Origin: a virus | Taxonomy: Duplodnaviria; Caudoviricetes | Length of the DNA stretch: 64,000 nucleotides | Reading direction: 5' to 3' (one strand) | IMG/VR virus record: IMGVR_UViG_3300028888_000002 | Notes under the pieces: model-generated | What the model was told of the DNA's origin: nothing | Databases searched by the model: none | What the model saw: the letters and a program-made list of their open reading frames with translations, nothing else | Shown: piece by piece, positions 1 to 64,000 of the stretch | Layout of the letters: every line of letters begins with the position of its first letter | Position numbering within the stretch: position 1 is the stretch's first letter | Made by a program: the position numbers and the translations under genes

Positions 1-15
1 CCATACTGAAATCCT

Positions 16-261
16 TTAAGAAATGTGATACTTGCACATAACGTAAAGCAGGCTGATTACAAGGGCACTGATTACGGTAATGCTCAACAGGACAACCGCC
101 TTGAACGGCTGCTTTCGGGACGCTTCCAGGTAACGACCGTGTTCATATTCCAGGGCTGCGTAAATGCTTGAAACAAGCAGGTAGTCGTCCTGGCTATCGC
201 TGACACTGTGGGCACGATACTGCTTGAACGCAGCTACACCTTGTTCATATTTGTTTGGCAT
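16..261 (-). CDS. hypothetical protein with C-terminal transmembrane segment
   Basis: ORF track; hydrophobic C-terminal stretch AVVLLSITVISALVISLLYV. Confidence 0.6.
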   Translation of the reverse strand: MPNKYEQGVAAFKQYRAHSVSDSQDDYLLVSSIYAALEYEHGRYLEASRKQPFKAVVLLSITVISALVISLLYVMCKYHIS

Positions 262-296
262 TCTGTTCCTCGTTAGGTTTATAGTTTCTTTTAAGC

Positions 297-575
297 CTAG
301 TTTGTTACTATAGGATTTCCTTTGAATACGTCAAACTCACTTTCAAAAGTGGCTTCGTCATAAACAACAATATCGTCACCGTTTTTAACAATATATGTGC
401 CAACTTGTGCCGTGTAACTAAATCCATTTGCGGTGCGAATGCAAATCGGAGACCCCTGTGCCACTACCGTTCCAGAGACGGACGCTCTACCTTTGCAAAA
501 GCGGAGAACTTCTAGTAAGTTGTCACCCCTGTAGTAAATGCAATCGCACACTGTTCCTTTAGTATTAGATGTCAT
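297..575 (-). CDS. hypothetical phage protein
   Basis: Start moved to MTSNTKG, whose ATG overlaps the upstream stop (ATGA). Confidence 0.55.
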   Translation of the reverse strand: MTSNTKGTVCDCIYYRGDNLLEVLRFCKGRASVSGTVVAQGSPICIRTANGFSYTAQVGTYIVKNGDDIVVYDEATFESEFDVFKGNPIVTN

Positions 576-1012
576 ATGGACCTTAACTTCTTTGGAGTTC
601 CTTTTTGTCTTAACAATGCTTGGTAGGCAAGTCCATTGCGAATGCGAGTCCACCTCCGCAGATTTGCCATAGCTTCGGAGGGGTCGGTGCCATCGTGCTT
701 GCACAATTCCACTTCCATTGCATAGTAGGCATATTGGCTGTGGGCATAAGCCATCTGTAGCCTGTGCAGGGCAGCAACGGCACCGTGGCGTTCTTGGCGA
801 AGTTTCTTTCTTCTGTCTCGGAAAATATCAAACAACTCCGACCATTTCTTGCGTTCGGCAAGGACTTGGTTGGACAAATCCTCAATGACTTTTTCCACAA
901 GTTCGGCAGGGTAGAAATCCACATATTCGTGGCGGTAGCCCCCGTGTTCGTCCATATAGAAATTGCGTTTGTGCCCCTTGAGGCGGTTCATAGCTAATGT
1001 CTTTACAGGCAT
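572..1012 (-). CDS. hypothetical protein
   Basis: ORF in tightly packed minus-strand array. Confidence 0.65.
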   Translation of the reverse strand: MPVKTLAMNRLKGHKRNFYMDEHGGYRHEYVDFYPAELVEKVIEDLSNQVLAERKKWSELFDIFRDRRKKLRQERHGAVAALHRLQMAYAHSQYAYYAMEVELCKHDGTDPSEAMANLRRWTRIRNGLAYQALLRQKGTPKKLRSI

Positions 1013-1013
1013 A

Positions 1014-1487
1014 TTACTTCACCCCCTTTTCATACGGAATGTCCCGCATAAATCCATTTTCGCCCATTTCGGTCAACGGACGATACTGTTCTGTGTCAAT
1101 GCCGATTTCCTGGACGATTTCTTTTGCAAGTTGCCATTCGCTGCCCTGTTCGCTGCCGTCCGTGGACCACCTGTCAATGACCCCGTGCTTCAAACAGACG
1201 ACAAGCCCCGCCTTTACTGCGGAGTCAAAATCATTGTCGCCTGGGTGCGTCCGAAGACCCCCGCAGTCCGTGATACCTAAACCCTTGTAGCAGTTGCAGT
1301 CAAAGTCAAGCGGTTCTTCGTCACCGCCCGTAAACTTCAAGGTGAAAGTCTTTTCGTCGTGGACGAACGCACAGCGAATTTTCCTTGCTTTGGCTGCACG
1401 GACGAGCGAACGCATATCCTTACAGAACTCTTTTGTAAGCGGGCGTTCACGCTGTTCAATGTTAATGTCGTAGTAGTTACCATACAT
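1014..1487 (-). CDS. hypothetical protein
   Basis: ORF in tightly packed minus-strand array. Confidence 0.7.
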   Translation of the reverse strand: MYGNYYDINIEQRERPLTKEFCKDMRSLVRAAKARKIRCAFVHDEKTFTLKFTGGDEEPLDFDCNCYKGLGITDCGGLRTHPGDNDFDSAVKAGLVVCLKHGVIDRWSTDGSEQGSEWQLAKEIVQEIGIDTEQYRPLTEMGENGFMRDIPYEKGVK

Positions 1488-1492
1488 AGTGA

Positions 1493-2098
1493 TTACCCCT
1501 GTGCGATAGCTTTTTGCTTCTGTTCAACAAAGTTCTGCGGGAACACGACACCCTCCAGGTCCTTTGCAGCCTGCATAGCGTCGCCCCAATCAAAGGACGG
1601 CTTACGGGTCTTTCCCTTGTTTTCGTCCGATGGCTTTGACAGCAGGTCCGCTTCTTGCAGGAACATATAGGACCAGGCTTCCATCTGCTTTTTCAACTGC
1701 TGCTTCAACTTCTTTTCGTATGCGTCCTTGCGGGAGCGATACATAATCATAAGTTCCCGCAGGATTCGGCTGTGGCAATCATACATAGCGTCGTCCATAA
1801 CCGTTTCAACGTAATAGTGCTTGTTTCTGCTGCCCTTGTAGGAATAAATGTCAAATTGGTCCTTTGTCAAGTGCAGGCGTTCGTAGAAGTATTGAACCAC
1901 GACCTGCAATTCCTTTCGGGTATAGTAGCCGAACTCACGCATTTTGCTAGTCCCCGTCACTTCGTCCAGGGTAATGCCATATCTAGCGATTAGCCTGTCA
2001 CGCAGACGGATAGCGTTTGCACGTTCGGGGTCCGATTCGTCGGAAACTTCAATGCGGTATTGCAGGTCACGCAAAATCTTCAAAACTTTGGAATCCAT
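1493..2098 (-). CDS. hypothetical protein, N-terminus DUF2786-like
   Basis: SDPERANAIRLRDRLIARYGI resembles the DUF2786 helix; AAGGA RBS upstream. Confidence 0.6.
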   Translation of the reverse strand: MDSKVLKILRDLQYRIEVSDESDPERANAIRLRDRLIARYGITLDEVTGTSKMREFGYYTRKELQVVVQYFYERLHLTKDQFDIYSYKGSRNKHYYVETVMDDAMYDCHSRILRELMIMYRSRKDAYEKKLKQQLKKQMEAWSYMFLQEADLLSKPSDENKGKTRKPSFDWGDAMQAAKDLEGVVFPQNFVEQKQKAIAQG

Positions 2099-2114
2099 AA
2101 TAAAATCCTTGTAG

Positions 2115-2145
2115 GAAAAATAGGCGGGGCTGCTGTGCCCCGCCT
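2115..2145 (-). terminator. intrinsic terminator
   Basis: AGGCGGGGC-6nt-GCCCCGCCT hairpin followed by ATTTTT on the minus strand. Confidence 0.7.
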
Positions 2146-2155
2146 GGGGTGAAAC

Positions 2156-2941
2156 TTACTTGGCACGGACCACGATTACACGGATATGCCAACAGACGAT
2201 ATTGTAACCGCCACATTCAATGGAGCGAACTTCACACTTGCCTGCGGTGCCCGTGAGGAAGCCGTTAATCACGGCATATCCCTGGGTGCCCGTAGTGACT
2301 TCAAGACCGCTGTAATCTTCGGTAGCACCGATATAGGACTTGATACGGTGGTGCAGGTCCTTGACAAGTGCCTGGGCATCTTCTTTGGCACGAATGTCAA
2401 GTTGTTCGTCGGTGGCTTCGGCAACACGCTTGAGGCTGTCCTGCACGTTCCACATACACTTGCCCTGGGACTTCCAATAGTCGTAGTTGCTCCACTTGCC
2501 TTCTTCCTTTAAGGTCTTGATACGCATAACAGCAATATCCCTGCGGGTCTTGTATTCGTAGGCGAAAGCCTTTGTCAAGTCAACTGCGTAATTTTGGAGT
2601 GCCTGCGGGATAGACTTGATTTCGGCTTCTGCGTCAGCCTTTTCCTTGCGGAGTCTTTCAAGTTCCATTTCGTCGCTAGTGATTTCACGGGTCCTGCGTT
2701 CAATGGATTCACGGGCGTTGTCAGCAGTAGAAATCGGACCGAAAGCCAATTCCCAATCGTTGAACATCGTGTGGGCGTTGTGAGAATCGTTGCCGTCACC
2801 GACGTAGGAGTAGCCCTTCTTCGCACACTTCGCAACAGCGTTGTTGAGGCGGACCTGTGCCTTTGCGATAGCGTCCTTATTCTTTTGAATGCGGGCGTAG
2901 GCACGTTCAATGTCTTTGTCAATGGTGCGGATATTTCTCAT
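2156..2941 (-). CDS. early coiled-coil hypothetical protein
   Basis: True start MRNIRT follows the ACCGAGGA RBS of promoter cassette 1. Confidence 0.75.
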   Translation of the reverse strand: MRNIRTIDKDIERAYARIQKNKDAIAKAQVRLNNAVAKCAKKGYSYVGDGNDSHNAHTMFNDWELAFGPISTADNARESIERRTREITSDEMELERLRKEKADAEAEIKSIPQALQNYAVDLTKAFAYEYKTRRDIAVMRIKTLKEEGKWSNYDYWKSQGKCMWNVQDSLKRVAEATDEQLDIRAKEDAQALVKDLHHRIKSYIGATEDYSGLEVTTGTQGYAVINGFLTGTAGKCEVRSIECGGYNIVCWHIRVIVVRAK

Positions 2942-2944
2942 TTT

Positions 2945-3034
2945 GGAATCCTCGGTTGAAGTGGTTGTCTTTCCTTTACGCCCTAAATATAACAAAATAC
3001 CTAGTCGTTGTCAACAGGTATTTTAAAAATTTTT
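2945..3034 (-). promoter_or_regulatory. early promoter cassette copy 1
   Basis: TTGACA(3014-3009)-17bp-TATATT(2991-2986); AT-rich UP tract; AATACCT..AGGTATT inverted repeat; leader ACAACCACTTCAACCGAGGA. Confidence 0.85.
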
Positions 3035-3043
3035 GAATTTTTT

Positions 3044-3223
3044 TCAAGGTCGCCCACAGCGGTGTCGGGCGAGAACTGAATTTCTGCGTCTAGCCCGTTC
3101 CGCAAGTTCCTGGGCTTCCCGTTTACGCCTGTTGTCTTCCCGTCTGCGACGTTCCGCTTCCTGCTCACGTCTGCTACGGGCTGCACTATCCAGGCAACAG
3201 ATTGCAGCAGCAGCCCCGAACAT
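3044..3223 (-). CDS. small Arg/Glu-rich protein (59 aa, not in ORF track)
   Basis: GGAGG RBS then MFGAAAAICCLDSAARSRREQEAERRRRE...; fills the gap between neighbours. Confidence 0.5.
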   Translation of the reverse strand: MFGAAAAICCLDSAARSRREQEAERRRREDNRRKREAQELAERARRRNSVLARHRCGRP

Positions 3224-3225
3224 AG

Positions 3226-3510
3226 CTATTCCTCCACGCAGGTAAAACTAACAGGATAGGGGTAGCGTTCCATATTTTGATTGTAGGCTCCCGCCCTAGT
3301 GCTTTGATAGTCCGTCTTGTTCTCAATGGAACACTTGATTTTCCTGGGCTTTTCAACAGGAATTTCCTGCTTTATGCAGACGGATTTCAAGCTAGGGTGC
3401 AGGGAGCTGCGGGCAGCTTCGCACTGCTGCAAATCCTGGAACGTCAAACGGGTGTCAACACCCCCTTGCCCTAGATAGACGATAACAAGAACGAATATGG
3501 TCTTAATCAT
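3226..3510 (-). CDS. hypothetical protein with signal-like N-terminus
   Basis: MIKTIFVLVIVYLG hydrophobic start. Confidence 0.6.
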   Translation of the reverse strand: MIKTIFVLVIVYLGQGGVDTRLTFQDLQQCEAARSSLHPSLKSVCIKQEIPVEKPRKIKCSIENKTDYQSTRAGAYNQNMERYPYPVSFTCVEE

Positions 3511-3666
3511 AAAGTTTACCTACCCTTATTTTTAGATATGACTTTTTGTAAATGTCGGGATATTCCTTGCATATTTCGGCAACCCTGTTTTCAGCAGATT
3601 TCCTAGATTTGCAAGACGCAAGATACCTATGGGTGCCACACGATTCGTCAAACACGTTGTAGATTT

Positions 3667-3867
3667 TCACGGGGCTTCCTCCACAACTTCGTAGCTGTCT
3701 TCGGGCAGCAACCGCAAAGAACCCCAGGTGCCCTTGATATGACCCCTGTCGTCAATATGGGTCACGGTCCCGACCTTGCCGATTAGGTTCTTTTCGGAAA
3801 TCGGCAGGGAGCCGTCGGAGTCCGTGGCGAACCCCAAAATCCTAATCTTGTCGCCAACCTTTACCAT
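3667..3867 (-). CDS. DUF4314-like small protein
   Basis: VGDKIRI...GTVTHIDDRGHIKGTWGSLRLLPEDSYEVV pattern. Confidence 0.65.
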   Translation of the reverse strand: MVKVGDKIRILGFATDSDGSLPISEKNLIGKVGTVTHIDDRGHIKGTWGSLRLLPEDSYEVVEEAP

Positions 3868-4238
3868 ACGTGATACAGCTCCCCATATTCAGCACAGCAT
3901 TTTACTTCGTTCCAAATTTGGTCCGAAATTTCTTCAATTTCGGGGTGCTGCTGAAAGGCTTCCCAAAGAGGCTTCGGGTCGTAACATACGTCCACAGGCT
4001 TTTGGCAGAACGCAACGATAGCTTCGGGTGTTCCTTCGGGGAACGTGAACTTGTCGTCACGTTCGTGGACCTTGCCGAGCATATACGTCGGGTTGATAAG
4101 GCTCTTTTCAACCTTCTTTGCGTCTTCAACAAACTGCGAATTGAGAACGGCACCGAAGCACTGCGTCGCAATTTTTTCAACTTCTTCGTAATAGCGGGGA
4201 TAGCTTGAGCTACCGCCCCAACTAAAATCTACTCCCAT
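3861..4238 (-). CDS. hypothetical protein
   Basis: ORF in packed array. Confidence 0.65.
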   Translation of the reverse strand: MGVDFSWGGSSSYPRYYEEVEKIATQCFGAVLNSQFVEDAKKVEKSLINPTYMLGKVHERDDKFTFPEGTPEAIVAFCQKPVDVCYDPKPLWEAFQQHPEIEEISDQIWNEVKCCAEYGELYHVW

Positions 4239-4240
4239 AC

Positions 4241-4795
4241 CTATGCCTCCTTTTCGTGATAAAGTTCTTTTAAGTTCTTACACGCTTGGGCGATTTGCAT
4301 AATCCTGGCTAACTTGTCGTTGTATGCCTGCATAGCCTTGATAGATTCTGCACGTTCGTCAAAGTCTTCCTGGTTCAAGTCTGCGTCTAGCACGGCTCCC
4401 GATTGGGCAAGCACTTCAGCAGCATATTCAAACAGACGCTTGTCAATCTTGTCGGGGTCGTCCGTCGTCAAGTGGACGATTGTTTCAGCCCCCGTTTCCC
4501 TGGTGTCTGCGAAACAAAGGACGGACACCCTGTAAGACGGTTTCTTGTCAAAGAAACCCGTGCTGTTCCAAATGTTAAACTGAAACTTTACAGCGTTGAA
4601 CTTTTCCCTGGAATAGTCCCCTACAAGGTAAGTGGACGGCTTGTCGTAACTGTCCATATTCCAACCGTTACCGCAGTGACCGATAGGGACCAACGCCTTT
4701 TCATTGGTTATCCTATACCAAACGTCAAAGAAAAACTTTGAAGTCCCGATACGTTGTGGTCCGAAAATTTTTTCATTATTGAATACGTCGTTCAT
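4241..4795 (-). CDS. hypothetical protein
   Basis: Start MNDVF after AAGGA RBS. Confidence 0.65.
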   Translation of the reverse strand: MNDVFNNEKIFGPQRIGTSKFFFDVWYRITNEKALVPIGHCGNGWNMDSYDKPSTYLVGDYSREKFNAVKFQFNIWNSTGFFDKKPSYRVSVLCFADTRETGAETIVHLTTDDPDKIDKRLFEYAAEVLAQSGAVLDADLNQEDFDERAESIKAMQAYNDKLARIMQIAQACKNLKELYHEKEA

Positions 4796-4805
4796 AATCA
4801 AATCC

Positions 4806-5519
4806 TTACGGGTAAATGTCCATAACAAGTGGGTTTCTCTTGTAGCCTGGTCCCGAAATATCCCCCAGGATATACGTGACCGTGAAATTCAGCATTTTCA
4901 AGAAATGCGGGGCGAACCTGGGTAGGTCCGAACATTCGTCCTGGTAGGCGAACTTCTTACGGGAATCCCCGAAGATAATGTCCGAATAAATCGGGAACGC
5001 CTGGTGTGCGTCAACGGGGTTTAGCCCGCACAGGCTATCCAATCGTTTCAGCAAATCCGTAACGTCCGCAGGCGTGAGAATGAAACGCCATTCTTCGTTC
5101 TTCGGACGCAGTTTGTAACCCTGGCTCTTGTCGGACTTGACAAGGGACTTCCTGTGACGATTGAGCAGCCATTGAGCCAAAACCTTGCTGCGGGAACTTC
5201 CCGTGTAAAGGTGCGGTAGCTTTTCAATGGAAGCCATTTCCTTGAGTGAGTTCACCTTACGCATAAGGGTGAACCACTTGTCAAATTCAGCAGGGGACAC
5301 TACCTTGTAAATAGGTAGTTCGTCTTTTACGGATTTGAAAGACCGCTTACCTTCTTCGGCTTCTTCCATTTCACGATTGAAGCGGTCCATATCGGCATCA
5401 AACGTGGCTTGATACTTTTCGTAAAGTTTCTGTTCAAGTTTGTCAAAAGCGTCGTCAGCCTTTAAGTAGTTCTTAAAGGAATGTGCGTCCACACGATACC
5501 AATAAATGCTGCTGCCCAT
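4806..5519 (-). CDS. hypothetical protein
   Basis: Start MGSSIYWY adjacent to upstream stop. Confidence 0.65.
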   Translation of the reverse strand: MGSSIYWYRVDAHSFKNYLKADDAFDKLEQKLYEKYQATFDADMDRFNREMEEAEEGKRSFKSVKDELPIYKVVSPAEFDKWFTLMRKVNSLKEMASIEKLPHLYTGSSRSKVLAQWLLNRHRKSLVKSDKSQGYKLRPKNEEWRFILTPADVTDLLKRLDSLCGLNPVDAHQAFPIYSDIIFGDSRKKFAYQDECSDLPRFAPHFLKMLNFTVTYILGDISGPGYKRNPLVMDIYP

Positions 5520-5520
5520 A

Positions 5521-5814
5521 TTATACTTCCCACCTGTTGTATTCGTTATCCTTGTCACCCCAGGCGATACCGCTAAAACGAATCTTTGGGGGCTTGCCTG
5601 GGTCGTTCATATTGGTTCCCCACATATGGATATAGTAGCCCTTGCGGGAACCCGCCATCATATAGGTATAATACCAACAGCCACTATCCGTGACCTTATA
5701 TCCGAAGCCCTTCAAGCGTTCGTAAGCCTGGTCAAAAGTGACCCTGCCTTTTGTAAGGTCATCGCACAGTGTATGGGCGAAATCGTTAAATGCTCTTTGG
5801 GTAGTAGAAGCCAT
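5521..5814 (-). CDS. hypothetical protein
   Basis: ORF in packed array. Confidence 0.6.
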   Translation of the reverse strand: MASTTQRAFNDFAHTLCDDLTKGRVTFDQAYERLKGFGYKVTDSGCWYYTYMMAGSRKGYYIHMWGTNMNDPGKPPKIRFSGIAWGDKDNEYNRWEV

Positions 5815-5822
5815 CGTCTTAC

Positions 5823-6035
5823 CTACTTCTTAATGTTGTGGGTGTCCACGTAGTTTTCGTTGCACAGGATTACCTGTTTGTTGCCAATGTAGGCATACAT
5901 ATATTCACCGCTAATGCCGTGCCAATCGGAGCAATCGCTTGCACCCATAGAAATGCTGGCACCATACTTCTTGAGCAGGTCCTTGAGTTCCTTTTTGAAG
6001 TTAGCGGGCGTGAGTTCTGCTGTCGCCATTATCAT
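5823..6035 (-). CDS. early hypothetical protein
   Basis: First gene after promoter cassette 2. Confidence 0.65.
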   Translation of the reverse strand: MIMATAELTPANFKKELKDLLKKYGASISMGASDCSDWHGISGEYMYAYIGNKQVILCNENYVDTHNIKK

Positions 6036-6116
6036 ATCCTCGGTTGAAGTGGTTGTTTCTTCTACCTTAAATATAACAAATTACCTAGTGGCTGTCAATA
6101 GGAAAATGAAAAATTA
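6036..6116 (-). promoter_or_regulatory. early promoter cassette copy 2
   Basis: TTGACA(6098-6093)-17bp-TATATT(6075-6070); same leader ending ACCGAGGA. Confidence 0.85.
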
Positions 6117-6288
6117 TTTCTTTTCTTTCAACCAGGCAACATTGCCGTCAACCATAACCTTTTTCGGGTGTAGCAAACATTTGGTCGCTATGGCATCAAT
6201 CGCAGATGTAAGGACGCTATTCAAGCCTAGTTCCTGTGAAGTAGAAAATTTCTGTTCTTCAAATTCAATTTCAATTTTCTTTTTCATT

Positions 6289-7143
6289 TTAGTTTTCCTT
6301 TGTTATTCGGTTTCTTGTTTTAGGGTCCAACGGGATATTCGGGAATTTCGTTATATTCCATTGGGCGGGTTCAACTATTCTGCACCAACGTCGGGGAGTG
6401 ACAAATACATCCCCGTTAAACAGGTCAACTGTTCCGTCGTCCCGTTTAATTGTTTCGTTGACATCGCAAACCGTGTAATATCCCTGGGCAGTCTGCACCA
6501 GGATTTCGCCACGCTCCGTAGCGTCGTGTTTAGTAGGCTTTACGTCCGCATATTCTAGCCATTCCGTATAGTGGCAATCCGAGGTTCTTCGGACATACCA
6601 ATTCATTCTTGCGACCCTGGCGATTTCACCCAGGGGCGTTTGAGGGTCATAGCCGATAGTGTGCTTTTCGTGCCGAAGCATATTGCAGATAGCGTTGACC
6701 GTCCGTTGGTCCAGGGGTTGTTCCCACTGTTCCGTGCCTTCGGTCCCCGTCGGTTTCGGGGTTAGCTTGTTCTGCATAACCGTGGCACCCTGGCGGGAAT
6801 ACACCGAAACGCATTCCTGCGGGATAGTCTTGAACGTCCCCTGCTGCGTTCTTATGTAATAAACGCCCTGCGGGATTTCCTTGTAGTCCTTATAAACCCT
6901 GTTGGGCTTTCGGGACTTGTAGGCTTCCCAACCTTTGATAGTTTGGTAGTAGAAAAACATCGCCACACAGGTATAGATAACCCACAGACACGAATTTTCA
7001 GTAATCACCATACACGCTAGGCATTCTGCAAGTATCGTCGTTAAGAGCGAACTTACGGTAAAACAACCGTGAAAACCTTTTGCTAGGAATATCCCGCAAG
7101 TGGCTGCGGAAATGACTGTGAGAATTATTGTGATTTCTAACAT
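6289..7143 (-). CDS. membrane protein, hypothetical
   Basis: About three N-terminal hydrophobic segments. Confidence 0.65.
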   Translation of the reverse strand: MLEITIILTVISAATCGIFLAKGFHGCFTVSSLLTTILAECLACMVITENSCLWVIYTCVAMFFYYQTIKGWEAYKSRKPNRVYKDYKEIPQGVYYIRTQQGTFKTIPQECVSVYSRQGATVMQNKLTPKPTGTEGTEQWEQPLDQRTVNAICNMLRHEKHTIGYDPQTPLGEIARVARMNWYVRRTSDCHYTEWLEYADVKPTKHDATERGEILVQTAQGYYTVCDVNETIKRDDGTVDLFNGDVFVTPRRWCRIVEPAQWNITKFPNIPLDPKTRNRITKEN

Positions 7144-7154
7144 AGTGTTATCCC

Positions 7155-7409
7155 TTACAAACGGTGGCTGTCAAAGCGTTCGCTAATTTCGTCAAACCGC
7201 TGTCGGCAGTATTCAGCGAAGTCGCCTAACGACCATTCCTTATAGACAAATTCTTTGGACTTGTAGTCCCCGTAAGCCCGCAGCCTCCATTCGTTGTCGG
7301 GATTGCCACAGAACGCCTTTGCGTCGGCTTCGGTTTCTACGAACTTGATAGGGTCACTTGTCATTACGTGACCGTCTTTGCAGTGCGATTCAACATACAG
7401 TGCGAACAT
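7155..7409 (-). CDS. hypothetical protein
   Basis: ORF in packed array. Confidence 0.6.
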   Translation of the reverse strand: MFALYVESHCKDGHVMTSDPIKFVETEADAKAFCGNPDNEWRLRAYGDYKSKEFVYKEWSLGDFAEYCRQRFDEISERFDSHRL

Positions 7410-8035
7410 TACTTACCCCTATTTTGTTGAATTGTTTTGAGTTTTCCTAGCAGGTCCACGACTTGTTCCCTGTTAGGCGTATTGGCTAACATAGCTTCCA
7501 GGTTCTTTCGCTGTTGGTCGTGAAGCGTGTAGCCCGTAGCGTCCAAACCTTTGGCGGTATCTACGGTTTTAGCTTCGGGCTTCGGCTGTTCCTTTTCGGC
7601 TTCGTCCTTTGGCTTGTAAGTGACCCGTGCCATAGCGTGAATGTAAACCGTTTCACCATTCTTGTGAGCCTTCTTCGCTTCGTCTTCGGATAGCACGATA
7701 CACTTGCCATACTTGCCGACCTTGTAAAGAACCTGGCGTGGAACGTCCAGGTAGGTCGGGTAATACTTTCGGGGCAGGTATAGTTCAAGCAGGAACATTA
7801 TTCCGCTATATGCTCCCGCAAGCCCGAAGGCAAGCATTCCCTTGAACGGACTAATACCTAGCACAGCCAGGAACCTTGTAGGGTCCGTAAACCCATACAC
7901 GATAAACGCAACTACATACAGCAGCGTTAGGACACGGAACACGGACGTTCCCCTGTAAAGTCCGTTGCTCTTGCAGATTTCAGCGACGAAGACAATGAGC
8001 CACGCCACGATAACGAAAGTGAATCCTACTACCAT
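7409..8035 (-). CDS. membrane protein, hypothetical
   Basis: Three N-terminal hydrophobic segments; same overall layout as 6289..7143. Confidence 0.65.
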   Translation of the reverse strand: MVVGFTFVIVAWLIVFVAEICKSNGLYRGTSVFRVLTLLYVVAFIVYGFTDPTRFLAVLGISPFKGMLAFGLAGAYSGIMFLLELYLPRKYYPTYLDVPRQVLYKVGKYGKCIVLSEDEAKKAHKNGETVYIHAMARVTYKPKDEAEKEQPKPEAKTVDTAKGLDATGYTLHDQQRKNLEAMLANTPNREQVVDLLGKLKTIQQNRGK

Positions 8036-8037
8036 TT

Positions 8038-8700
8038 TTAGTCCTTTGTTTGAAGTTTCTTACCCTTTGCCTTCTTCGGGGAAATGTCGTCCCATTCCTT
8101 GCGGTGCTTCCGATGCCATTCCACAATATCCCACAGGTAGGGGTTCTGTTCAAAGATTTCTTCGCAAACCAGGTCCTTGCGGTCGTGGGTTTCCAGGTCG
8201 TCCAGGAACTTGCAGAAACGGAGCAGGTAGGTTCGCATAAGTTCGTCGCATTGACAAATCCTGCTTGCCGTCGGCAGGTCGCTGCGGGTCCCTAACTTAA
8301 CTTCACGGGCGAAGTTTTGGAAGTTGGTAAATTCCTGCACGTATTCCAGGACTTCCCAAACACACAGTTGTGTGCCCTCCAGGAACTTTTTAGTCAAGAA
8401 CCTGGGTGTGCCCTTATGCTCGCCCGCTTTGATAGTGTCGGCAGACAAGCGTCTTCCAAGAGCGAACATACTGCCACGCATATTGCTAATACGGTTCTTG
8501 TATTTGTTCGCCTGGATTTGGCTAATCGTGGGAATAACCCCCAGGAAGTAAGGGGGTGCGTTTTCGTCCATTTCGGACATTTGACAGAGAAGTTCCTTTG
8601 CGAGAAGTGCCCCTCGGTCGGATTTCAAGATTTTCTGCATAGCCCCGTATTCTTCCAGGGTTACGTTTTTGATATTGGAGTCCTTAAAAAGATTACTCAT
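8038..8700 (-). CDS. hypothetical protein
   Basis: Start MSNLFKD, downstream of the previous gene stop. Confidence 0.65.
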   Translation of the reverse strand: MSNLFKDSNIKNVTLEEYGAMQKILKSDRGALLAKELLCQMSEMDENAPPYFLGVIPTISQIQANKYKNRISNMRGSMFALGRRLSADTIKAGEHKGTPRFLTKKFLEGTQLCVWEVLEYVQEFTNFQNFAREVKLGTRSDLPTASRICQCDELMRTYLLRFCKFLDDLETHDRKDLVCEEIFEQNPYLWDIVEWHRKHRKEWDDISPKKAKGKKLQTKD

Positions 8701-8711
8701 AGAGTTGCCAT

Positions 8712-9044
8712 TTAATTGAATTGACGGACAATCCAGGCGGGGACCAATACGTGAGTGCCTTCCTGGAACGAACCGTCGGGGTTGACATAGTAATTGTTGA
8801 GGATAACTTTGCACTGCGACTTCGGAGCATAGTAGAAGCGTCTGCTGCACTTGCCATCCTTAAAGAGTGGCGTATAGTCAAAGCACCAGGCTTTTTCAGT
8901 TTCTTTGCAAGCCACTTCAACCCAACAGTCAATGTCGCCCAACTTGACCTGTTCCATAACGGGCAGGTTATTAAATTCATTAAAGAACTTGACCCAATCG
9001 GCAGTTGTTTGGATTTTGTCAAAGCACTTAAAGTTGCACTTCAT
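8712..9044 (-). CDS. early hypothetical protein
   Basis: Start MKCNFK after the cassette 3 RBS. Confidence 0.7.
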   Translation of the reverse strand: MKCNFKCFDKIQTTADWVKFFNEFNNLPVMEQVKLGDIDCWVEVACKETEKAWCFDYTPLFKDGKCSRRFYYAPKSQCKVILNNYYVNPDGSFQEGTHVLVPAWIVRQFN

Positions 9045-9047
9045 TTT

Positions 9048-9131
9048 GCTATCCTCGGTTAAAAGTGGTTGTCTTTCTACCGTAAATATAACAAAATATC
9101 TAACCGCTGTCAACAGGTATTCAAAAAAATT
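9048..9131 (-). promoter_or_regulatory. early promoter cassette copy 3
   Basis: TTGACA(9113-9108)-17bp-TATATT(9090-9085); leader ACAACCAC..AACCGAGGATAGC. Confidence 0.85.
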
Positions 9132-9516
9132 ATTTATAGTATCGCTTGAACCCCGTGCGGGTGTTCTTGACCTGGAACACTCCCCACGAATAGGTCGTTT
9201 CTAGCAGTGTCTTGCCATCGTATTCGTGGTATTCCTTGTTCCTGCGTCGGTATCTTGCAAAGTAGCGTTGCAGGGCGTGTCTAGCGTCGTAAGCCCTTAC
9301 GACCGCATTGGGAGCATCCGAATCCCAAAAGGAACCGAACAGGCGGTCGCTTCTACGGATTTCGTAGGTGTCCATACACAACTTGATAGAGTCCCGCATT
9401 TCGTGGAACTTGTGGACCCTATACCACCTGGTAGATTTGACTATCGGGATGCACAGGACGCTGACTATGCACAAGATACCGAGAGCCATACTTACGTTTT
9501 CGTAGATTTCGCTCAT
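9130..9516 (-). CDS. hypothetical protein with N-terminal TM helix
   Basis: MALGILCIVSVLCIPIV. Confidence 0.6.
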   Translation of the reverse strand: MSEIYENVSMALGILCIVSVLCIPIVKSTRWYRVHKFHEMRDSIKLCMDTYEIRRSDRLFGSFWDSDAPNAVVRAYDARHALQRYFARYRRRNKEYHEYDGKTLLETTYSWGVFQVKNTRTGFKRYYK

Positions 9517-9746
9517 ATACCCTCCGAAAGTTTACGTCCGCATACGGGACAAAAGTTAATCGTGACTGACACTACTGAATTGCCGTCCTTGTTGTCTATG
9601 ACTGTTAAGAAGCAGTCGCGTTCGTCGTCAACGGAATGCGTGACAAATAGTTCATAGCGGTTGTCCCCGCCCAGGAACAAATCCACCTTTGCCCTGTCTT
9701 CACGATTACGGGAATCGCCCTTAAATTCTTCGCAAAACTTACACAT
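9513..9746 (-). CDS. small zinc-ribbon protein (CxxC...INFCPVCGR family)
   Basis: MCKFCEE...INFCPVCGRKL. Confidence 0.7.
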   Translation of the reverse strand: MCKFCEEFKGDSRNREDRAKVDLFLGGDNRYELFVTHSVDDERDCFLTVIDNKDGNSVVSVTINFCPVCGRKLSEGI

Positions 9747-9969
9747 CCTGGGACTTCTCACGTTCACGTAATTTAGCCGATTCTTCCCATTCAACGTTGG
9801 GGTCAAACTTCGGGTAGTTTTCAATTTCTTCTTCGCTCACTTTCTGTTTGAACGTCAATCGGGCATACTGCCGACATACGGGGCAGTAGTCGTTTTGCCA
9901 ATCCATAAGGCTGTCATAAGCGATTAGGGATTTGCATTTTCCGCATTTGTAGAGTCTGTTCCACAGCAT
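9739..9969 (-). CDS. small zinc-ribbon protein
   Basis: CGKC...YCPVC. Confidence 0.6.
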   Translation of the reverse strand: MLWNRLYKCGKCKSLIAYDSLMDWQNDYCPVCRQYARLTFKQKVSEEEIENYPKFDPNVEWEESAKLREREKSQDV

Positions 9970-10163
9970 TTCTTATACTCCCTTAAATCACGCCCGCACA
10001 TCGGGCAAAAGTTAATCGTAGCACTTTCGTCGCCATAACACTCTATACGAAAACCCGTAGGGCTTTTATACAGGTGGAAGCGGTCGGTGCAGTCCCAAAA
10101 GTCTTCCCCGCTAATATCCCTGCCAATATCACCAATCAATTTTTCGCAATACTCACACGCCAT
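9924..10163 (-). CDS. small zinc-ribbon protein (INFCP family)
   Basis: MACEYCE...INFCPMCGRDL. Confidence 0.7.
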   Translation of the reverse strand: MACEYCEKLIGDIGRDISGEDFWDCTDRFHLYKSPTGFRIECYGDESATINFCPMCGRDLREYKKCCGTDSTNAENANP

Positions 10164-10362
10164 TCTTCGCCCCCGTGAGGTCCCTGCCACAGACGGGGCA
10201 GAACTTGATTATGGCATAGATAGCACCCTGGTCCGCATTCAAGGAATACACCCCGTCTTTCGTGCGGTCAATATAAATCCTGCTGCAAGACTGCTCCCCG
10301 CTTATATCCAGGTCCACGTTGTATTCGGGCAGCGGGTCGTTATGTTCACAATACTTACACAT
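10153..10362 (-). CDS. small zinc-ribbon protein (INFCP family)
   Basis: MCKYCEH...IKFCPVCGRDL; AACCGAGG RBS. Confidence 0.7.
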   Translation of the reverse strand: MCKYCEHNDPLPEYNVDLDISGEQSCSRIYIDRTKDGVYSLNADQGAIYAIIKFCPVCGRDLTGAKNGV

Positions 10363-10612
10363 TTGATTTTACCTCGGTTTTATAGCACCATTTCCAGGAA
10401 CCGCTAGACTTCACGTAACGGATTCGTCCCTTGTAAAAGAAATGGAACCCGTCTTTGTTTGCCCCGTCCTGGTTTCCAAAGTTGCACATATACACGGTAG
10501 TAGATGAATCAAGGAACCCGTCTTTCGGGGGAGCCACATAAATCCAAACGTCACATTTAGGGCGTTCTTCGTCAAACGTCTTCCAGGGTATAGTCACTGT
10601 TTCTGTAATCAT
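10355..10612 (-). CDS. DUF551-like small protein
   Basis: W..F.EERP....WIYV...W pattern. Confidence 0.5.
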   Translation of the reverse strand: MITETVTIPWKTFDEERPKCDVWIYVAPPKDGFLDSSTTVYMCNFGNQDGANKDGFHFFYKGRIRYVKSSGSWKWCYKTEVKSNV

Positions 10613-10756
10613 TTCAAGCAGTCCCCATTTGCGTAGGGGTCCACGCATTCAATCGTGATTTCGTCTTGATAGTGCGTGATTACGTCCACGATACGGAATA
10701 CCCCGTGCGTCGTGTTGACATACACTTCTGCGTCCAGGTTTAGTGCTTGACTTAAT

Positions 10757-10969
10757 TTATTTAGAAGTTCGTGTCCGTCCATTTTTCTTTTCCTTTAAAG
10801 ACCAGGCTATGAATGCGTCGCTACACGTTTCGTATTTCTGTTCCTTTCGTTTGCCGTCTGCATAGCAGAACGACTTCGCAGGGCACGTCTTACAGTTTTC
10901 GTTCATTACGGATTCAATGAGCCTGCTAATGTTCTTTGCGTTTCTTACAAAGTGCTGCAAGTTGTTCAT
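10757..10969 (-). CDS. small Cys-rich hypothetical protein
   Basis: CKTCPAKSFC...C. Confidence 0.55.
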   Translation of the reverse strand: MNNLQHFVRNAKNISRLIESVMNENCKTCPAKSFCYADGKRKEQKYETCSDAFIAWSLKEKKNGRTRTSK

Positions 10970-11316
10970 TACTGCTCCCAGGTGATTACAAAGTATTTCT
11001 TACCAGGCTCCGCACCCCATTCGGGTCGTCCTGTATCAATGCGAATTTTCGGTTTCTTGAACACAAGCCGTCGGGACATATCGTCTTTCTTCGGATAGCT
11101 CAAGGTGAACACAAGCGTGTCAAAGTCCTTTCGGATTTCAAAGTAAATGGACCCCGCAGGATTAAGCCACGGTTGGTTCGGGTTCTTTTCGTAGCACAGG
11201 CGACTATACCAAAATTCTTTCAGTTCCCTGTATTCTTCAAGTTTGACCCCGCTCTTAATAAGGTCAAACCATTCCTTTTTCAAGGACAACGTAAGTGTGG
11301 TGCTTCTTTTTCTCAC
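10969..11316 (-). CDS. ASCH-domain protein
   Basis: LSLKKEWFDLIKSGVKLEEYR matches the ASCH GxKxxExR motif. Confidence 0.8.
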   Translation of the reverse strand: MRKRSTTLTLSLKKEWFDLIKSGVKLEEYRELKEFWYSRLCYEKNPNQPWLNPAGSIYFEIRKDFDTLVFTLSYPKKDDMSRRLVFKKPKIRIDTGRPEWGAEPGKKYFVITWEQ

Positions 11317-11516
11317 GGTTCCGTCCCCATAGAGGCTTCTAGTTCCTGGTCTTTCAAACGCTTGTATTTAGCAAGTGTCCGTAAATTAAAAATACAGCCC
11401 TCTTCGTCTTTTCGCAATCTATCGTCGTCGGGGAAATCATTAAAGACTTCGCAGTATTCGTCTGCGTCTTCTAGCCCCACTTCGTAGCGGTGATACGGAC
11501 ACTTGCTGCACTTCAT
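11313..11516 (-). CDS. small Cys-rich hypothetical protein
   Basis: MKCSKCPY...C...GC. Confidence 0.55.
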   Translation of the reverse strand: MKCSKCPYHRYEVGLEDADEYCEVFNDFPDDDRLRKDEEGCIFNLRTLAKYKRLKDQELEASMGTEP

Positions 11517-11519
11517 ACG

Positions 11520-11726
11520 CTACACCTTACGCAAGCATTCAGCGTCAAAGTAGCCACGGTAGCCCTGCAAGAACACAACTTCGTCCCCGCTGCAAGCCTG
11601 GAACGAATCACCACGGCAGGACCACACCTTGCCCTTGTTGTTTTCCGCTTCCAGGCAGTCAACCATTTCTACCTGGTCGCCATCGTGAAACTTCGGGGTA
11701 AATTCTTTTTCGGTTTTCTTTGCCAT
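11520..11726 (-). CDS. small KOW/SH3-like hypothetical protein
   Basis: PKFHDGDQV...GKVW pattern. Confidence 0.55.
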   Translation of the reverse strand: MAKKTEKEFTPKFHDGDQVEMVDCLEAENNKGKVWSCRGDSFQACSGDEVVFLQGYRGYFDAECLRKV

Positions 11727-11749
11727 TTTTGTTTTTCCTTGTTGTTGGT

Positions 11750-11956
11750 TTAATACGTTCCCGAAATGCTAGTGATTTCTTGCATCGGGAAATCGTGTTG
11801 CTTCAAATAGTCACGGCAGCATTCGCACAGTCTAACCGTGCGAAGTTCCTGGCGGTCCTGGATTTGGACTCGCTTGTGGTTGTCACCTGTCCCACGTTTC
11901 CCGCACTTAAAGCATTCGTAAATAGGTTCGCCATTGGGTGCAGTTGCTACTACCAT
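11750..11956 (-). CDS. small zinc-binding hypothetical protein
   Basis: CFKC...LCECC; AAGGA RBS. Confidence 0.55.
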   Translation of the reverse strand: MVVATAPNGEPIYECFKCGKRGTGDNHKRVQIQDRQELRTVRLCECCRDYLKQHDFPMQEITSISGTY

Positions 11957-11970
11957 ATTGATATTCCTTG

Positions 11971-12201
11971 TTAAGCCTTTATATGAATTTTGTCGCTTCC
12001 GAATTGACGTGTGATACGGACGGGACGTAGTTCTTTTACCCAATATACGCATCCGCAATTACGGCACCAATATGCCCTGCTGCCGTCATATCCGCAGCCA
12101 ACTACCTTACGCTCGCAGGAACTAGGGCAATCACAGGGGTGCGTCAATTCTGTAATCTTGTCCCAATCGGGGGCTTTACGCCAATCTTCGTCGCTTACCA
12201 T
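11971..12201 (-). CDS. small zinc-binding hypothetical protein
   Basis: CPSSC...WCRNCG. Confidence 0.55.
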   Translation of the reverse strand: MVSDEDWRKAPDWDKITELTHPCDCPSSCERKVVGCGYDGSRAYWCRNCGCVYWVKELRPVRITRQFGSDKIHIKA

Positions 12202-12203
12202 AA

Positions 12204-12470
12204 TTACACTCCAAATTTACCGCCAAAGAATGCCTTGAACGCTTCAAAATTTTTAGGGATTTCCCATTCCTTGTGCGGACGCTTCACCCTGTCTTCGGGC
12301 TGAATTTCACGACCGCATACAGGGCAGAAGTTAATCGGCATTTCAAGCGTTTCGTCCTCAAAGTAAACCCGCAGATTACCGTATTGGATATTAGCCCCGT
12401 GGCGAAGCAGTTTCTTGCCTACCAGGGTTATGGGGTTATACTTGCAATACATACAGGGTTCTTTATTCAC
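12204..12470 (-). CDS. small zinc-ribbon protein (INFCP family)
   Basis: CMYC...INFCPVCGREI. Confidence 0.7.
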   Translation of the reverse strand: MNKEPCMYCKYNPITLVGKKLLRHGANIQYGNLRVYFEDETLEMPINFCPVCGREIQPEDRVKRPHKEWEIPKNFEAFKAFFGGKFGV

Positions 12471-12479
12471 GGGGGCACC

Positions 12480-12914
12480 TCATTTAAGGTTCTTGAACGG
12501 GACCCATTGAACGTCAATACGGCTCCGCTCAAAGATTTGGTCCGTTAGATACACCAGGCACGGGTAAGCCGTAGGATAGCCGAAAGCCATATCCCTGCAA
12601 GCCTTCTTCGTGTAGCCGTGTCCTACGGCATACAGGCTTTTGTCAAACCCGCTTTGCGTTTGGCAGTAGAACAGGTTCCCGAAGATACGAAAACAGTTGG
12701 GCTTCATTTTGTCGCCCGTGGGCTGTGCCCGCAGGAACGTTTGGCAGGACTGTGCCAGGGCTATGAGCATAAGGCTACGGGACACGTCCTCGTTGCGGAA
12801 CTTGAAAGCGGACTGCATAAGGTCTAATCCCTGGTTGAACAGTCCGACCTTGCCGATGCCCTTGAACTTCTTACGGTCCAGGTAAATAATGTCACTTTTT
12901 GGAATTTCTTGCAT
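12480..12914 (-). CDS. hypothetical protein
   Basis: Start MQEIPK after GAGG RBS. Confidence 0.6.
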   Translation of the reverse strand: MQEIPKSDIIYLDRKKFKGIGKVGLFNQGLDLMQSAFKFRNEDVSRSLMLIALAQSCQTFLRAQPTGDKMKPNCFRIFGNLFYCQTQSGFDKSLYAVGHGYTKKACRDMAFGYPTAYPCLVYLTDQIFERSRIDVQWVPFKNLK

Positions 12915-13293
12915 TTTGGCGGTCCTCGTATTTCTTGTAAGCCTTTTCAATTCGGCTAACAGCGTCTTCCAGGGGGATATTGCCCTTGACGCTATCACGA
13001 CTAGCTTCTTCGGGAGTAAGGAAATCGTCCCCCATAAATTCGTAAAAACCTAGCTTATGCCCGTAGGAACCGTGGTGACAGATTACGTCCCCGTCGGACC
13101 ACGGGAACGTAACAGCGTCACCGTGGTTATAAATCTTGCCTAACTTAAACGGGATATTCTTTTCTTTCAACTTGTCCGTGAGCCGTGCGATATACGGGGC
13201 ACCGTTGAAGTTCTCAACGTTGCCTACTATCGTCATAGCCATAAGGGATTCAAGCATATCCACGTCGGCTGCGGTCATTTGTTCTTTTGCCAT
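12892..13293 (-). CDS. hypothetical protein
   Basis: GGAG RBS; DVICHHGSYG motif typical of phage hypotheticals. Confidence 0.65.
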   Translation of the reverse strand: MAKEQMTAADVDMLESLMAMTIVGNVENFNGAPYIARLTDKLKEKNIPFKLGKIYNHGDAVTFPWSDGDVICHHGSYGHKLGFYEFMGDDFLTPEEASRDSVKGNIPLEDAVSRIEKAYKKYEDRQNARNSKK

Positions 13294-13303
13294 AAATACT
13301 CCA

Positions 13304-13618
13304 TTATCTGCGGAAATCGTAGTTCAAGGGCTTATTCAACGACCACATATTCAGCACGGGGTCATACGGGAACGCCACGCCAGGATTTGCCCTGCGGAGG
13401 CTCTTGATACGTGCTGTGACCTGCACCTTATGAATGCAGTCAAAGAACACGAACTTGTAATCGCCATACGGTAAGGTCCAATGCTTCGTGGAACCGCCAC
13501 GCTTCTTCATACGCAAGTAGCTGTCGGCTGCTTCAAAGCCCAGGTCCTTGTAGAACTGCGGAACGGTATCGTAACCTTTGGCGGTGAGCCATTTGGGAAT
13601 ACGGGCGGTTTTTGGCAT
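13304..13618 (-). CDS. early hypothetical protein
   Basis: Start MPKTAR after the cassette 4 RBS. Confidence 0.7.
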   Translation of the reverse strand: MPKTARIPKWLTAKGYDTVPQFYKDLGFEAADSYLRMKKRGGSTKHWTLPYGDYKFVFFDCIHKVQVTARIKSLRRANPGVAFPYDPVLNMWSLNKPLNYDFRR

Positions 13619-13621
13619 TGA

Positions 13622-13710
13622 GCTATCCTCGGTTAAAGTGGTTGTTTCTTTACACCCTAAATATAACAATTTACCTAGTCCCTGTCAATAGGTAAACTGA
13701 AAAATTTTGA
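13622..13710 (-). promoter_or_regulatory. early promoter cassette copy 4
   Basis: TTGACA(13688-13683)-17bp-TATATT(13665-13660); TTTACCTA-N11-TAGGTAAA inverted repeat. Confidence 0.85.
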
Positions 13711-13750
13711 AAATAAAAATGCCCCGCAGGTCGTGAAATCCTGCGGGGCA
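13711..13750 (-). terminator. intrinsic terminator
   Basis: TGCCCCGCAGG..CCTGCGGGGCA hairpin followed by TTTTTATTTT on the minus strand. Confidence 0.8.
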
Positions 13751-13768
13751 CCCAACCACCCCTAGCGG

Positions 13769-14530
13769 TTACTTTTCACCCAAAAGTTCACGGGGAATCC
13801 ACTTGCCCGTTCGGGCACGGTGGATATAGTTTTCAGCTTTCTGCAAGTCAATTTCCACGCTGTCCTTGCGACCCACACGAAGGATATACTTCAAAGCAGT
13901 CGCACACAGGAACTTTTGCGTAAGCGTCAGCTTGCAATCCATTTCCATAAAGTTTTCCAGGATAGCAATAGACTCAATGCCTAGCTTTTCTAGTCCCTTA
14001 TAGTGCGAGGGGTCTGTGGCTTGCTTGACCTGCTCAACGACTTCAATCGGTTCACTCATTTTTTCGTTCCTTTGGTTAATAATGGTTTCACAATTATAGA
14101 ACTTTCCTAGCTCCGTGAATACCAGGGCTTTCAACCGCTGCACGGTTTTATCCGTAAGAATGTCGCCTAGTTCGTTGAGCGTTAGGCGGTGCTTAACGGG
14201 TTCGGTATGTTCCACGTCTGCCGTCCACGACTTGCCCAATTCAACTATCGCACGGTCCGTGTAGCTAAATTCTAGCGTAATCTTATGCGGGTCCTTTTCA
14301 CGGGAACTCTCCGACAACACATTCAAGGTGTCCGTCTTGTAAAGAGTTATCTTGAACGGGTTAATTAGAAGACCGTCATTCTCAAACACGCAGAGCCAAT
14401 CCACGTCAAGGTCCTGCGTATGGGATGAAACTACGTCCTGGATGTATTTTGAATGCTCCAACACGTCCTGCAAATTGAACAGGCGTATGTTTGGATTTTC
14501 CAGGTATGTCTGTATAAACGATTTCTTCAT
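13769..14530 (-). CDS. protein with C-terminal DUF3310 (T7 gp1.7-like nucleotide kinase) domain; likely internal start at 14059
   Basis: DPSHY..IESI..FLCATALKYILRVGRKDSVEIDLQKAENYI; internal AAAGGAA RBS + ATG at 14059. Confidence 0.7.
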   Translation of the reverse strand: MKKSFIQTYLENPNIRLFNLQDVLEHSKYIQDVVSSHTQDLDVDWLCVFENDGLLINPFKITLYKTDTLNVLSESSREKDPHKITLEFSYTDRAIVELGKSWTADVEHTEPVKHRLTLNELGDILTDKTVQRLKALVFTELGKFYNCETIINQRNEKMSEPIEVVEQVKQATDPSHYKGLEKLGIESIAILENFMEMDCKLTLTQKFLCATALKYILRVGRKDSVEIDLQKAENYIHRARTGKWIPRELLGEK

Positions 14531-14964
14531 TACTGCGGTTCTCCTGCGTGGCTTGTCTGCCACGATATATGGATTAGCTCGTCCTTGTGGTGCGTATCGG
14601 GAACGATACGGAACCCACGGCTACGAAGCGAATCCTTGACGGCATTACGGTATTTCTTTGCATCCACATACTTGAAGTAAGTGTTTTCAAAAGCCGAGGT
14701 GTCAACAGTCACTTCACATTTACGGTCTTTCGCAGCATCGTCTATGAGAGCTAGGACCTGGTAAAGCATTTTGTTGGCGTGTTCACGGACTTTCTTGTGC
14801 ATAACTTTCTGTGCGGTCTTCGTCACTAATTGTGCTTCGGCACAGGTGTAATTCTTGATACGGTCCCGTTTCCGCTTATAGTATATAACCCCCAGGACAA
14901 TGCCTACGGCTATAAGCAACAATACGGACGTTACCGCAATCAAGAATACAGGTGACGCACACAT
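14530..14964 (-). CDS. hypothetical protein with N-terminal TM helix
   Basis: VFLIAVTSVLLLIAVGIVLGVIYYKRK. Confidence 0.65.
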   Translation of the reverse strand: MCASPVFLIAVTSVLLLIAVGIVLGVIYYKRKRDRIKNYTCAEAQLVTKTAQKVMHKKVREHANKMLYQVLALIDDAAKDRKCEVTVDTSAFENTYFKYVDAKKYRNAVKDSLRSRGFRIVPDTHHKDELIHISWQTSHAGEPQ

Positions 14965-14966
14965 AG

Positions 14967-15824
14967 CTAGGTCTTGTCCTTGACAACGTAATCGTCAATG
15001 ATTACGGGGTGAACATACACTGTGGAATTGGAGCTTCCTTCAAACGTGATAACCTGGTAGCCAGGAATAGGGATAGCTACGCAGTCCTTTGAATACGGGT
15101 CAATTTGACACTGAATGCCAGGGCATACGTGCATATTGACATCTACCCCGTCAAGCCTGCTGTTAATGGTCGTAGCGTTCACAGTGGCTAAATGGTGGAA
15201 ATGCCCACAGAAGTATTCAAAGGTGTAGGGTGCTATCAAGTCGCCTACTTCTGCGGGAAGCAGGTTATCCTTCATAAAGCGGTGATACAGGCGGGAATTT
15301 TGAAACGGCTTGTGCGTGAACAGCAGCGTGTCTGCCGTGTTCCACTTGTTTTCCAATACGTGAGCAGCAAGTTTGGTAATGCCCTTGTAAGGGTCCACCG
15401 TTCCCGAATCCAGGACAACAAGCGTCTTGCTGCCAACAGTAGCAAACAAGCACTGACCGCCAACGTCCTTGAAACCGTCGGTCTGCTTTAAGCCCCACTG
15501 CAAACAGGGAAGAACCTTGTCTGCCACTTCTGTAAGGATTGCACGGTTGTCGTGGTTCCCAGGCGTGACAAGCAGCGGGGACTTTTCGTCCTTGCGAAGT
15601 TCAAGTGCGTCCTTGAAGACCTTTTCGTAACGCTCACGCTTTACGTCGTCGGAAACTTTCGGGTCGTCGTCAACAATGTCGCCTGTAATCACGATAGCGT
15701 CGTAGCCCGTAGGCAGTGTCTTTTGGGCACTGCGAACAACTGCGTCCCATTGGTCGGCAGTATTAAATTTGCCGTCATAGTCCGCACCGTAATGAATGTC
15801 GGATAGCTGCAAAATGTTATACAT
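14967..15824 (-). CDS. calcineurin-like metallophosphoesterase, CpdA/Icc-like
   Basis: SDIH, TGDIVD, PGNHD, H, CGHFH motifs and C-terminal PGIQCQ...PGYQVI as in CpdA. Confidence 0.85.
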   Translation of the reverse strand: MYNILQLSDIHYGADYDGKFNTADQWDAVVRSAQKTLPTGYDAIVITGDIVDDDPKVSDDVKRERYEKVFKDALELRKDEKSPLLVTPGNHDNRAILTEVADKVLPCLQWGLKQTDGFKDVGGQCLFATVGSKTLVVLDSGTVDPYKGITKLAAHVLENKWNTADTLLFTHKPFQNSRLYHRFMKDNLLPAEVGDLIAPYTFEYFCGHFHHLATVNATTINSRLDGVDVNMHVCPGIQCQIDPYSKDCVAIPIPGYQVITFEGSSNSTVYVHPVIIDDYVVKDKT

Positions 15825-16043
15825 TTAATCCTCGGTTGTTAAATGGTTATCCACCCATTCGGAGCCTAGCAGAACGGAAATAGCGTAGTAAATGCCTTCT
15901 TCGTAGCCCGCACCAAATGAGCGTTTGTCCAACGTGGGGTCCTTTGCGGACGCTATACGGAACGCACTAGCACCCTCACGGATAGTCTTGTATTTCTTTA
16001 CGGAATCAAGTAAGCCCTTAATGTCTTCGGGATTTACAAGCAT
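15825..16043 (-). CDS. hypothetical protein
   Basis: Start MLVNPED overlapping the upstream stop. Confidence 0.55.
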   Translation of the reverse strand: MLVNPEDIKGLLDSVKKYKTIREGASAFRIASAKDPTLDKRSFGAGYEEGIYYAISVLLGSEWVDNHLTTED

Positions 16044-16510
16044 TACTTCTTTGCCTTTTTCGGAGCGTTCGCCTTTACGGTCTTGTAGGTCCCGTTGTTC
16101 CAAATGAACTTGTCGCCATAGGTCGTGACGACAGTGAAGTTCTTCAACGTGGACAACGGCTTGTCGTCAATGCCCAAAACGTTCGGTTCCTTGCGAAGCA
16201 GGTCAAAGGCGAAGCCGAACATACGTTCCCCGATTTCAGCGATAGTCTTGTCCTTAACGTCATAGTTAATACTTGCGGGGCACATCTTAAATTCTACACG
16301 GAACCCCGCCATCTTTTTTCCGACTATGAGCGTGTAGGGTATGTCAAGCAACACATAGTCGTCTTTGCGTTCCTTGATTGTGGCGTTGGTATAAAGAGCC
16401 AGGGCGTGAATACAAAGGTTGCCCACTTCTGCGTTGGCGGTCTTCTTTGCACGGGTCTTTTTCGGGGCAGCGGGTTTCGTTGCGGTCTTCGTTTCAATCT
16501 TTTTAGCCAT
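16043..16510 (-). CDS. hypothetical protein with basic Lys/Ala-rich termini
   Basis: MAKKIETKTATKPAAPKKTRAKK; preceded by a CGCTA-type promoter at 16546-16563. Confidence 0.7.
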   Translation of the reverse strand: MAKKIETKTATKPAAPKKTRAKKTANAEVGNLCIHALALYTNATIKERKDDYVLLDIPYTLIVGKKMAGFRVEFKMCPASINYDVKDKTIAEIGERMFGFAFDLLRKEPNVLGIDDKPLSTLKNFTVVTTYGDKFIWNNGTYKTVKANAPKKAKK

Positions 16511-16544
16511 AGGGTGTGTTCCTTAATTTAATGGTTTCTAATTC

Positions 16545-16787
16545 TTATATAGTCGCTTGGCGACCAGGAATGCTGTCGGACGTTAGCGACCAATGCGTAA
16601 CACCGTCCAGGCGTGTGCCGTCGGGACGTGCCCAGGTCTTGCTGCGTCGGTTGTAAATGCCTTCTTCAACGAAGCCGTCGGCAGTCTTCGTCAATACTTT
16701 AAGCACCTCCTTGCTAGGTGTCCCCCAGGTTACGGGAACCCACTTGATAGTTAGGTGCTGCTGTTTGAAATCGTCGTTATTGTTCAT
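16545..16787 (-). CDS. DUF551-like small protein
   Basis: KWVPV...P...VL...VTHW. Confidence 0.6.
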   Translation of the reverse strand: MNNNDDFKQQHLTIKWVPVTWGTPSKEVLKVLTKTADGFVEEGIYNRRSKTWARPDGTRLDGVTHWSLTSDSIPGRQATI

Positions 16788-16898
16788 TTATTCTCACTTT
16801 GATAGAAATTCGTGCCAATGGGGGCGACTCGGTAAGTCACAGGTGTTTAGGTGTTTGGGTTAGTGCGACAGTCGCACCTGCCCCCGAAAGGCTAATGG

Positions 16899-17273
16899 CT
16901 AGTCGTTATAGCGTTTTTGGAATGCCTGCAACTTTTCAGTTACTTCTTTCAGTTTCAACTTTAACGCCTTGTTTTCTTCCTGGTAGCGGGCTGCAAGCGT
17001 CGTCCCGTCAAATTGCGGTTTTGTCTGCAAGTCCCACAGGTTCTTTTCCAGGATGGTAATCTTTTCGGTCATACGCTTAATGCAAGCGTCTTTCAAGTCG
17101 GCAGCGTCCCGCAGCTTCCTAATGGCTTCGTCCTTTGCGTCCAGGACGGCATCGGCTTCGTCCTTTGCATAGACGAGCATTTCAATGTCTGCCTGGTTAT
17201 CGGCAGAGCCATTTTCAAAAGTGCAGTCTTTGGTGACGCACGTCTTTACACGGTAGTATCTTAATTCGGGCAT
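16899..17273 (-). CDS. coiled-coil hypothetical protein
   Basis: Start MPELRYY after AAGGA RBS. Confidence 0.6.
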   Translation of the reverse strand: MPELRYYRVKTCVTKDCTFENGSADNQADIEMLVYAKDEADAVLDAKDEAIRKLRDAADLKDACIKRMTEKITILEKNLWDLQTKPQFDGTTLAARYQEENKALKLKLKEVTEKLQAFQKRYND

Positions 17274-17283
17274 AGTGGGTTCC

Positions 17284-17808
17284 TTAACGTTTGCGGACAA
17301 GCACCAGGCGAAGCATAGTGTTAGCGTCCAGGGGCTTGTCAATGCAGGGTCTTGAAGTCTTAACGCTGTCGCCAAAAGAGCCACACAGCCCGATAATGCC
17401 GAGGGTCCCGTCGTCTTTCATTCCCCAGGTCCCCAACAGCGATTCGCATAACGGGTTGTCCGCTGTAATGTCTTGAAGCATAAGCGGTCGCCACTGTGCG
17501 TGGAATTTTTTAAGGACACGTTCCGCAGCAGCGATAGTGTAGTATGCGTGACCCGCCTGGACTGCGTAGCCAATTCCAGGCAAATCATCGTCATAAATGG
17601 TTTCCTGGTATTTGGGTCCGTCAATCTTCGGATAAATGTAGGCTTTGACAAGCGTTTGCAGGGAACGGCAGGCATAGTCAATGGCTCCCGTAATCTTCTG
17701 CAACTTGTTCGTATCAATGCCGTCAACTTTCTGTGCTGTATCGGTAATAGTCTTCTTTGACTTCTGTAACGTTTTAGAAATCTGTTTCAATGTGCAAATG
17801 TTTTCCAT
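17284..17808 (-). CDS. hypothetical protein
   Basis: Start MENICTL after GAGG RBS. Confidence 0.6.
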   Translation of the reverse strand: MENICTLKQISKTLQKSKKTITDTAQKVDGIDTNKLQKITGAIDYACRSLQTLVKAYIYPKIDGPKYQETIYDDDLPGIGYAVQAGHAYYTIAAAERVLKKFHAQWRPLMLQDITADNPLCESLLGTWGMKDDGTLGIIGLCGSFGDSVKTSRPCIDKPLDANTMLRLVLVRKR

Positions 17809-17837
17809 TAGGGTTCCTCTAATAAGGATATAGGCGG

Positions 17838-18092
17838 TTAGCGTAAGCAACCGTTCATATCTTTTAGAATTTTCAATCGGGCTTTGGTAAACTTCATATC
17901 CTGGATATGCTTCAAGGCTTCGTCCTTGAACTGTTCCTCAAAGTGAAGCATATCGCTAGTGTTGTCCCGCTTGCCCGCCATACGGATTTCCATTTCGGCT
18001 TCGGTAGCCGAACGAATTACAAACGGCTCCTTTTGGAACTCCCGTGTGTATGCGTTCCAAAATTCTTTCTTTGCGTTGAAAATGAATACCAT
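17838..18092 (-). CDS. hypothetical protein
   Basis: ORF directly downstream of the sigma-like gene. Confidence 0.55.
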   Translation of the reverse strand: MVFIFNAKKEFWNAYTREFQKEPFVIRSATEAEMEIRMAGKRDNTSDMLHFEEQFKDEALKHIQDMKFTKARLKILKDMNGCLR

Positions 18093-18095
18093 AGG

Positions 18096-19055
18096 TCAGT
18101 ATGCGAACGTGTGTAACAAGTATTTTGAAAGGTCTGCGTTTTCGTCCAGGGACGCAGACGTGTGAAGCACTCCCTTTCTGCACAGGACCTTGTAGGTGTT
18201 GTAGGAAATGCTGTGGTGTTCTTCAAACGTCCTACACATCTTGTCCCAACGGCTTTCGTTCCTGGGGACCTTGTTCTTACGCAGGGACGGGTTGTTAATC
18301 ACCGTGGGCAGCTTGCCGTCCACGTAGTTTTTGAACATTCCACGCAGACCCCTCCAGGCGTTTTCTACACGGGAGCGGGACCAACCCTTTTCCTTGTAGA
18401 ACTTGTTATAGATATGGGACGCTGTGAGAATGCCACGGGACCGCTGCCGTGCAAGCGACAAGTGCTTCACAGGCTCACGGTCAAGCCTGCCCTCGCAGAA
18501 ATCCTTGAATATCCGCAAGGCATCGCCACGTAGGGCACGGATATACGGGAGCATAGCTTTCGGGTAGTCGTGACCTTCTTCGGTCCCGTCGGAAAGTTTC
18601 TTGCTGTAATCTTCCAGGATATATCCGTAGGTCACGTCGGAAATGTCAATCGGGTCGTCGTCGGGTTGACGCTCCGTAGATTCGGAAATATCCCGCATTG
18701 TTTGAATGGGCGTGAGTGTGTTGTCGTCGGAACACGCAGGATTGATAGCCTTTCTAGCCCACGCCTTATTTCTCTTTGCAGCGGGATTCTTGACCTTTTC
18801 AATCTTAATAAGGCACGGACCCCTTGTAGCCTTTTTCACCAGGGCAGAAACGTCTTGCAGCTTGTTACGCAGCCAGGTTTCAAACGTAGCCTTGCTAGGG
18901 TGGTCGGGGTCGTAGGTCACGCAGGCTTGACAGAAAAGCAACTGTGCTTGCAGCAGCAAGTCATCAGCCAGGTCGGGGCATTGGTAGGCGTATTTGTCAA
19001 CAACGCTAGAAATTACCCCTGCATATTGGTAATACAGTTCTTCGGTAGGTTTCAA
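18096..19055 (-). CDS. phage RNA polymerase sigma-factor-like protein (sigma70 region 2)
   Basis: LYYQYAGVI..V..Y...DDLLLQAQLLFCQACVTYDPD..KATFETWLRNKL matches sigma region 2 (DLxQExxxxLxxAxxxFDxxxxxxFxTY); TTG start. Confidence 0.7.
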   Translation of the reverse strand: MKPTEELYYQYAGVISSVVDKYAYQCPDLADDLLLQAQLLFCQACVTYDPDHPSKATFETWLRNKLQDVSALVKKATRGPCLIKIEKVKNPAAKRNKAWARKAINPACSDDNTLTPIQTMRDISESTERQPDDDPIDISDVTYGYILEDYSKKLSDGTEEGHDYPKAMLPYIRALRGDALRIFKDFCEGRLDREPVKHLSLARQRSRGILTASHIYNKFYKEKGWSRSRVENAWRGLRGMFKNYVDGKLPTVINNPSLRKNKVPRNESRWDKMCRTFEEHHSISYNTYKVLCRKGVLHTSASLDENADLSKYLLHTFAY

Positions 19056-19066
19056 GGGTCGGGGTT

Positions 19067-19145
19067 CCTCGGTTTAACAGGTTCGGTTTTTAGGTTGTAG
19101 TATAAATCTAACAAATTACCAACATTTTGGCAACAGGTTTATGTC
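19067..19145 (-). promoter_or_regulatory. degenerate early promoter cassette upstream of the sigma-like gene
   Basis: ACCTG-TTGCCA(19133-19128)-17bp-TAGATT(19110-19105); GGTAATTTGT; AACCGAGGA RBS. Confidence 0.65.
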
Positions 19146-19151
19146 ATAAAA

Positions 19152-19598
19152 TTATTTACGTTCGGGGTCGTCGCTACCGAAAGCAGCAGCCTGGTTACGC
19201 AGGATTTCAATGGCTTCGTCGGGAGTTACCTGGCGATAGCTCAACCCGCCCACTTTCACCATTCCACGGAACGGTCGGCTGTCCTGCTTGTAGTCCTGCA
19301 AGGTCCAGGGATTATGCCCTGTCTTCGGGGGTTCCTGCGTGATTTCCTGGAACAGCTCCCACTGCATAGGGTAGGACGTTCTAAACCTAACCTTGTGGTC
19401 CGTAACAAGCGTGTAGTGGATAGTAACCTGGTCCTGCTGCGGTTCAATACGAACGTCCATAATATCTAGCGTATGTTCGGCAAACATACCCCTTGTTTCT
19501 TTTCGGGCTATGTATTCGGCAATCTTGTCTAGGGTCGTGTATTGTGCGAACAGCGTGTCACGCAGGTTATAGATAAATGCTTCGTCGGGGATAGGCAT
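19152..19598 (-). CDS. hypothetical protein
   Basis: AAGGAG RBS. Confidence 0.65.
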   Translation of the reverse strand: MPIPDEAFIYNLRDTLFAQYTTLDKIAEYIARKETRGMFAEHTLDIMDVRIEPQQDQVTIHYTLVTDHKVRFRTSYPMQWELFQEITQEPPKTGHNPWTLQDYKQDSRPFRGMVKVGGLSYRQVTPDEAIEILRNQAAAFGSDDPERK

Positions 19599-19610
19599 AC
19601 GTGGCTCCTT

Positions 19611-19823
19611 TTAGATACGGCTGAAACTACCGCTAATAAGCGTGTCCTTGCGGTTGGCGATAACATTGTGAATGTGGTGCCACCTGGCGAGAGCCTTTGT
19701 GTAGGCTTCACGGACGGTCTTGTTATATTCGCTAACGGAATAGATTTCTTCGGAAGTCCGCTGTTCCGTAGAACCGTTGCGGACCCAAGTAATGACGATT
19801 TTGAATGCGGGGGAATTGGACAT
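19611..19823 (-). CDS. hypothetical protein
   Basis: GAGG RBS. Confidence 0.6.
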   Translation of the reverse strand: MSNSPAFKIVITWVRNGSTEQRTSEEIYSVSEYNKTVREAYTKALARWHHIHNVIANRKDTLISGSFSRI

Positions 19824-19833
19824 AGTAACCTCG

Positions 19834-20277
19834 TTAGATAGCCCAGGTAGGGAGTTGCTTTCCGTTCTTGAACACTTCCACGTTGCGGACGGACCACATA
19901 GATTCGTAAGTCTTGAGTGTGCTGCGGACGCTGCTAATGTGCTTATACTTGAACACTGTGGGTTCTTCGTGGAAGAAGTTCACACGGACTTCGTAGCATT
20001 CTTTCCTGTTGCGGGGCTTGTGTTCCTGGGACATATAGATAGTCAGTCCGTCAACCCCGTTGGCAATCTGTTCGTCGGTGTATTCCCGCCAATCCCATTT
20101 AGTGCAGTTGGTATTTTCAATGATATAGTCAAAGGACTTCTTTGTGAGAACCTTGCGGTTATCCACCTTGAACCCGTTGTTACGCAGGTCACGGATAAAC
20201 TGCTTCTTTGTCGGGTAGTCCCTTTCAATGTGCTGTAAAGCACCCGTATCGTCTTTGACAGAAGCCTTGAAAATCAT
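19834..20277 (-). CDS. early hypothetical protein
   Basis: First gene after cassette 5. Confidence 0.7.
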   Translation of the reverse strand: MIFKASVKDDTGALQHIERDYPTKKQFIRDLRNNGFKVDNRKVLTKKSFDYIIENTNCTKWDWREYTDEQIANGVDGLTIYMSQEHKPRNRKECYEVRVNFFHEEPTVFKYKHISSVRSTLKTYESMWSVRNVEVFKNGKQLPTWAI

Positions 20278-20283
20278 TGTTAT

Positions 20284-20370
20284 ACCTCGGTGGTTGTGGG
20301 TGGTTGTTTTCCTTACACCTTAAATATAACAATTTACCAGGTAGCTGTCAATAGGAAAATTAAAATTTTT
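20284..20370 (-). promoter_or_regulatory. early promoter cassette copy 5
   Basis: TTGACA(20351-20346)-17bp-TATATT(20328-20323); leader ACAACCAC..ACCGAGG. Confidence 0.8.
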
Positions 20371-20371
20371 C

Positions 20372-20409
20372 AATAAAAAGCGGGCGGGTCGTTGCAATCA
20401 ACCCGCCCT
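20372..20409 (-). terminator. intrinsic terminator closing the ncRNA candidate
   Basis: GGGCGGGT..ACCCGCCC hairpin followed by GCTTTTTATT. Confidence 0.8.
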
Positions 20410-20811
20410 ACCACAATCGCCACTCTACTCTTTTCGTTGGGACCTACGTCAGTCATAGGTCGGTCCCGTAGGGAACTTCCCTCGCAAGAGTCCTACAAGT
20501 CGCTTTATTAGCCACGGTTGCGGTTCCCGTGAAGCCCCTGGGTCCGACAGGGCTTTATCGGAGCGTTTTTAGTTAGGATTACGCACAACCCCCCAGGTCC
20601 GTTTAGCCACCTGTTTGGCGATAGCAGCACCCGCTAGAATCGGACTAGCAGCTTTATGGGGGAACAACCTACTACGGGCTTCGGTTTCTATTACCCCATT
20701 CAGCAGCACACACCCCTTGCAAGGGATATGCCATTTATGGTGGAAGCACCAACTTCTCGGCAGGCATAACGTTTGCAACCGCTACGCAAGCCTATCCACC
20801 CAAGTGCTGTA
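20375..20811 (-). ncRNA. candidate structured non-coding RNA (~400-430 nt), family unknown
   Basis: No credible CDS; own promoter (20817-20833) and terminator; at least 8 hairpins, several with G-U pairs that form only on the minus strand. Confidence 0.6.
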
Positions 20812-20816
20812 ATTCT

Positions 20817-20833
20817 AATATAGCAAGATAGCG
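20817..20833 (-). promoter_or_regulatory. compact phage promoter motif CGCTA-N5-CTATATW (one of 14 copies)
   Basis: CGCTATCTTGCTATATT; other copies at 16546, 21752, 24816, 27111, 31451, 32667, 34843, 38795, 42293, 42785, 57774, 61391, 63656. Confidence 0.75.
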
Positions 20834-21517
20834 TCAAACTCCGATATTCCCGAACAGGTAGAACGGTCCTGTAAGTTGTCGGAGGCGTTGGTTCGCCACG
20901 TCGTAGTATTCCTTGCACAGTTCGGTCCCGATAAACTTTCGGGCTTCCAACACGGCTGCTTCTGCCGTGGTCCCGCTTCCAATGCAGGGGTCAAACACTA
21001 TATCCCCGTGGTTGGAACTAGCCCGTATGAGCCGTCTAAACAGGTCCAGGGGCTTTTCCGTCGGGTGTCGCTTGCTAGACCCGCAGGGGTGTCGCCATAC
21101 GGGGGATTGGCAGAACTCATTGAACGTTGCGTTGGACTTACGCATAAACACGCAGCATTCCACGGACGATAGCCAAAGGTGCTGCCCGTTCATAGGCGAT
21201 GGGTTCGTCTTTTCCCAAATACAGAGCCTTGTAGAAAGCCCCTTGTCAACTCCCGCCTTACGCAGCATAGACACCTGTTCTGTTCCACAGAAAATATAAA
21301 TGCTCCCCTTACAGATACGGATTACCTCGTCCATAAACTTGTCAAGCGGGAACGTTAGAACGTCGGCAGCTTCCTTGTTAATGTGACGCAGCCCGCCTTC
21401 TTCACGGTCGGAACATTCGTCGTAGGGAATATCCGTCAAGACCATATCCACGCAGTTGTCTTCTAGCCTTGCCATATATTCCAGGCAATCCATATTATAG
21501 AGTTTGTTCAATTCCAC
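20834..21517 (-). CDS. DNA N6-adenine/N4-cytosine methyltransferase, beta class (MTase 1)
   Basis: DCLE, TDIPY (motif IV), HPTEKP, DPCIGSGTT (motif I after IV). Confidence 0.9.
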   Translation of the reverse strand: MELNKLYNMDCLEYMARLEDNCVDMVLTDIPYDECSDREEGGLRHINKEAADVLTFPLDKFMDEVIRICKGSIYIFCGTEQVSMLRKAGVDKGLSTRLCIWEKTNPSPMNGQHLWLSSVECCVFMRKSNATFNEFCQSPVWRHPCGSSKRHPTEKPLDLFRRLIRASSNHGDIVFDPCIGSGTTAEAAVLEARKFIGTELCKEYYDVANQRLRQLTGPFYLFGNIGV

Positions 21518-21704
21518 TTTTATACTTTTCCTTTTCGCTCAAAGTTTCAAGCATAGTAATCGGCAGGGTAGCTAACGCTGCAAGTGCCCAGGACACTTCT
21601 TCTTTCGTGATTTCGCCCGACTCAACCATTTTACGTGCTGCGTCCATAGGGGTGCGTGTTTTCACAACAGCGTTCAACTTTTTCCAAAATTGCAGAATAT
21701 CCAT
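21495..21704 (-). CDS. hypothetical protein
   Basis: AAGGA RBS; precedes MTase 1. Confidence 0.55.
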   Translation of the reverse strand: MDILQFWKKLNAVVKTRTPMDAARKMVESGEITKEEVSWALAALATLPITMLETLSEKEKYKSGIEQTL

Positions 21705-21712
21705 AAATCCTT

Positions 21713-21749
21713 AAAATAAAAAGTAGCGGGGCAACACGCCCCACTACTA
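21713..21749 (-). terminator. intrinsic terminator-like hairpin after recA
   Basis: AGTAGTGGGGC..GCCCCGCTACT followed by TTTTATTTT on the minus strand. Confidence 0.7.
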
Positions 21750-21774
21750 CAAATATAGACAGATAACGACCTTT

Positions 21775-23091
21775 TTAGGTTGCGTCTGCTGCGGGTTCGG
21801 CTACGGGTTCGGCAGCAGGCTTTTCAGCGTAGTTGTTGCCGTATTTGGCAGGACGCTTTGTCGCCACAGCGTCTTCGTGTTCTTCCCATTTCGCCCTTAC
21901 ACGTTCTGTGAGTTCCTTCGCCATTTCGGGGTTGTCTTCACACAGCTTAATAAGTTCGTCACGGGTAAATTCTTCGCCAAATTCGTCGTCAAAGTTAGCC
22001 TTGCGTTCGGGGTCTTCGGTAGCCCAACCGATAATCCAATCCACGGAAAGATTAGCGTTGCCTTCCTGGGATTTCTTGTCTTCCCTGCATTCCGCAGTCC
22101 AACCGTTCTTTTCAAGCCACGCTTTAAGGTTGGGGAGGGATTTCTTCTTTGCCGTAGCACTCCAAGCGATAGCGTTAGCAGCCTTTGTGAGCAGCTTGCC
22201 GTCGTCGCCACGCAGGTCAAACAGGTAGTCAATGTTGGAACCGATATTGTCAATACCGTAGTCAAAGTAAGCGGTATAGACGATTTCACGGAACGGACGG
22301 GGTGTCTTTGACTTCGTTGTAACAGCCTTGACGACCACGCCTACCTTTGTGCCCTCACGCTCAATAAATGCGAGCCTGGACAGCTTCAAGCGGGTATGGC
22401 AGTAGAACTCCATAGCGTCACCGTTGCCCGTTTTTTTCTTCGGGGCGAACGCACCCACGGCACCGAAGTTGCAGCGGGTCTGCGACACGATAATGAGCGT
22501 GAGTTTCTTGCGTTCCAACGCCTTGTGCTTGTTACGGAAAAAGTCCTGGGACAAGAACTTTGCGATTTGGGCACCGTAGTCACCGTCGTCCTTGACTTCT
22601 TCACCCTTTGCCTGCTGCTTTGCACGTTTGGCTTCCTTTTCCTTTTTGGTCTTGTCTGCAAGACCGTCCAGGGAGTCCACCGCATAGATACCATACATAT
22701 CTTCGGGCATCCAATTCAGCATATTCGTAAGTTTACCGTCCATTTCTTCAACGGTTTCGGAGTCTTCAAATTTAAGGTTTCCAATCTTACGAACTTCGGG
22801 GTGAATGTTCACACCATACAGGCGTTCGGTCTTGAACGTATCGCCCGTTTCGGAGTCGTCCGACTCCCAAACAAGTTTAGCTTTCGGACCGCCCATAGCC
22901 CAATAGGTTGACGCAATCATTTCGTTCTTGATAAAGGTCTTACCCGCAGAGCTATCGCCCCAAATTTGGATAATGGCACCGAACGGCAAACCATAGACAC
23001 CTTTATCGCCACCAATGAGCAGGTCAAGCAAATCGCTGCCCATACGCACACGGGGTTCTTCCACAACCACGTTTTCTTTCTTTTTAGCCAT
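21775..23091 (-). CDS. recA: RecA/UvsX-like recombinase with a 57-aa C-terminal insertion
   Basis: GSDLLDLLIGG..GLPFGAIIQIWGDSSAGKT (Walker A), AVDSLDGL (Walker B), IIVSQTR, GNGDAMEFY, KSKTPRPFR, YGID. Confidence 0.9.
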   Translation of the reverse strand: MAKKKENVVVEEPRVRMGSDLLDLLIGGDKGVYGLPFGAIIQIWGDSSAGKTFIKNEMIASTYWAMGGPKAKLVWESDDSETGDTFKTERLYGVNIHPEVRKIGNLKFEDSETVEEMDGKLTNMLNWMPEDMYGIYAVDSLDGLADKTKKEKEAKRAKQQAKGEEVKDDGDYGAQIAKFLSQDFFRNKHKALERKKLTLIIVSQTRCNFGAVGAFAPKKKTGNGDAMEFYCHTRLKLSRLAFIEREGTKVGVVVKAVTTKSKTPRPFREIVYTAYFDYGIDNIGSNIDYLFDLRGDDGKLLTKAANAIAWSATAKKKSLPNLKAWLEKNGWTAECREDKKSQEGNANLSVDWIIGWATEDPERKANFDDEFGEEFTRDELIKLCEDNPEMAKELTERVRAKWEEHEDAVATKRPAKYGNNYAEKPAAEPVAEPAADAT

Positions 23092-23105
23092 AGTAATATC
23101 CTGGT

Positions 23106-23140
23106 TAAAAAGGGGCGTTAGCGTGAGCCAACGCCCCCTG
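23106..23140 (-). terminator. intrinsic terminator after ssb
   Basis: GGGGCGTT..AACGCCCC followed by TTTTT on the minus strand. Confidence 0.75.
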
Positions 23141-23157
23141 TTTGTTTACGGGTTATT

Positions 23158-24717
23158 TTACTTCTTGCGAGCCATCAAGCGTTTGCACTTGTCACACTTG
23201 GACCAAATGGCTTCGGGACAACGGCTGCACAAAGGCATTTTTTCACAGTCGGTTCCGAACTCATAACCATTCGGGCATTCGCCTTCGTCCACGTCACGCT
23301 TCGGCACAGACCTCGGAGCGGGCTTTGCAGGCTGTTCTTCGGGCTGTTCGTCGTCAAACGGCATAGTCGGTGCAGGTGCTTCGGAACGGGTCGTTTCTTT
23401 GGACGAATCCTGGTCCACGGCAGTCTTGCGGGAATTGCGACGGGCTGCGGTGTAAGGGTCCGTATTGAAATCGGCTTCGTCAAGGGTAGCGTCTTTCGGT
23501 TCGTTATCCTTGAAGCGGGCAGGGGCTTCGTCCTGTGCAGGGCGACGACGTGCGGGTGCCTCGTCTTCTTCCTGGACGGGGCGACGACGAGCAGGGGCTT
23601 CGTCCTGCGGTTCTTCTGCAACAGGGCGACGACGAGTCGGTGCAGGCTGTTCGTCTTCGGCTTCGTCGGCAACAGGGCGACGACGTGCAGGTGCTTCGTC
23701 CTGCGGTTCTTCGGCAGCAGGACGACGACGTGCCTGTGCGGGCTGTTCGTCTTCTTCAACTTCTGCGTGGCGACGACGATTAGTCGGCTGTTCGTCACCC
23801 ATATCGTCGGACGGGTTGTTATCACGGAAACGTGCAGGTGTAGCCTGTCCTTCGTCGCCTTCGTCGGGCTGATTTTCATAGCCCTCTTCAACGTCGTCGG
23901 GGTCGCCATAAAGAGCAGCTTTAAGTTGGTCGTAGGTCTTAATCACCATCATAGCGTCAAGCGACGGGCACTTTGCGAGAACGTCCGCAGCGATTTCTTC
24001 CTTGCGTTCGTTGAACTCAAAGTTAGCAGCTTTCTTGAATTTCTTGCCGTTGCCCATAGTGTCTTCGTTCACGTTGAACGACACGACACGACCTTCTTCA
24101 ATGGAAGTGTCGGCAAAGTTCACAACGCCCTTGCCACGCATACAGGCGGTGGCACGGTCCTGCAAGTCCTTTGAGAAGACAGCGTGGGACACTTCAAAAA
24201 TCTTCGGGTCTTCGCCCTTGTCGTAAAATTCGTCGGTGAGTTCCTGGACAACGTAAATGCACTTGCGACGGGCAAAGAGCTTGCGGGCTTCGTCCTTTGT
24301 GCGTTCGTCTTTCCAAAGTTCGTCGGCACGTTCGCAAATCGGGCACGGCTTACCGAAGTTTTTCTTCGGGCAAATGTAGTCACCGTTCCCAGGTCCGATG
24401 CGGGTATGCACCATAAGGTCAAGCACGTAATCCAGGTCGCCAACCATAACCTTTGCGGGGTTCGGGTTGCCGTTACGCAGAAATTCGGGTTCGTCCTTTG
24501 TGCGGACAACTTCGGGATGGTTCTTTGTTGCAATCTTCCACGGAAGAATGTTAATGTCGTGGTAAGTGCCAGGGTCGCCCATTTTGAAAAATTTGAGTTT
24601 GGTGGACCCATAGTTCATAAATCCTTGACGGGTTACACCACCGTTGGATTCACGGGTATCTGTTTGCTGTTGGGTGCGACGACCCAGGGACATACGGCTG
24701 CGGTCATATCCTGCCAT
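23158..24717 (-). CDS. T4 gp32-like single-stranded DNA-binding protein with repetitive C-terminal region and terminal Cys cluster
   Basis: H..IG..N..YICPKKNFGKPCPICE zinc motif, long acidic tail, position between uvsY-like and recA. Confidence 0.75.
   Translation of the reverse strand: MAGYDRSRMSLGRRTQQQTDTRESNGGVTRQGFMNYGSTKLKFFKMGDPGTYHDINILPWKIATKNHPEVVRTKDEPEFLRNGNPNPAKVMVGDLDYVLDLMVHTRIGPGNGDYICPKKNFGKPCPICERADELWKDERTKDEARKLFARRKCIYVVQELTDEFYDKGEDPKIFEVSHAVFSKDLQDRATACMRGKGVVNFADTSIEEGRVVSFNVNEDTMGNGKKFKKAANFEFNERKEEIAADVLAKCPSLDAMMVIKTYDQLKAALYGDPDDVEEGYENQPDEGDEGQATPARFRDNNPSDDMGDEQPTNRRRHAEVEEDEQPAQARRRPAAEEPQDEAPARRRPVADEAEDEQPAPTRRRPVAEEPQDEAPARRRPVQEEDEAPARRRPAQDEAPARFKDNEPKDATLDEADFNTDPYTAARRNSRKTAVDQDSSKETTRSEAPAPTMPFDDEQPEEQPAKPAPRSVPKRDVDEGECPNGYEFGTDCEKMPLCSRCPEAIWSKCDKCKRLMARKK
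23515..23790 (-). repeat. tandem coding repeats (E/Q)DE(A/Q)PA(x)RRRP, about 6-7 units, in the SSB tail
   Basis: Repeated GACGAAGCCCCTGC..CGTCGTCGCCCTG units. Confidence 0.8.
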
Positions 24718-24867
24718 ATTGAACTCCTATTTGTTTAGTTTGCGTTTTGCGTTTTGTTTCTGTTCACTATTCACATAACCCTTTGGAGCGGAGAACCCCG
24801 CAGGGTTGATAATTCAATATAGCAACATAGCGACAAAATTGCTATATGTCATACTGAAAACTTTGTG

Positions 24868-25356
24868 TTACCTGCCGTTCAAATGCCTACGGATAGAGTT
24901 CGTGGATTCGTCGCCCGCCCAATCTTCGGCTACGCCTTTGGAACTCAACACGTTAGACTTTGACAGCATCATACGGACGGCACATTCAATCATAGACTTC
25001 TTTTGGTCAAGAGCCTTAACCTTGCCGTCCAACTTTTTAAATTCCTTTGTCTTTTCAACGATAACCTTACGCTGCTCCACCAGGCGGGAGTCGGACGCAA
25101 CCAGGGCTGTGACTTCGGGGATAGTCAACTTGACCTTGTTCTTTTCAGCGTCCTTACGGATTTCAAGTTCAACTTCGCCCTCCATTCGTTTGAGGGTGTC
25201 CGCTGCGTCGTCACGTTCCGCAAGGGCATCCACAGCCAGGTCGCTGTAATAGGCATACAAGGACGACTGCATAGCCACTGCGGGCTGCAAATCCATAAAG
25301 TCAATTTCCAAGTCGGGGTCAACCGTATTTATGGAAAAGTTGTAGTTCCCGTTCAT
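24868..25356 (-). CDS. UvsY-like recombination mediator (coiled coil)
   Basis: DLEID..DL....Q..LY.YY..L...A; KLTIPEV; LDQKKSMIE; context next to ssb/recA. Confidence 0.6.
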   Translation of the reverse strand: MNGNYNFSINTVDPDLEIDFMDLQPAVAMQSSLYAYYSDLAVDALAERDDAADTLKRMEGEVELEIRKDAEKNKVKLTIPEVTALVASDSRLVEQRKVIVEKTKEFKKLDGKVKALDQKKSMIECAVRMMLSKSNVLSSKGVAEDWAGDESTNSIRRHLNGR

Positions 25357-25398
25357 AAGGGTTCCTTTTGTTTAAGGGTTAATCGGGTTAAAAAATAA

Positions 25399-25471
25399 TG
25401 GACGTGACAGGGCTTGAACCTGTAACCGTCGGGTTATGAGTCCGATGCACTAACCATTGTGCTACACGTCC
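25399..25471 (-). tRNA. tRNA with CAT anticodon (Met or Ile2), no encoded CCA
   Basis: GGACGTG acceptor pairs with CACGTCC+A; D arm GCAC-AATGGTTA-GTGC; loop CTCATAA; T arm ACAGG-TTCAAGC-CCTGT. Confidence 0.9.
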
Positions 25472-25483
25472 ATTTCAGCCTAG

Positions 25484-26428
25484 CTACTTCAAGGACCTGT
25501 AAGCAGCCAGGACAATGCCAGGAAATCCCGTGTCATAGGTGTTAATGGCAAATTCTTCCATAACACGGCAAATGCGGTCACTGCTCTTTTTAAGCAGGAT
25601 AGCGGAGCAGTAACCCAGGACGGCACGACGGATAGTTTCAGCGTCAACGTTGCCCTTGAGTTCCCGCAGGGACTTGTTAATTTCATTCCAGGACGGCTTG
25701 CTGTCACAAAGGGCACGGCAAAGGTCCAGGGTATTCGGGTCGTCTTCAAGACCACCCTCCAGGATTTTCAACTGTGCTTCAACGTCGTTGGGGCTTGCCA
25801 TAACCTTTTCAAGTGCAACCAGGGCAGCACGGGGCGAGCCGTCGGCAGATTCAATGATAGCCGTAAGAACCTTGTCGTCCACTTCAAACTTTTCCGCTTC
25901 GGCAGTCCGCAGGACCAACTTGCCCAACTGTCGGGCGTTGAGCGGTTCTAGCTTCCATTGGGTGCTGCGGGTGGCGAGAGCCTTACCCTCGTCGCCTTTA
26001 AGCAACTGCTGTAAGTTCGTTGTGCAGAAGAAGAAATAGACGTGGGCGGGCATATCCTCGGTAGGCTTCAAGAATGCACGTTTAGCGTCTGCGGTCATAC
26101 CGTGGGCTTCGTCAATGATATAGACCACGGACCTGCCTTTAAGGGGCAGAGAACGCATTTGGTCCCTAATGTCACGGACGGTATCAATGCCACGGTTGTC
26201 GGACGTATTGATTTCGTGAATGCTGAAATCGGGGTCAGCGTGAAGCAGCTCCGTAGCGATAATGCGGGCGATTGTGGTCTTGCCTGCACCGCTAGACCCG
26301 TAGATAATGTGGCAGTGCGACACACGCTTCGGGTCCTGTGCGAAATGGGTTTGAATGGCATTGATTACCTCGGTGTTGCCTACCATATCGGCAAACGTCT
26401 TCGGGCGATACACTTGATAAAGTGACAT
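25484..26428 (-). CDS. dnaX: clamp loader, DnaX gamma/tau-like AAA+ ATPase
   Basis: SLYQVYRPKTFADMVG, GSSGAGKTT, RGIDTVR, IIDEAH, AFLKPTE, GSPRAAL. Confidence 0.9.
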   Translation of the reverse strand: MSLYQVYRPKTFADMVGNTEVINAIQTHFAQDPKRVSHCHIIYGSSGAGKTTIARIIATELLHADPDFSIHEINTSDNRGIDTVRDIRDQMRSLPLKGRSVVYIIDEAHGMTADAKRAFLKPTEDMPAHVYFFFCTTNLQQLLKGDEGKALATRSTQWKLEPLNARQLGKLVLRTAEAEKFEVDDKVLTAIIESADGSPRAALVALEKVMASPNDVEAQLKILEGGLEDDPNTLDLCRALCDSKPSWNEINKSLRELKGNVDAETIRRAVLGYCSAILLKKSSDRICRVMEEFAINTYDTGFPGIVLAAYRSLK

Positions 26429-26429
26429 A

Positions 26430-26789
26430 TTACAGATTCCCCAGGGAAATGTTGTATTTGGTGGTTAAGAGTTTTTCCAGGTCGTCCTTGAGCGAAAGGA
26501 CTTCGCCCATATTCGGGTCGTGACCCGTAAAGGTGCGGAGTATAGAAGACGCAAAGTCTTCAAGGTTGGAGTTCGCAAGTTCCTGTTCCTTTTCTTCAAG
26601 TTCTTCTTCCAGGTCTTCAACACGGGAAGCCAGGGTAGCATTGTCGTCTTCAAGGCTATCAATGCGGTCTTCGTATTCTGCCTGGAGTCTATCAATGCCG
26701 TCCTTGATTTCGTCGGCAATATCGGTATATTTTTCTGCAAGGCGGTCAACGTTGTCCTTGATGTCTTGCACGTCGGTATCTGTTACCAT
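26430..26789 (-). CDS. acidic coiled-coil hypothetical protein
   Basis: Start MVTDTD after AACCGAGGA RBS. Confidence 0.65.
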   Translation of the reverse strand: MVTDTDVQDIKDNVDRLAEKYTDIADEIKDGIDRLQAEYEDRIDSLEDDNATLASRVEDLEEELEEKEQELANSNLEDFASSILRTFTGHDPNMGEVLSLKDDLEKLLTTKYNISLGNL

Positions 26790-26835
26790 AGTTAATCCTC
26801 GGTTTTGGGTTAAAACAGTGATACGGGCACACGCT

Positions 26836-27090
26836 TTACGTGTTGACGGGTTCGGCACCCGTGTATTTTTGCAGCAGGCGTTCCACTTCGTTTTTGAAAT
26901 CAAGAACGTCGTTCTGCAACGGCACGGTCCCCGTATATTTTTTGAGAAGTTCATAGCATAACGATTCTGTCGTAATGTTATCCAGGACCGAAGCAGTGTC
27001 CGTCGGGAGCCTGTCAAGGTTATCAAGGGCTTCGGTAACTACCGCTTGAATATCGCCCAGGTATTTCTTTGCAACTTCAAAGTTATTCAT
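26836..27090 (-). CDS. hypothetical protein, paralog of the C-terminus of 26430..26789
   Basis: Shared L.N...E...L...TG..P....VL..K...E.LL..KY pattern. Confidence 0.65.
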   Translation of the reverse strand: MNNFEVAKKYLGDIQAVVTEALDNLDRLPTDTASVLDNITTESLCYELLKKYTGTVPLQNDVLDFKNEVERLLQKYTGAEPVNT

Positions 27091-27127
27091 AGGTTGGTTT
27101 CCTTAATAGGTATATAGTCGTATGGTG

Positions 27128-27910
27128 TCAAATTCCGATATTGCCGTAAATGTAGAACGGTCCCGTCAAGTCCCGCAGACGCTTGTTTGCCACTTCGCAG
27201 TATTCGGTATTTGTTTCAAATCCGATAAATTTGCGGTTTTCCATAACCGCAGCGACGGCAGTAGTCCCGCTACCCATACAGTTATCCAGGACCACTTCGC
27301 CAGGATTCGTGTAGGTTCTCACCAGGTATCGGATTAGGTCAACGGGCTTTTCCGTCGGGTGCAATTTGTTGGCGTGGACGGGCGTAAAGCTAATGATAGA
27401 TACGGGGTGTTTGTCCGTATAGACATTCTGCTGTTTAGCCATTGTATTCTTATGCAGCAGCCCGCAGGTGTTAAGCCCCCCGCCATTTCGCACGGGAACG
27501 TCCCGTAGGGTCTTTTGGGGATAATACCGCATAGAGTGACCGTTGTTGGTGAAACAAGCACTGCTCTTGCTGAATACGCTAATCAATTCGTGGATTCTAC
27601 CGCATTGGTAGTTCATTAGCTGAAAGTTGCTAGGCTTTTCCTTGTTCCAAACCCAATCGTAACGATACATAGCCACGTTGCTCGCACGTAGCAGGCTGCT
27701 GAATGGTTCGGAACCGAACAGGACAATAGCCCCATCTTCACGGATAACCCGCTTATACTGTTCCCACAGCGGTTCAAACGGGATAACAGAATCCCACTTG
27801 CAGGCGGTAGTCCCGTAAGGCAAATCGCAGATTATACAGTCAACGGAGCCGTCGGGGATTTCTTTCATACCCTCCAAACAGTCCATATTGTAAATGCGGT
27901 TCAAATCCAT
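27128..27910 (-). CDS. DNA N6-adenine/N4-cytosine methyltransferase, beta class (MTase 2)
   Basis: DCLEGM, CDLPYG, HPTEKP, DNCMGSGTT. Confidence 0.92.
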   Translation of the reverse strand: MDLNRIYNMDCLEGMKEIPDGSVDCIICDLPYGTTACKWDSVIPFEPLWEQYKRVIREDGAIVLFGSEPFSSLLRASNVAMYRYDWVWNKEKPSNFQLMNYQCGRIHELISVFSKSSACFTNNGHSMRYYPQKTLRDVPVRNGGGLNTCGLLHKNTMAKQQNVYTDKHPVSIISFTPVHANKLHPTEKPVDLIRYLVRTYTNPGEVVLDNCMGSGTTAVAAVMENRKFIGFETNTEYCEVANKRLRDLTGPFYIYGNIGI

Positions 27911-27913
27911 ACG

Positions 27914-28726
27914 CTATACTCCAATGTTTCCGTAGATATAGAACGGACCCGTCAAATCCCGCAGACGCTTGTTCGCCTTGTCAAAGTAATCCTTGTCGGT
28001 TTCAAACCCGATAAACTTACGGTTCTCTAAAACTGCTGCAACAGCAGTCGTCCCGCTACCCATACAGTTATCCAAAATGGTATCACCTGGATTTGAGTAG
28101 GTGCGGACAAGATAACGGATTAGCTCCACAGGTTTCTGTGTCGGGTGGAAGCGTTGGTCCAGGTCGCTCTTGTATTCCTTTGAGTAACTTTGGCAGTGCG
28201 GGATTTTCGCACATACTACGCTAATCGGATAGCGGGTTCCGTCTTCCTGCGGACGGGTCCTGTGCATAGACCCATAGATATTGTTCCCGATAAATTCATT
28301 GTCCTTAAAGGTCTTTCGCTGCGTGAGAAATTCCTTTTTATCCACAAGCCATTTCTGCGGGTTGAACGTAGGCTTCCCCGATTTGGAAAACACAATAATG
28401 TTTTCGTGAAGTTTAAGGTGCTTACTATCCTTGCTGAAACCCGAAGCAGGTTTGTTTTTGAGCCAACACAGTTCTTCCCTAAATTGGGAAATGTTGCTGC
28501 TAATGAGCATACTTGTAAACGGCTGCGAGCCGAACAAAATAATCGGGGCGGTATCTTTACAGATACGGTGGTATTGCTCCCACAGCGGTTCAAACGGAAT
28601 AACAGAATCCCAGGCACAAGAGGTCGTGCCATAAGGTAAATCACAAATGACACAATCCACCGTTCCGTCGGGAATTTCTTTCATTCCAACCAGGCAGTCT
28701 TCGTTATAAATTCTGTTCAGTTCCAT
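27914..28726 (-). CDS. DNA N6-adenine/N4-cytosine methyltransferase, beta class (MTase 3)
   Basis: Start MELNRIY; CDLPYG, HPTQKP, DNCMGSGTT. Confidence 0.92.
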   Translation of the reverse strand: MELNRIYNEDCLVGMKEIPDGTVDCVICDLPYGTTSCAWDSVIPFEPLWEQYHRICKDTAPIILFGSQPFTSMLISSNISQFREELCWLKNKPASGFSKDSKHLKLHENIIVFSKSGKPTFNPQKWLVDKKEFLTQRKTFKDNEFIGNNIYGSMHRTRPQEDGTRYPISVVCAKIPHCQSYSKEYKSDLDQRFHPTQKPVELIRYLVRTYSNPGDTILDNCMGSGTTAVAAVLENRKFIGFETDKDYFDKANKRLRDLTGPFYIYGNIGV

Positions 28727-28727
28727 A

Positions 28728-31412
28728 TCAATGTGCAGCCTCAAACTTCGCCTGCCAATTTTCGGGCATACCCTCGGTCCGCAAGGCTCCCACTTCTGTC
28801 ATTTTAGCCCAGGACCCGTCAACGTAAGACGCATCGGCTTCAATGACAAGCGGAACGCAAATCCACGGAAATTCTTCGCTTACACGCTTCACACCGTTGC
28901 CATAGACAATCTTCGCCACCTTGTCTTCTTCGCCCTCTTTAACGAGAGCAATAATAGCGTCGTGAATTTGTCCGATAATGCAGGAAAGCAAGCCCTGGGA
29001 CTTGAAGTCCTGCAAGTCGTAGGTCAATGCTCGCAGCAAGATATGGAACGCAGACCCTTGAATGCAGCAGTTCGTAGCCTGGGTGTAGCCCATAGGTCCC
29101 CAACAGCGGAAACCCGTGTAGGACTGCACATAGCCCATCTTTTGATAGCGGTCCCATTCGGTCCTACGCCACGCATTATAGACCTTGAAGCGTTGGTTCC
29201 AAAATATATCGTCGCCTTTCTTGACGTGTGCTTCCCACTTTTCGTAGGTCGTAATCTTGTGGTCCTTTGCCAAATGTTCCTTCGTGTAGGCAGGCATATT
29301 GTTCCACATATTTCGGGCACACGACTTGTAGGACGCACCGTAGAACGACGAGAACACATAGCCCGATTTGATAGACGAGCGTTCTTCCTTTGTAAGTTCT
29401 TCGGGCGTTCGGATATACATATCGCAAGCAGTATCACGGTGCATATCCGAAGCGGGGTTCTGCAAGTAGTGAATCATCTGCGGGTCGTGGTGATAGCTTG
29501 CGGACACCATAACTTCCAGGGACTTGTAGTCCATTTCCATAAAGCGGTAGCCCTTTGGAGCCACGAACAACGTTCGCAGGATTTTCTTCATTTCCTTATC
29601 ACGCTTCGGAATGTTTTGAAAGTTCGGGCTGTCAGCCGACGAACGGTAGGTTCGGGGACCCGCATCGTCTTCACCGCCCGCACCCGTTGACAGGTTAAAG
29701 AACGGACGGATTAGGTAGGCTTGCTTTTCTTCGTCCCATACGGCTTCACGTCTGTAGCCATCCAGGAAGTCCATAATCTTTGCCCAACGACGCATTCCCA
29801 AAATGGACTTGCAGAACGGGGTTCCCAACTTTTCCAGGGTGTCGCCCGTAGCGTCTTCCTTACCCGAAGGCGGTTTCAGCTTGCAAATCTTGTAAAGGAC
29901 TTCGGCAATTTGTTTGTTAGAGAGCGGGTTGAAAGTTTCGCCAGGGTGCAGCTTGCACCACTGCTTCGCTTCGTCGGACGCTTTGACGGCTTCTTCGGAT
30001 TCCTTGAACTTGTCTTCAAGTTCCTTTTGCAAGTCGTTAATCCTGCCATAGTCAATCGGCAAACCCTCGGACTGCACACGGGCGAGAGCGTCCATACCTT
30101 TCATAAAGAAGCGGAACGACTTTTCAAGACCAACCATCTGTGCGGACTGAATGTCACGCAGCGGGAGCGTATAAATGGAGTCAAGACCGCAATAGTAGAT
30201 AATGTCGCCTTTGGGGACACCCACGCCCTTTTTGAGCAGGTTAAAGGCGTTGCAGCTCTTTGTGTCTTCCCCGTCCATAATCGTAGAAATGAAATGGTCC
30301 GCTTTGTTGTCGTAGCCGATAACGCCCAATTCACAGTAGGTGTGGAATTTCAGCCCAACCTTTTGGGAGTTGTCTAGGACGTGGGCACCCAGGCAAGTGT
30401 CCCAGGACCAATTATCAATCCAATCTGTGCGGGAGTTATGCAGACCCGCCCTAAACCTGGTCCAACAGGCTTCATAGTCAGCCTTGTGTGCAACCAACCC
30501 TATTTTCTTGTGGTGCGTGAGTTTATACCAGGCATTCACCAGGCGTTCGTTGTCACCGTCCCACCAAATACCGATAGCGTGATACTCACCGTCCTTACGA
30601 TAGCCGACGGACGCAGCCTTGATTTCGTGACCTGCACGGTGGGGTTTCAAGCCCGTGGTTTCGTAATCAATGGAAACGTCGTGATAGCCTTCGGGAGCCT
30701 TGTCAAGTTGGTCTGTTTCAGCCCATTCAATGATTTCTTCAATCCAATCGGCTGCGGTGTCTGCATCGCCTGTGGTGCGAACGTCCGTCGGTATTTTCGG
30801 CAGCGGGGTATCTTTTATTTGATAGGCTAGACGGATATGCTGCGAGAAATACATATACGGGCAACCGTCGTCACGCTGCCAGGTCAAAAATTCGGGCGAG
30901 TAGGTCGGGCAAATCCAACAGTTGTAGAAGCGGTCGGGAATGCGTTTACCGTAAAGGTCCGACGGCTTCGTGTTGCCGATACGTCCGCTCATACGGTCCC
31001 AAATAAGTGCCTGGATAGCTGCGGGACCCATAGGAATGATTACGTTCGGCTTCAATTCGTTAATGAGCCTGTTCAAGCGTTCCTTGCAACAGTCGGGCTT
31101 CGGGTCCTTGTCGTTTTGACACGGGCACGGGATTACATAACCAATCCAGGCGGATTCCAGGAAATCCCTGGGCAGTCCACGCCTACCCTGCAAGTCCCAA
31201 AGATAATCATACATTTTATGTAGGAACACCGTGTCGTGGTCGTTGCCTTCCTTTCCACGGGGGTGGTCGCACAGGAACAGAACCTTGTCCTTGCCCTTAC
31301 CCGCAAACGGTAAATCCTTGCCCGATTGGTCTAATCCGCAGGCTAGACAGCCTGTAAGTTTCGGCTTCGCTGACATTGCTTGAATGGCAGCGGGAATTTT
31401 GAAAAAGCCCAT
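28728..31412 (-). CDS. polA: family A DNA polymerase with N-terminal UDG-family-4-like domain and 3'-5' exonuclease
   Basis: CLAC..CC UDG-like N-terminus; DYETTG exo I; RSSADSPNFQNIP; motif A DYKSLE; motif B RSSIKSGYVFSSFYG; motif C IHDA. Confidence 0.92.
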   Translation of the reverse strand: MGFFKIPAAIQAMSAKPKLTGCLACGLDQSGKDLPFAGKGKDKVLFLCDHPRGKEGNDHDTVFLHKMYDYLWDLQGRRGLPRDFLESAWIGYVIPCPCQNDKDPKPDCCKERLNRLINELKPNVIIPMGPAAIQALIWDRMSGRIGNTKPSDLYGKRIPDRFYNCWICPTYSPEFLTWQRDDGCPYMYFSQHIRLAYQIKDTPLPKIPTDVRTTGDADTAADWIEEIIEWAETDQLDKAPEGYHDVSIDYETTGLKPHRAGHEIKAASVGYRKDGEYHAIGIWWDGDNERLVNAWYKLTHHKKIGLVAHKADYEACWTRFRAGLHNSRTDWIDNWSWDTCLGAHVLDNSQKVGLKFHTYCELGVIGYDNKADHFISTIMDGEDTKSCNAFNLLKKGVGVPKGDIIYYCGLDSIYTLPLRDIQSAQMVGLEKSFRFFMKGMDALARVQSEGLPIDYGRINDLQKELEDKFKESEEAVKASDEAKQWCKLHPGETFNPLSNKQIAEVLYKICKLKPPSGKEDATGDTLEKLGTPFCKSILGMRRWAKIMDFLDGYRREAVWDEEKQAYLIRPFFNLSTGAGGEDDAGPRTYRSSADSPNFQNIPKRDKEMKKILRTLFVAPKGYRFMEMDYKSLEVMVSASYHHDPQMIHYLQNPASDMHRDTACDMYIRTPEELTKEERSSIKSGYVFSSFYGASYKSCARNMWNNMPAYTKEHLAKDHKITTYEKWEAHVKKGDDIFWNQRFKVYNAWRRTEWDRYQKMGYVQSYTGFRCWGPMGYTQATNCCIQGSAFHILLRALTYDLQDFKSQGLLSCIIGQIHDAIIALVKEGEEDKVAKIVYGNGVKRVSEEFPWICVPLVIEADASYVDGSWAKMTEVGALRTEGMPENWQAKFEAAH

Positions 31413-31477
31413 AAATCTTTATTCCGTAAACGTTAAACTTCTGTAATATAGATATAGCACAAGAGCGACTAAAAGAT

Positions 31478-31510
31478 AGAAATGCCGAAGCTATAAAGCC
31501 TCGGCATTCC
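31478..31510 (-). terminator. intrinsic terminator-like hairpin after clamp 1
   Basis: AATGCCGA..TCGGCATT followed by TCTATCTTTT on the minus strand. Confidence 0.6.
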
Positions 31511-31532
31511 TTTCTTACGAGGACACAACAAA

Positions 31533-32630
31533 CTATTTGGTAGCGGTCGCACCCTGGACGAACTGCATAAATTCGCCCGATTGGAAAACAAGGGACAAGG
31601 ACGGGGGAGCCGTCGGGTCCATATCCATATAGCAAAGGGTAAAGTCCATAACCTTGTTGGACGCTTCCAACAAGAACGAAGTGTTTACCCAAACTTCGGT
31701 GTTCTGCGGGTCTTCTTCAAGTTCGGTTTCCCACGGGATAGTTTCGGACGCTTCACCGCCTGTCTTTTCGGCATACAGTTCAAGTTCGTCCTTACGGAAC
31801 GTCAAACGCACCATACGGGCATTCTTCTTGTCAACGCCCGAAGCCAGGATAGCCACACGGGACACGGCTTCTGCGATATTGTTCGGAAGACGACCCTTGA
31901 CGAGAACCTTTGCTTTTTCAAATGCGGTCGGGAACGTAGAAAGACCGTCAAACGGATATGCTACGTGGTCCTTACGCTTTGCAGAAAACACGGTGCCGTC
32001 GGCATACTTGAGGTGCAACCAGGCATCGCTTACGCAGTAGCCCGTCGGGGTGCCCACCTTGAAAGCGTTGTTGAACACCGTATCGTCAACCCAAAACGGG
32101 TCCATACGTTCGGACAACTTGTTAATGCAGACACGCACGGAGTCGGTTTCATAGACTGCGGAGCCTTCGCCATAGTCATTCACTGCAACGCCACGGATAT
32201 TTTCAGCGTTACCCGAAAGATTACAGATATTCACAGCGTCAATGAATGCTTCGGGGAGGGGCTTGTATTCAAGCGACACCACGTTAAGGTCACGAATAAG
32301 GTTCATTACTTTGGACGAATCCTGGAGGGTCATAGTAGCCTTTGTGCGACCCGCCTTGATTTTAACCTTTGAGTCCACGACTTCAAGCGACAAGGTAACG
32401 TCGGACATACGGGAAACAAGGTTAAAGAAGTCCGCACCCTTTACAGAGAACGAAACGTTCTGCGTGTCGCACGGGGCAGACACAGCGATTTCGCTGTTGT
32501 AGGAACTGACAGACGCACCCGTGAAAAGAAGGAGGTCCGTGCCGTCAATCAAAGTGTTGCCTGTTTCAACACCAGGCATTACCTTTTTGAGAGATTCAAT
32601 GAGTTTAGCTTTTTCAATTTGGATTGCCAT
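31533..32630 (-). CDS. sliding clamp, DnaN/beta-like (clamp 1)
   Basis: 365 aa; I.K..L..SL..V, SYNSEIAVS, F.V....F.NLV, ETDSVR, YPF, AVSRVAILA; next to the polymerase. Confidence 0.75.
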   Translation of the reverse strand: MAIQIEKAKLIESLKKVMPGVETGNTLIDGTDLLLFTGASVSSYNSEIAVSAPCDTQNVSFSVKGADFFNLVSRMSDVTLSLEVVDSKVKIKAGRTKATMTLQDSSKVMNLIRDLNVVSLEYKPLPEAFIDAVNICNLSGNAENIRGVAVNDYGEGSAVYETDSVRVCINKLSERMDPFWVDDTVFNNAFKVGTPTGYCVSDAWLHLKYADGTVFSAKRKDHVAYPFDGLSTFPTAFEKAKVLVKGRLPNNIAEAVSRVAILASGVDKKNARMVRLTFRKDELELYAEKTGGEASETIPWETELEEDPQNTEVWVNTSFLLEASNKVMDFTLCYMDMDPTAPPSLSLVFQSGEFMQFVQGATATK

Positions 32631-32683
32631 TGTAGGTTTCCTTTATGTTGTTGTGTTCACGATAGGTATATAGTCGCATAGCG

Positions 32684-33313
32684 TCAATTACACGCTTTCT
32701 TGAATGCGTCCCAACGTTCGTCGTCTGCGTCAAAGCCTTCCAGGATAATGGGGGCTGCTTCGTGTGCATAGGGCAGGGCACGGACCGTGTTGTATTCGTA
32801 AAATTCTTCTGCGTCACGCAGTTTCAGTTCTTGCAGCAGTTCGGGATTTTGGAGTTCTTCTTCGGAGTATTCGCCCTTGTGGAGTTCCATAATATCCTTG
32901 TCGTCGTAGTCGTCTGCAAGACACTTGATACAGAGCTGTCTTTCATACACTGCAACAGTGACCTGGACTTCTTCGGTAAACTCACGGTCAAACAGGAACT
33001 TGCGATAATCGTCCCTGGCGACCCAAGACTTAATCCACCCCACCGAAAGTTCGTTGTTGCCCGTTTCTGCCACAAGCTGCATCCTGCACGACGACAAGAG
33101 GTCATTTGCGGTAAGCCATTTTTCCAGGTCTTTAAGGGTGTATTCCTTGTCCCTGGTCCTGGTGACTTCCGTTGTGCCAATCATAGCCTTTTCAAGCCCG
33201 TGCAGAATGCAAATGTTGTCACCCTCAAATTCGTCACGGCAGGTCGCTTCGTCAAATCGTTCCTTGACGAGTGCCCCGCAGTGGTCCAAATTGTATTCGG
33301 TATTCTGTTCCAT
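32684..33313 (-). CDS. conserved-type phage hypothetical protein carrying a 57-aa insertion homologous to the RecA insertion
   Basis: GLEKAMIG [insert] VAVYERQLCI...AEEFYEYNT...PII. Confidence 0.75.
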   Translation of the reverse strand: MEQNTEYNLDHCGALVKERFDEATCRDEFEGDNICILHGLEKAMIGTTEVTRTRDKEYTLKDLEKWLTANDLLSSCRMQLVAETGNNELSVGWIKSWVARDDYRKFLFDREFTEEVQVTVAVYERQLCIKCLADDYDDKDIMELHKGEYSEEELQNPELLQELKLRDAEEFYEYNTVRALPYAHEAAPIILEGFDADDERWDAFKKACN

Positions 33314-33337
33314 ATTATCCTCGGTTTTGTCGGTTAA

Positions 33338-34819
33338 TTATCTACGGGGGCGACCGCCACGGCTACCCGTGCGTCTTCCCGTCCGTCTTGCGGGCATACT
33401 GTCTTCGTCTTCGCTGCCGTCCCATTGTTCTTCCTGGCTCATATCCACACGGGACAACAGTTCGCATTCCATATAAGGTCTGCCGATAGCCAAACAGGTG
33501 GTGCAGACAACAGAATCCTGGACGGGGGCACCGTCACGGGTCGTATTGCAGGCAAGGCGGGTAATGCCACGCTTCTTTTCTGTGGGCGTGTGGTTAATCG
33601 TAATCATTTTGGTTACGTGAGCCACCTTTCGTATATCTTCGGACACCTGGTTTTCGGCTGCGTCCTGTTCGCCACCCACGGTAGCACGTCCCGTTTGGGA
33701 AACGGTTGCGAGCATACACTTACGGGTGCTTGCAAGACCACGAAGGGCTTTCCAACAGCGGTTAATCTTTTCACGTTCGTCGCTGCCAGGTCCCAGGTCC
33801 ATAATGTCTGCGTAGTCCACGCAGATAACTTCGGGTGCCCAACCGTTATAGACTTCCATATCCTTGAGTTCGGCTTCAAGACCCTTTACAGACAGGGTGC
33901 CTGTCGGGAACGTTCGCAGCTCAAACTTGTCGTTACGGGTAATCTTTCGGAACGCAGCCTGGGCTTTCTCAATGCCCTCAATGCTTGCGTCCACCCTATG
34001 CGACGGTTCGCTAACGTCGGCAAGTTGAGCGTTGCCCTCGTCGTCATAGACCATAACGGGATAATGCAATTCTTCGCCATAGCGGGACGACCCCGTAAGC
34101 ATTTGCCAAAATCTACGGACAACCTGCTTTTCGGACATTTCTAGCGAAACGTAAAGGACGTGCTTTCCCTGCAACGCAGCCTGGACCGCAATAGTCATAA
34201 GCCACCAGGTCTTACCGCTTTTCGGTGGACCGATAACGGCTACGAAGTCTTCCTGGATAAATGGACCGATTACGCTGCCCAGGACACCAGGCATTGTAAA
34301 GATTTCTTCTTCCTCGTTGACGAAAGCGTTGGCGATTGTGGCAGCGTCCCTAAACAGGTTCACGACCTGTGCCTGTCGCACGTCGGGCTTCGTAAATTCC
34401 GCAATAGCGTGATACCCGCTAGATACGTCCCCGTTTTGAATGGCACGGTTCAATTTTTCCGTTAGCAAGACCAGGGTGCGTTTCTGCAAATACTTGATAG
34501 CATTGTCGGTAGCCAGGGCTTCGTTTGTCGGCAACCATTCGTCGGACGCAGTGTCAAGAAAAGCCTTGACCATTTCCCCGTCGGCTTCTTTGAGTTCCGT
34601 ATAACGGTTGGCGTAAATGTCACTAATTGCCGTCTTCGGTGCTTCGCCATAGCGGTCATAGAAAGTCAAGACCCACGACGAAACAATCTTGCCCATATTG
34701 CTTTCAAACAGGATAGGGTCACACGACTTTCGGCATTTAGCCAAAAGGGGCGTGGACATAATCATATTCGCTAAAAGCCTACGTTCTTCGCTTATATCTA
34801 CTTTTTGGCGTTGGAGCAT
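33338..34819 (-). CDS. DnaB-like replicative helicase
   Basis: GPPKSGKT, YVSLEMS, VICVDYADIM, LRGLA, TVSQT, SEDIRK. Confidence 0.88.
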   Translation of the reverse strand: MLQRQKVDISEERRLLANMIMSTPLLAKCRKSCDPILFESNMGKIVSSWVLTFYDRYGEAPKTAISDIYANRYTELKEADGEMVKAFLDTASDEWLPTNEALATDNAIKYLQKRTLVLLTEKLNRAIQNGDVSSGYHAIAEFTKPDVRQAQVVNLFRDAATIANAFVNEEEEIFTMPGVLGSVIGPFIQEDFVAVIGPPKSGKTWWLMTIAVQAALQGKHVLYVSLEMSEKQVVRRFWQMLTGSSRYGEELHYPVMVYDDEGNAQLADVSEPSHRVDASIEGIEKAQAAFRKITRNDKFELRTFPTGTLSVKGLEAELKDMEVYNGWAPEVICVDYADIMDLGPGSDEREKINRCWKALRGLASTRKCMLATVSQTGRATVGGEQDAAENQVSEDIRKVAHVTKMITINHTPTEKKRGITRLACNTTRDGAPVQDSVVCTTCLAIGRPYMECELLSRVDMSQEEQWDGSEDEDSMPARRTGRRTGSRGGRPRR

Positions 34820-34853
34820 TTAAAACTTATCCTCGTAAGATATATATAGTCCG

Positions 34854-37076
34854 TTAGCGACCAAACCTGGCACCCTTGCGTTCCAGGATTTCTGTCAGCA
34901 AGTCGGTGGAAGCGGTTTCCTTTCCGTCCAAAACGCCATCAAGCATTTTCGCCCTAGCGTCCAGGACTTCAATGGCTTCCATATCCACGGTTCCAGGTGC
35001 TACAAGATAGTAAGAAGTGACGGAGTTATGCTGCCCCGACCTGTGCAGACGGTCTTCTGCCTGCCTGTGGAAGTTCGGGGTGTGCGAAAATTCAGCGAAA
35101 GCCACATCGGAGCAGACTTCCTGGAAGCCGTCAATGCCGACACCGCCCGCCTGGATATTGGCGACGATTACACGGCACTTTGGGTCGTTAATGAACTTCT
35201 TACGGGTTTCTTCACGTTCCGTGGCGGTCATACCGCCATAGATAATCGCAGGGCTGTAATCCTTGAGCGTGTCATAGAGGACTTCCACGACGGAGCGGTG
35301 CCACGCAAACAGCAGCAACTTCTTGTCCGATTCCAGGAAGTCTTCAATCCACTGCAACATAGACTTCTCTTTGAGAGCGTAGGCGGTTCGGAGCAGGTGG
35401 GCGACCTTATTGCGGGCGTTCTCACGTTCGCCCTTGATAGTTTCACCCGAAAATGCGATACGTTCCTCTTCGTAGTAATCGTCCATAGCGGATTGGTCCA
35501 CTTCAAGCGGGACGACTTCCATAACTTTGGGCGGGAGGTCTTTCATTACTTCGTTCTTCGTCCTGCGGAGCATACAGCGGACAAGCAGTTCGTGGAGTTC
35601 TTCCACATTGGACGCACCGTTGAACTTTACCCTGCCATAGCTGTCAGTCTGCGGGTCACAATACCTGTTCTTGAACATATAGAAGTTCTTGAACATAGAC
35701 GGCTCCACGATAGAAAGCAGCGTCCAAAACTGCATAGGCTTTGACATAGCGGGCGTTCCGCTCATACCGATACAGTGCGGGATAATCTTTGAGAGTTCCT
35801 TGAAAGCGATAGCTCTTTGAGAGTCGGGGTTTCCGATAGCCTGCACTTCGTCGCCTACAAGCAGACGGAACCCAACCTGGGCAAGCGGACCATCGCACAC
35901 GTAGAACACGTTGGTTTTACCGTTGCGTTCGGTGGACTCAAAGTGCCCCGCCCAATCCGAAAGCACGTCCCAATTTATGATATAGCTCTTATACTTTGAC
36001 AGCGGGTGCGGGGTCTTACCGCTCAACACTTCAACGTCGGGATAATGCTTCTTTGTAGCCCCTACCCATTTCCTATACGCTTCCTGCCACTGCAACTTCG
36101 TAGGGGCGTTCACCACATAAAGAGCGGGATAGGCATTCGCATAGACCATCCAGGACAACGCTTCTACGGTCTTACCGCAGTTGTGGACGACTGTATGGTT
36201 CGCAACAAAGTTCCCGAAATTCAGCACCTTTACGTCGTAGGTCATTCGCATTCCTGCGGACGTGATAGACACGACTTTCGCCATAGCGGACTTGCCGTCC
36301 CTTTCAACCTGGACGTATGCGTTCAAGGTGTCCTTGATTTCGGTCCAACCACTATCCGTAAGCACCTTATGGTCGGGCGTGGCAATAATGTAGGTATCGT
36401 CTTCAAGGGTAGCGTGGACGCAGCGTTTGATACCGCTTTGGATAACGTCCACGACTTCACCCATACCCAACGTATGCCCGTCTGCCAACAAACACTGAAT
36501 ATCCCAATCGCACGTCCCCTTTGTCCTGGCGAAAGCACGATACAGGGATTCCAGGGAAGTCTTGCGGGTCTTCCCGTTATTTCGGACGGTCACGGTCATA
36601 TCGCCACAGACGCAACCCATTTCGTCGCCCAGGGCAAGGCGACCGTGACGGAGCTGTGCGAACTTCAAGAAATCAATTTGGTAAGAACGCAGCCCAGGAA
36701 TAAGGGTTCCTTCGGGGTCCAACTTCGTAGCGTCAATCTTTGCCTGCTGCTTAACACGGGGGTCTTCACGCTTTTCGTTGGGGTCCTTTTCTTTCGGGGG
36801 ATTTGTCCAACCCGAAGCCTCCATCCAGGTCTTCGTCCCAATGTTCCAGGGAACTTCCCATTTTTGAGTCGCAGCGTTGTATTGACGTTCGGGCAGCTTG
36901 CGAACGCCTTCAAGAACTTTCTTCCAGGCATCCTTGTTATACGTGAACCAGGTCAACGCCACAATGGACTTGTCAACTTTCGTAAATTCGGCTTCATATC
37001 GCACACCCGCAATAGGTTCAATGGGCGTGGGGGCACGGCTCAATCTGTCCGACAAGCCAATAAGGTCATAACTCAT
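34854..37076 (-). CDS. SNF2/SMARCAL1-like helicase with HARP-like N-terminus and mini-intein
   Basis: LRSYQ, DEMG|CGKT, DEVQ, MSGTP, LRRTK, AGGVGID, QAEDRLHRSGQ. Confidence 0.9.
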   Translation of the reverse strand: MSYDLIGLSDRLSRAPTPIEPIAGVRYEAEFTKVDKSIVALTWFTYNKDAWKKVLEGVRKLPERQYNAATQKWEVPWNIGTKTWMEASGWTNPPKEKDPNEKREDPRVKQQAKIDATKLDPEGTLIPGLRSYQIDFLKFAQLRHGRLALGDEMGCVCGDMTVTVRNNGKTRKTSLESLYRAFARTKGTCDWDIQCLLADGHTLGMGEVVDVIQSGIKRCVHATLEDDTYIIATPDHKVLTDSGWTEIKDTLNAYVQVERDGKSAMAKVVSITSAGMRMTYDVKVLNFGNFVANHTVVHNCGKTVEALSWMVYANAYPALYVVNAPTKLQWQEAYRKWVGATKKHYPDVEVLSGKTPHPLSKYKSYIINWDVLSDWAGHFESTERNGKTNVFYVCDGPLAQVGFRLLVGDEVQAIGNPDSQRAIAFKELSKIIPHCIGMSGTPAMSKPMQFWTLLSIVEPSMFKNFYMFKNRYCDPQTDSYGRVKFNGASNVEELHELLVRCMLRRTKNEVMKDLPPKVMEVVPLEVDQSAMDDYYEEERIAFSGETIKGERENARNKVAHLLRTAYALKEKSMLQWIEDFLESDKKLLLFAWHRSVVEVLYDTLKDYSPAIIYGGMTATEREETRKKFINDPKCRVIVANIQAGGVGIDGFQEVCSDVAFAEFSHTPNFHRQAEDRLHRSGQHNSVTSYYLVAPGTVDMEAIEVLDARAKMLDGVLDGKETASTDLLTEILERKGARFGR
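36180..36614 (-). mobile_element. mini-intein (145 aa, no homing endonuclease) in the helicase Walker A motif
   Basis: Starts CVCGDMTV (block A), ATPDHKVLT (block B TxxH), TYDVKV..NFVAN (block F), VVHN|C (block G). Confidence 0.92.
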
Positions 37077-37079
37077 ATC

Positions 37080-38135
37080 TTAACCATTCCTATAATCGGG
37101 GATTGTTACGTTACGGTTCGTTCGGCACCACTGCACGAAACGGAACCACCTTTCATTTCCAGGATAGATAAACGTCAATGGAAGCACCTTGCCGTTGGCA
37201 GACGCATTCCATTCTTTCACAAGCGTTACCGCCATACCTACGTCGGCAAGACGGACCCTGTTATCCACCACGGACATAAGCATATCACGGTTGGCGTAAT
37301 ACCAATCCACAAACTTCTTTACACCGTTCCAATAGGTAGCCATAGAAGTGGACGGCATACCCCGCAGGTATTCCGAATCCTTGATAGCCTGTTCCGCAGC
37401 GGTTACAGCCAACTTCGGGAGTGCGGATTTGATAGCGGTGTCCTTGTTCATTTCCCACAGGACCTCGCAAAACGGACTCCATTCCGTGCCCGCCTTTGTC
37501 TGCGAGCAAAGGAACGAAGCCAGGGACTTGCGGGGTATCTTCCCGTTCTCAATGGGCGGGAACCAATACCCGCCATTCTTGTGGGCGTTTTCCACGTAGT
37601 CCAGGCATTTTTCAATAGTGTCTAGGGCAGACGGAATGTCGGCAAACTTTTCTTTCAAGAGAGTGGGACCGCCCCCTTTCTGTTCGGTCTTCGCCAACCA
37701 TTTCTTGTCCCACTTGTGGGAGTTCACGAAAAATCCCGTCGCAAGCCAAACGACTTCACGGCAGGTCGTGTCCCAAACATTACTGCTCAACTTCGTTACG
37801 GACAGGAACGAATAGGACTGCGTGAGTTCGTGAAGCCTGCTCAAATCGGCATCGGACATACTGTCCTTATGGGCGACCAGGTGCAGGTTAAATCCACGCT
37901 TGGGGGCTTCTGCTTTTGGCTTCGGCTTGGGCTGCTTCGGTCGGTCCTCACGGATTGTTGCGTGGGTTCGGACAACAGAAAAACGGGGGGCAGCGAACTG
38001 TTCCGTGAACAGGTCTTGTGCTTCCAGGCGAACTTCAAGAATATCCTTGCCACGGACGACGACACGGGCAGAAACGCCCTCGTTTTTCAGCCATTCGTTC
38101 AACTTGGGCAAAAGTGTGTTAGCTGTTTCTGCCAT
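37080..38135 (-). CDS. hypothetical protein in the replication block
   Basis: Long ORF; start MAETAN overlapping the upstream stop. Confidence 0.7.
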   Translation of the reverse strand: MAETANTLLPKLNEWLKNEGVSARVVVRGKDILEVRLEAQDLFTEQFAAPRFSVVRTHATIREDRPKQPKPKPKAEAPKRGFNLHLVAHKDSMSDADLSRLHELTQSYSFLSVTKLSSNVWDTTCREVVWLATGFFVNSHKWDKKWLAKTEQKGGGPTLLKEKFADIPSALDTIEKCLDYVENAHKNGGYWFPPIENGKIPRKSLASFLCSQTKAGTEWSPFCEVLWEMNKDTAIKSALPKLAVTAAEQAIKDSEYLRGMPSTSMATYWNGVKKFVDWYYANRDMLMSVVDNRVRLADVGMAVTLVKEWNASANGKVLPLTFIYPGNERWFRFVQWCRTNRNVTIPDYRNG

Positions 38136-38515
38136 CACGCACCCTTTAACGTCTTCCACTTTTGCAGCATTTGTTCAAACGTGCCCAACGGTATCGGGCA
38201 GGTCTTGATAAAGATATTCCCCAATTTCTTCTGTGACAAATCCGCTTCGGACAATGCAGGAGCTATCGGGAGCATTTTGCCACGATAGAGCGGGTCAAAC
38301 CATACAGCGGACGGCTTCCACTTGCGTCGCTGCATTTCACGGATTACCTTGCCGTGATACCAAACCAATGAACCCCAGGGGAGTGCATAGAACCAGGTCC
38401 TCACATTCGTGGGGCTACGCCACTGCGACGAGCGGATTTTACAAATGTCCCTGTGCAGGGCTGTCAGCAGCCTGTCGGGTAGTTCGGGTAAAAGATTAGG
38501 GTGCCAAAGTTGCAT
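38135..38515 (-). CDS. pyrimidine-dimer DNA glycosylase/DenV-related (TIGR02328-like) protein
   Basis: MQLWHPNLLPELP..LL...HRD...YH..V.REM.RR.W....W.DP.YRGK. Confidence 0.7.
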   Translation of the reverse strand: MQLWHPNLLPELPDRLLTALHRDICKIRSSQWRSPTNVRTWFYALPWGSLVWYHGKVIREMQRRKWKPSAVWFDPLYRGKMLPIAPALSEADLSQKKLGNIFIKTCPIPLGTFEQMLQKWKTLKGA

Positions 38516-38780
38516 TAGTCGTGTCCTTGTCTTGTAAATTTTTTATGACGCTAACGATTTCGTCAATAGAATCACAGCCGTCAAAAGAGCCGTCCTGGAC
38601 AGTAATAAAGAAATCGGATTCCACGTCGCATTCCAAAAACAGCCTATCTACGTTGTCAAAGCAGGTAACGCTAGACAGGCGTTCGGAATTTTCCAGGCAT
38701 TCCCGTGTGGTGCCGTATTGGTTTTCAAACCAATCTAGCACCCATTCTTTGATATTGGTCGTGTTGGTTAAGTCTTTCAT
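38496..38780 (-). CDS. acyl-carrier-protein-like protein lacking the DSL serine
   Basis: Acidic 94 aa; FDNVDRLFLECDVESDFFITVQDGSFDGCDSIDEIVSVI aligns with ACP DSLDxxELxxxxExxFxIxIxDxxxxxxxTVxxxVxxI. Confidence 0.55.
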   Translation of the reverse strand: MKDLTNTTNIKEWVLDWFENQYGTTRECLENSERLSSVTCFDNVDRLFLECDVESDFFITVQDGSFDGCDSIDEIVSVIKNLQDKDTTNATLAP

Positions 38781-38822
38781 AGCTCACTACTACATATATA
38801 GCAAGATACCGCCAAACTTGCA

Positions 38823-39257
38823 CTAATGGTCGGTTTCGGTTTCCTTGACAAGCCAATAGGTTCCGTAACGCTTGCCCGTTCGGGGGTCCTTGTCGGTCCT
38901 GCATTCAATATGCAGACCCAACTTCTTCAAGTTGAAAATTTGGGCACTCAAACGGAAGCAGCCGAACATTTCCAGGGCATCAAGCGGTGTAATCGTGTGC
39001 CCGCCCTCAAGCCATTCCTTGATAGAGAGCATTTGCGACTTCTGCGACGACTTGTCAATCTGCCAGGACGGTTGAACGCCACTTTGGTCTGCCGTGGGCT
39101 TGACCTGCAAATTGAGCAGCAGGGCATCGGGTGTAATCGGGGTCCAATCCTTAACTACAAGGTCGGACTTGCCCTTGAACTTGATATAGATTTTCTTCGG
39201 GAGTTTACCCTCGTAGGCTTCTATGAGTTCCTGCGGAACGATAAACGGTTCTGTCAT
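38823..39257 (-). CDS. winged helix-turn-helix protein
   Basis: SQ...I...L..G.TITPLDAL.MFGCFRLSA.I..LK..G..I. Confidence 0.75.
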   Translation of the reverse strand: MTEPFIVPQELIEAYEGKLPKKIYIKFKGKSDLVVKDWTPITPDALLLNLQVKPTADQSGVQPSWQIDKSSQKSQMLSIKEWLEGGHTITPLDALEMFGCFRLSAQIFNLKKLGLHIECRTDKDPRTGKRYGTYWLVKETETDH

Positions 39258-39281
39258 TGTGCTATCCTCGGTTTAGGGTTA

Positions 39282-40391
39282 TTACGACATAGGTGCAAAC
39301 AGAGTAGTCGCTTTGCCGTCCGTCCACACGGTCGGGTGTGTCAAGAACTTCGTAGCCTTGAACACTACGGGTGAATTGTCGTCAAAGCGTTCCATAAGTT
39401 TAAGAAGTGCCAAAGCGTCCATTTTGACACCCGTGTAGTTGTCAAATGCGTAGTCCGACGGGACCGCCTGCACACCCAGGTATTCCGTGCCATACGTGAG
39501 CATTACAGGGCAGAACCCCTTTGTCGTATGCTTCACGATTACGGACAAGCGTTTCAGTTCGTCACGGAGCGACTTTACGTTCACTTTAAGGACCGTGGTG
39601 AACTTGTCCTGGGTATCAACGATATGGTGGAAATCGGGGTAGGTCCCGCCAACGAACGCACCATACACAGAGAACTGCTTACCCTCAAAACTGTAATGCC
39701 CTACGTGCAACATAAGGTTACAGTCAGTGCCTAGCAGGGACATAGCCTTGAACGCCTTGCACGGAATGGCACGACGGAATGTAGGTTCCTGGACTAGACT
39801 TGTGTAAATGAGTGCGTGGCGGTCCGTCGCAGCGAACCCGTGATTTACGTCGCTGCTTTCAAACAGAATGCTGTTCAATGCCGTGTATTGGGTGTCTTCA
39901 ATGCACAGGGGCGAAATGTATTTGTGGATATACTTAATGTCATATTCCGTCATAGTTACCCACCCCTCGTCCGTATCAATGGGGATAACTAGCGTCGGGC
40001 AGTCCTTACCAGGAACGCCCGCAATCTTACCGCAGGTCAAGCAGTTGTCCTTGAACACCAGGGCTGTGCCCTCACGTTCCACCAGGAACACACCGCTGCT
40101 GCGGGGAGCCTTTGCGAGCATATTTTCCAAAGTCGGGTATTCAACAGCCAGGTCAATTTCCCCACTTCCACGAAGCCCTTTCAACGAAAGGTCAGCGTAG
40201 CATTCCGTATCGGTCACACGGATAAAGCCGTCCCCGTCCTTATAGTAGATACGGACAAACTTTAAAATTTGGACGGTTGTCCTCTTCGGGACAATGCAGT
40301 TCACGGCAGAAATGAACCGTGCGAGCAGGTCACGGGAAATGCTAAACGACGCTTCGGCTGTCTTTGATTTCAATGCAAGATTAAAAGCCAT
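39282..40391 (-). CDS. sliding clamp, DnaN/beta-like (clamp 2)
   Basis: FSISRDLL...VPKRTTVQIL...VTDTE; ALNSILFE; AATDRHAL; GTYPDFHHIV; C-terminal LFAPM. Confidence 0.8.
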   Translation of the reverse strand: MAFNLALKSKTAEASFSISRDLLARFISAVNCIVPKRTTVQILKFVRIYYKDGDGFIRVTDTECYADLSLKGLRGSGEIDLAVEYPTLENMLAKAPRSSGVFLVEREGTALVFKDNCLTCGKIAGVPGKDCPTLVIPIDTDEGWVTMTEYDIKYIHKYISPLCIEDTQYTALNSILFESSDVNHGFAATDRHALIYTSLVQEPTFRRAIPCKAFKAMSLLGTDCNLMLHVGHYSFEGKQFSVYGAFVGGTYPDFHHIVDTQDKFTTVLKVNVKSLRDELKRLSVIVKHTTKGFCPVMLTYGTEYLGVQAVPSDYAFDNYTGVKMDALALLKLMERFDDNSPVVFKATKFLTHPTVWTDGKATTLFAPMS

Positions 40392-40392
40392 A

Positions 40393-40641
40393 CTATAACC
40401 CGTAGGAAAGTTTTACTTGTTGCAGTTTATTCTTAAATTCGTCGGTGGTCCAATCGTGCTTACCGCAGAAGTCCTCGCCCCGTCCCCAGGCAACGCACTT
40501 GTCGTCCCACAGGTGAGCAACAAAGTAGCCCACTCCCGACGTAAAGACACGTAAGCACGGGTGCTTCTTTTTCGCTGCACCCTTGATAGTGCAATCGGGG
40601 AATACTTCCTTGCAGATAGAAACAAACTCTTTGGCTTCCAT
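40393..40641 (-). CDS. hypothetical protein
   Basis: ORF between primase and clamp 2. Confidence 0.55.
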   Translation of the reverse strand: MEAKEFVSICKEVFPDCTIKGAAKKKHPCLRVFTSGVGYFVAHLWDDKCVAWGRGEDFCGKHDWTTDEFKNKLQQVKLSYGL

Positions 40642-40654
40642 AATCACCCCTGGG

Positions 40655-41587
40655 TTAAATCATATCCAATTCTTTCATAACGCTGCGGGCTTCGTCGGGC
40701 GTAAGGTCGCCAGGGTCACGGGGGTTCCCTTTAGCGTCAAGCCCAAATTCAGCAGCACACACTTCAACGGAGCAGCCACAGGCTGAAATATCCCTGGCGT
40801 ATTCACGGGCGTGTTCCTGGGCTTCGGGTTCGGGGTCAAACAGGAACACCACTTCTTTCCACATAGAAATCAAGTTCACCTGTTCACGGGTAAGGGAAGT
40901 CCCGAACGTTGCGACGGAGCCTGGACCCATACGCCATTGGTCAAACACGCCTTCCACGACCACGATACGGTCCTTGTTTCGGGCAAGTTCGGCACCATAC
41001 AGCAGGTGCTTATGGTGGACCACGGCTTTATCCACGGGGCAGCACTTGTAGCGTAAATCCTGCATTCCCGTATAGTCACGCCCCTGGAACGTGCAAAGGT
41101 TCCCCCAAACGTCGTAAACGGGGATTATGACACGGAAACGAAAGTCAATCCCTTGCCAATATCCAATATCGGTAGTCCCCAGGATTCCGTGATAGAACTC
41201 CAATTCTTCGGGGTCAAACTTTCGGACTTCGCTCAAATAGCGACGGTGGCATTCCTTTAACGGCTCGCCTGGAAGCGTGATACTCTTTACGTTAGACTTG
41301 TGCGTTTGTTCCGCTTGCAGAAACGGATTGATACCCTTTGAATACTTCTGTATAAGCTGCCGTGCCGTGTCCATAGGGATATGGGCAGCAAGCGACACAG
41401 CCTTTACAGGGTGCCCGCCTTTGCAACGCCAACATTGGTAATCCCCTTTAGCTATACCAAAAGAACCGTGGTTACTATGGTCCGAACAAAAGGGGCACTG
41501 TATGTTAATCCTACCAGGTGAGCAGTTTTTACCTTCATCCCAATACGGCACATTAAGGTCAGTGAATAAACTTTTCCAATCAATCAT
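40655..41587 (-). CDS. DNA primase (zinc finger + TOPRIM)
   Basis: CPFC..H...CWRC; RVIIPV..FQGR; VVVEGVFD; GTSLTREQ; FLFDPE. Confidence 0.88.
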   Translation of the reverse strand: MIDWKSLFTDLNVPYWDEGKNCSPGRINIQCPFCSDHSNHGSFGIAKGDYQCWRCKGGHPVKAVSLAAHIPMDTARQLIQKYSKGINPFLQAEQTHKSNVKSITLPGEPLKECHRRYLSEVRKFDPEELEFYHGILGTTDIGYWQGIDFRFRVIIPVYDVWGNLCTFQGRDYTGMQDLRYKCCPVDKAVVHHKHLLYGAELARNKDRIVVVEGVFDQWRMGPGSVATFGTSLTREQVNLISMWKEVVFLFDPEPEAQEHAREYARDISACGCSVEVCAAEFGLDAKGNPRDPGDLTPDEARSVMKELDMI

Positions 41588-42222
41588 TGTGCTTTCCTTT
41601 GTTGAGCAAGCAACGACCTAAATGGCTTCCAACTTAATTCACCCCCATTAGCTTTATATTGCTTATAGGCTTCTAAATCCCTGTGAATACTTGCGGTTGC
41701 TTTTTTAGTCATAGCTTTACGGTATTCTGTATTAGTCCCCCACAGACGCTTAATAACTTCTGCGTGTTCCTCACGCTTTTCAGCAGTCCATATCCGTTCT
41801 TGTGCATTATGCAGCTTACTATGGAACTCTTTTGTAGCCCGTATAGCTGCACAGGCTTCTTTAACGTGCAGGGTATGTTCGGGCGATTGCTTTACGCCTG
41901 TCTTTGCTTCGCTAATGTGCTGTCGGTGTTCTACCGTAAATTCGGGGACGTGCCCTTTCCCCCATAAGGTTTGTTTATACTTATCGGATAAATCCCTTGT
42001 AGAGTGCGTTCGGTTATGCTCCCGCCCGTTCATAAATACCAACTCACACGCAGGTCTGTTATAGAGTAACCCTAATTCCATAAGGTCCTTACGGGATAAA
42101 CCCATATCTTCAAACCTATGGTGAATATGGTATTTTTCTAAAGATTCCGTCGCTTCTTTAAACCCTTGAATAGTATCAATAGGCTCACAACAGTAAGCTA
42201 CCGCTTGCTTCTTGCTAAACAT
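41584..42222 (-). CDS. free-standing HNH homing endonuclease with NUMOD3-like repeats
   Basis: YHIHH...ELVFMNGREHNRTH; EHRQHISEAKTGVKQSPEH; more AT-rich than neighbours. Confidence 0.75.
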   Translation of the reverse strand: MFSKKQAVAYCCEPIDTIQGFKEATESLEKYHIHHRFEDMGLSRKDLMELGLLYNRPACELVFMNGREHNRTHSTRDLSDKYKQTLWGKGHVPEFTVEHRQHISEAKTGVKQSPEHTLHVKEACAAIRATKEFHSKLHNAQERIWTAEKREEHAEVIKRLWGTNTEYRKAMTKKATASIHRDLEAYKQYKANGGELSWKPFRSLLAQQRKAQ

Positions 42223-42226
42223 AAAA

Positions 42227-42286
42227 AGCCACCTCCAATTTGTTGGGGTTATTTACGCCCCGACGATGCATCAAATCGGAGGGGCT
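42227..42286 (-). promoter_or_regulatory. RBS-sequestering hairpin upstream of the HNH gene
   Basis: AGCC-CCTCCGATTTG pairs with CAAATTGGAGG-TGGCT, covering the GGAGG SD just before the ATG. Confidence 0.7.
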
Positions 42287-42331
42287 GTTTTTAATATAGC
42301 AACATTGCAACATTCTAGCAATTACCGAAGT

Positions 42332-42631
42332 TTAAACGTCAACCTTAATGCTGTCAAGATACTGCTGAATGATAGCGTGAACACGCTGACGGGATATGCC
42401 CTCGTTAATGGCAATCTGCGAATAAGACATACCCTTTTCGTGCATTTCGTAGAACTTCTTTCCACGCAGGTCACGGTCTTCGGTAATCTTGCCCTTTACA
42501 GGACGGAAGCCCTGGTGCAAATGGGCACGGGCAAAATAGGCACATTGGGCATAAGTTTTGCCCTTCGGGATTTTGTTGTTCTTGACGGCTTCAATCTGTG
42601 TAGCCGTCCAATTCTTGTATGGAGTCAACAT
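42332..42631 (-). CDS. small HTH DNA-binding protein (sigma region 4-like)
   Basis: GMSYSQIAINEGISRQRVHAII. Confidence 0.7.
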   Translation of the reverse strand: MLTPYKNWTATQIEAVKNNKIPKGKTYAQCAYFARAHLHQGFRPVKGKITEDRDLRGKKFYEMHEKGMSYSQIAINEGISRQRVHAIIQQYLDSIKVDV

Positions 42632-42641
42632 ATAGCACCTC

Positions 42642-42773
42642 TCATTTATAAAACAATTCTTGTATCATTGTTACAGCATATAGAGCGAATATGGATATTG
42701 CTATCATCGTGACGAGAATACACACGACGACAAAAGATATGGTCCCTAACGCTCTTAATCCACGCCAAAACAT
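42642..42773 (-). CDS. 43-aa single-TM peptide (not in ORF track)
   Basis: MFWRGLRALGTISFVVVCILVTMIAISIFALYAVTMIQELFYK; follows the promoter at 42785. Confidence 0.45.
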   Translation of the reverse strand: MFWRGLRALGTISFVVVCILVTMIAISIFALYAVTMIQELFYK

Positions 42774-42802
42774 CTGTCAATACCTATATAGCAACAAAGC
42801 TG

Positions 42803-42958
42803 CTATTCTTCGTCTTCCCGCAGCAATTCCAGGTGAGTAGTCGTCGTGGGCGGTTGCATAGCCATAAACGCTTCTGCCTTTGATTCCGTCGTGAAAAGAC
42901 GATACTTTGGCTTGTATGCGGGGTTAGTAGATTCACAGACTACCAAAAACTTAATCAT
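42803..42958 (-). CDS. 51-aa hypothetical protein (not in ORF track)
   Basis: ATGA overlap with the upstream stop; GGAGG RBS. Confidence 0.5.
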   Translation of the reverse strand: MIKFLVVCESTNPAYKPKYRLFTTESKAEAFMAMQPPTTTTHLELLREDEE

Positions 42959-43446
42959 TGCAATTCCCTCCCACAAATGGGACAGAACAAGATACTATCG
43001 CTAGAAATCTGCAAGTCTTCGTTGAGTGGTGACGCTTTAAGGACATAGCCCTTTTCACTGTCACGGACAACCTGGAACGTGCTGTCGTCCCCGAAGTCTT
43101 CGCCCCCGATACCCACTTCAAGCAGACCGCAGTTGCAGTGCGGGCACTTGTTGGGTATCATAGCCTTTGCCTTTTCGGTCAGCTTCAATCCCAGGGGGTT
43201 CTTACCAATGTCAGCCCTGGCACGGTAGTTACGCTCAAGCTGCATAGCGTCGTTGGCTAGGTCGTAAAGGTGAGAATGGATTACCTGGAAGTCAAGGTAG
43301 CAGGAATGGACCACATCAAGTTTTTCCTTGTATTCGGGGTGTTCCTTAATAAGTTCTTCCAGGAACTTGCCACAGTCCAATTCGTTCGCCTTACGGACAA
43401 GGGGCTTCAAACTCTTTGCGTAGTCGTGGAAATCCTTGAAGTTCAT
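42955..43446 (-). CDS. hypothetical protein with C-terminal zinc ribbon (FCPICGR)
   Basis: CPHC...ILFCPICGRELQ. Confidence 0.65.
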   Translation of the reverse strand: MNFKDFHDYAKSLKPLVRKANELDCGKFLEELIKEHPEYKEKLDVVHSCYLDFQVIHSHLYDLANDAMQLERNYRARADIGKNPLGLKLTEKAKAMIPNKCPHCNCGLLEVGIGGEDFGDDSTFQVVRDSEKGYVLKASPLNEDLQISSDSILFCPICGRELQ

Positions 43447-44351
43447 TCCTCCTCCACTTCTGCGAACAGGACGGAGTTGAACGGGGTCTTCGTGCCCTTA
43501 ATCCAAACAAGCGTGTAGCTGTTATAGACTTCAATATCGGTCAATTCGTAGATTTCGCCCACGGTGAGTTCGCCCTTGTCGTCGCCCCACCACCCCGAAT
43601 TTTTGTCGTTTCGTATGCACTTGATTTTACGGGGTTCGTGGTTATCAATGTCAAGTTCACCGAACATAAGGGAACGCCTGGATTCCTTGCTTTCGGGATT
43701 ATCCTTGTGGCTTCCGAAAGACGGGGGGACATTGATAGCCAGGTGCGTAATCCTTACAAGGTATAATTCGTTGTCGTTTCCTTTTTCAAACTCACCGCAA
43801 AGCGTCACGTCGGACGTAAAGCCGTTCAATACAAGCGTCTTCAAAGTCTGCCCGCAGAGGTAGCGGTGCGAATCCACATTCACCACCGCCACAAGCCCGT
43901 GTTCCTTGTCGGGACGGATAGTCGCAACGCTACCAACCTTGTAAACCAAGTTGGCTGCTGTAGCCGACGGCTTTTCGTTTGTCGGGAGCAGTGAAGCGGG
44001 ACGCATATTTTCGGGCAACTCCAAAAAGTCCGCAATAACCCGTTCCGAAACACGATACTTGCGACCGTCGTTCGTGAAATTCACGGGGATTTCCACGACG
44101 GTAATGTTTCTAGGCTTCTGCGAACTAAACGGGTCCGCAGGGTCGCCACTGTCGGTCTTTTCCAGGAAGCCTTGAACTTCCTTAAAGTCCGTGTGGGAGT
44201 TTATAAGGTAATTCAAGCAGGTTGTAAATTCCTTTGCAGCCTTGACCCAATCTTCGTTTTCAAGGGCTTCACCGTTCGCATACTTGTCAGCGTTCATTTT
44301 AATGGTGTCAGCCACGTAGTAAAGTTTGTTCTTGATTTCTTCTCTTGTCAT
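43443..44351 (-). CDS. hypothetical multi-domain protein
   Basis: Start MTREEIK. Confidence 0.65.
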   Translation of the reverse strand: MTREEIKNKLYYVADTIKMNADKYANGEALENEDWVKAAKEFTTCLNYLINSHTDFKEVQGFLEKTDSGDPADPFSSQKPRNITVVEIPVNFTNDGRKYRVSERVIADFLELPENMRPASLLPTNEKPSATAANLVYKVGSVATIRPDKEHGLVAVVNVDSHRYLCGQTLKTLVLNGFTSDVTLCGEFEKGNDNELYLVRITHLAINVPPSFGSHKDNPESKESRRSLMFGELDIDNHEPRKIKCIRNDKNSGWWGDDKGELTVGEIYELTDIEVYNSYTLVWIKGTKTPFNSVLFAEVEEE

Positions 44352-44355
44352 AGGA

Positions 44356-44538
44356 TTAACCCCCGAAAACAGTTTCAATGTAACCGTCCAGGGCGAAAGC
44401 ACCCAGGAGGACAAGGGCACCTGCGATGCCCTGTGCCCAATAGACGACCTTTGCAACCCTAGCCTTGTGGCGGTTGTAAGCGGTCCAGGAAGAATATCCG
44501 TTAGGAATGTATTCGTTGAAATGGAAATTGTTAGCCAT
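44356..44538 (-). CDS. small membrane protein
   Basis: GGAGG RBS; C-terminal hydrophobic helix. Confidence 0.55.
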   Translation of the reverse strand: MANNFHFNEYIPNGYSSWTAYNRHKARVAKVVYWAQGIAGALVLLGAFALDGYIETVFGG

Positions 44539-44555
44539 TGTGGTTGTCCTCCAGG

Positions 44556-44870
44556 TTAAATCTTTTCGTGTTCAATGCGGTAGATTTCGGCTTCCACCTT
44601 TTCCATATAGGTGTCCGTGACTTCGCCAACGGTTACGTCCTTAATGCCCGCAAACGCAGCTTCAAGAGCAGTCTTGCATAAGGCTGCAACTTCGGCAGAC
44701 TTGAAAGCGTAGGTTGCGTGATACCTGCTGCAAAAACCGCCATTGTAGCAGAACTTTGCGTCAGCGAACTTCTTTGCGATACGCCCCACTTTGGAAGCGT
44801 AATTGATAATGTAGGTGACGCTAACCGTAAACGGGTAGGTCTGCAATGTTTGGTAGTCGGCAGTAATCAT
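44556..44870 (-). CDS. early hypothetical protein
   Basis: Start MITADY after the cassette 6 RBS. Confidence 0.7.
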   Translation of the reverse strand: MITADYQTLQTYPFTVSVTYIINYASKVGRIAKKFADAKFCYNGGFCSRYHATYAFKSAEVAALCKTALEAAFAGIKDVTVGEVTDTYMEKVEAEIYRIEHEKI

Positions 44871-44873
44871 TTT

Positions 44874-44960
44874 GGAAGCCTCGGTTAAAGTGGTTGTCTT
44901 TCCTTTACACCCTAAATATAACAAAATACCTGTGTGGTGTCAACAGGTATTGTTAAAAAT
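44874..44960 (-). promoter_or_regulatory. early promoter cassette copy 6
   Basis: TTGACA(44943-44938)-17bp-TATATT(44920-44915); AATACCTG-N11-CAGGTATT. Confidence 0.85.
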
Positions 44961-44977
44961 GATATGTTAAATTTAGT

Positions 44978-45694
44978 TTACACTACTTCAAAATCACGGG
45001 GCTTGTTCCGTATCGGGAAGTCGTGTTCACGGATTAGGTCCACGTAGGTCTGCAAGGACTCACGGTAGTCCTGGTGTTGGTCGGAGTCGCCACCTACTTT
45101 ACCGTTGAGCAGAGTTTCATTAGTCATAGCTACGCACAAATGCAGGTGTTCGCATTCAAGACCGAGGAATTGGTCTTCGCTGCCCCACTTGTTGAAGCGT
45201 GGCTCAAACAGGAACCCGTGGTTGTATGCCATTACGTCCTGTATCGCACCCACACGCATACAGAACCCGCAGGAATAGAACGGGTTGCACAACGTCCCTG
45301 TGTCCACGACCGTGGCACCGCTCAAAGGGACGAAAATCTTTTGGTGCCGTGCGTCGTGTTCGCAGGAATACAGCATACAATCAATGCTGTATGTCCGCAT
45401 AAGGTTTAGGACCTTTTCGGGGTTGTATTCCGTCGGGTAGCGGTCCCCGTCAAAGAACTCAACGTAGTCGTTGTAATCGGGCGAAAATTCCCGTAGAATA
45501 AACTGCAAGCCCGTGTTACGGTTCATTCCCCTATGACCTGCCGACGGCATAAGGACATAGCGACAGCCCAGGGCTTCGCATTCCTTAATGTCTTCGGCAG
45601 TCGGAGCGTCAAACACGAACACGGTATGGTCGTCGTGCGGGAACTTTCGGATATTTTCCGTTTGGTTATGGGATAGAATTACACGATAGAGCAT
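44978..45694 (-). CDS. GT-A fold glycosyltransferase (GT2-like)
   Basis: VILSHNQ, RGMNRNTGL, FFDGD (DxD), F.PRF.KWGSEDQFLG. Confidence 0.75.
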   Translation of the reverse strand: MLYRVILSHNQTENIRKFPHDDHTVFVFDAPTAEDIKECEALGCRYVLMPSAGHRGMNRNTGLQFILREFSPDYNDYVEFFDGDRYPTEYNPEKVLNLMRTYSIDCMLYSCEHDARHQKIFVPLSGATVVDTGTLCNPFYSCGFCMRVGAIQDVMAYNHGFLFEPRFNKWGSEDQFLGLECEHLHLCVAMTNETLLNGKVGGDSDQHQDYRESLQTYVDLIREHDFPIRNKPRDFEVV

Positions 45695-45697
45695 AGG

Positions 45698-47431
45698 CTA
45701 ATACTTCATAACGTAAATAGACCCATTCAACTTCACGAACAGCATTTCGCCCCTGGCGATTTCAGCCAAAGCGTTACCGCCATTGGACGGGGAAGCGTTG
45801 TCATACGTGAAGGCTTGTTTTACGAGGTTCATATACACGTCGGACGTATTACCCGATATGCCCTTACCTGTGCTTCCCCAATAGTTCGGGGGCACAAAGG
45901 ACGTGTCTTTACAGAAATATACTGTAGTTGTAGGCAAATGACTACCGTCCTTGTCCTGCGAGAACAAGTTAGCCTGTGCGGTAGAACCCGTCGGGTTCGC
46001 CACAGTCCCAAACGGCAACAGCATATGGTGAACCCTTACCGTGTAGATAACACCGTCAACAAGTTCGTCGTAGTCAATATATAAACTATTACTCGGAGTC
46101 CACCATCGGCAGTTTTGGTCGGTCTTAATAGTTTCCCATTTTACGGTATTGTCGGTAGGTGCAAAGATAGCTCCCCACGTATAGTAATCTAGTTCCGTAG
46201 CACCCTTAAATTTGAACGAAGCCGTCTTACTATTGTAATAGAATGAAATAGACCCCTGGTAATCGGGACAATCCTCCTTGACGGTTATAAAGGACGCACC
46301 GTTGCGGATAACACAAATCCTTGCCCAATCCCAATTAGTTGCGGGGTCGGTCCCACTACTTTTCATAGAATAGGCATAGCGGGTATTCACGCTATCGTCA
46401 AACAACAGCGGGATTGCCGTAATGTCAAAATTGGACAATACAACTTTTTCCGAACCTCCACCGCCACCACCTGCGGAGGCAGTCTTCCAGGTAACGGAAC
46501 CGTTCTTATGAATAGTGACGACTTTGCCTTCGTCCAAATTAGAGAAGCGAATTTCGTCGGAGTCGTAGCCACACGCTTGATAACGGGAAGACGCATAGGC
46601 GTGAGCCACAATAAGGACAACTTCGCAGCCCCATTCCATTGTAGCCATAATTTGCTGATACAGACCAGGCTTACTCGTTGTCGGGGTCAAGTTACCGCCA
46701 GGGCTTTGAGAAACAATACCATAATTGGCTACAATACCACCGCCCTGCATCCAATTAGCATAAACGACAAACGGAACGTAACCGTCCCAATAACCGCCAG
46801 GGTTGGCAGTGAAACGGCTACCCGATAGACAATCCTGTGCTATGACTTGACCGCCTTGCCTACCCTCAAAATCGGTAGTGGCTCCCGAAACTGTTTTGTA
46901 AGCACCGACCTTAACCACACCATTGTTAGAAATGCCATTCGTATGAATTAACGGTGCAAGGGGCGTGGACCAAAAGTTGAAGCCCCCAGGTAAAGAAGAC
47001 GCAGCGTAAGGATATGCAGAATAAATGTTAATCATATCCTTTGTGACAGCCATATTCCAACTGCCATTCAACTTGAAGTCGCTGCAATCTATGAACGTGC
47101 TGTCATTCAAAAAACGGCTATCCAGGATTAGTCTTACGTCCGAGGGAAGTTTACCGCTTATGAAAATGTTAAGGGGCGGTTTTACCTGTGGACCACGCCA
47201 CGGGGCAGATGCACCGTCCAATTCACGGATAATTAGTTCCCCCAGGTCCACATTACGATAGCCCGAACTATCCCTTGACGGGGATATAGCTTCAATAACG
47301 TTGTCAATCTTTTCCTGCGTGATTACGAAATCATAATGGATAGCTTCTGCCAACTGATTAGCGTTTACAGGCTTAAAAATATCGTTTGGGCGATAATCGG
47401 TGTGGATTTCGTTATTCGGGTTATTCAGCAT
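45698..47431 (-). CDS. putative virion/tail-associated protein
   Basis: 577 aa, beta-rich Gly/Asn/Ser/Thr/aromatic composition, poly-Gly linker between domains. Confidence 0.5.
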   Translation of the reverse strand: MLNNPNNEIHTDYRPNDIFKPVNANQLAEAIHYDFVITQEKIDNVIEAISPSRDSSGYRNVDLGELIIRELDGASAPWRGPQVKPPLNIFISGKLPSDVRLILDSRFLNDSTFIDCSDFKLNGSWNMAVTKDMINIYSAYPYAASSLPGGFNFWSTPLAPLIHTNGISNNGVVKVGAYKTVSGATTDFEGRQGGQVIAQDCLSGSRFTANPGGYWDGYVPFVVYANWMQGGGIVANYGIVSQSPGGNLTPTTSKPGLYQQIMATMEWGCEVVLIVAHAYASSRYQACGYDSDEIRFSNLDEGKVVTIHKNGSVTWKTASAGGGGGGSEKVVLSNFDITAIPLLFDDSVNTRYAYSMKSSGTDPATNWDWARICVIRNGASFITVKEDCPDYQGSISFYYNSKTASFKFKGATELDYYTWGAIFAPTDNTVKWETIKTDQNCRWWTPSNSLYIDYDELVDGVIYTVRVHHMLLPFGTVANPTGSTAQANLFSQDKDGSHLPTTTVYFCKDTSFVPPNYWGSTGKGISGNTSDVYMNLVKQAFTYDNASPSNGGNALAEIARGEMLFVKLNGSIYVMKY

Positions 47432-47470
47432 ATCGGAAACCTCTTTTCCTTAAAAATAACTTTTTATTCC

Positions 47471-50386
47471 CTACAACGCTTCGGTCGCAGCGATAATTTT
47501 AGCTCTAAAATCATACACGGAGTTCACGAACTTTTCAATCTTGTCGGCATAGTCCTTGAAGATTTCAAATCGGAACGGGGAATACTGCCCGTTGTTTTCG
47601 GGCAACTGCCCAATGAACTGCGGGGTGGAAATATGGAACTCCGACAAGTCGTCCTGCAAGTTCTTCAAGCGTTCACCGTTATCACCGCAAAGCCCCGCCA
47701 AATTATAAGCTAAAAGATACAATTCGTGGATAATATCCATAAGCGACCACTTTTCGGGGTCCACGTATTTAGCACACTTCGGAATAGGATTACGCATAGT
47801 GATATAGTGGTATTCGTCACCGCTAGGGCTTACAGCGTCCACAGACAGGAACGAACCCAGGCTAGGACTGCCCGACAACTTTGACACCGATATGCTTTCG
47901 CACGGGAACACATAGAACGTATAAGAGTCGTTTGACCCGTAGGACTTCGTTGTGCTTTCCAACGCTTCGTGAACAATCGCCATTTGCATAGAGCGGGTCT
48001 GCGACACGTAGCTAGAATGGTAAAACAGGATATGCCCAGGGTTGGCGATTTCGTAATACAGGCTTGAACCCGATTTGACCTTTGCGTATTTTGCGACAAA
48101 TTCAAGGTAGGGCATTTCCTTGTAATGCCAGGACTGCATAGAAAGTAAATCGCCATAGACACCGAAGCACGGGAACTTCGTTTCTCGCCCGTGGTCTATT
48201 GAATAGCCGATAATGTCAGCAAGTTCTTCGTTGACGCTAGTTGCCGATTCATTGAACGAACGGTAATAGGTCACGAACGTAGTAGGTGCCTGGGCTTCTT
48301 CGGCAGACGCAGGAACCTTGCCGTCGGGGAAGAAGATATTGCCCAGGTAAACAGATTCGTTCTTTACTAGAACTTTCGCAAGGTTTAGCTGTGCGGACTT
48401 GTGCTTGTAAAGGGATTCGGAAACGGGACCCAATGCTTTCGGCTGTGCCGTGGCTGCGTCAAGGGCTGCGTATTGCTCCATAAGGATAGCGTCGTCGTTT
48501 ACGTTGTCGCCACCCTGGTAGCCGACGGTCATAGGCTCACGGGTATCGTTCCCCTGGTCGTCCTTTGCAGGCGTGTCTTTTACAGGAGTAGCCACATTCA
48601 GCCCTGCCGTGACATTTGTCATATTCGCAATAATGTAACCCGCCACGCAGTTGAACTCTATGCTACGGTTTCGGACTTGATAATTCGTAGAATCATTAGA
48701 CGGGAACATAACGAACCCGATGCCGTCCGTAGGATATGCCACGTTCACGCTGTCACCCTCGGCAACGGTCTGCCCGCCCGAAGACGTTTGTATGACCTGC
48801 CCGCTCTTTTTGTTCACCTTGTAAGCGACAAACGGGACACCCAAATTACGGTTCCAATCGTCGTTTACACCGCTTACAGGGTTAAACGACGGAGCAGCCA
48901 TATACACTTCGTCGTCGTTCAAGCTGCCGTCCTTACCGCTGATTACGTGGGCAGCTTCATTGAACGCAGACATAATAGCGTCATACATTTTTTCATACGC
49001 ATTTTCTGTGGGTTCAAGGACGTTGTTGTTTTCAAACTCAACGACCATTTGTCGCCATATCGCAGTCATTTGATTTTCCACTATGTCAGCGAACCCGCTG
49101 TCAAGCCTCCACCTGTCGTAGTTCTTACCGCTAGGGTGGACATTGTTTACGTCCATTTGCAACAGCCAAAACTGCGTAATCGTGGACGGTTCAACACCGT
49201 AAGCCTGGAAGCCTTCCAGGATATAGTTGAGCAGCATATTGTAGGCGGTTTCGTAACGCTGCTGCCATTGGTCCATAAGTGCCACGAACGTTTCCGTGAA
49301 AATCGGGGCAAAGATTTCGGACACGCTAGGCTTGTCACTGTCACCGTCCGAAACTTCAACGTTCGTGCCGTTAAGCGACATTTTGTCAGTATCTAACTGT
49401 GCGAACGTGTGACCCACACGCAACGGCTTTGCAGACCCCTCGCCATACGAACGCCTGGGGTAGAAAGCGTTAATCGCAGGTAGATATTCGTTAGTGTAGG
49501 AACTGCCCCAATACTGCAAGGCACGTTCAAGCATATACATTGTATTGGGCAGGTAATACGGGGTGCCGTCAAGATACCAGGTGTCGGGGTTTTGATAGTC
49601 AAACTTGCCGATATACGAAGCCTGCCTTACGACCATTTTCGGGTCGGGAACAGGTAACGGGAGCGGTGTAAATCCCCGTCCTGGCGGGTTGTTATTAAGG
49701 TCTATTTGGTGGACGGTCCCGTTGCTCTTTGACGGGATTGGCAGCTTATACCAATACGCACAGGTGACGTTCGGAACAATGCTGTCAAGCAGCGGGAGCG
49801 GTGTAATCTTGAAATACAGGGCACCCCAATACTGCTGTATCATTCCCAGGTAGGATTCCAGGCACAGCAGCCCGTCGGTCATAGAAATAAGGGCTAGGAT
49901 TGTCTGCTTAATGGTAGCCTTTACACCCGAAAGCAAATCGCCCGCAAGACTGCCTGTCTGCGTGGCAAGAATGCCCATAGCATCGTAAAGTGCCCAATAG
50001 TTAGCTTCGCCCATATAGCGACGCAGGATAGGCGTGTCCTGGACGATTTCCCAGGCTTCCTTTGCGAAATCCAGGGTGAACGTCCCCGTGAAATCTGCAC
50101 CCAGGTCGTTAATTTTCCCAAGCAGTTCCGCATACATTTCTTCAATCTGCTTCAAGCGGTCCAACCAATCGTTCAACCACTTGTCAATCTGCTTCAACGA
50201 AGACTTCTTACCCTTAATGAGCGGACCCATTAGCGTATGAAGCGTGTCATACGCATTACGGGCACCCAGGACGGCTGCGGAAACATACGGGTTGTTGTCC
50301 TCGGCTGCAATAGCTACGTTGTCGTCCATTATGCTGTCGGACGGCTTTTCCTTGAACAACGAACCGATTTTGGAAAAAAGGTTCAT
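47471..50386 (-). CDS. large hypothetical protein, putative virion structural
   Basis: 971 aa ORF co-oriented with the amidase and tail-like gene. Confidence 0.55.
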   Translation of the reverse strand: MNLFSKIGSLFKEKPSDSIMDDNVAIAAEDNNPYVSAAVLGARNAYDTLHTLMGPLIKGKKSSLKQIDKWLNDWLDRLKQIEEMYAELLGKINDLGADFTGTFTLDFAKEAWEIVQDTPILRRYMGEANYWALYDAMGILATQTGSLAGDLLSGVKATIKQTILALISMTDGLLCLESYLGMIQQYWGALYFKITPLPLLDSIVPNVTCAYWYKLPIPSKSNGTVHQIDLNNNPPGRGFTPLPLPVPDPKMVVRQASYIGKFDYQNPDTWYLDGTPYYLPNTMYMLERALQYWGSSYTNEYLPAINAFYPRRSYGEGSAKPLRVGHTFAQLDTDKMSLNGTNVEVSDGDSDKPSVSEIFAPIFTETFVALMDQWQQRYETAYNMLLNYILEGFQAYGVEPSTITQFWLLQMDVNNVHPSGKNYDRWRLDSGFADIVENQMTAIWRQMVVEFENNNVLEPTENAYEKMYDAIMSAFNEAAHVISGKDGSLNDDEVYMAAPSFNPVSGVNDDWNRNLGVPFVAYKVNKKSGQVIQTSSGGQTVAEGDSVNVAYPTDGIGFVMFPSNDSTNYQVRNRSIEFNCVAGYIIANMTNVTAGLNVATPVKDTPAKDDQGNDTREPMTVGYQGGDNVNDDAILMEQYAALDAATAQPKALGPVSESLYKHKSAQLNLAKVLVKNESVYLGNIFFPDGKVPASAEEAQAPTTFVTYYRSFNESATSVNEELADIIGYSIDHGRETKFPCFGVYGDLLSMQSWHYKEMPYLEFVAKYAKVKSGSSLYYEIANPGHILFYHSSYVSQTRSMQMAIVHEALESTTKSYGSNDSYTFYVFPCESISVSKLSGSPSLGSFLSVDAVSPSGDEYHYITMRNPIPKCAKYVDPEKWSLMDIIHELYLLAYNLAGLCGDNGERLKNLQDDLSEFHISTPQFIGQLPENNGQYSPFRFEIFKDYADKIEKFVNSVYDFRAKIIAATEAL

Positions 50387-50389
50387 AGG

Positions 50390-50827
50390 CTATTTCTTCT
50401 TGTTGTCGGGAAGTGCAGGGGCGTTCATATTGACACGGTTCAAGATACCCTTTGCCATAAGGTAGTTAATGTATGCAAGCAAATGCTTGCACGGAGCAGC
50501 TACCTGCTTCGGGTTATTGATTTTCTTGTTGACGTGACCCGTTCCAGGATAGGTGGACCCGATTTTTGCAAGCGGGTCCTGGACGTAGTATTGGAACGCA
50601 GGACAAGAGCAGAAAATGTAAGACACGGGACTTTGGAAATTGACCTTGCCCGTTTCGTCCTTCTGCAATTCCACTTCCATAGTGTATAAGCCGTTGGACC
50701 CCGTGGCTGTCCCTTTAAGCAGGACGTAATGACCGTTATGCTTTGCGGAACTGTGACGGACCTTTGGAGTTACCTTTGGGGAAAACACCTTTGAATAGTT
50801 GTCAGCTAGATTTTTTAGCGTAAGCAT
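50390..50827 (-). CDS. SWIM zinc-finger protein
   Basis: CSCPAFQY...PCKHLLA (CxC-xn-CxH). Confidence 0.75.
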   Translation of the reverse strand: MLTLKNLADNYSKVFSPKVTPKVRHSSAKHNGHYVLLKGTATGSNGLYTMEVELQKDETGKVNFQSPVSYIFCSCPAFQYYVQDPLAKIGSTYPGTGHVNKKINNPKQVAAPCKHLLAYINYLMAKGILNRVNMNAPALPDNKKK

Positions 50828-50845
50828 TTTGCATACCTCGGTAAT

Positions 50846-51679
50846 TTAAGCGGACTGCACCCAACCGCTATCGGTGTAGTAGAAACCGTTCTTTGACACG
50901 GTGTAGGGCATTACGGTAGCGTCCTGGGTATGAGCCACGATAGGGGCATCCGTGGACGGCTTACTGTAAAAGAAACTGTCGGCTGCGACGTTCACGGTCC
51001 CGCCTTCGGGCATAGGACTAGGCGACGGCACAGGGGTATCTTCTTCAATTTCATTCAAGAGCATAGCGACGTTGCTCTTGAACGTTTCAAAACCCGCTTC
51101 GGCACCAGGGGCGTTGCACCACATCGCAGGGCATAGCTTACCCGTGATTTGGTTGTGCATAATGATATTGCTTACCTTGATACCAAATTCGTCGCAAAGC
51201 CACGCAGTAAGCTGCACGGCTTTCATATAGGTTTCGTCGTTGAAATACCACCCGTCGTCCATAGGGTCACAGCATTTACGCCCCGTCTTGCAGGAACAGA
51301 TTTCCACGTTAATGGTGTTAGCGTGACCCGCCACACCTGCGTGGCTCATAGAGAGCGGACCCTTGTAGGTTGAGGGACCCCAACCAGGGACTTCACAGGC
51401 GTTCTTTTTACCCACACGGGACCCACAGCTATACGTGCAGAAATGGGTCTTCGGGTTCACCATTTCCCAAATAGCGGATTTACCCACAAGATAGTGAGCG
51501 TTTGAGCCACGCTCCGCATACGACTTGTAGGCTGCGAGCATACCCGCAGGACCGTCGCTGTTACTTGAAAAACCCGAAGTGAAATGAATGACAATATAGG
51601 CGGGAGCGTTCCTGCCCCACCTTGTAATGTTAGCCCATAGCTTGTGGGCTGACGATATGGACGGTTTACTGACAGCCAT
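50846..51679 (-). CDS. N-acetylmuramoyl-L-alanine amidase (Amidase_2), probable endolysin
   Basis: YIVIHFT, AHYLVG, NTINVEIC, IIMH...KLCP zinc ligands; short C-terminal binding domain. Confidence 0.85.
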   Translation of the reverse strand: MAVSKPSISSAHKLWANITRWGRNAPAYIVIHFTSGFSSNSDGPAGMLAAYKSYAERGSNAHYLVGKSAIWEMVNPKTHFCTYSCGSRVGKKNACEVPGWGPSTYKGPLSMSHAGVAGHANTINVEICSCKTGRKCCDPMDDGWYFNDETYMKAVQLTAWLCDEFGIKVSNIIMHNQITGKLCPAMWCNAPGAEAGFETFKSNVAMLLNEIEEDTPVPSPSPMPEGGTVNVAADSFFYSKPSTDAPIVAHTQDATVMPYTVSKNGFYYTDSGWVQSA

Positions 51680-51707
51680 ACCTTAAATATACATTATTTG
51701 TAGAAAG

Positions 51708-52118
51708 CTAGGTGCTTTCCGTGTCTTTCAAAAAGTCGTCAATCCAACCCTTTTGAGCATTTTCCCACAGGGTCATAGCGAATTGAGAAGCCAGGTCGTT
51801 ATACAGAATGGATTTAACCATACAGGTCATAGCCCCTGGGGACATATTCCCGATGGCTCCCGCAGTAAGGGCACCCATCAGTTTTTGGGCGACATTTTCA
51901 GCCATAAAGTAGCCCACGATTACGGGAACCAGGTTCCCGTCTTCCCTGCGGGTTTCTACAAGTTCATTGAAGCAGTCGGACAGTTCGTGAGTCTTTTCTG
52001 CCAGGGACTTGATTACAGGTGTCAACGTGAGTTCTTTCAAAGTCTTGTCATTTAGCAAGGATTCTTTGAGTTGGTCGTAAGCTGCTTTCCAATTTTCTTT
52101 AAGTTCTTCGTCAATCAT
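51708..52118 (-). CDS. hypothetical protein
   Basis: Start MIDEELK (ATGA overlap). Confidence 0.6.
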   Translation of the reverse strand: MIDEELKENWKAAYDQLKESLLNDKTLKELTLTPVIKSLAEKTHELSDCFNELVETRREDGNLVPVIVGYFMAENVAQKLMGALTAGAIGNMSPGAMTCMVKSILYNDLASQFAMTLWENAQKGWIDDFLKDTEST

Positions 52119-52873
52119 AGAGTAACCGCCTTTGGCTTGTCCTGCCAAAATTTGTCAATTATTCCCAACTTCGCATACCGCTTGATAGCCTGTTCCGCAG
52201 ACGTAATGTTGCTGTAATGCGTCGGCACGTCCAATAGAAGCTGTTGCAGCGTGTAGTCGGGGTGCTTCTGTGCTTCAAGTTTAAGTGCATCTATGGTTCG
52301 GGTGAACGTCGTAGAACGCTTACCAATCTTGCTCCCCGCAGGTGCCTGGTTCTCGCCTATACGCTCAAAGCAGGTCTTCCAATAATCCAGGTCCGCAGGG
52401 AACAGGTAAATCCCGCTGTTCGTCCCACCGTAAACGTCCTTTTCAAACGGGTCGTAGCCCCTGGCAAAACGGGCATACTGTCCGTCAACGACAATAAGCC
52501 CCAACCCCAATTCTTCCAGGATTACTTTCTTCGGGGAGTAATACCAATCTTTCAAGACACTAACGGGGACAGCGATATAGGAAGCCGTGGCTACGTTACG
52601 CCAACGGCTCGCCTGGGCGAACACCTTGTAATTCAGTTCCATCTTCGCTTCAATCGTGAAGACCCGCTCCCCATTCTCATAGACCAAATCGCAGGACACC
52701 CCCGAAATACCCACTTCTTCGTGAAGCGTGTAGTTCGGGAACAGGTTTGACTTCTTCAAGATTTCACAAAGTTCAACTTCGCTAAAAGTCTTTTTCAATT
52801 TACAACTCCGTTCATTATGCTTAAAGCTGCCAAACGCTTCCTTAAATTCGGCTATGGGCATCATCATTGACAT
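52115..52873 (-). CDS. PD-(D/E)XK nuclease-fold protein
   Basis: EEV......CDLV......IEAK.....VFAQA..W...A..SYIAVP...GLGLI. Confidence 0.7.
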   Translation of the reverse strand: MSMMMPIAEFKEAFGSFKHNERSCKLKKTFSEVELCEILKKSNLFPNYTLHEEVGISGVSCDLVYENGERVFTIEAKMELNYKVFAQASRWRNVATASYIAVPVSVLKDWYYSPKKVILEELGLGLIVVDGQYARFARGYDPFEKDVYGGTNSGIYLFPADLDYWKTCFERIGENQAPAGSKIGKRSTTFTRTIDALKLEAQKHPDYTLQQLLLDVPTHYSNITSAEQAIKRYAKLGIIDKFWQDKPKAVTL

Positions 52874-53169
52874 TTGACAACCTTTGCTGTCTTGCCCGCC
52901 AACAGTGCGTCAAAGATAGGGAATACGTCGTTTGCACACAGACCGCCCAGGTGCTTCATTTGACTTTTCAAGCAGCGGATAATCGTGTCTTTACCCTCAT
53001 CGCAGACAAGGTAAATGTTCTTTGCGTAGTATTCCCCGTTCTTAACGCCCACTTCAAAAATGCGGGTGTTCATTTGGGTGCGTTCCAGGAAATCCACCAA
53101 CCGTGGGAATGAAAGCCCCTGGCACATTCCGCATTCATTCATACATTCCAAAAAGCCTTCAAAGTTCAT
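52864..53169 (-). CDS. hypothetical protein
   Basis: Start MNFEGF. Confidence 0.55.
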   Translation of the reverse strand: MNFEGFLECMNECGMCQGLSFPRLVDFLERTQMNTRIFEVGVKNGEYYAKNIYLVCDEGKDTIIRCLKSQMKHLGGLCANDVFPIFDALLAGKTAKVVKCQ

Positions 53170-53509
53170 AGTTTTTACATTCCTTTTCCCATTCTTCTTC
53201 GCTGCGTTTAATCCACCCATAGAACTCTTTGTCCCACAGCACTTTCATAGCTAAACGCCAGGGGTGCGTAATGAACGACAAAGTTCTGTAAGCGATATAC
53301 ACCAGGCGGTCTTTCCAAAATTCGGGTTCCCACGACGACAAGGCGTATGTGGAAATATCCCAATCCGTCGGGTCCGACGTTCTGCAATACGGGCAGTAGA
53401 ACGGACCCTCTTCGTCGCCCAGGACAAATTCGCTAGAACCCGTCCACAGGCACTTTCGGCAACGGACGGGGTAGTAGCTTTTCCAATGGTGCTTTTGGAC
53501 TAGCTTCAT
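53159..53509 (-). CDS. zinc-ribbon hypothetical protein
   Basis: CRKCLWTG...YCPYC. Confidence 0.6.
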   Translation of the reverse strand: MKLVQKHHWKSYYPVRCRKCLWTGSSEFVLGDEEGPFYCPYCRTSDPTDWDISTYALSSWEPEFWKDRLVYIAYRTLSFITHPWRLAMKVLWDKEFYGWIKRSEEEWEKECKNYEL

Positions 53510-53787
53510 TTCTTGCCCTTGAATTTCTTCGTCTTTGATTCGGTCGGGGCAGCGACGGGAACAGCTTGAAATTCCTTACGCATAAATTCCGTCACACGGG
53601 CGTAAGCCTTGTCGTTGCTTTCCTGCGAGAAGCCCCGATATTCGGTTCGGGCGGGATAGACCGTGGTCGTGCCGTCGTCTTCTTCACAGAGGACGATAGC
53701 CCAACCAAAAATATGCAAAAATGAGTTCACGAAATGGAACAAGCCCGTTTCACGAAATTCCGACCAACTTTTCTTTTCGTAAGCCAT
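53506..53787 (-). CDS. conserved-type phage hypothetical protein
   Basis: WSEFRETGLF..VN.FLHIFGWAIV...YPART..RGF. Confidence 0.65.
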   Translation of the reverse strand: MAYEKKSWSEFRETGLFHFVNSFLHIFGWAIVLCEEDDGTTTVYPARTEYRGFSQESNDKAYARVTEFMRKEFQAVPVAAPTESKTKKFKGKK

Positions 53788-54350
53788 TACTTACCTTCCT
53801 TTTGTTCAACATACTGTTTAAGTGCTGCCAGGGCTGCACCGTCACCGTTGTCACGGTCATACAGGCGGGGGTCAAACGATTCTGCGTCCAGGGGCAACTT
53901 CACCTTGATTACACGACCCTTGACGTAATCGGCATAGTCGTAGCCGTCAAGCAGTTCGTGTGCTTCTTCCAGGGCGAGCGGTCCTGGCGTGTAATGCAGC
54001 AACCCCATTCCAAGCGGGTGTGAGCAGTTGTAGAGGGCACACAGGACCTCGTAGCGGTCAAGCCCCATATCCTTAAAGTTAATAAGTCCCATAGCGGTTT
54101 CCTTGCGTTTCTGTTGTTCTTTCATACGATATTCAAAGGGGTAGATAGCCTTGCAGACGACCTCGTTTTCAAAGTTCTTCTGCCAATAGCGTTCCTTGAA
54201 AAACCATTTCTTGCGGACGGCACAGCGGGCAGCGGAGCAATACATAGCTTCGTGGGATAGCCACAGGTTGTCTTTCAAGCGGTCGTTGCACCACTTGACG
54301 AAATCCTTGTAGGAAATATGCAGGTTGCTGTCAAGCACGGATTTATACAT
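53787..54350 (-). CDS. two-domain hypothetical protein, likely internal start at 54092
   Basis: Internal AAGGA RBS before MGLINF; C-domain VLCALYN...DYVKGRVIKV...YDRDNG. Confidence 0.6.
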   Translation of the reverse strand: MYKSVLDSNLHISYKDFVKWCNDRLKDNLWLSHEAMYCSAARCAVRKKWFFKERYWQKNFENEVVCKAIYPFEYRMKEQQKRKETAMGLINFKDMGLDRYEVLCALYNCSHPLGMGLLHYTPGPLALEEAHELLDGYDYADYVKGRVIKVKLPLDAESFDPRLYDRDNGDGAALAALKQYVEQKEGK

Positions 54351-55017
54351 TCTTGTCCTCCACGTTAATAGGCGGTAATTCCATAGACTTTTCGTCCATA
54401 AGGCACTTGACCCCGTAATCCCCAAGACGGAGTTCGGCATAGGCGTTCACTTCGGCTTTAGCCCTGGCTACGATTTTAGCCATATCCTCACGGAACCTGT
54501 CGTGGGCATACCGAATGCTTGCAGGGGAATTTTCACGGAAGCACCGCATACTATGGAGCAATTCTTTCATTTGCGTTTTACCCATAGGCTTGCCCGATTC
54601 AAGTGCCTGCTCAATTTCAGCTTCAAACCGCTTAATTCCGTCACGGAAATCGTTGAATTTCTCGTCAATGTGCTGCCCATATTCGTAGGCGAGGTTTTCC
54701 ATTTCAACGGGGGACGTGGGTTTACCGTGAATGCGGGTGATGGTGCAGGGCACTCCACTATCTACGTGACCCGCAGTGAGAAATTCTGCCCATTGGATAG
54801 GGGTCATTTCCACTTCAACAATAGCAGGGTTCTTTCCGTGGACGTGTCTATCGGTCGGGGTGCCACCCCAATTTGTCACAGATGCTTGACTGATACGAAT
54901 ATACACGGGGGAGTCGGTCTTGATTTCGGAGCCGAACATCGGCATCGGGGCACCGCATTGAAGTCGCCCCCAGGTAATCACGCCCATATAGTCTTTTTCA
55001 TAGGTCTTGTCGTTCAT
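54343..55017 (-). CDS. conserved-type phage hypothetical protein
   Basis: MFGS, IVEVEMT..QWAEF, GVPCTI; AACCGAGG RBS. Confidence 0.7.
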   Translation of the reverse strand: MNDKTYEKDYMGVITWGRLQCGAPMPMFGSEIKTDSPVYIRISQASVTNWGGTPTDRHVHGKNPAIVEVEMTPIQWAEFLTAGHVDSGVPCTITRIHGKPTSPVEMENLAYEYGQHIDEKFNDFRDGIKRFEAEIEQALESGKPMGKTQMKELLHSMRCFRENSPASIRYAHDRFREDMAKIVARAKAEVNAYAELRLGDYGVKCLMDEKSMELPPINVEDKNV

Positions 55018-55031
55018 AGGTGTTCCTCGGT

Positions 55032-55319
55032 TTAGCGTTCAAACATTTTATTCCAGGCAGGGTGCATTTCATACTTCGCCTTGAACTGCGATTTGGTAAG
55101 GTTCGGAACATTCAACCAATAGGTGCAGTTCCGTTCGTGCAAATACTTCGGAATGAAATCATATCCCCCGCTAGGGGAAATGGTCTTCACGTCAAAAAAC
55201 TTCGTCTTATTGTGACGAACAGCAAGGAAGGGTTCCCCCAAATCGGTGAGAACCACAATTTCCTTATGGGCGGGAGCCGTTTCAATCGGCTCCCAAACTT
55301 TCTTACGGGATTTAGACAT
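55032..55319 (-). CDS. DUF551-like small protein
   Basis: WEPIETAP....IVV...TYW. Confidence 0.6.
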   Translation of the reverse strand: MSKSRKKVWEPIETAPAHKEIVVLTDLGEPFLAVRHNKTKFFDVKTISPSGGYDFIPKYLHERNCTYWLNVPNLTKSQFKAKYEMHPAWNKMFER

Positions 55320-55584
55320 TAGTCACCCCCATTTGCTTATACAGAACTGCGTAAATCGTCCCTTCAACCGCAGAGTGTTCGCCCAAGATACGTGTAGCGA
55401 CACACTTCTTACCCGACGTAGTTTCGTAAACAGAAACGTAGTAGAGGCAAGTAATACCTGCTTTACCCTTTTTGGTAGTGAACGACCTGCCGTCAATCGT
55501 GAACTCAAAAATTCCGTTGGCATCGTCGCATTTCGTCATAACGATATTCTTGTAGAACCAATCGTTAAATTCGTTCCTATTCAT
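55312..55584 (-). CDS. early hypothetical protein
   Basis: Start MNRNEF after the cassette 7 RBS. Confidence 0.7.
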   Translation of the reverse strand: MNRNEFNDWFYKNIVMTKCDDANGIFEFTIDGRSFTTKKGKAGITCLYYVSVYETTSGKKCVATRILGEHSAVEGTIYAVLYKQMGVTNV

Positions 55585-55587
55585 TTT

Positions 55588-55680
55588 GCTATCCTCGGTT
55601 GAAGTGGTTGTCTTCTCTTTACGTCTATAATATAACAAATTACCTGCTCTTTGTAAACAGGTAATTTAAAATTTTTTAAA
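55588..55680 (-). promoter_or_regulatory. early promoter cassette copy 7
   Basis: TTTACA(55657-55652)-17bp-TATATT(55634-55629); AATTACCTG-N11-CAGGTAATT. Confidence 0.8.
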
Positions 55681-55681
55681 A

Positions 55682-56914
55682 TTATTTACGCAGGGCTGCG
55701 TATTCGTCGGGATAGGCTTTCTGTATCGCTTCTTCGGTAATCGTGTAGGTCTTAATCCCGTCGGCAGCATATACCTCGTTCAAGCGGGTCGCTGCGTCGG
55801 GATAAAGTTTCATAAGCACGTCTAGCTTCGTGTTGGGGTCTTCGCCATAGAGAGTAGCCAACCGCATAACGCCACACTTCATTTGCAGGTCGTAAAGTTC
55901 TGCACGGGTGAGTTTCTTCGGCTTCTGTTCTTTGGGGACGACCACGGCAGTTTCGTCGTGGGAGCCATCAGCAGCAGCGTCAAGGTGGACGCTTGACACC
56001 TGTTCAGCGGTAATAACGGGCTTACCCGTTTCTTCCACGACCTGCTTTGCTTCTTCCACGTTCTCAACCACGGGAAGTTCCTGGGGTTCTGCGGGCTTCA
56101 CTTCAAGCACGGTATCGTGGTCTTCAAGGAACCTCACGGATTCGGAAGCGTCCACGGTTTCGGGTTCTGCGGGCTTCGCCTTAATTTGCAGGTCAATATG
56201 GTCCACGGCATTGGTGGCAACCGCTTGAACGTCCACAGTAAGCGTCCCGTCTTCGGACAGGTCCTTGATTTCCTTGCTGACAACCTGCATTTCGGGGTGA
56301 ACCAGGGTGGTTACGGTTTCTGCTGTTTCCAGGACGCTTTCCTTGACATCTTCGGGAATGTCTGCGACGCTTACGGGTTCCTTTGGCGGGTAGTTCTCAT
56401 AAGACGGTGCCAGGGCTTCCAGGCATTCGGCTTCGTTCTTGATTAGCCCGCTAGGTATCGGGTCAAGAACACCCAGGGTTTCGTCCACAATCGGGGCTTC
56501 GGGTTCTTCCTGCGGTTCGGCTATCGGCTGTGCAATCGGTGGACCTGGGGGGATAGAGGTCTGCACACAGTCGGGACCCGCCAACAGGCAATCGCAGGTG
56601 TCCTGTTCCTTTTGTGACGGCTCCACCGTTTCTGCCTGCTTTTCGCAAACTTCGTCGGAGCCGAGGACATTGTTCAAGGCTTCCATAAGTTCTTCAAACG
56701 TAGTGCCCGTGAACGGCTTGTAAAGCACCATAATGTTGGTGAGTTCCAACATACCGTTATCGGCTTTCTTTTCGTCGTAGCAAAGCCCAAAGACAGGGTA
56801 TTCCCTGTGTTTAATCTTGCTGCCGTCTTCGGCAACCGTGCCCTTAACGTCAGCCTTGTAGTTGGCACGGGCAAAGTAGCGAAGGTCTTTGGATTGTTTC
56901 TTCGTAATGAGCAT
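55682..56914 (-). CDS. acidic Glu/Pro/Val-rich hypothetical protein
   Basis: Long low-complexity middle with folded-looking termini. Confidence 0.7.
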   Translation of the reverse strand: MLITKKQSKDLRYFARANYKADVKGTVAEDGSKIKHREYPVFGLCYDEKKADNGMLELTNIMVLYKPFTGTTFEELMEALNNVLGSDEVCEKQAETVEPSQKEQDTCDCLLAGPDCVQTSIPPGPPIAQPIAEPQEEPEAPIVDETLGVLDPIPSGLIKNEAECLEALAPSYENYPPKEPVSVADIPEDVKESVLETAETVTTLVHPEMQVVSKEIKDLSEDGTLTVDVQAVATNAVDHIDLQIKAKPAEPETVDASESVRFLEDHDTVLEVKPAEPQELPVVENVEEAKQVVEETGKPVITAEQVSSVHLDAAADGSHDETAVVVPKEQKPKKLTRAELYDLQMKCGVMRLATLYGEDPNTKLDVLMKLYPDAATRLNEVYAADGIKTYTITEEAIQKAYPDEYAALRK

Positions 56915-56918
56915 AGTC

Positions 56919-57767
56919 TTAAACTCCAATGTTGCCGTAAATGTAGAACGGACCCGTGAGTGCTTTCAAGCGGGCGTTCGCTTTTTCATAGTAGGTCTTG
57001 TCCGTTTCAAAACCTATAAACTTTCGCTTTTCCATAACCGCTGCGATAGCGGTTGTCCCGCTACCCATACAGTTGTCCAGGATTACTTCGCCTGGATTAG
57101 TGAACGTCCGTATAAGGTATCGGAGCAGTTCAACGGGCTTCTGCGTCGGGTGCAGGACCGTGGATTCGTGTTCACGCTGAATAGCGATAATGCTTCGGGG
57201 CAGCTTCTTACCGACGGGCACGGTCGCTTCAACACGCTTAACGCTATCGTATGTCCTGCCCTCGTAATCACGCCCGAAGTCCTTTTTGGGCGGGTCGCTC
57301 AAATTCAAATGTGCCCCGTAGCAGTTGTTGGTCTGCTTATGAGGACCGCTTCCACGGGAGTGGTTAATCGGACCGTCTTCATACTGCGGGTTGTAGGTCG
57401 GCAGGGACTTGTAGAACACGGCAATGTCTTCGTGGCAACGCATAGGCATTCGGTTGGCATTGAGAAAGCCCGTCACCCTGCACTTGTCCCATACCAGGTT
57501 GTAACGCCACAGCTTTTCGTTTGAGAGCATAAGTTTGGCGGTAAACATTCCCTGGCAAAACAACAGGATAGCCCCATTATCCTTGATTACACGTTCATAC
57601 TGTGCCCACAGCGGTTTAAAAGGAATAATCCTATCCCATTGGGCGTTCGGGTTATTCTTATGCAGGACTTCATAGGGCAAGTCACAAATAATAGCGTCAA
57701 TGCTGCCGTCGGGGATTTCTTTCATACCCTCAAGGCAGTCCATATTGTAAATTCGGTTTAGGTCCAT
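56919..57767 (-). CDS. DNA N6-adenine/N4-cytosine methyltransferase, beta class (MTase 4)
   Basis: DCLEGM, CDLPY, HPTQKP, DNCMGSGTT. Confidence 0.92.
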   Translation of the reverse strand: MDLNRIYNMDCLEGMKEIPDGSIDAIICDLPYEVLHKNNPNAQWDRIIPFKPLWAQYERVIKDNGAILLFCQGMFTAKLMLSNEKLWRYNLVWDKCRVTGFLNANRMPMRCHEDIAVFYKSLPTYNPQYEDGPINHSRGSGPHKQTNNCYGAHLNLSDPPKKDFGRDYEGRTYDSVKRVEATVPVGKKLPRSIIAIQREHESTVLHPTQKPVELLRYLIRTFTNPGEVILDNCMGSGTTAIAAVMEKRKFIGFETDKTYYEKANARLKALTGPFYIYGNIGV

Positions 57768-57791
57768 ATTACAAATATAGCAGTTTAGCGG

Positions 57792-58004
57792 TTAATCGTG
57801 ATACGGGACAGCGAACCACCACTTTACGGGAACTTGCAGGCAACGCCCGATATGCGGGGAAAAGACACTGAATCGCTGCGAGAAAAAATCATAGTAGCCC
57901 GTGCAGGGTTCGGAGCAGCCCTCAATGATTACCAGGTAAGACAGGGGCTTCGGGTCCATACTGCTAGGGCGAACGTCCTTAAACTTGTGCCAGGTTCCGA
58001 ACAT
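57792..58004 (-). CDS. DUF551-like small protein
   Basis: WHKFKDVRP...YLV...VKWW..VP. Confidence 0.55.
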   Translation of the reverse strand: MFGTWHKFKDVRPSSMDPKPLSYLVIIEGCSEPCTGYYDFFSQRFSVFSPHIGRCLQVPVKWWFAVPYHD

Positions 58005-58007
58005 AGG

Positions 58008-58442
58008 CTAATCCTTGTTTACGACCACCACGGGGGTCGCACTAATGAACGACGGGTTACGCCCGTAGCTATACTGCATAAGCAAATTCTTACGGTATTT
58101 GTTGACTTTCAAATAGACGTTCAACCAAATATGAAACCATTCAATAGGCGTGTGACGCACGGACATAGTTTTGTCCGTATCGGGGATAGGCATAGCCCCC
58201 ACGGTAAGAGGTCGCCCCGCCATATTCGGGTTGTTGCTGTATGACTGCGTGAGAGCCATCATAGCGTTGGCATAACGTTCACGCAATTCATACATAGCCA
58301 TTTTGTGCTTGAAGTCGGATTCGGCTTTGCACCGTTCAAAGCGGTCCACCTGGTCTTTAAGGACCGATGCCTGGTCTAGCAGCTTCCCTGCAAGTTCCAG
58401 GTGCGTGTCCAGGACTTGAATAAATTCTTTCGGTATAGGCAT
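58008..58442 (-). CDS. hypothetical protein
   Basis: ORF in packed array. Confidence 0.6.
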   Translation of the reverse strand: MPIPKEFIQVLDTHLELAGKLLDQASVLKDQVDRFERCKAESDFKHKMAMYELRERYANAMMALTQSYSNNPNMAGRPLTVGAMPIPDTDKTMSVRHTPIEWFHIWLNVYLKVNKYRKNLLMQYSYGRNPSFISATPVVVVNKD

Positions 58443-58453
58443 AGTTACCCCAT

Positions 58454-58651
58454 TTAAGCGTCTTCTTCATTGATAATCGTAATGGATTCAATACGTTCAA
58501 CGTCACGCTGTTGGAAAATCTTTTCAAAGAGTTTAGCCCTGTTTTCAGCCATACATTCCACCGTGTAGGCTTCACGCTTCACGCTTGCAGGGCGGTTCTG
58601 CGTGGCTGCTAACTTGTGGCAATCAATGAGGACATAAGTATAGTATTTCAT
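58454..58651 (-). CDS. hypothetical protein
   Basis: GGAG RBS. Confidence 0.55.
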   Translation of the reverse strand: MKYYTYVLIDCHKLAATQNRPASVKREAYTVECMAENRAKLFEKIFQQRDVERIESITIINEEDA

Positions 58652-58663
58652 AGCTGCTCCCTG

Positions 58664-59299
58664 TTATTTGATTAAAAGCACGTTATAAGCGTCCAAGCCC
58701 GAAGTAGTTTGATACGGGACACGCATACGGAAATCCCCACGAATCCCGCTAGTGTAGTCGTCGTCGGGGTTAAATTGAATAAGGCAGTAACCCCCGTCGC
58801 ACGGGTCCACGGTCCCCGTCAAGAACCGCATATCCCGCCCGTAGTTTTTGTTTATGCCCCACGCACTGTCTTCAACAAAGCAGTATTCGTGGTAGCCCCC
58901 TACACGGTCCAGGAACGCTTTGGTGTTCTGTAAATAACTGTCACGGATATTGTCGGTAGGGTTGGAATTAGCCTTACCCTGCGTGGCACCCATATAGCGG
59001 GCAGCGTCAATGAAATCGTCAATGGTCGGCAAACGCCAACCGTTCGGCAGTTCACTCAAAATGCGTTTAATAGCCGTGGTCGTGTAGTAGTAAACCCTGT
59101 CGGCAAAGTCCACGGCATAAACGCCCCGACCAAAGTCGTCAATGCTCAAACGTTTTGCAGTCCAGGTCTTGCCGTTAATCGCCACGGTTTCGGGGTTGAA
59201 ATCCTTTACAGGCGTGACGGGGTGACTATAAAGGGTATTGGCATACCCGATAAAGTCGGACATACCCATATTACTTACGAGGTTACAGTCTAATGCCAT
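58664..59299 (-). CDS. Fibrobacter succinogenes major paralogous (FISUMP)-like domain protein
   Basis: ETVAINGKTWTAKRL...YYYT...LPNGWRLPTIDDF matches the TVxIGxQxWMAENL...PxGWHLPSxxEW pattern. Confidence 0.65.
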   Translation of the reverse strand: MALDCNLVSNMGMSDFIGYANTLYSHPVTPVKDFNPETVAINGKTWTAKRLSIDDFGRGVYAVDFADRVYYYTTTAIKRILSELPNGWRLPTIDDFIDAARYMGATQGKANSNPTDNIRDSYLQNTKAFLDRVGGYHEYCFVEDSAWGINKNYGRDMRFLTGTVDPCDGGYCLIQFNPDDDYTSGIRGDFRMRVPYQTTSGLDAYNVLLIK

Positions 59300-59310
59300 A
59301 GAGCCACCGC

Positions 59311-59622
59311 CTAGTCAAAGAAACCAACTTCTGCCATAGCGTCCGTGACCAACTTCACCTGGTAGGCGTAGTTGTAGCCGTCCAGGTTCACGGTCTTGTG
59401 ACGGTTGCCCTGGGCGATATGGACCAGGAGGCACGGGCTTTTCGTGAAGTAGAAGTTCCAATGGTCAATAGCACCGTTCGGACGCTGTTCAACCCAATGT
59501 TCGGGCTTCCAACCCATAGTGTGCATAAGGTCTGCGACGAACACGACAATGGGCAGGTTCGGGTCCAGGAAGTTTTGGGTGATGCCGTTGGCGATTTCTG
59601 CGATTTCCTTGTTCATAGTCAT
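59311..59622 (-). CDS. hypothetical protein
   Basis: AACCGAGGATAGCACAATG RBS module. Confidence 0.65.
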   Translation of the reverse strand: MTMNKEIAEIANGITQNFLDPNLPIVVFVADLMHTMGWKPEHWVEQRPNGAIDHWNFYFTKSPCLLVHIAQGNRHKTVNLDGYNYAYQVKLVTDAMAEVGFFD

Positions 59623-59636
59623 TGTGCTATCCTCGG

Positions 59637-59960
59637 TTAGATATGGTTTTCCTTGACGAAAGTGCTGCTAGAGTAAATGGACGAAGCGATTGTGTTCACT
59701 GCGGTCAAGAGCGTGTCCTTGTCGTCAAGCTGTGCAGGAACCTTGAAATCCAGGATAGCCGTTCCGTTGACGGGACAATCGCTCAAATCCACGGGAACAC
59801 CGTTAGCCCTAAAGGAATGTGCAGTGAAACTCCAAACGCCTGCAAAAATGTCATAGCTTGCGTCAATGTAGAAAGCTGCGTTACGCTTCGTCGCCTTTGC
59901 GAACCACTGCTTGACCTGCTTTCCGTTACGGGTATATTTGAGAATTGTTTCTACTGCCAT
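59637..59960 (-). CDS. early hypothetical protein
   Basis: Start MAVETI after the cassette 8 RBS. Confidence 0.7.
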   Translation of the reverse strand: MAVETILKYTRNGKQVKQWFAKATKRNAAFYIDASYDIFAGVWSFTAHSFRANGVPVDLSDCPVNGTAILDFKVPAQLDDKDTLLTAVNTIASSIYSSSTFVKENHI

Positions 59961-59963
59961 TGG

Positions 59964-60045
59964 GCTATCCTCGGTTATTGGTTGTCTTTCTGCGTATAAT
60001 ATAACAAAATACCTGCCGTTCGTCAACAGGTATTGTTAAAATAAT
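59964..60045 (-). promoter_or_regulatory. early promoter cassette copy 8
   Basis: TTGACG(60026-60021)-17bp-TATATT(60003-59998); AATACCTG-N11-CAGGTATT. Confidence 0.8.
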
Positions 60046-60059
60046 ATGTTATATTTTTA

Positions 60060-61385
60060 TTACATACAGCAAATGTCTTGCCGTGTGAGCGGGCGACCGC
60101 AGACGGGGCAGGCTACGCCCTCAAGGTCGCTGTATGCGTCGTCCAGGTAGTCGTTGCAATCCGAAATATCCTCTACGGCACCCCTGTAATTATGGATTGA
60201 GCGGGATAGTGCCGAAAGTTCCCTGTCGGACCACTTGCACGGCTTCGGGGCTTTCAGCTTCGCAATTTTCCCCAGGGCGGTATCGGCAACGTCCAGGGTT
60301 TCAGTGACTTCTTCGTAGTTACGGATAGACTGCACTAGCGGACGCAGGCGACCTTCCCATTTGCACGGCTTCGGTTCCTGCAAGTCTTCCAGGGCGTTCA
60401 AAGCGGACCTGCACCGACGATAGCGGGTCACGACGGAGCCATACTGCGTGATAGAATCCGAAAGGGCTACAAGTTCCTTTTCCGTATGCTTCGGGGGCTT
60501 CGGGAACACCAGGGCACCCAACTTTTCAAGGGCGGGCGTTACACGGGCGAGAACACGGCAGGTCCCGACGTAGTTGTTGCAGACTTCAAGTTCCTTTTCC
60601 AATCCCTTGATTACTGCGGACTTGTCCCCGTTCTCAAGCCATTCGGGGATTTCGGGGTAGTTCTTGATAGCCTTGTAATCGTCAATCGTGCGTTTGAGTG
60701 CTTCCAACTTGCGGGTGAGTTCGTCAATCTTCGGCTGCGTAGCCTTTGCCTTTTCGTAAAGGTCTTCGGCTTTTTCCACCCAACTGAATGACCCCACGGA
60801 CTTTTCAAGACCCTCAACCGTTTCCTGTGCGGTGTTCACCAGGTCCGACGTGTCGGAAACCTTACGCTTTGCAAGCGTAAGAATATCGTCAACGCATTCA
60901 AGCCCCGCAAGTTCGTTCAAGTATTTGGACGCTTCGCCTGGTGTAGCTGCGAGCAGGAACGGTGCGTCAAACTGCTTCTGCACGGAAGCGTCTGCCAGGT
61001 TGAACAGCTTCGTGACGGCTTCGGGCACGTCGGTTCGGAGTGCTTCGTAAACCGTGTCGTCCACAATGTAGCCGTTAAAGGTGTTGGACCGCTTGCGTTC
61101 TACTACGTGACCGTCCACCACTATCGTCACGGACGTATATTCGTCGTCCTTGAACTTAATAGTGCTGCTTTCCTTTGTCGTCGGTTTCTTGCTAGGCTTC
61201 GTCTGCTTCTGTGCCCAATACGATACGAAGTCGTGCGGGGCTTCGTTGAAAAGGACCCAATAGAACGCACGTAGCACGGCTGTCTTGCCGTGGTTGGAAC
61301 CACCCTGCAAAACGGTGGAACGCCCCAGGTCCAATTCAAGGTCCTTGTGGCATTGGAAATTGTGCAATTTAATCTTTGTTATCAT
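60060..61385 (-). CDS. SbcC/Rad50 (gp46-like) N-terminal half: Walker A, Q-loop, coiled coil, zinc hook
   Basis: MITKIKLHNFQCH, GGSNHGKTAVLRA, VQKQFDAPFLL, ends CPVCGRPL. Confidence 0.85.
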   Translation of the reverse strand: MITKIKLHNFQCHKDLELDLGRSTVLQGGSNHGKTAVLRAFYWVLFNEAPHDFVSYWAQKQTKPSKKPTTKESSTIKFKDDEYTSVTIVVDGHVVERKRSNTFNGYIVDDTVYEALRTDVPEAVTKLFNLADASVQKQFDAPFLLAATPGEASKYLNELAGLECVDDILTLAKRKVSDTSDLVNTAQETVEGLEKSVGSFSWVEKAEDLYEKAKATQPKIDELTRKLEALKRTIDDYKAIKNYPEIPEWLENGDKSAVIKGLEKELEVCNNYVGTCRVLARVTPALEKLGALVFPKPPKHTEKELVALSDSITQYGSVVTRYRRCRSALNALEDLQEPKPCKWEGRLRPLVQSIRNYEEVTETLDVADTALGKIAKLKAPKPCKWSDRELSALSRSIHNYRGAVEDISDCNDYLDDAYSDLEGVACPVCGRPLTRQDICCM

Positions 61386-61410
61386 AATAGTATATAGTCG
61401 TGTAGCGTTA

Positions 61411-61614
61411 TTATTGCTGCGAACCCAACTGCATAAATTCGTGAAGTTTGCGTTGGCAGTCTTCGCACAGGTTATAGTTCACGTATGAATGTGCGTATTC
61501 TTCGTGGCAGTTGGACCAATCCGTATTCGCCACGACCTTTACAGAACCGCCCATATCCAGGGTGTTGTTGTATCGGGCGGGCTTGCTGTGACAGCGGGAG
61601 CATTCACCGTTCAT
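61411..61614 (-). CDS. small zinc-binding protein
   Basis: CSRC...LCEDC. Confidence 0.55.
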   Translation of the reverse strand: MNGECSRCHSKPARYNNTLDMGGSVKVVANTDWSNCHEEYAHSYVNYNLCEDCQRKLHEFMQLGSQQ

Positions 61615-61702
61615 AAAGACCCCTATTGGTTGCTAATGCAAAGGAACAGCATTCCTGCTGCCCCTAGAATGAACGCTAGTCCATACTGCAAGATTTTGAA
61701 AA

Positions 61703-62338
61703 TCACTTAATGAGTTCCTTCGGCAAAAGGCGTTCCCTGGTTTCGGGGTAGCGACAAATCAAGTAGCCACGGAGCATAGCGTAATAGACCTTGTAAAGAC
61801 CCTGTGCAGGACCGTAAATGTGCGTATCAATTTGGAAGAACGCACTCAAGAACGGCAGCAGCGGATTGTCTGCGTAACGCTTGACGGGTAAATCCTTCGT
61901 GTATTCGTCCATACACGGGAACATCACCAACGGACGTTCCGTTATAGCGACAACGCAAATGGGGGTTTTCTTATAGGCGTAGGTAAACTTCGTTACGCTT
62001 TTCAGCTTCTCAACGTTTTCAGTCAAGCCCAAACTCTTTGTAAGGCTGCGGGCGAAGTCTGCCAAGAAATTGAACTGTTCCTCGGAGCAGTCCATAAGGC
62101 TTTCAAGAATGCCCTGGGGCTTTTTATTACGCAAGCGTTCAAGCAGGCACTTGCCCAACTTCGTGACCTTGTAACCCCACGGGTCCGTTTCTTTCTTTGC
62201 GGGCTGTGCCTTGTCTTCAATATCCTTGCGACGCTTTACGCTCTTTTCAAGAGTCTTGCGACGTTCTGCAATCCTTTCAAAGACAGCCTTGTATTTAGGC
62301 TTTTCGTCTTTTACGGGTTTCTGTTTTTTGGTAGCCAT
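61703..62338 (-). CDS. hypothetical protein with basic N-terminus
   Basis: AACCGAGG RBS. Confidence 0.65.
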   Translation of the reverse strand: MATKKQKPVKDEKPKYKAVFERIAERRKTLEKSVKRRKDIEDKAQPAKKETDPWGYKVTKLGKCLLERLRNKKPQGILESLMDCSEEQFNFLADFARSLTKSLGLTENVEKLKSVTKFTYAYKKTPICVVAITERPLVMFPCMDEYTKDLPVKRYADNPLLPFLSAFFQIDTHIYGPAQGLYKVYYAMLRGYLICRYPETRERLLPKELIK

Positions 62339-62555
62339 TTCGTTTCCTCGGTTTTTGTGAAAAGTTGTATGAATAAGTTTGTCCGTTGTCGGACAAGCAG
62401 CCTGCCGTAACGTCCAGGCATTGAAAGGTCCGTGAAACTTCGTCGTCCACCTGGGGTTCTACAAGTTTACGGAGTTCCGTTTCGGACAAGGTGCTGCTGT
62501 TCGCAGACACCTTAACCGTCACGGTGTAAGTCTTTTCAAAGACCAATTTAGCCAT
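62295..62555 (-). CDS. hypothetical protein
   Basis: Start MAKLVFE. Confidence 0.5.
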   Translation of the reverse strand: MAKLVFEKTYTVTVKVSANSSTLSETELRKLVEPQVDDEVSRTFQCLDVTAGCLSDNGQTYSYNFSQKPRKRNGYQKTETRKRRKA

Positions 62556-62751
62556 TAAGCCATTCCTCTTCGGGGATAACCTTGATACGCTTTGTAACTT
62601 CGGATATAAACACGTCGTCACCTAGATTTTGGCTCTTAACAAAGGTGGCGTGTTCCACAGCGGATTTCTTTGTCCCGAACGTTGCGGTATAGTTTTCGTG
62701 TGAAACCTTGTCATACCAGGTTACGTTATATTCAATAACTGCGTTTTCCAT
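62548..62751 (-). CDS. hypothetical protein
   Basis: Start MENAVIE after AAGGA. Confidence 0.55.
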   Translation of the reverse strand: MENAVIEYNVTWYDKVSHENYTATFGTKKSAVEHATFVKSQNLGDDVFISEVTKRIKVIPEEEWLNG

Positions 62752-62801
62752 TTTTGTTTTCCTTTTCTTAAAGTGGCAAGGATAAAATAACAAAAATGTT
62801 T

Positions 62802-63383
62802 TTAGAACGAATACTCTTTGTCTGCGTCAATATCGGTTCCCGCCACGTCGCCAACCATAAGGACTTGAACGCCTATCTTGTCCACAAGCGTAGCGATTAC
62901 CTGCCCAAGTTCCTTACGGGGCTTGACTTCTTCACCGTCACGCAAATGCCCGAACGGTTCGTCAAGCAGCAAGAACGGTCGCTTGCCTGCAAGACGCAAG
63001 CAGCCGACACGCAGGGCGAAGCTAACGGAGTCAACTAGACCGCCACCCGAAGAATCCAACGGGTCCAACTTCGCACCGCCCTTACAAATACGGAACTCCG
63101 TGTCAACCTTGCCACGCTTCGGGACAAAGTTCACGGCAAATTCATAACCAGGGAAAAGCAGGTCCAGGCAATTCTGCACGGACCTTTGAACAGCGTCTTT
63201 AAGTTGGTCCTGCGTCTTTGACGCAACGTCCTGCAAGAGAGCCAGGGCTTTCTTTTGGTTGCTGCAATCAGCCTGCAAGCCTTCCAACTTCTTTCGGTTG
63301 TCTGCAAGCGACTTTTCGGCAAGGTCAAGTTGGGCACGACCCGACACGACTTTCTTGTGAAAATCTTCCAGGGTCAGCGACAT
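62802..63383 (-). CDS. SbcC/Rad50 C-terminal half: coiled coil, ABC signature, Walker B
   Basis: PLDSSGGGLVDSVSFALR, FLLLDEPFGHL. Confidence 0.85.
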   Translation of the reverse strand: MSLTLEDFHKKVVSGRAQLDLAEKSLADNRKKLEGLQADCSNQKKALALLQDVASKTQDQLKDAVQRSVQNCLDLLFPGYEFAVNFVPKRGKVDTEFRICKGGAKLDPLDSSGGGLVDSVSFALRVGCLRLAGKRPFLLLDEPFGHLRDGEEVKPRKELGQVIATLVDKIGVQVLMVGDVAGTDIDADKEYSF

Positions 63384-63625
63384 TACACACCCGCTTCGGT
63401 AAGAAGTTTGTCGGCAGCTTCAAGGTATTCTTCCTGGGCTGCACGGTTGTCTTCAAGTTCCTGCTCAATCTTTTCCTGCAACGCTTCGGCTTCTGCAAGG
63501 GAAGAAACGTTGTAGTCACGCTGCCAGGTTTCTTCAATAGCCTTTTTCTTGCCCTCGGCTTCGGAGCGTTGATTTTTGAGTTTGTCAATACGGGCTTTGA
63601 CGTTTTCAATATCTACTGTTGCCAT
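63383..63625 (-). CDS. 80-aa coiled-coil protein coupled to the Rad50 C-half
   Basis: Heptad pattern; TAATG overlap with the next gene. Confidence 0.7.
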   Translation of the reverse strand: MATVDIENVKARIDKLKNQRSEAEGKKKAIEETWQRDYNVSSLAEAEALQEKIEQELEDNRAAQEEYLEAADKLLTEAGV

Positions 63626-63670
63626 TTTTCGGTTTTCCTTTTTGGTTCTAATTGTTATATAGTCCGTGGG

Positions 63671-64000
63671 CTACTTTTTTTCTTCGGGGACATAGGAATC
63701 AATAATGTCCTGTGTAGCCTTGCGAACTTCCTTGTCCTTTTCTTTCAAAATCGCAGCCTGCACGTTTGCGATAAAGTCAAGGTGCGGGACTTCAAAATCC
63801 TGCAAGCCTTCCAGGTAGGTTTCAAGTTCCTGGCGGGATTCACGCTTCGGGTCGGGGTGGACCTTTCCGAACTTTTTGAGCGGGACTTCCTTTACGGACA
63901 AATCGGACGTGTCAAGAATGTAGCAGCGGGGCTTGTAGTCTTCCATATCCGAAGCCTGGATATTCAAGCAGCCACAGGTCACGACGGACGCATTCTTGAA
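63671..64000 (-). CDS. SbcD/Mre11 (gp47-like) nuclease, C-terminal part (truncated by the window edge)
   Basis: VVTCGCLNIQASDMEDYKPRCYILD resembles the NPGS..R...D....P tail of SbcD; adjacent to the Rad50 halves. Confidence 0.55.
   Translation of the reverse strand, partial: FKNASVVTCGCLNIQASDMEDYKPRCYILDTSDLSVKEVPLKKFGKVHPDPKRESRQELETYLEGLQDFEVPHLDFIANVQAAILKEKDKEVRKATQDIIDSYVPEEKK

What the first reader, a model, noticed from the sequence alone, without database searches (positions are those of the whole stretch)
21970..33139. Same 57-aa domain inserted in RecA and in an unrelated phage protein
Seen: RecA residues encoded at 21970-22140 (SLPNLKAWLEKNGWTAECREDKKSQEGNANLSVDWIIGWATEDPERKANFDDEFGEE) align without gaps to 32969-33139 in ORF 32684..33313 (TLKDLEKWLTANDLLSSCRMQLVAETGNNELSVGWIKSWVARDDYRKFLFDREFTEE). 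They share 24/57 identities, including three Trp, CR, GN, LSV, RK and FD.EF.EE. From my recollection of these families, the segment interrupts otherwise contiguous sequence in both: GL..A.IG|VAVY in the hypothetical protein, and the C-terminal domain in RecA. Inference: a small mobile helical module used as a homotypic docking domain, or a decoy/regulator that mimics the RecA surface.
Basis: partly seen in the sequence, partly recalled or inferred. Interest (0 to 1): 0.7.

Follow-up and report, generated by a model that had tools for sequence, protein, structure and literature searches.

The report
RecA piece copied into neighbouring gene
A rumen phage's DNA-recombination enzyme (RecA) carries a small, previously undescribed four-helix add-on, and a copy of that add-on was once pasted into an unrelated gene 11 kb away, where related phages now have it or lack it; it is a clean case of a domain being born and re-used, not a roaming mobile module.

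Summary
Both genes lie on the minus strand; the segments share 24/57 identities without gaps (score 135 against a shuffled maximum of 74), and insertion-free relatives exist for both proteins. The segment is predicted as a four-helix domain (pLDDT 88) at a beta-hairpin tip in each host. It does not roam: among 1.84 billion proteins it occurs only in this phage RecA/UvsX family and in this one ORF family. Its two halves resemble RecA's own terminal helix pair (profile probability 57-85%; 107 decoys at most 13%), so it probably arose by internal duplication in RecA. All ORF copies form one clade that groups with the RecAs of the same rumen phages: one capture, RecA to ORF, then swapping among ORF alleles. 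Two phages 96-98% identical, with 99% identical recA, differ by exactly these 195 nt; two complete relatives have no detectable ORF. The ORF copy is under purifying selection but has lost RecA's conserved basic patch (K340), which argues against a RecA mimic or an obligatory docking pair. Function is inferred only: an optional DNA-capture extension in RecA, an exapted accessory surface in the ORF. Moderate interest.

The parts
21775..23091 (-). Phage RecA/UvsX-family recombinase, 438 aa, long form (carries the extra domain); inferred birthplace and donor of the domain
   Evidence: Pfam RecA E 1e-14, PHROG 97 E 1e-29; Walker A at 22936-22959, Walker B at 22669-22689
21970..22140 (-). The 57-aa four-helix domain in RecA (aa 318-374), at the C-terminal-domain hairpin tip
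22066..22149 (-). Repeat unit R1 (aa 315-342; helices 1-2), resembles the terminal helix pair of insertion-free family RecAs; carries the basic patch K336/K-R339/K340
   Evidence: hhalign 78% against insertion-free RecAs, 53-59% against bacterial RecA; conservation
21979..22053 (-). Repeat unit R2 (aa 347-371; helices 3-4), resembles the native helix pair that follows
   Evidence: hhalign 60-83% against R3, 57-64% against bacterial RecA
21886..21975 (-). Native RecA terminal helix pair R3 (aa 373-402); R377 aligns with E. coli K302
   Evidence: 88% against bacterial RecA; 98% against insertion-free family members
32684..33313 (-). Host ORF, 209 aa, phrog_13182-like hypothetical protein between the DnaB-like helicase and beta-clamp genes; recipient of the domain
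32969..33139 (-). The 57-aa copy of the domain in the ORF (aa 59-115)
32960..33163 (-). Whole inserted block in the ORF (aa 51-118): domain plus short linkers that lengthen the beta-hairpin; net +195 nt against the empty allele

Best explanation
A domain born in RecA and captured once by a neighbouring gene. Step 1 (inferred, about 0.65): in a large non-T4 family of phage RecA/UvsX recombinases, the terminal helix pair of the C-terminal domain was tandemly duplicated; the two extra copies fold together as a four-helix appendage at the tip of the C-terminal hairpin, and have since been lost (or regained) several times. Step 2 (well supported, about 0.85): in one clade of ~215-kb rumen phages a copy was joined in frame, by non-homologous recombination, into the hairpin turn of a small accessory gene 11 kb away in the same replication module. 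Step 3 (shown): filled and empty alleles of that gene, and different versions of the insert, are exchanged between phages by ordinary homologous recombination. How it works (inferred, about 0.4): in RecA the appendage projects next to the duplex-DNA gateway and its conserved basic helix-2 patch gives an extra, optional contact for DNA capture. In the ORF the fold is kept but that patch has become hydrophobic, so it serves as a new accessory binding or packing surface of a dispensable protein and does not imitate RecA.
For: Distribution: 28 of 31 profile hits in 1.84 billion proteins are RecAs or RecA fragments, one is the ORF family, two are repetitive false hits. Repeat origin: in-register profile matches of 57-85% against 0 of 107 decoy windows at 50% (maximum 13%); the length gain equals two ~29-aa units. 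Direction: ORF copies are one clade (95/94 and 95/97), joined with same-clade RecAs against distant RecAs at 94/93; that RecA clade is shallow in the RecA-core tree; distant ORF homologues are all empty. Reassortment: L016 and L021 are 96-98% identical over 20 kb, recA 99%, and differ by 195 nt inside a short divergent patch; filled alleles are not a clade on the host tree (AU p 0.013). Selection: insert dN/dS mostly 0.12-0.6 in the ORF, 0.03-0.48 in RecA. Surface: K340 in 30/30 near and 26/37 distant RecAs, mostly I/V/L in ORF copies. Position: hairpin tip in both; the RecA C-terminal surface binds duplex DNA through K280, K282, K286, K302 (PMC4666392).
Against: The repeat signal is moderate and uneven (R1 against R3 only 2-3%, R2 against the insertion-free pair 8%), and no RecA with a single extra unit was seen. 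The domain tree rests on 61 columns; nesting of the ORF clade inside the near RecA clade is not significant (AU p 0.24). The DNA-contact role is weak: the domain is net acidic (about -3), neither extra unit keeps a basic residue at the K302-equivalent position, and K340 could be structural. The function of the host ORF is unknown, so the role of its copy is a guess.
Confidence: 0.6

Rival explanations
1. Tolerated passenger: in one or both hosts the domain has no specific job. It is a stable folding unit whose ends lie close together, so it fits a hairpin tip, and selection only keeps it folded and in frame.
For: Shared conservation is mostly core. The insert is the fastest-changing part of both proteins, e.g. 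pN 0.22 against 0.01 in the RecA core for window vs L010. It is lost repeatedly in RecA (at least 3, probably 6 changes) and absent from near-identical phages in the ORF.
Against: Kept in 61 of 79 sampled family RecAs down to 40-50% identity (sample biased towards long forms). Non-core positions are conserved in a host-specific way (K340 in RecA; Y362, R363, R369 in the ORF). ORF inserts persist to synonymous saturation with dN/dS below 1.
Confidence: 0.2
2. Homotypic docking or RecA-surface decoy: the ORF uses its copy to bind RecA's copy, or to titrate whatever binds RecA there (a phage partner or a host defence sensor).
For: Both genes lie in one replication/recombination module. Every filled ORF whose genome could be read through to recA co-occurs with a long-form RecA. 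Some exposed or capping positions are shared (G344, D360, R363). The insert varies fast and is swapped between alleles, as arms-race modules are. Defence pressure on phage replication proteins is documented (PMC10684548).
Against: Long-form RecA is far more widespread than the ORF copy. Complete relatives have no detectable ORF. Identical RecA domains occur with and without the ORF copy. The best-conserved RecA surface residues are lost in the ORF. ORF copies are not consistently closer to their own genome's RecA than to others'.
Confidence: 0.12
3. A genuinely mobile or selfish module (intein-like insert, homing cassette or promiscuous domain) that entered both genes independently from a third source.
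For: Precise in-frame presence/absence at one site with a divergent flanking patch recalls homing co-conversion; these phages carry inteins.
Against: No third host or free-standing copy in the exhaustive profile search; no intein or nuclease signature, no flanking direct or inverted repeats; ORF copies group with RecA copies of the same phage clade; the domain resembles RecA's own helices.
Confidence: 0.05
4. Reverse direction: the domain came from the ORF family into RecA.
For: An unrooted tree of the domain alone cannot fix direction.
Against: The domain spans a deep, multi-habitat radiation of RecAs but only a shallow rumen subset of the ORF family, whose outgroups are all empty.
Confidence: 0.03

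Closest known systems
Bacterial RecA C-terminal domain (E. coli residues ~270-330) and T4 UvsX C-terminal domain
   Same: ATPase core motifs and the C-terminal layout (helix, beta-hairpin, terminal helix pair) align; R377 matches K302. The C-terminal domain is the duplex-DNA gateway (PMC4666392; PMC12890299).
   Different: An extra four-helix, ~58-aa domain at the hairpin tip; no solved RecA or UvsX sequence matches it, and no Pfam or PHROG model covers it.
Domain mosaicism in phage proteins (PMC10684548)
   Same: A fragment shared between otherwise unrelated phage proteins, one of them a core replication/recombination protein, with recent allele shuffling.
   Different: Donor and recipient lie in the same genome, the fragment is inserted inside a fold rather than fused at an end, its likely birth by duplication in the donor is traceable, and empty alleles of both hosts survive.
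phrog_13182-like hypothetical phage proteins (e.g. Bacillus phage Mater CPT_Mater52)
   Same: The host ORF's empty relatives match this family (E 1e-6 to 3e-9); the fold matches unnamed viral Atlas clusters (TM 0.61-0.65 by target).
   Different: This lineage has added a second ~30-aa insertion, in some members a C-terminal phrog_34775 piece, and in others the RecA-derived domain.
Inteins and homing-endonuclease inserts (e.g. RecA inteins)
   Same: In-frame insert with filled and empty alleles and a divergent flanking patch.
   Different: No splicing or nuclease motifs, only 65 aa, helical, lengthens the host hairpin and is predicted to stay in the protein.

Membership tests
RecA/UvsX recombinase (gene 21775..23091) | P-loop ATPase core with Walker A, catalytic Glu, Walker B and the Q194 and K248/K250 equivalents | tested here: met
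   Pfam PF00154 54.7 bits (cut-off 27), PHROG 97 E 1e-29; motifs located
RecA/UvsX recombinase (gene 21775..23091) | C-terminal domain with beta-hairpin and terminal helix pair | tested here: met
   Aligns to E. coli 266-330 once aa 315-374 are gapped; R3 vs bacterial helices 88%
RecA/UvsX recombinase (gene 21775..23091) | ATP-dependent filament formation and strand exchange | not testable with these tools
   Inferred from motifs and from gp32-like, helicase and clamp neighbours
Bacterial RecA equivalog (TIGR02012) | Score above the curated cut-off | tested here: not met
   64 bits against 325: a phage lineage, not a captured host recA
Internal repeat of the RecA terminal helix pair | In-register profile similarity of each half to the native pair, above decoys | tested here: met
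   57-85% against a decoy maximum of 13% in 107 windows; moderate strength, some pairings weak
Internal repeat of the RecA terminal helix pair | Structural superposition of R1 and R2 on R3, or one-unit intermediates | tested here: inconclusive
   Each half is a helix pair in the model; no superposition could be run; no one-unit intermediate among about 60 family members
Promiscuous mobile domain | Occurs in several unrelated architectures or stand-alone | tested here: not met
   Two host families only in an exhaustive profile search of 50%-cluster representatives; inserts hidden inside clusters with empty representatives could be missed
Intein / homing endonuclease insert | Splicing-junction residues, HINT fold or nuclease domain | tested here: not met
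   No such Pfam hit in 82 members; all-helical model
Transposon or target-duplicating insertion | Terminal inverted repeats or flanking direct repeats | tested here: not met
   None at the junctions; old junctions may have decayed
Known small helical folds (SAM, HEH/Ish1/SAP, CARD/death, histone fold) | Significant profile or structural match | tested here: inconclusive
   Sub-threshold Pfam hits only (SAM_3 best E 0.003, Ish1 0.003-0.03); best Z 4.0, rmsd 2.6 over 49 residues
RecA surface mimic / homotypic docking pair | Surface residues conserved between copies and linked presence of both | tested here: not met
   Basic patch lost in ORF copies; RecA domain present without the ORF copy
RecA surface mimic / homotypic docking pair | Physical binding | not testable with these tools
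   Needs a binding assay

The most novel reading that the evidence does not exclude
The phage turned a piece of its own recombinase into a swappable decoy or regulator: the filled ORF displays a RecA-derived surface that soaks up a host defence sensor or tunes the RecA filament, and the fast change and allele swapping of the insert track an arms race with rumen hosts.
Probability: 0.12. Interest if true: 0.75.

Novelty: new variant of a known kind. Interest (0 to 1): 0.42.

Why it matters
It gives a rare, nearly complete record of a protein domain's life: probable birth by duplication inside RecA, repeated loss, one capture by an unrelated gene of the same genome, surface remodelling, and present-day polymorphism, with natural filled/empty pairs for both hosts (including phages 96-98% identical). 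It also describes an unannotated C-terminal architecture common in a large uncultured family of phage recombinases, beside the duplex-DNA gateway, which can be tested directly and may bear on recombinases used as reagents. It does not reveal a new kind of system, and no function is shown.

Tried and rejected
Plus-strand reading: wrong strand. Fold searches gave no clear match: Foldseek PDB and BFVD no hit at E 0.001; VIA-align best Z 4.0 for the domain and 4.6 for the whole ORF; this shows neither a known nor a new fold. The ESM Atlas feature search listed RecA_C and T4_UVSX_C clusters at 0.77-0.81, a lead only. Complex prediction of the RecA C-terminal region with the ORF: no answer (score 0.03, mark 0.32), no evidence either way. 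The search of longer proteins in the 5.8-billion set returned only RecA-type hits but was capped at 8000 candidates and missed the ORF family itself, so it is weak. Origin from the UvsY-like neighbour (24868..25356), suggested by a similar helix-cap motif: rejected, hhalign 1.5%. Ongoing gene conversion between the window's two copies: 17 of 22 shared residues use the same codon, but other ORF/RecA pairs reach similar values and the two residues that differ from the closest relative are single-base changes not matching the RecA codon throughout; not supported. Structured RNA or intron at either site: none. PADLOC and NCBIfam: nothing for the ORF or the domain. No cultured phage with either filled gene. 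Transcription: contigs of one sheep metatranscriptome sample cover both segments, but contigs cannot show transcription. Host not determined: database labels are MAG bins (Clostridia, Fibrobacter, Prevotella) and unreliable. Literature searches found no description of this domain.
Full report
Observation. Both genes are on the minus strand. The RecA-like gene is 21775..23091 (438 aa) and the stated segment is aa 318-374; the second gene is 32684..33313 (209 aa) and the segment is aa 59-115. They align without gaps at 24/57; the whole-protein local score is 135 against a maximum of 74 in 5000 shuffles, and no third copy exists in the window. Family profiles match at 99%, E 2e-18. Contigs from other studies bridge both segments, and the phage occurs in sheep and cattle gut samples. 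The region is a phage replication module: gp32-like SSB, clamp loader, family A polymerase, beta clamp, DnaB-like helicase, SNF2 helicase, primase. The closest complete relatives are about 215 kb.

It is an insertion in both hosts. Of 45 homologues of the ORF, about half are 65 aa shorter at exactly this place. Filled and empty genes occupy the same slot between the helicase and clamp genes. More distant homologues (107 aa in a 346-kb rumen contig; Bacillus phage Mater) are empty, so empty is ancestral. AlphaFold places the block at the tip of a long beta-hairpin, with pLDDT above 90 over the domain. In RecA, family members fall into short and long forms differing by about 55-60 aa, and the extra piece maps to the C-terminal hairpin tip, E. 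coli 293-297. Alone it folds as four helices, pLDDT 88.

It is not a roaming module. A profile of 82 copies run against 1.84 billion representatives gave 31 hits: 28 RecAs or RecA fragments, one ORF-family protein and two repetitive false hits. No Pfam, PHROG or PDB sequence describes it. There is no intein, nuclease or terminal-repeat signature. A limit: an insert hidden in a cluster with an empty representative would be missed.

Where it came from. The domain reads as two units of about 29 aa, each a capped helix, a short turn and a second helix, directly before RecA's native terminal helix pair, which has the same pattern. The helix pair of insertion-free family RecAs, an independent set, matches unit 1 at 78% (RecA) and 85% (ORF copy); unit 2 matches the native pair at 60-83%; both match bacterial RecA helices in register at 53-64%. 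None of 107 decoy windows reached 50%; the best was 13%. The signal is moderate, some pairings are weak, and no one-unit intermediate was seen, so duplication is inferred (about 0.65). It would account for the two-unit length gain and, by repeat collapse, for the 3-6 changes between long and short forms on the RecA-core tree. An origin from the UvsY-like neighbour was tested and rejected.

Direction and number of events. All 23 distinct ORF copies form one clade (95/94 and 95/97 in careful trees) and share one site and length. They join the RecAs of the same rumen phages against distant RecAs at 94/93; whether they nest inside that group or sit beside it is unresolved (AU p 0.24). That RecA group is shallow in the core tree rooted on bacterial RecA, and the invariant C335 of ORF copies is a trait of it (28/30 near against 7/37 distant). 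With the empty ORF outgroups, this gives one capture from RecA to the ORF (about 0.85). Rows left out of the careful trees were near-duplicates and long branches.

What happened since. Filled alleles are not a clade on the host-only tree (3-4 changes; AU p 0.013). L016 and L021 are 96-98% identical across 20 kb with 99% identical recA, yet differ by these 195 nt inside a short patch of about 80% identity bounded by identical sequence: an allele swap by homologous recombination. Two complete relatives have long-form RecA and no detectable ORF. The ORF insert is under purifying selection (dN/dS mostly 0.12-0.6) but is the most variable part of the protein; the RecA insert is likewise more variable than the core in the window's lineage.

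How it likely works. Shared positions are chiefly the hydrophobic core and helix caps. RecA copies keep a basic patch on helix 2 (K336, K/R339, K340; K340 in 30/30 near and 26/37 distant sequences), whereas ORF copies have mostly I, V or L at 340 and their own conserved positions in helix 4. In bacterial RecA this region is the gateway for duplex DNA through K280, K282, K286 and K302 (PMC4666392; also 10.1101/2025.04.21.649820), and the native unit here keeps R377 at the K302 position. I therefore read the RecA copy as an optional extension of the DNA-capture surface (inference, about 0.4; against it, the domain is net acidic and the extra units lack the K302 equivalent), and the ORF copy as an exapted, remodelled surface on a dispensable protein of unknown role.

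Comparison with known systems. It works like the domain shuffling documented across phage proteins, replication proteins included (PMC10684548). The gene is a RecA/UvsX-family member but not a bacterial equivalog. The domain itself has no described family. It fails the tests for intein, transposon and promiscuous domain.

Verdict. A real, undescribed domain with an unusually complete history; a new variant of a known process; function unproven. Interest 0.42.

Noticed in passing
window 34854..37076 (-), about aa 155-300: SNF2 helicase carries a short intein without a homing-endonuclease hit (Pfam Intein_splicing); also present in relatives.
   Followed up: no
window 20834..21517, 27128..27910, 27914..28744 (-): Three paralogous N6/N4 DNA methyltransferase-like genes with a near-identical C-terminal tail; relatives carry from one to eight or more copies at shifting positions in this module (L016, L019, L020), and contigs show rearrangements among them.
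   Followed up: no
window 25399-25471 (-): tRNA gene between the clamp-loader gene and the 162-aa gene (Rfam).
   Followed up: no
window 31533..32630 and 39282..40391 (-): Two beta-clamp-like genes in one module.
   Followed up: no
window 28728..31412 (-): Family A DNA polymerase with an N-terminal uracil-DNA-glycosylase-like domain.
   Followed up: no
window 23158..24717 (-): gp32-like SSB with a long acidic/arginine repeat tail whose length varies among relatives (335-519 aa; indels) and a C-terminal cysteine cluster.
   Followed up: no
window 24868..25356 (-): 162-aa helical protein conserved next to the SSB and RecA genes across the family; looks UvsY-like (from memory; only unnamed PHROGs 1069 and 2058 hit).
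   Followed up: partly
L006:8693-11152; proteins P0125, P0141, P0150: Close relatives carry a LAGLIDADG intein in the RecA P-loop; the window's recA is the empty allele.
   Followed up: no
ORF family, P0035-P0046; window ORF about aa 135-165: The host ORF accretes modules: a second ~30-aa insertion relative to short outgroups, and a C-terminal phrog_34775 add-on in a sister group that lies outside the replication module.
   Followed up: partly
L206:3741-4276; Atlas rows: The host fold is linked to helix-turn-helix regulators (next to one in phage Mater; shape match within an HTH_3 protein of Fibrobacterota) and matches part of phage NAD synthase proteins: a lead to its function.
   Followed up: no
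L016:9971-10000: The filled allele in L016 lacks one base in an A-run just after the start codon, so it was called from a later Met; assembly slip or early decay.
   Followed up: no
window 21970-22140 against L010 and L002: In the window's lineage the RecA insert changes much faster than the core (pN 0.22 and 0.12 against 0.01 and 0.02), unlike the sister lineage L003/L004/L013/L016 (0.04-0.06 against 0.06-0.08); unexplained.
   Followed up: partly
L011:15118-17013: Clamp-loader gene of 631 aa against 314 aa in the window, probably intein-bearing.
   Followed up: no

What the first reader, a model, noticed from the sequence alone, without database searches (positions are those of the whole stretch)
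21970..33139. Same 57-aa domain inserted in RecA and in an unrelated phage protein
Seen: RecA residues encoded at 21970-22140 (SLPNLKAWLEKNGWTAECREDKKSQEGNANLSVDWIIGWATEDPERKANFDDEFGEE) align without gaps to 32969-33139 in ORF 32684..33313 (TLKDLEKWLTANDLLSSCRMQLVAETGNNELSVGWIKSWVARDDYRKFLFDREFTEE). They share 24/57 identities, including three Trp, CR, GN, LSV, RK and FD.EF.EE. From my recollection of these families, the segment interrupts otherwise contiguous sequence in both: GL..A.IG|VAVY in the hypothetical protein, and the C-terminal domain in RecA. Inference: a small mobile helical module used as a homotypic docking domain, or a decoy/regulator that mimics the RecA surface.
Basis: partly seen in the sequence, partly recalled or inferred. 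Interest (0 to 1): 0.7.

Follow-up and report, generated by a model that had tools for sequence, protein, structure and literature searches.

The report
RecA subdomain copied into small phage protein
A folded four-helix piece of about 60 residues, which sits inside the tail domain of this uncultured phage's RecA recombinase, has also been copied into the tip of a hairpin in an unrelated small protein; the shared ancestry and both insertions are real, but what the copy does is unknown.

Summary
RecA residues 318-374 and residues 59-115 of the 209-aa ORF share 24/57 identities without gaps (z = 10.3 against shuffles; BLASTP E = 3e-12). A profile built from 120 other RecAs finds the ORF segment at 50.6 bits.

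- **Insertion in the small protein.** The segment is a 65-residue insertion at a beta-hairpin tip of a phrog_13182-family protein. Orthologues without the insertion occupy the same helicase-to-clamp slot in related phages.
- **Insertion in RecA.** The segment lies between the beta-sheet of the C-terminal domain and the canonical terminal alpha-hairpin when compared with E. coli RecA. It is present in about 117 of 121 members examined in a large metagenomic RecA clade, so it is old there and not a recent arrival.
- **Origin.** The copies in the small protein form one clade and are nearest to this RecA subclade, so the likely direction is RecA to small protein. Two phages that are 96-99% identical differ by the presence or absence of the insert, with a recombination patch around it.
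- **Scope.** No third protein context was found, and no known fold matched.

Function is inferred only. The module is an acidic helical unit that probably docks to a protein, letting the small protein reach, or compete for, a partner of RecA's tail domain.

The parts
21775..23091 (-). RecA-like recombinase gene (P0003, 438 aa), bacterial RecA type, member of a large metagenomic phage clade
   Evidence: Pfam PF00154 scores 54.7 bits against a cut-off of 27. The phrog_97 match has E = 1.2e-29. The AF2 model (pLDDT 84) aligns to E. coli RecA at Z 27.7, rmsd 3.0, 285 residues. There are 407 relatives.
21967..22158 (-). Four helices: H319-328, H332-343, H350-359, H361-371. Net charge -7.
21883..21963 (-). 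RecA residues 377-403, the counterpart of the canonical terminal alpha-hairpin of the RecA C-terminal domain (..CEDNPEMAKELTERVRAKWE), lying after the module
   Evidence: The VIA alignment ends at model residue 403, matched to E. coli RecA residue 328. Pfam RecA_C matches weakly at 377-402 against profile positions 31-56 of 57. Block-to-block hhalign gives R2 vs R3 P = 7e-5.
32684..33313 (-). Small accessory protein gene (P0004, 209 aa), phrog_13182 family, unknown function. GAGGA lies 5-6 nt upstream of the ATG.
32963..33160 (-). Module copy B: the inserted segment in P0004 (residues 52-117), which is 65 residues longer than the three-residue GD[HN] turn it replaces in insert-free forms. Four helices: H60-69, H73-84, H91-99, H102-112. 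Net charge -3.
33149..33184 (-). N-terminal strand (residues 44-55) of the long beta-hairpin that carries the module at its tip
   Evidence: AF2/DSSP.
32942..32977 (-). C-terminal strand (residues 113-124, ..TVAVYER) of the same beta-hairpin
   Evidence: AF2/DSSP.
33338..34819 (-). DnaB-like replicative helicase, immediately upstream of P0004 (context)
   Evidence: phrog_19 at 6.5e-41, plus Pfam DnaB_C and AAA_25.
31533..32630 (-). Beta-clamp-like processivity factor, immediately downstream of P0004 (context)
   Evidence: phrog_947 at 1.3e-16, plus Pfam DNA_pol3_beta_3.
23158..24717 (-). gp32-like single-strand DNA-binding protein (519 aa), immediately upstream of RecA (context; candidate common partner)
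   Evidence: Pfam gp32 at 1.5e-9 and phrog_1192.

Best explanation
What it is (shown). An acidic unit of about 60 residues, made of four helices (two alpha-hairpins), occurs in two otherwise unrelated proteins of this phage's replication and recombination gene block. In RecA it sits inside the C-terminal domain, between the beta-sheet and the canonical terminal hairpin, and it is a fixed feature of a large clade of uncultured-phage RecAs. In the 209-aa protein encoded between the DnaB-like helicase and the clamp, it is a clean domain insertion at the tip of a long beta-hairpin.

History (inferred). The module belonged first to RecA, where it may have arisen by tandem duplication of the terminal hairpin. 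It was copied once into the small gene. The insert-bearing allele has since been exchanged with insert-free alleles by homologous recombination between closely related phages.

How it most likely works (hypothesis). The module is a self-folding protein-docking surface and not a DNA-binding one. By displaying a diverged copy of it, the small protein is brought to, or competes for, the same phage-encoded partner that the RecA tail-domain extension engages. Candidates are the neighbouring gp32-like SSB or another replisome component. This would link or balance replication and recombination at the fork.
For: - **Homology.** and the gap-free joint alignment A7, in which W11, L12, C21, W42 and F57 are near-invariant in both families.
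- **Insertion in the small protein.** Only P0004 and P0127 of 24 representatives carry it. At 90% clustering, 24 clusters carry an insert at the same site that is 65 residues longer than the turn of insert-free forms, and the other forms keep a GD[HN] turn. Insert-free orthologues occupy the same helicase-to-clamp slot next to the same 438-aa RecA (L003, L004 and L009).
- **Fold.** The P0004 model has pLDDT 86.8, rising to 91-96 over the module, which sits at the tip of hairpin E44-55/E113-124. The RecA model shows the same four helices.
- **Insertion in RecA relative to canonical RecA.**. The nearest cultured-phage RecA (SSP002, 367 aa) lacks it, scoring 0.1 bits against the module HMM.
- **Fixed in the clade.** 117 of 121 members have 54-61 residues in those columns, down to 40% identity.
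- **Direction and single origin.** The scaffold modules form one clade (SH-aLRT 77). They are 35-46% identical to the modules of the window's own RecA subclade, against a median of 30% to the whole family.
- **Old event.** Nucleotide identity between the two coding segments is 51%, and the second codon position is the best conserved.
- **Allele exchange.** L007 and L009 are 96-98.6% identical over 20 kb, yet show a patch of mismatches running about 60 nt upstream and 90 nt downstream of the 195-nt indel. The scaffold-only tree needs at least 2 changes of insert state.
- **Docking and not DNA binding.** The net charges are -7 and -3. The setting is a co-directional replication and recombination gene block.
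Against: - No binding partner has been identified, and nothing here demonstrates any interaction.
- RecA's near-invariant K340 is not kept in the small-protein copies. Those copies have their own invariant motif (DDYR..LF.R[ED]FTE, against DPERK..F...FGE in RecA). The two surfaces have therefore diverged and may no longer bind the same ligand.
- Distant members of the scaffold family lie among arrays of small unknown genes and not next to replication genes. The scaffold's link to the replisome therefore rests on synteny in this phage group only.
- The insert can be present or absent in near-identical phages, so it is not essential.
- The attachment point of the small-protein clade within the RecA module tree is unresolved because only 57 columns are available.
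- The tandem-duplication origin rests on short profile comparisons (P = 7e-5, 6e-4 and 0.08).
Confidence: 0.5

Rival explanations
1. Decoy or counter-defence. The small protein is an accessory, early-type protein. Its RecA-derived module mimics the clade-specific surface of the phage RecA in order to soak up a host factor (a defence sensor or an inhibitor) that recognises that surface.
For: Presence or absence of the insert differs between phages that are 96-99% identical, with a recombination patch around it. The insert evolves faster than the scaffold, at 59% against 77% mean pairwise identity among insert-bearing alleles. Distant members of the family sit in arrays of small unknown genes typical of accessory regions. 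The acidic helical surface is compatible with mimicry.
Against: No host factor is known. In this phage group the gene sits in the middle of the core replication block. The copy has lost RecA's near-invariant K340 and differs at many exposed positions, which makes it a poor mimic of today's RecA surface. Other genes in the same genomes also show mosaic patches, so the polymorphism is not special to this gene.
Confidence: 0.2
2. Direct homotypic docking. The module in the small protein pairs with the module, or with the following C-terminal helices, of RecA itself. The small protein would then bind RecA filaments and cap, load or regulate them.
For: Both proteins are made from one co-directional gene block. 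Insert-bearing alleles were seen only alongside a module-bearing RecA where the contig was long enough to tell (the window; L007).
Against: Insert-free alleles coexist with an identical RecA module: the RecAs of L007 and L009 differ at only 2 residues, both outside the module. Both copies are acidic, which does not favour like-with-like pairing. There is no evidence that the module self-associates.
Confidence: 0.12
3. Passenger insertion. A piece of RecA-coding DNA landed in a permissive hairpin tip by illegitimate recombination and is merely tolerated, with no function of its own.
For: The site is a surface hairpin turn. The insert is dispensable in close relatives. It evolves faster than the scaffold.
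Against: It is kept in frame, at constant length, in 24 clusters that have diverged to 38-61% identity within the module. It has its own invariant residues: W, L, C, F and E. Codon-position conservation points to selection on the protein. It is predicted to fold with pLDDT 91-96.
Confidence: 0.1
4. Both proteins took the module independently from a third, still unseen, mobile domain family.
For: It is an insertion in both hosts relative to their wider families. The branching point in the module tree is unresolved.
Against: No third context appeared in phmmer of P0004 against 1.84 billion representatives, in the profile search of longer proteins or in IMG/VR. The small-protein copies are closest to the modules of the co-resident RecA subclade. 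The module's hairpins resemble RecA's own terminal hairpin.
Confidence: 0.07
5. Chance or compositional similarity between two helical segments.
For: None beyond the short length.
Against: z = 10.3, with none of 200,000 shuffles reaching even a third of the score. E = 3e-12. An independent family HMM scores 50.6 bits. The same four-helix architecture appears in both models.
Confidence: 0.01

Closest known systems
Bacterial RecA C-terminal domain (E. coli RecA residues about 270-328; Pfam RecA_C PF21096)
   Same: The window's RecA has the canonical core and C-terminal-domain elements. Its model superposes on E. coli RecA from residue 37 to 328 (Z 27.7). The terminal hairpin ..EDNPEMAKELTERVR.. 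corresponds to E. coli's ..KDNPETAKEIEKKVR.. (the E. coli sequence as shown).
   Different: About 60 extra residues (four helices) lie between the beta-sheet and the terminal hairpin. About 35 more residues follow, ending in an invariant K-Y. The Pfam RecA_C score is far below its cut-off (12.4 against 27). The canonical C-terminal domain has no known copy inside another protein.
Phage RecA/UvsX-like recombinases (phrog_97; Vibrio phage SSP002-type RecA; T4 UvsX)
   Same: All share the ATPase core: phrog_97 at 1.2e-29, and 30% identity to SSP002-type RecA over residues 40-290. SSP002 RecA shares the terminal '..W..IE....K.GKY' ending.
   Different: SSP002 RecA (367 aa) lacks the module, scoring 0.1 bits against the module HMM. 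UvsX is a weaker match than bacterial RecA, at PDB E = 9.6e-6 against 3e-14.
phrog_13182 (small phage proteins of unknown function)
   Same: The scaffold of P0004, with the motifs G[LM]E.AMIGT / VAVYER.LCI / FEYNT.R.LPY / AP.II.GF. 22 of 24 relatives match the PHROG, the best at 2.2e-9.
   Different: Most members are about 90-170 aa and lack the insert. Only the subgroup at 56% identity or more to P0004 carries the RecA-derived module.
BRC repeats of BRCA2, which mimic the RAD51 oligomerisation motif (my own knowledge; analogy only)
   Same: A piece of recombinase sequence displayed by a different protein, which is the kind of mechanism the decoy or regulator reading would imply.
   Different: BRC repeats mimic the polymerisation motif and are known to bind RAD51. 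Here the copied piece is a peripheral subdomain of the C-terminal domain, and no binding has been shown.
RecA regulators RecX, DinI and PsiB (my own knowledge)
   Same: Small proteins that act on RecA filaments, some through or near the C-terminal domain.
   Different: None is derived from RecA sequence. P0004 matched none of them by sequence or fold.

Membership tests
RecA (bacterial-type recombinase), for ORF 21775-23091 | Pfam RecA (PF00154) above the gathering score | tested here: met
   54.7 bits against a cut-off of 27, E = 1.3e-14.
RecA (bacterial-type recombinase), for ORF 21775-23091 | RecA fold including the core ATPase and the C-terminal domain | tested here: met
   The AF2 model against 3cmt_D gives Z 27.7, rmsd 3.0 and 285 aligned residues, model 12..403 to chain 37..328. 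Foldseek E = 1e-18.
RecA (bacterial-type recombinase), for ORF 21775-23091 | Walker A P-loop (G....GK[TS]) | tested here: met
   GDSSAGKT at residues 45-52. G50 and K51 are invariant in the family alignment.
RecA (bacterial-type recombinase), for ORF 21775-23091 | ssDNA-dependent ATPase and strand-exchange activity | not testable with these tools
   Needs biochemistry.
Pfam RecA_C (PF21096), for RecA residues 272-418 | Score above the gathering threshold | tested here: not met
   12.4 bits against a cut-off of 27. 6 of 21 relatives match weakly, the best at E = 0.01, and always at the post-module hairpin. By structure, the C-terminal domain is nevertheless present.
phrog_13182, for ORF 32684-33313 | Profile match of the protein and its relatives | tested here: met
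   P0004 itself matches only partly (E = 0.0018, residues 30-52) because the insert splits it. 22 of 24 aligned relatives match, the best at 2.2e-9.
Intein, intron or other self-splicing or homing insertion, for the 195-nt insert | Splicing motifs, a homing nuclease or a catalytic RNA structure | tested here: not met
   No Rfam family in 21000-35000 other than a tRNA. No flanking repeats. The insert is translated in frame, folds as four helices and is homologous to part of RecA.
Known RecA regulators (RecX, DinI, PsiB, RdgC), for ORF 32684-33313 | Sequence or fold match | tested here: inconclusive
   No Pfam hit. The best PDB Foldseek match has E = 0.4 and the best VIA match has Z 5.0, and none of these families is listed. 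Absence from these lists does not exclude a relationship.
Mobile (promiscuous) protein domain | Occurrence in three or more unrelated domain architectures | tested here: not met
   Only two contexts were found. The searches were not exhaustive with the joint profile.

The most novel reading that the evidence does not exclude
Phages of this group encode a 'recombinase-mimic' accessory protein. A small scaffold displays a copy of the phage RecA's own clade-specific tail subdomain, either to titrate a host factor that recognises the phage recombinase or to regulate RecA filaments. The insert-bearing and insert-free alleles would be kept in the population as a swappable cassette by an arms race. 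In principle this resembles BRC-repeat mimicry of RAD51, but the copied piece is a different part of the recombinase and the setting is a virus.
Probability: 0.15. Interest if true: 0.75.

Novelty: new variant of a known kind. Interest (0 to 1): 0.45.

Why it matters
Three things make this more than a routine annotation.

- It defines a large, previously undescribed clade of phage RecA proteins. They carry a four-helix expansion inside the C-terminal domain, the part of RecA that in bacteria governs duplex-DNA capture and contact with regulators.
- It gives a clean natural example of a subdomain of a core recombination enzyme being grafted onto a hairpin tip of an unrelated protein in the same genome.
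- Nature has already supplied the controls. Near-identical phages carry the small protein with and without the module, and RecA relatives exist with and without it. The question of what the RecA tail extension binds can therefore be tested directly by pull-downs with four matched proteins.

If the copy proves to be a regulator or a decoy, it would be a new way for a virus to tune or protect its recombinase. If not, it remains a well-documented case of domain shuffling in phage replication modules.

Tried and rejected
- **Complex prediction.** Complex prediction of RecA (A1) with P0004 (A6) returned 'no answer', with score 0.00 in both runs, and the controls were not run. This is evidence neither for nor against binding.
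- **Fold searches with the P0004 model.**
  - PDB by Foldseek: best E = 0.4.
  - PDB by VIA-align wide: best Z 5.0, generic helical matches only.
  - BFVD: only uncharacterised phage proteins with the insert-free scaffold fold.
  - ESM Atlas by shape: viral hypothetical clusters of about 100 aa, plus two fused forms.
  - No function emerged from any of these.
- **ESM Atlas feature search.** For the module alone and for the whole protein there were no usable hits, and the Atlas's own model is poor, with mean pLDDT 0.47.
- **Hybrid alignment.** An alignment of the scaffold family with RecA module fragments (A3) was misaligned by MAFFT and was discarded. A6, with 21 insert-bearing rows, was used for folding instead.
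- **RecA tail-domain searches.** A profile of the RecA C-terminal region (A10) against PDB sequences gave nothing significant. phmmer of the whole RecA aligned the module's first hairpin to E. coli's terminal hairpin. I first read that as 'the module begins with canonical sequence' and rejected the reading after the structural alignment and the RecA_C hits.
- **Scaffold as a RecA tail-domain derivative.** I considered whether the whole scaffold descends from the RecA C-terminal domain, as BLASTP's extension to residues 6-58 suggested. hhalign rejects this at P = 0.12. The comparison of A6 with A10 is uninformative because the insert columns are mostly gaps.
- **Helicase-loader idea for the scaffold.** This is not supported outside this phage group, since distant members lie among small unknown genes.
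- **Searches that returned nothing.**
  - Megablast of 21000-34000 against cultured phages: no match.
  - No whole genome is held for this window.
  - The search for related loci with the joint alignment A7 failed for lack of a conserved stretch.
  - With A8 it returned only 4 loci, all of scaffold type.
  - Two literature searches found no description of this RecA extension or of the small protein.


Full report
**1.

The window's plus-strand translations at the given coordinates are meaningless. On the minus strand they reproduce the quoted peptides exactly.
- The RecA-like ORF is 21775-23091(-), 438 aa (P0003).
- The second ORF is 32684-33313(-), 209 aa (P0004).
- RecA residues 318-374 and P0004 residues 59-115 align without gaps at 24/57 identities, BLOSUM62 score 116.
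- In 200,000 shuffles of one segment the mean was -53, the SD 16.4 and the maximum 39, so z = 10.3. No shuffle exceeded 15 identities.
- BLASTP of the whole proteins gives E = 3e-12.
- An HMM built from the same columns of 120 other RecA-family proteins, with the window's own left out, finds P0004 residues 59-114 at 50.6 bits and its relative P0127 at 42.5 bits. Insert-free relatives score 6 bits or less.
- tblastn finds no third copy in the window.

**2. Genomic setting.**

The window has no near relative among cultured phages, and no whole genome is held for it. Between 20.8 and 34.8 kb every gene is on the minus strand, and together they form a replication and recombination block:
- DnaB-like helicase (33338-34819);
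- P0004;
- beta-clamp-like protein (31533-32630);
- family A DNA polymerase (28728-31412);
- two N6/N4 methyltransferases;
- a coiled-coil protein;
- clamp loader (25484-26428);
- a tRNA-Met;
- an unknown 162-aa protein;
- a 519-aa gp32-like SSB (23158-24717);
- RecA;
- a third methyltransferase.

Relatives of both proteins sit on metagenomic contigs of 160-230 kb with the same gene order. One is labelled as a Clostridia MAG. This is therefore an uncultured large phage of an animal-gut type community.

**3. The small protein: a true domain insertion.**

phmmer of P0004 against 1.84 billion representatives gave 42 hits, all small proteins.
- In their alignment only P0004 and P0127 carry the segment.
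- At 90% clustering, 24 clusters (196-220 aa, 56-97% identical to P0004) carry the insert. It is always at the same site and always 65 residues longer than the GD[HN] turn of the insert-free forms.
- The family matches phrog_13182, of unknown function, in 22 of 24 members, and has no Pfam family.
- AlphaFold2 with a 50-row alignment gives pLDDT 86.8 and pTM 0.74. The model has a long beta-hairpin (strands 44-55 and 113-124) with four helices at its tip (60-69, 73-84, 91-99, 102-112; pLDDT 91-96), followed by a helical C-terminal half.
- Outside the module the scaffold is unrelated to RecA: hhalign of the insert-free profile against the RecA C-terminal profile gives P = 0.12. BLASTP's extension to residues 6-58 is therefore not homology.
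- No RNA family and no flanking repeats accompany the insert, so it is not an intron, an intein or a transposon scar.

**4. RecA: an insertion too, but an old and fixed one.**

P0003 belongs to a family of more than 400 metagenomic proteins of about 400-480 aa.
- The module columns are filled with 54-61 residues in 117 of 121 members examined. One of the other four is truncated (2 residues); the other three have longer segments of 66, 68 and 103 residues. W325, K340, F371 and G372 are invariant or nearly so, down to 40% identity.
- I first took this to mean that the module was ordinary RecA sequence, because phmmer aligned NLKAWLEKNGW... to E. coli's NATAWLKDNPE.... Three results overturn that reading.
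  - The AlphaFold2 model (pLDDT 84) superposes on E. coli RecA from model 12..403 to chain 37..328 with 285 aligned residues (Z 27.7, rmsd 3.0). The canonical last helix is therefore the one ending at residue 403, after the module.
  - Pfam RecA_C, though below threshold, matches residues 377-402 (profile positions 31-56 of 57) in 6 of 21 relatives. The string CEDNPEMAKELTERVR is visibly the counterpart of KDNPETAKEIEKKVR.
  - The nearest cultured-phage RecA (Vibrio phage SSP002, 367 aa, about 30% identical over residues 40-290) lacks the module (0.1 bits). It keeps the terminal hairpin and the final K-Y.

**5. A possible origin of the module.**

Profile-profile comparison of three consecutive blocks of the RecA family was run for R1 (316-346), R2 (346-375) and R3 (374-406, the canonical hairpin).
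- All three pairs align in one register.
- R2 vs R3 gives P = 7e-5 (probability 63%), R1 vs R2 gives P = 6e-4, and R1 vs R3 gives P = 0.08.
- This suggests, without proving, that the module arose within RecA by tandem duplication of its terminal alpha-hairpin. It would also explain the phmmer alignment.

**6. Direction and later history.**

- The modules of the small proteins form one clade in a joint tree (SH-aLRT 77). Where that clade attaches is unresolved with only 57 columns.
- They are 35-46% identical to the modules of the RecA subclade to which the window's own RecA belongs, against a median of 30% to the family as a whole.
- Universal presence in RecA, restricted presence in the scaffold family, and the internal-repeat signal together make a single RecA-to-scaffold transfer the economical reading.
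- The event is old. The two coding segments in the window are 51% identical at the nucleotide level, with the second codon position best conserved.
- On a tree of the scaffold columns alone, the insert-bearing proteins are not one clade. The tree needs 4 changes, and well-supported branches force at least 2.
- The reason shows in L007 (insert, 229.8-kb contig) against L009 (no insert). They have the same gene order and 96-98.6% identity over 20 kb, and their RecAs differ at two residues outside the module. A patch of mismatches runs about 60 nt upstream and 90 nt downstream of the 195-nt indel.
- That is allele replacement by homologous recombination. The same genomes have two other such patches.

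**7. What it does.**

Nothing here shows function. These points bear on it:
- Both copies are acidic (net -7 and -3) and helical, which argues against DNA binding and for a protein-contact or mimicry surface.
- The residues shared by both families (W, L, C, W, F) look like core positions.
- RecA's near-invariant K340 is lost in the copies, and the copies have their own invariant DDYR..LF.R[ED]FTE motif. The surfaces have therefore diverged.
- Among insert-bearing alleles the insert is less conserved than the scaffold (59% against 77%), yet its length, reading frame and fold are kept.
- The insert is dispensable in close relatives.

I commit to the reading that the module is a self-folding docking unit through which the small protein reaches, or competes for, a partner of RecA's tail extension within the phage's replication and recombination machinery. 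The adjacent gp32-like SSB is the first candidate. The rivals are a decoy for a host factor, direct binding to RecA, and a tolerated passenger.

**8. Comparison with what is known, and novelty.**

- The RecA is a member of the bacterial RecA type (Pfam, fold and P-loop all met). It carries an undescribed expansion of the C-terminal domain.
- The small protein is a phrog_13182 member with a grafted domain.
- I found no paper describing either feature and no solved or predicted structure that explains the scaffold.
- Domain grafting as such is ordinary. A subdomain of a recombinase re-used in a neighbouring accessory protein, with natural plus and minus alleles, is a new variant. It is worth a modest experimental follow-up.

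**9. Verdict.**

- Interest is 0.45.

Noticed in passing
window 20834-21517, 27128-27910, 27914-28744 (all minus strand): Three paralogous N6/N4 DNA methyltransferase genes are scattered through the replication block (phrog_67, PF01555). Related contigs carry up to four.
   Followed up: no
window 28728-31412 (-): The family A DNA polymerase has a weak uracil-DNA-glycosylase-superfamily match at residues 42-180 (PF03167, E = 2.8e-4, below the cut-off), ahead of the polymerase domain.
   Followed up: no
window 23158-24717 (-): The gp32-like SSB is unusually long at 519 aa. The gp32 domain covers only residues 114-257, leaving large unexplained N- and C-terminal regions.
   Followed up: no
window 25398-25472 (-): A lone tRNA-Met (CAT) lies between the clamp-loader gene and an unknown 162-aa gene.
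   Followed up: no
window 21775-21900 (-), RecA residues about 398-438: Beyond the canonical end, the RecA family has conserved W402, E403 and E406 and an invariant K416-Y417 ('RPxKYG'). Vibrio phage SSP002 RecA also ends in '..KTGKY'. This may be a short C-terminal peptide motif for a partner.
   Followed up: partly
window about 22582-22653 (-), RecA residues about 147-170: There is a second family-wide helical insertion in the RecA core (KTKKEKEAKRAKQQAKGEEVKDDGD), a helix predicted at residues 147-161 and present across the family alignment. I infer that it lies among the roughly 100 model residues that do not align to E. coli RecA.
   Followed up: no
L007 4250-4750 and 15500-16000, compared with L009: Two further local divergence patches separate these otherwise 96-99% identical phage contigs. 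One lies in the SNF2-type helicase gene (faint intein hit) and one in the 126-aa versus 119-aa coiled-coil gene. Cassette-like allele exchange is therefore common in this phage group.
   Followed up: partly
proteins P0130, P0132, P0199-P0210, P0138, P0141 (relatives of P0004): The scaffold family also occurs fused to an extra C-terminal domain (203-272 aa) and as two tandem copies in one protein. ESM Atlas rows show the fold fused to an HTH domain or to NAD synthase.
   Followed up: no
L007 about 10001 (start of the insert-bearing gene): A 1-nt difference in an A-run near the start codon makes the gene residues shorter than in relatives. This could be an assembly error or a real frameshift near the start.
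   Followed up: no
P0153 (relative of P0004): One distant scaffold member has a different, shorter insertion at the same hairpin tip (..PLDKSK..LAKDKDGKYYGKSESEIPDS..). The tip therefore seems to be a permissive site for insertions.
   Followed up: no

What the first reader, a model, noticed from the sequence alone, without database searches (positions are those of the whole stretch)
21970..33139. Same 57-aa domain inserted in RecA and in an unrelated phage protein
Seen: RecA residues encoded at 21970-22140 (SLPNLKAWLEKNGWTAECREDKKSQEGNANLSVDWIIGWATEDPERKANFDDEFGEE) align without gaps to 32969-33139 in ORF 32684..33313 (TLKDLEKWLTANDLLSSCRMQLVAETGNNELSVGWIKSWVARDDYRKFLFDREFTEE). They share 24/57 identities, including three Trp, CR, GN, LSV, RK and FD.EF.EE. 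From my recollection of these families, the segment interrupts otherwise contiguous sequence in both: GL..A.IG|VAVY in the hypothetical protein, and the C-terminal domain in RecA. Inference: a small mobile helical module used as a homotypic docking domain, or a decoy/regulator that mimics the RecA surface.
Basis: partly seen in the sequence, partly recalled or inferred. Interest (0 to 1): 0.7.

Follow-up and report, generated by a model that had tools for sequence, protein, structure and literature searches.

The report
RecA tail module grafted elsewhere
A small four-helix piece of a rumen phage's RecA recombinase has been copied into the tip of a hairpin in an unrelated small replication-region protein; the copy is real and kept by selection, but its function is still unknown.

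Summary
Both genes are on the minus strand. The two 57-aa segments share 24/57 identities (Smith-Waterman z = 18.8; BLASTP E = 3e-12), and nothing outside them is homologous.

The segment folds as a compact four-helix unit in both proteins.
- **Small protein (209 aa, phrog_13182-like):** it is a true insertion at a beta-hairpin tip. Close relatives of 141-148 aa lack it exactly.
- **RecA:** it is a fixed part of the C-terminal domain across a large family of uncultured-phage RecAs. Only deeper relatives of 333-376 aa lack it.

The small-protein copies form one clade nested among the RecA modules of this phage group, so the likeliest history is one RecA-to-small-protein copy. That copy is under purifying selection (dN/dS 0.1-0.3). 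It is nevertheless present or absent among near-identical core sequences.

No Pfam family, solved structure or third host protein was found. Function is inferred only: an accessory protein-interaction module that may link the small protein, encoded between helicase and clamp, to recombination. The proposed docking or decoy roles are untested, and several surface positions differ between the two copies. This is a new variant of ordinary domain shuffling, of moderate interest.

The parts
21775..23091 (-). RecA-type recombinase gene (438 aa)
   Evidence: Pfam RecA 54.7 bits against a cut-off of 27. phrog_97 UvsX-like, 1e-29. AF2 model pLDDT 91.8. Best Foldseek matches are E. coli RecA, about 1e-18.
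21970..22140 (-). Four-helix module inside the RecA C-terminal domain (residues 318-374; helices 319-328, 332-343, 350-359, 361-371)
   Evidence: Conserved in all 77 aligned family members. Absent from deeper RecA relatives of 333-376 aa.
21865..21969 (-). Terminal alpha-hairpin of the RecA C-terminal domain (residues 375-409). It is shared with module-free RecAs and may be the template from which the module arose by duplication.
   Evidence: Aligns with module-free relatives. Weak Pfam RecA_C hit at 377-402. hhalign of the second module hairpin against this hairpin: P = 1.3e-6, probability 91%.
32684..33313 (-). Small conserved protein of unknown function (209 aa, phrog_13182-like core) that carries the copied module
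   Evidence: Insertion-free relatives hit phrog_13182 at 3.5e-7 to 2e-11.
32969..33139 (-). Copy of the four-helix module (residues 59-115; helices 60-69, 73-84, 91-98, 102-112) at the tip of a beta-hairpin (strands 44-55 and 113-124)
   Evidence: AF2 pLDDT 94-97 over the module. Missing exactly in the 141-148-aa and 203-aa homologues.
33338..34819 (-). Context: DnaB-like replicative helicase, immediately upstream of the small protein in the same orientation
   Evidence: Pfam DnaB_C and phrog_19, 6.5e-41. The synteny is conserved in relatives with and without the insert.
31533..32630 (-). Context: beta-type sliding clamp, immediately downstream of the small protein
   Evidence: Pfam DNA_pol3_beta_3 and phrog_947. 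Synteny.
23158..24717 (-). Context: gp32-like ssDNA-binding protein directly upstream of RecA. It has a long acidic/Arg-rich repeat linker and a C-terminal Cys cluster.
   Evidence: Pfam gp32, 1.5e-9. Alignment A6.

Best explanation
The 57-aa segment is a self-contained four-helix domain made of two alpha-hairpins.

Shown: it is a fixed component of the C-terminal domain of a large family of RecA recombinases from uncultured phages. It sits between the last beta-strand and the terminal alpha-hairpin of the canonical RecA C-terminal domain. It may have arisen there by duplication of that hairpin (suggestive only).

Shown: in one lineage of phages from sheep and cattle gut, whose relatives lie on contigs of about 210-230 kb, one copy of exactly this unit sits on the tip of a beta-hairpin of an unrelated small protein. 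That protein is encoded between the replicative helicase and the sliding clamp. The copy diverged to 42% identity and is held under purifying selection. It is present or absent among closely related phages, so it is an optional accessory domain and not part of the host protein's core.

Inferred: RecA was the donor. This rests on the tree and on how widely each form is distributed.

Inferred, not shown: it works as a protein-protein interaction (adaptor) module that connects the small replication-module protein to the recombination machinery. This would resemble T4, where UvsX and the helicase loader gp59 share the gp32 C-terminal hub. DNA binding seems unlikely because the copies are net acidic.
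For: - Real homology confined to the module.
- Same four-helix secondary structure, predicted with high confidence in both hosts.
- Exact insertion-free homologues of the small protein.
- The module is present in all 77 aligned RecA homologues and absent in deeper RecAs of 333-376 aa that share the same gene order.
- The small-protein copies are monophyletic (SH-aLRT 93) and nested in the clade of RecA modules closest to the window's RecA (SH-aLRT 90).
- A phage with an insertion-free small protein still has a module-bearing RecA.
- dN/dS is 0.10-0.30 in the module against 0.10-0.34 in the core.
- Natural variants in other samples keep the frame, with 4 synonymous and 3 conservative changes in the module.
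- On the core tree the insert state needs at least 3-4 changes. Insertion-free P0035 is 93% identical in its core to insert-bearing P0018.
- The helicase / small protein / clamp / PolA ... clamp loader / gp32 / RecA gene order is conserved.
- T4 precedent for a shared gp32 hub (PMC3016280).
- Net charge of the small-protein copies is -3 to -7.
Against: - No binding partner has been shown.
- Several positions conserved in RecA modules (K22, K23, P44, G55) are replaced in the small-protein copy by other conserved residues (L/I/A at 22-24, Y45, L49, R52). The two copies therefore need not bind the same thing.
- The module tree rests on 57 columns and is weakly resolved.
- A third, unsampled donor cannot be excluded.
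- The core function of the small protein is unknown, and no structural match was informative.
- The gp32-like protein's tail does not co-vary with presence of the RecA module.
Confidence: 0.6

Rival explanations
1. Decoy or regulator. The small protein displays a RecA C-terminal-domain look-alike. It competes with RecA for a partner or caps RecA filaments, so that recombination is tuned during replication.
For: The module comes from the RecA C-terminal domain. In bacterial RecA that domain is described as the dsDNA-binding one (PMC12890299). Presence/absence polymorphism and faster amino-acid change than the core fit an accessory regulatory role.
Against: Surface-type positions conserved in RecA modules are not conserved in the small-protein copy. 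No binding evidence exists.
Confidence: 0.15
2. Homotypic docking. The two module copies bind each other, which recruits the small protein onto RecA filaments.
For: Only the shared origin of the two copies.
Against: There is no sign of co-evolution. The window's small-protein copy is as similar to a distant RecA module (45%, L012) as to its own RecA's (42%). Phages with an insertion-free small protein keep the RecA module.
Confidence: 0.08
3. Passenger or re-purposed scaffold. A stable mini-domain whose ends lie close together was tolerated at a hairpin tip. It has since acquired a role unrelated to RecA, or a purely structural one such as oligomerisation of the small protein.
For: New conserved hydrophobic positions in the small-protein copy (M/V20, L22, I23, A24, Y45, F48, L49) that RecA modules lack. 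Insertion-free alleles persist in close relatives.
Against: Purifying selection similar to the core rules out neutral junk. It does not rule out a new function.
Confidence: 0.2
4. Both proteins acquired the module independently from a third, mobile source.
For: The same 57-aa unit is the indel in both families.
Against: No third host was found in an exhaustive HMMER search with the RecA C-terminal region, in a profile search with the module, or in six-frame scans of the window and loci. The small-protein copies are nested within RecA copies.
Confidence: 0.07

Closest known systems
Bacterial RecA C-terminal domain (Pfam RecA_C, PF21096; E. coli RecA residues ~270-352)
   Same: The host protein is a RecA with a RecA-like C-terminal domain. 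HMMER aligns the first module helix with the E. coli C-terminal helix (...ATAWLKDNPE...). The terminal hairpin weakly hits RecA_C.
   Different: [quoted passage not shown] The module alone matches no Pfam family.
T4 UvsX / gp32 / gp59 hub (shared docking of recombinase and helicase loader on the gp32 C-terminal domain)
   Same: Same kind of gene set: gp32-like SSB next to the recombinase, and a small protein next to the replicative helicase. A shared interaction element on recombinase and replisome factor would work like the T4 hub (PMC3016280).
   Different: No homology of the small protein to gp59. No evidence that either module copy binds the gp32-like protein. In T4 the shared element is on gp32, not a domain common to its clients.
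Domain insertion or shuffling in phage proteins (ordinary modular evolution); inteins as inserted elements
   Same: A discrete foldable unit inserted in a surface hairpin, with presence/absence among relatives.
   Different: The donor is a sub-domain of the phage lineage's own RecA. It is not an intein: 57 aa, no splicing-junction residues, and it is retained in the mature sequence. True inteins do occur elsewhere in this RecA family.
phrog_13182 (small phage proteins of unknown function)
   Same: The core of the small protein matches it. Shape neighbours are 88-116-aa viral hypothetical proteins.
   Different: Carries the RecA-derived insert. Other relatives carry a different C-terminal extension (phrog_34775) instead.

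Membership tests
RecA (PF00154) | Profile match above Pfam's gathering score | tested here: met
   54.7 bits against a cut-off of 27.
RecA (PF00154) | RecA fold: ATPase core with P-loop, N-terminal helix, C-terminal domain | tested here: met
   AF2 model pLDDT 91.8. Foldseek best hits are E. coli and M. tuberculosis RecA, E about 1e-18 to 1e-15. P-loop GDSSAGKT at residues 45-52.
RecA (PF00154) | Strand-exchange / DNA-dependent ATPase activity | not testable with these tools
   Needs biochemistry.
RecA_C (PF21096) canonical C-terminal domain | Profile match above the gathering score | tested here: inconclusive
   12.9 bits against a cut-off of 27, on residues 377-402 only. The structural alignment to RecA extends into the C-terminal domain.
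T4-type UvsX | Closer to UvsX than to bacterial RecA | tested here: not met
   phrog_97 matches. However, the solved UvsX (9gbg) scores 9.6e-6 against 3e-14 for E. coli RecA, and all top structural hits are bacterial RecA.
Intein / self-splicing insert | About 130 aa or more, with Cys/Ser/Thr at both junctions and a C-terminal His-Asn | tested here: not met
   The insert is 57-65 aa, ends in ...FTEE / ...FGEE, and has no HN.
HeH/SAP-like (Pfam Ish1 PF10281) | Profile match above the gathering score | tested here: not met
   E = 0.011-0.077, 13.8-16.5 bits against a cut-off of 26.6. Only 2 of 37 module copies give any hit.
phrog_13182 (small-protein core) | Profile match | tested here: met
   Insertion-free relatives score 3.5e-7 to 2e-11. 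The window protein itself scores only 0.0018 because the insert splits the match.

The most novel reading that the evidence does not exclude
The small protein is a phage-encoded modulator of RecA that works through a grafted piece of RecA's own C-terminal domain. It would occupy the site that this module contacts on the filament or on a shared partner, and so switch the replisome between replication and recombination-dependent replication. This would be a regulator built by self-mimicry of the recombinase.
Probability: 0.15. Interest if true: 0.75.

Novelty: new variant of a known kind. Interest (0 to 1): 0.45.

Why it matters
The finding defines an undescribed four-helix sub-domain that enlarges the C-terminal domain of a widespread family of uncultured-phage RecAs. 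About 100 clusters at 50% identity match this C-terminal region.

It also gives a clean, datable example of a recombinase sub-domain being reused in a replication-module protein. Natural allele pairs of the small protein, with and without the module, differ by little else in their core. They are ready-made controls for asking what the module binds.

If the two copies share a partner, that would reveal a physical link between recombination and replication in a large, uncultured group of rumen phages. If they do not, it remains an ordinary case of domain shuffling.

Tried and rejected
- **Complex prediction.** Complex prediction on full RecA plus the small protein returned 'no answer' (score 0.00, controls not run). 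It says nothing for or against binding.
- **Third host protein: none found.**
  - Exhaustive HMMER search with RecA residues 270-438.
  - Profile search with the module, longer proteins. Candidates were crowded, so this is weak evidence.
  - Six-frame HMM scan of the window and 20 loci.
  - The apparent non-RecA hits were intein-bearing RecAs plus one spurious EF-hand repeat protein.
- **'Stand-alone' module proteins.** P0242 and P0263 are RecA genes cut off by contig ends.
- **Homology outside the module.** Rejected: hhalign probability about 1%. BLASTP's upstream extension is therefore not meaningful.
- **Known fold for the small protein or module.** Foldseek PDB had no hit at E <= 0.001. 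VIA wide gave a best Z of 5.7, generic helical matches. BFVD gave none. The Atlas gave only small viral hypothetical proteins. Language-model neighbours were uninformative.
- **GenBank phages.** No DNA or small-protein match. Only Vibrio-phage RecAs at about 30% identity matched, covering residues 40-290 without the module.
- **gp32-tail co-variation with the RecA module.** The acidic linker and C-terminal Cys cluster occur with module-free RecA too.
- **Literature.** Searches found no description of the module.
- **Transcription.** RNA-library contigs cover the gene, but this does not show that it is transcribed.
Full report
**1. The observation**

The two ORFs are on the minus strand: RecA-like at 21775..23091 (438 aa) and the small ORF at 32684..33313 (209 aa). 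The plus strand does not.

The segments share 24/57 identities without gaps. The local alignment score is 116, against 24.3 +/- 4.9 in 20,000 shuffles (z = 18.8, maximum 59). BLASTP of the whole proteins gives E = 3e-12. DNA identity is 51%, so this is an old, diverged copy and not an assembly artefact. Independent bovine-gut and gut DNA runs carry the insert-bearing gene in single contigs with only point differences.

**2. What the two host proteins are**

The 438-aa protein is a genuine RecA.
- Pfam RecA scores 54.7 bits.
- The AF2 model has pLDDT 91.8.
- The best structural matches are E. coli and mycobacterial RecA.
- Solved RecA sequences match better than the solved phage UvsX.

The 209-aa protein has no Pfam family. 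Its insertion-free relatives match phrog_13182, of unknown function. Its nearest shapes are small viral hypothetical proteins.

With the module removed from both, profile-profile comparison finds no relationship (probability about 1%). The hosts are unrelated.

The genes lie in one replication/recombination block. Its order is DnaB-like helicase, small protein, beta clamp, family-A polymerase with a UDG-like N-terminus, methyltransferases, clamp loader, an unknown ORF, gp32-like SSB, RecA. This order is conserved in relatives.

**3. Is it an insertion?**

*In the small protein: yes.* Among 45 homologues, 24 carry the segment. Twenty do not and join ...GTAEVGDH directly to TVAVYER.... These are the 141-148-aa forms and the forms of about 203-246 aa that carry a different C-terminal extension. 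The AF2 model places the segment as four helices (pLDDT 94-97) at the tip of a beta-hairpin.

*In RecA: yes, but only relative to deep relatives.* All 77 aligned homologues, down to 25% identity (most are 30% or more), have the segment. Only deeper relatives of 333-376 aa lack it, joining I.WD directly to the ...RDELI... hairpin. One of these sits in the same PolA / clamp-loader / gp32 / RecA gene order.

In RecA, however, it is an ancient, fixed family feature.

**4. Anatomy of the module**

In RecA the module consists of helices 319-328, 332-343, 350-359 and 361-371. The terminal hairpin (377-386, 388-409) follows and is shared with all RecAs.

Three results suggest, but do not prove, that the module arose by tandem duplication of the C-terminal alpha-hairpin:
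- HMMER aligns the first module helix with the E. coli RecA C-terminal helix.
- Pfam RecA_C weakly matches the terminal hairpin.
- hhalign relates the second module hairpin to the terminal hairpin (P = 1.3e-6, probability 91%), and more weakly the first to the second (P = 2e-4).

The module alone matches no Pfam family. Nothing convincing turned up in the PDB.

**5. Direction and history**

On a tree of 85 module copies, the eight small-protein copies form one group (SH-aLRT 93). That group is nested inside the group of RecA modules closest to the window's RecA (SH-aLRT 90). With only 57 columns the tree is weakly resolved. Even so, one RecA-to-small-protein copy is the simplest reading.

A related phage with an insertion-free small protein still has a module-bearing RecA.

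On a tree of the small protein's core, built with the insert columns removed, the insert state needs at least 3-4 changes. Insertion-free P0035 and P0038 are nested within insert-bearing clades, and P0035's core is 93% identical to that of P0018. Their hairpin turns resemble those of other insertion-free alleles. Higher dS in the module than in the core for some pairs also fits exchange between alleles by recombination.

There is no sign of within-genome concerted evolution. The window's copy is as close to a distant RecA module (45%) as to its own RecA's (42%).

**6. Selection**

dN/dS is 0.10-0.30 in the module and 0.10-0.34 in the core. Variants seen in other samples are 4 synonymous and 3 conservative changes in the module, with no indels. 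The copy is functional and not decaying.

**7. Function (inferred)**

Residues shared by both contexts are mainly core hydrophobics plus C18, G27, D43, R46 and the F..EE end.

Several positions differ systematically. RecA modules keep K22, K23, P44 and G55. The small-protein copies keep L/I/A at 22-24, Y45, L49 and R52. The copies are net acidic, -3 to -7 in the small protein, which makes direct DNA binding unlikely.

The best reading is an accessory protein-interaction domain that ties the helicase-adjacent small protein to the recombination machinery. T4 offers a precedent, where UvsX, UvsY, gp59 and Dda share the gp32 C-terminal hub (PMC3016280). No partner is shown.

The gp32-like tail does not co-vary with the RecA module. 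The decoy, homotypic-docking and re-purposed-scaffold readings remain open. The surface differences argue against faithful mimicry.

**8. Comparison and novelty**

The RecA is a member of the RecA family with an enlarged C-terminal domain. The module is an undescribed sub-domain, found only in uncultured phages. GenBank phages have only module-free, distant RecAs. Searches of the literature found no description.

The event itself is ordinary modular evolution: a domain copied and inserted in a loop. The unusual points are the donor (a piece of the lineage's own recombinase) and the recipient (a replication-module protein).

Verdict: real, well-defined, moderately interesting, function open.

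Noticed in passing
L017 / L019 (record G005), and proteins P0122, P0173, P0208, P0229: Several RecA genes of this family are interrupted near the P-loop by inteins with LAGLIDADG homing-endonuclease domains. Open frames run 597-872 aa; the G005 RecA has an 820-aa frame.
   Followed up: partly
window 23158-24717 (-): The gp32-like SSB is 519 aa. It has about six tandem acidic/Arg-rich repeats (...DEAPARRRP...) and a conserved C-terminal Cys cluster (CPNGYEFG..C...C..CP). The Cys cluster is also present in distant relatives (A6).
   Followed up: partly
window 20834-21517, 27128-27910, 27914-28744 (all -): Three N6/N4-type DNA methyltransferase genes, two of them adjacent, with near-identical C-terminal ends (...RLRDLTGPFYIYGNIG.).
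   Followed up: no
window 28728-31412 (-): The family-A DNA polymerase carries an N-terminal UDG-superfamily domain (Pfam UDG, 2.8e-4). The same fusion occurs in distant relatives (L022, L023).
   Followed up: no
proteins P0039-P0050 (relatives of the small protein): Insertion-free relatives of about 203-246 aa carry a different addition: a C-terminal extension of about 55 aa matching phrog_34775. The small protein has therefore accreted different modules in different lineages.
   Followed up: partly
L005 10624-11508 and L006 9058-10001: Extra stretches of about 0.9 kb lie between small protein and clamp (L005) or between helicase and small protein (L006). These are probably inserted genes. 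They were not examined.
   Followed up: no
L009 8757-10396: In a more distant phage the small-protein homologue (49% identity, no insert) lies next to a phrog_1297 ATPase instead of the DnaB-like helicase and clamp.
   Followed up: partly
window 32400-33600: The phage region occurs in sheep and bovine gut metagenomes from many studies. It also appears in contigs of a sheep-gut metatranscriptome library, which is not proof of transcription.
   Followed up: partly
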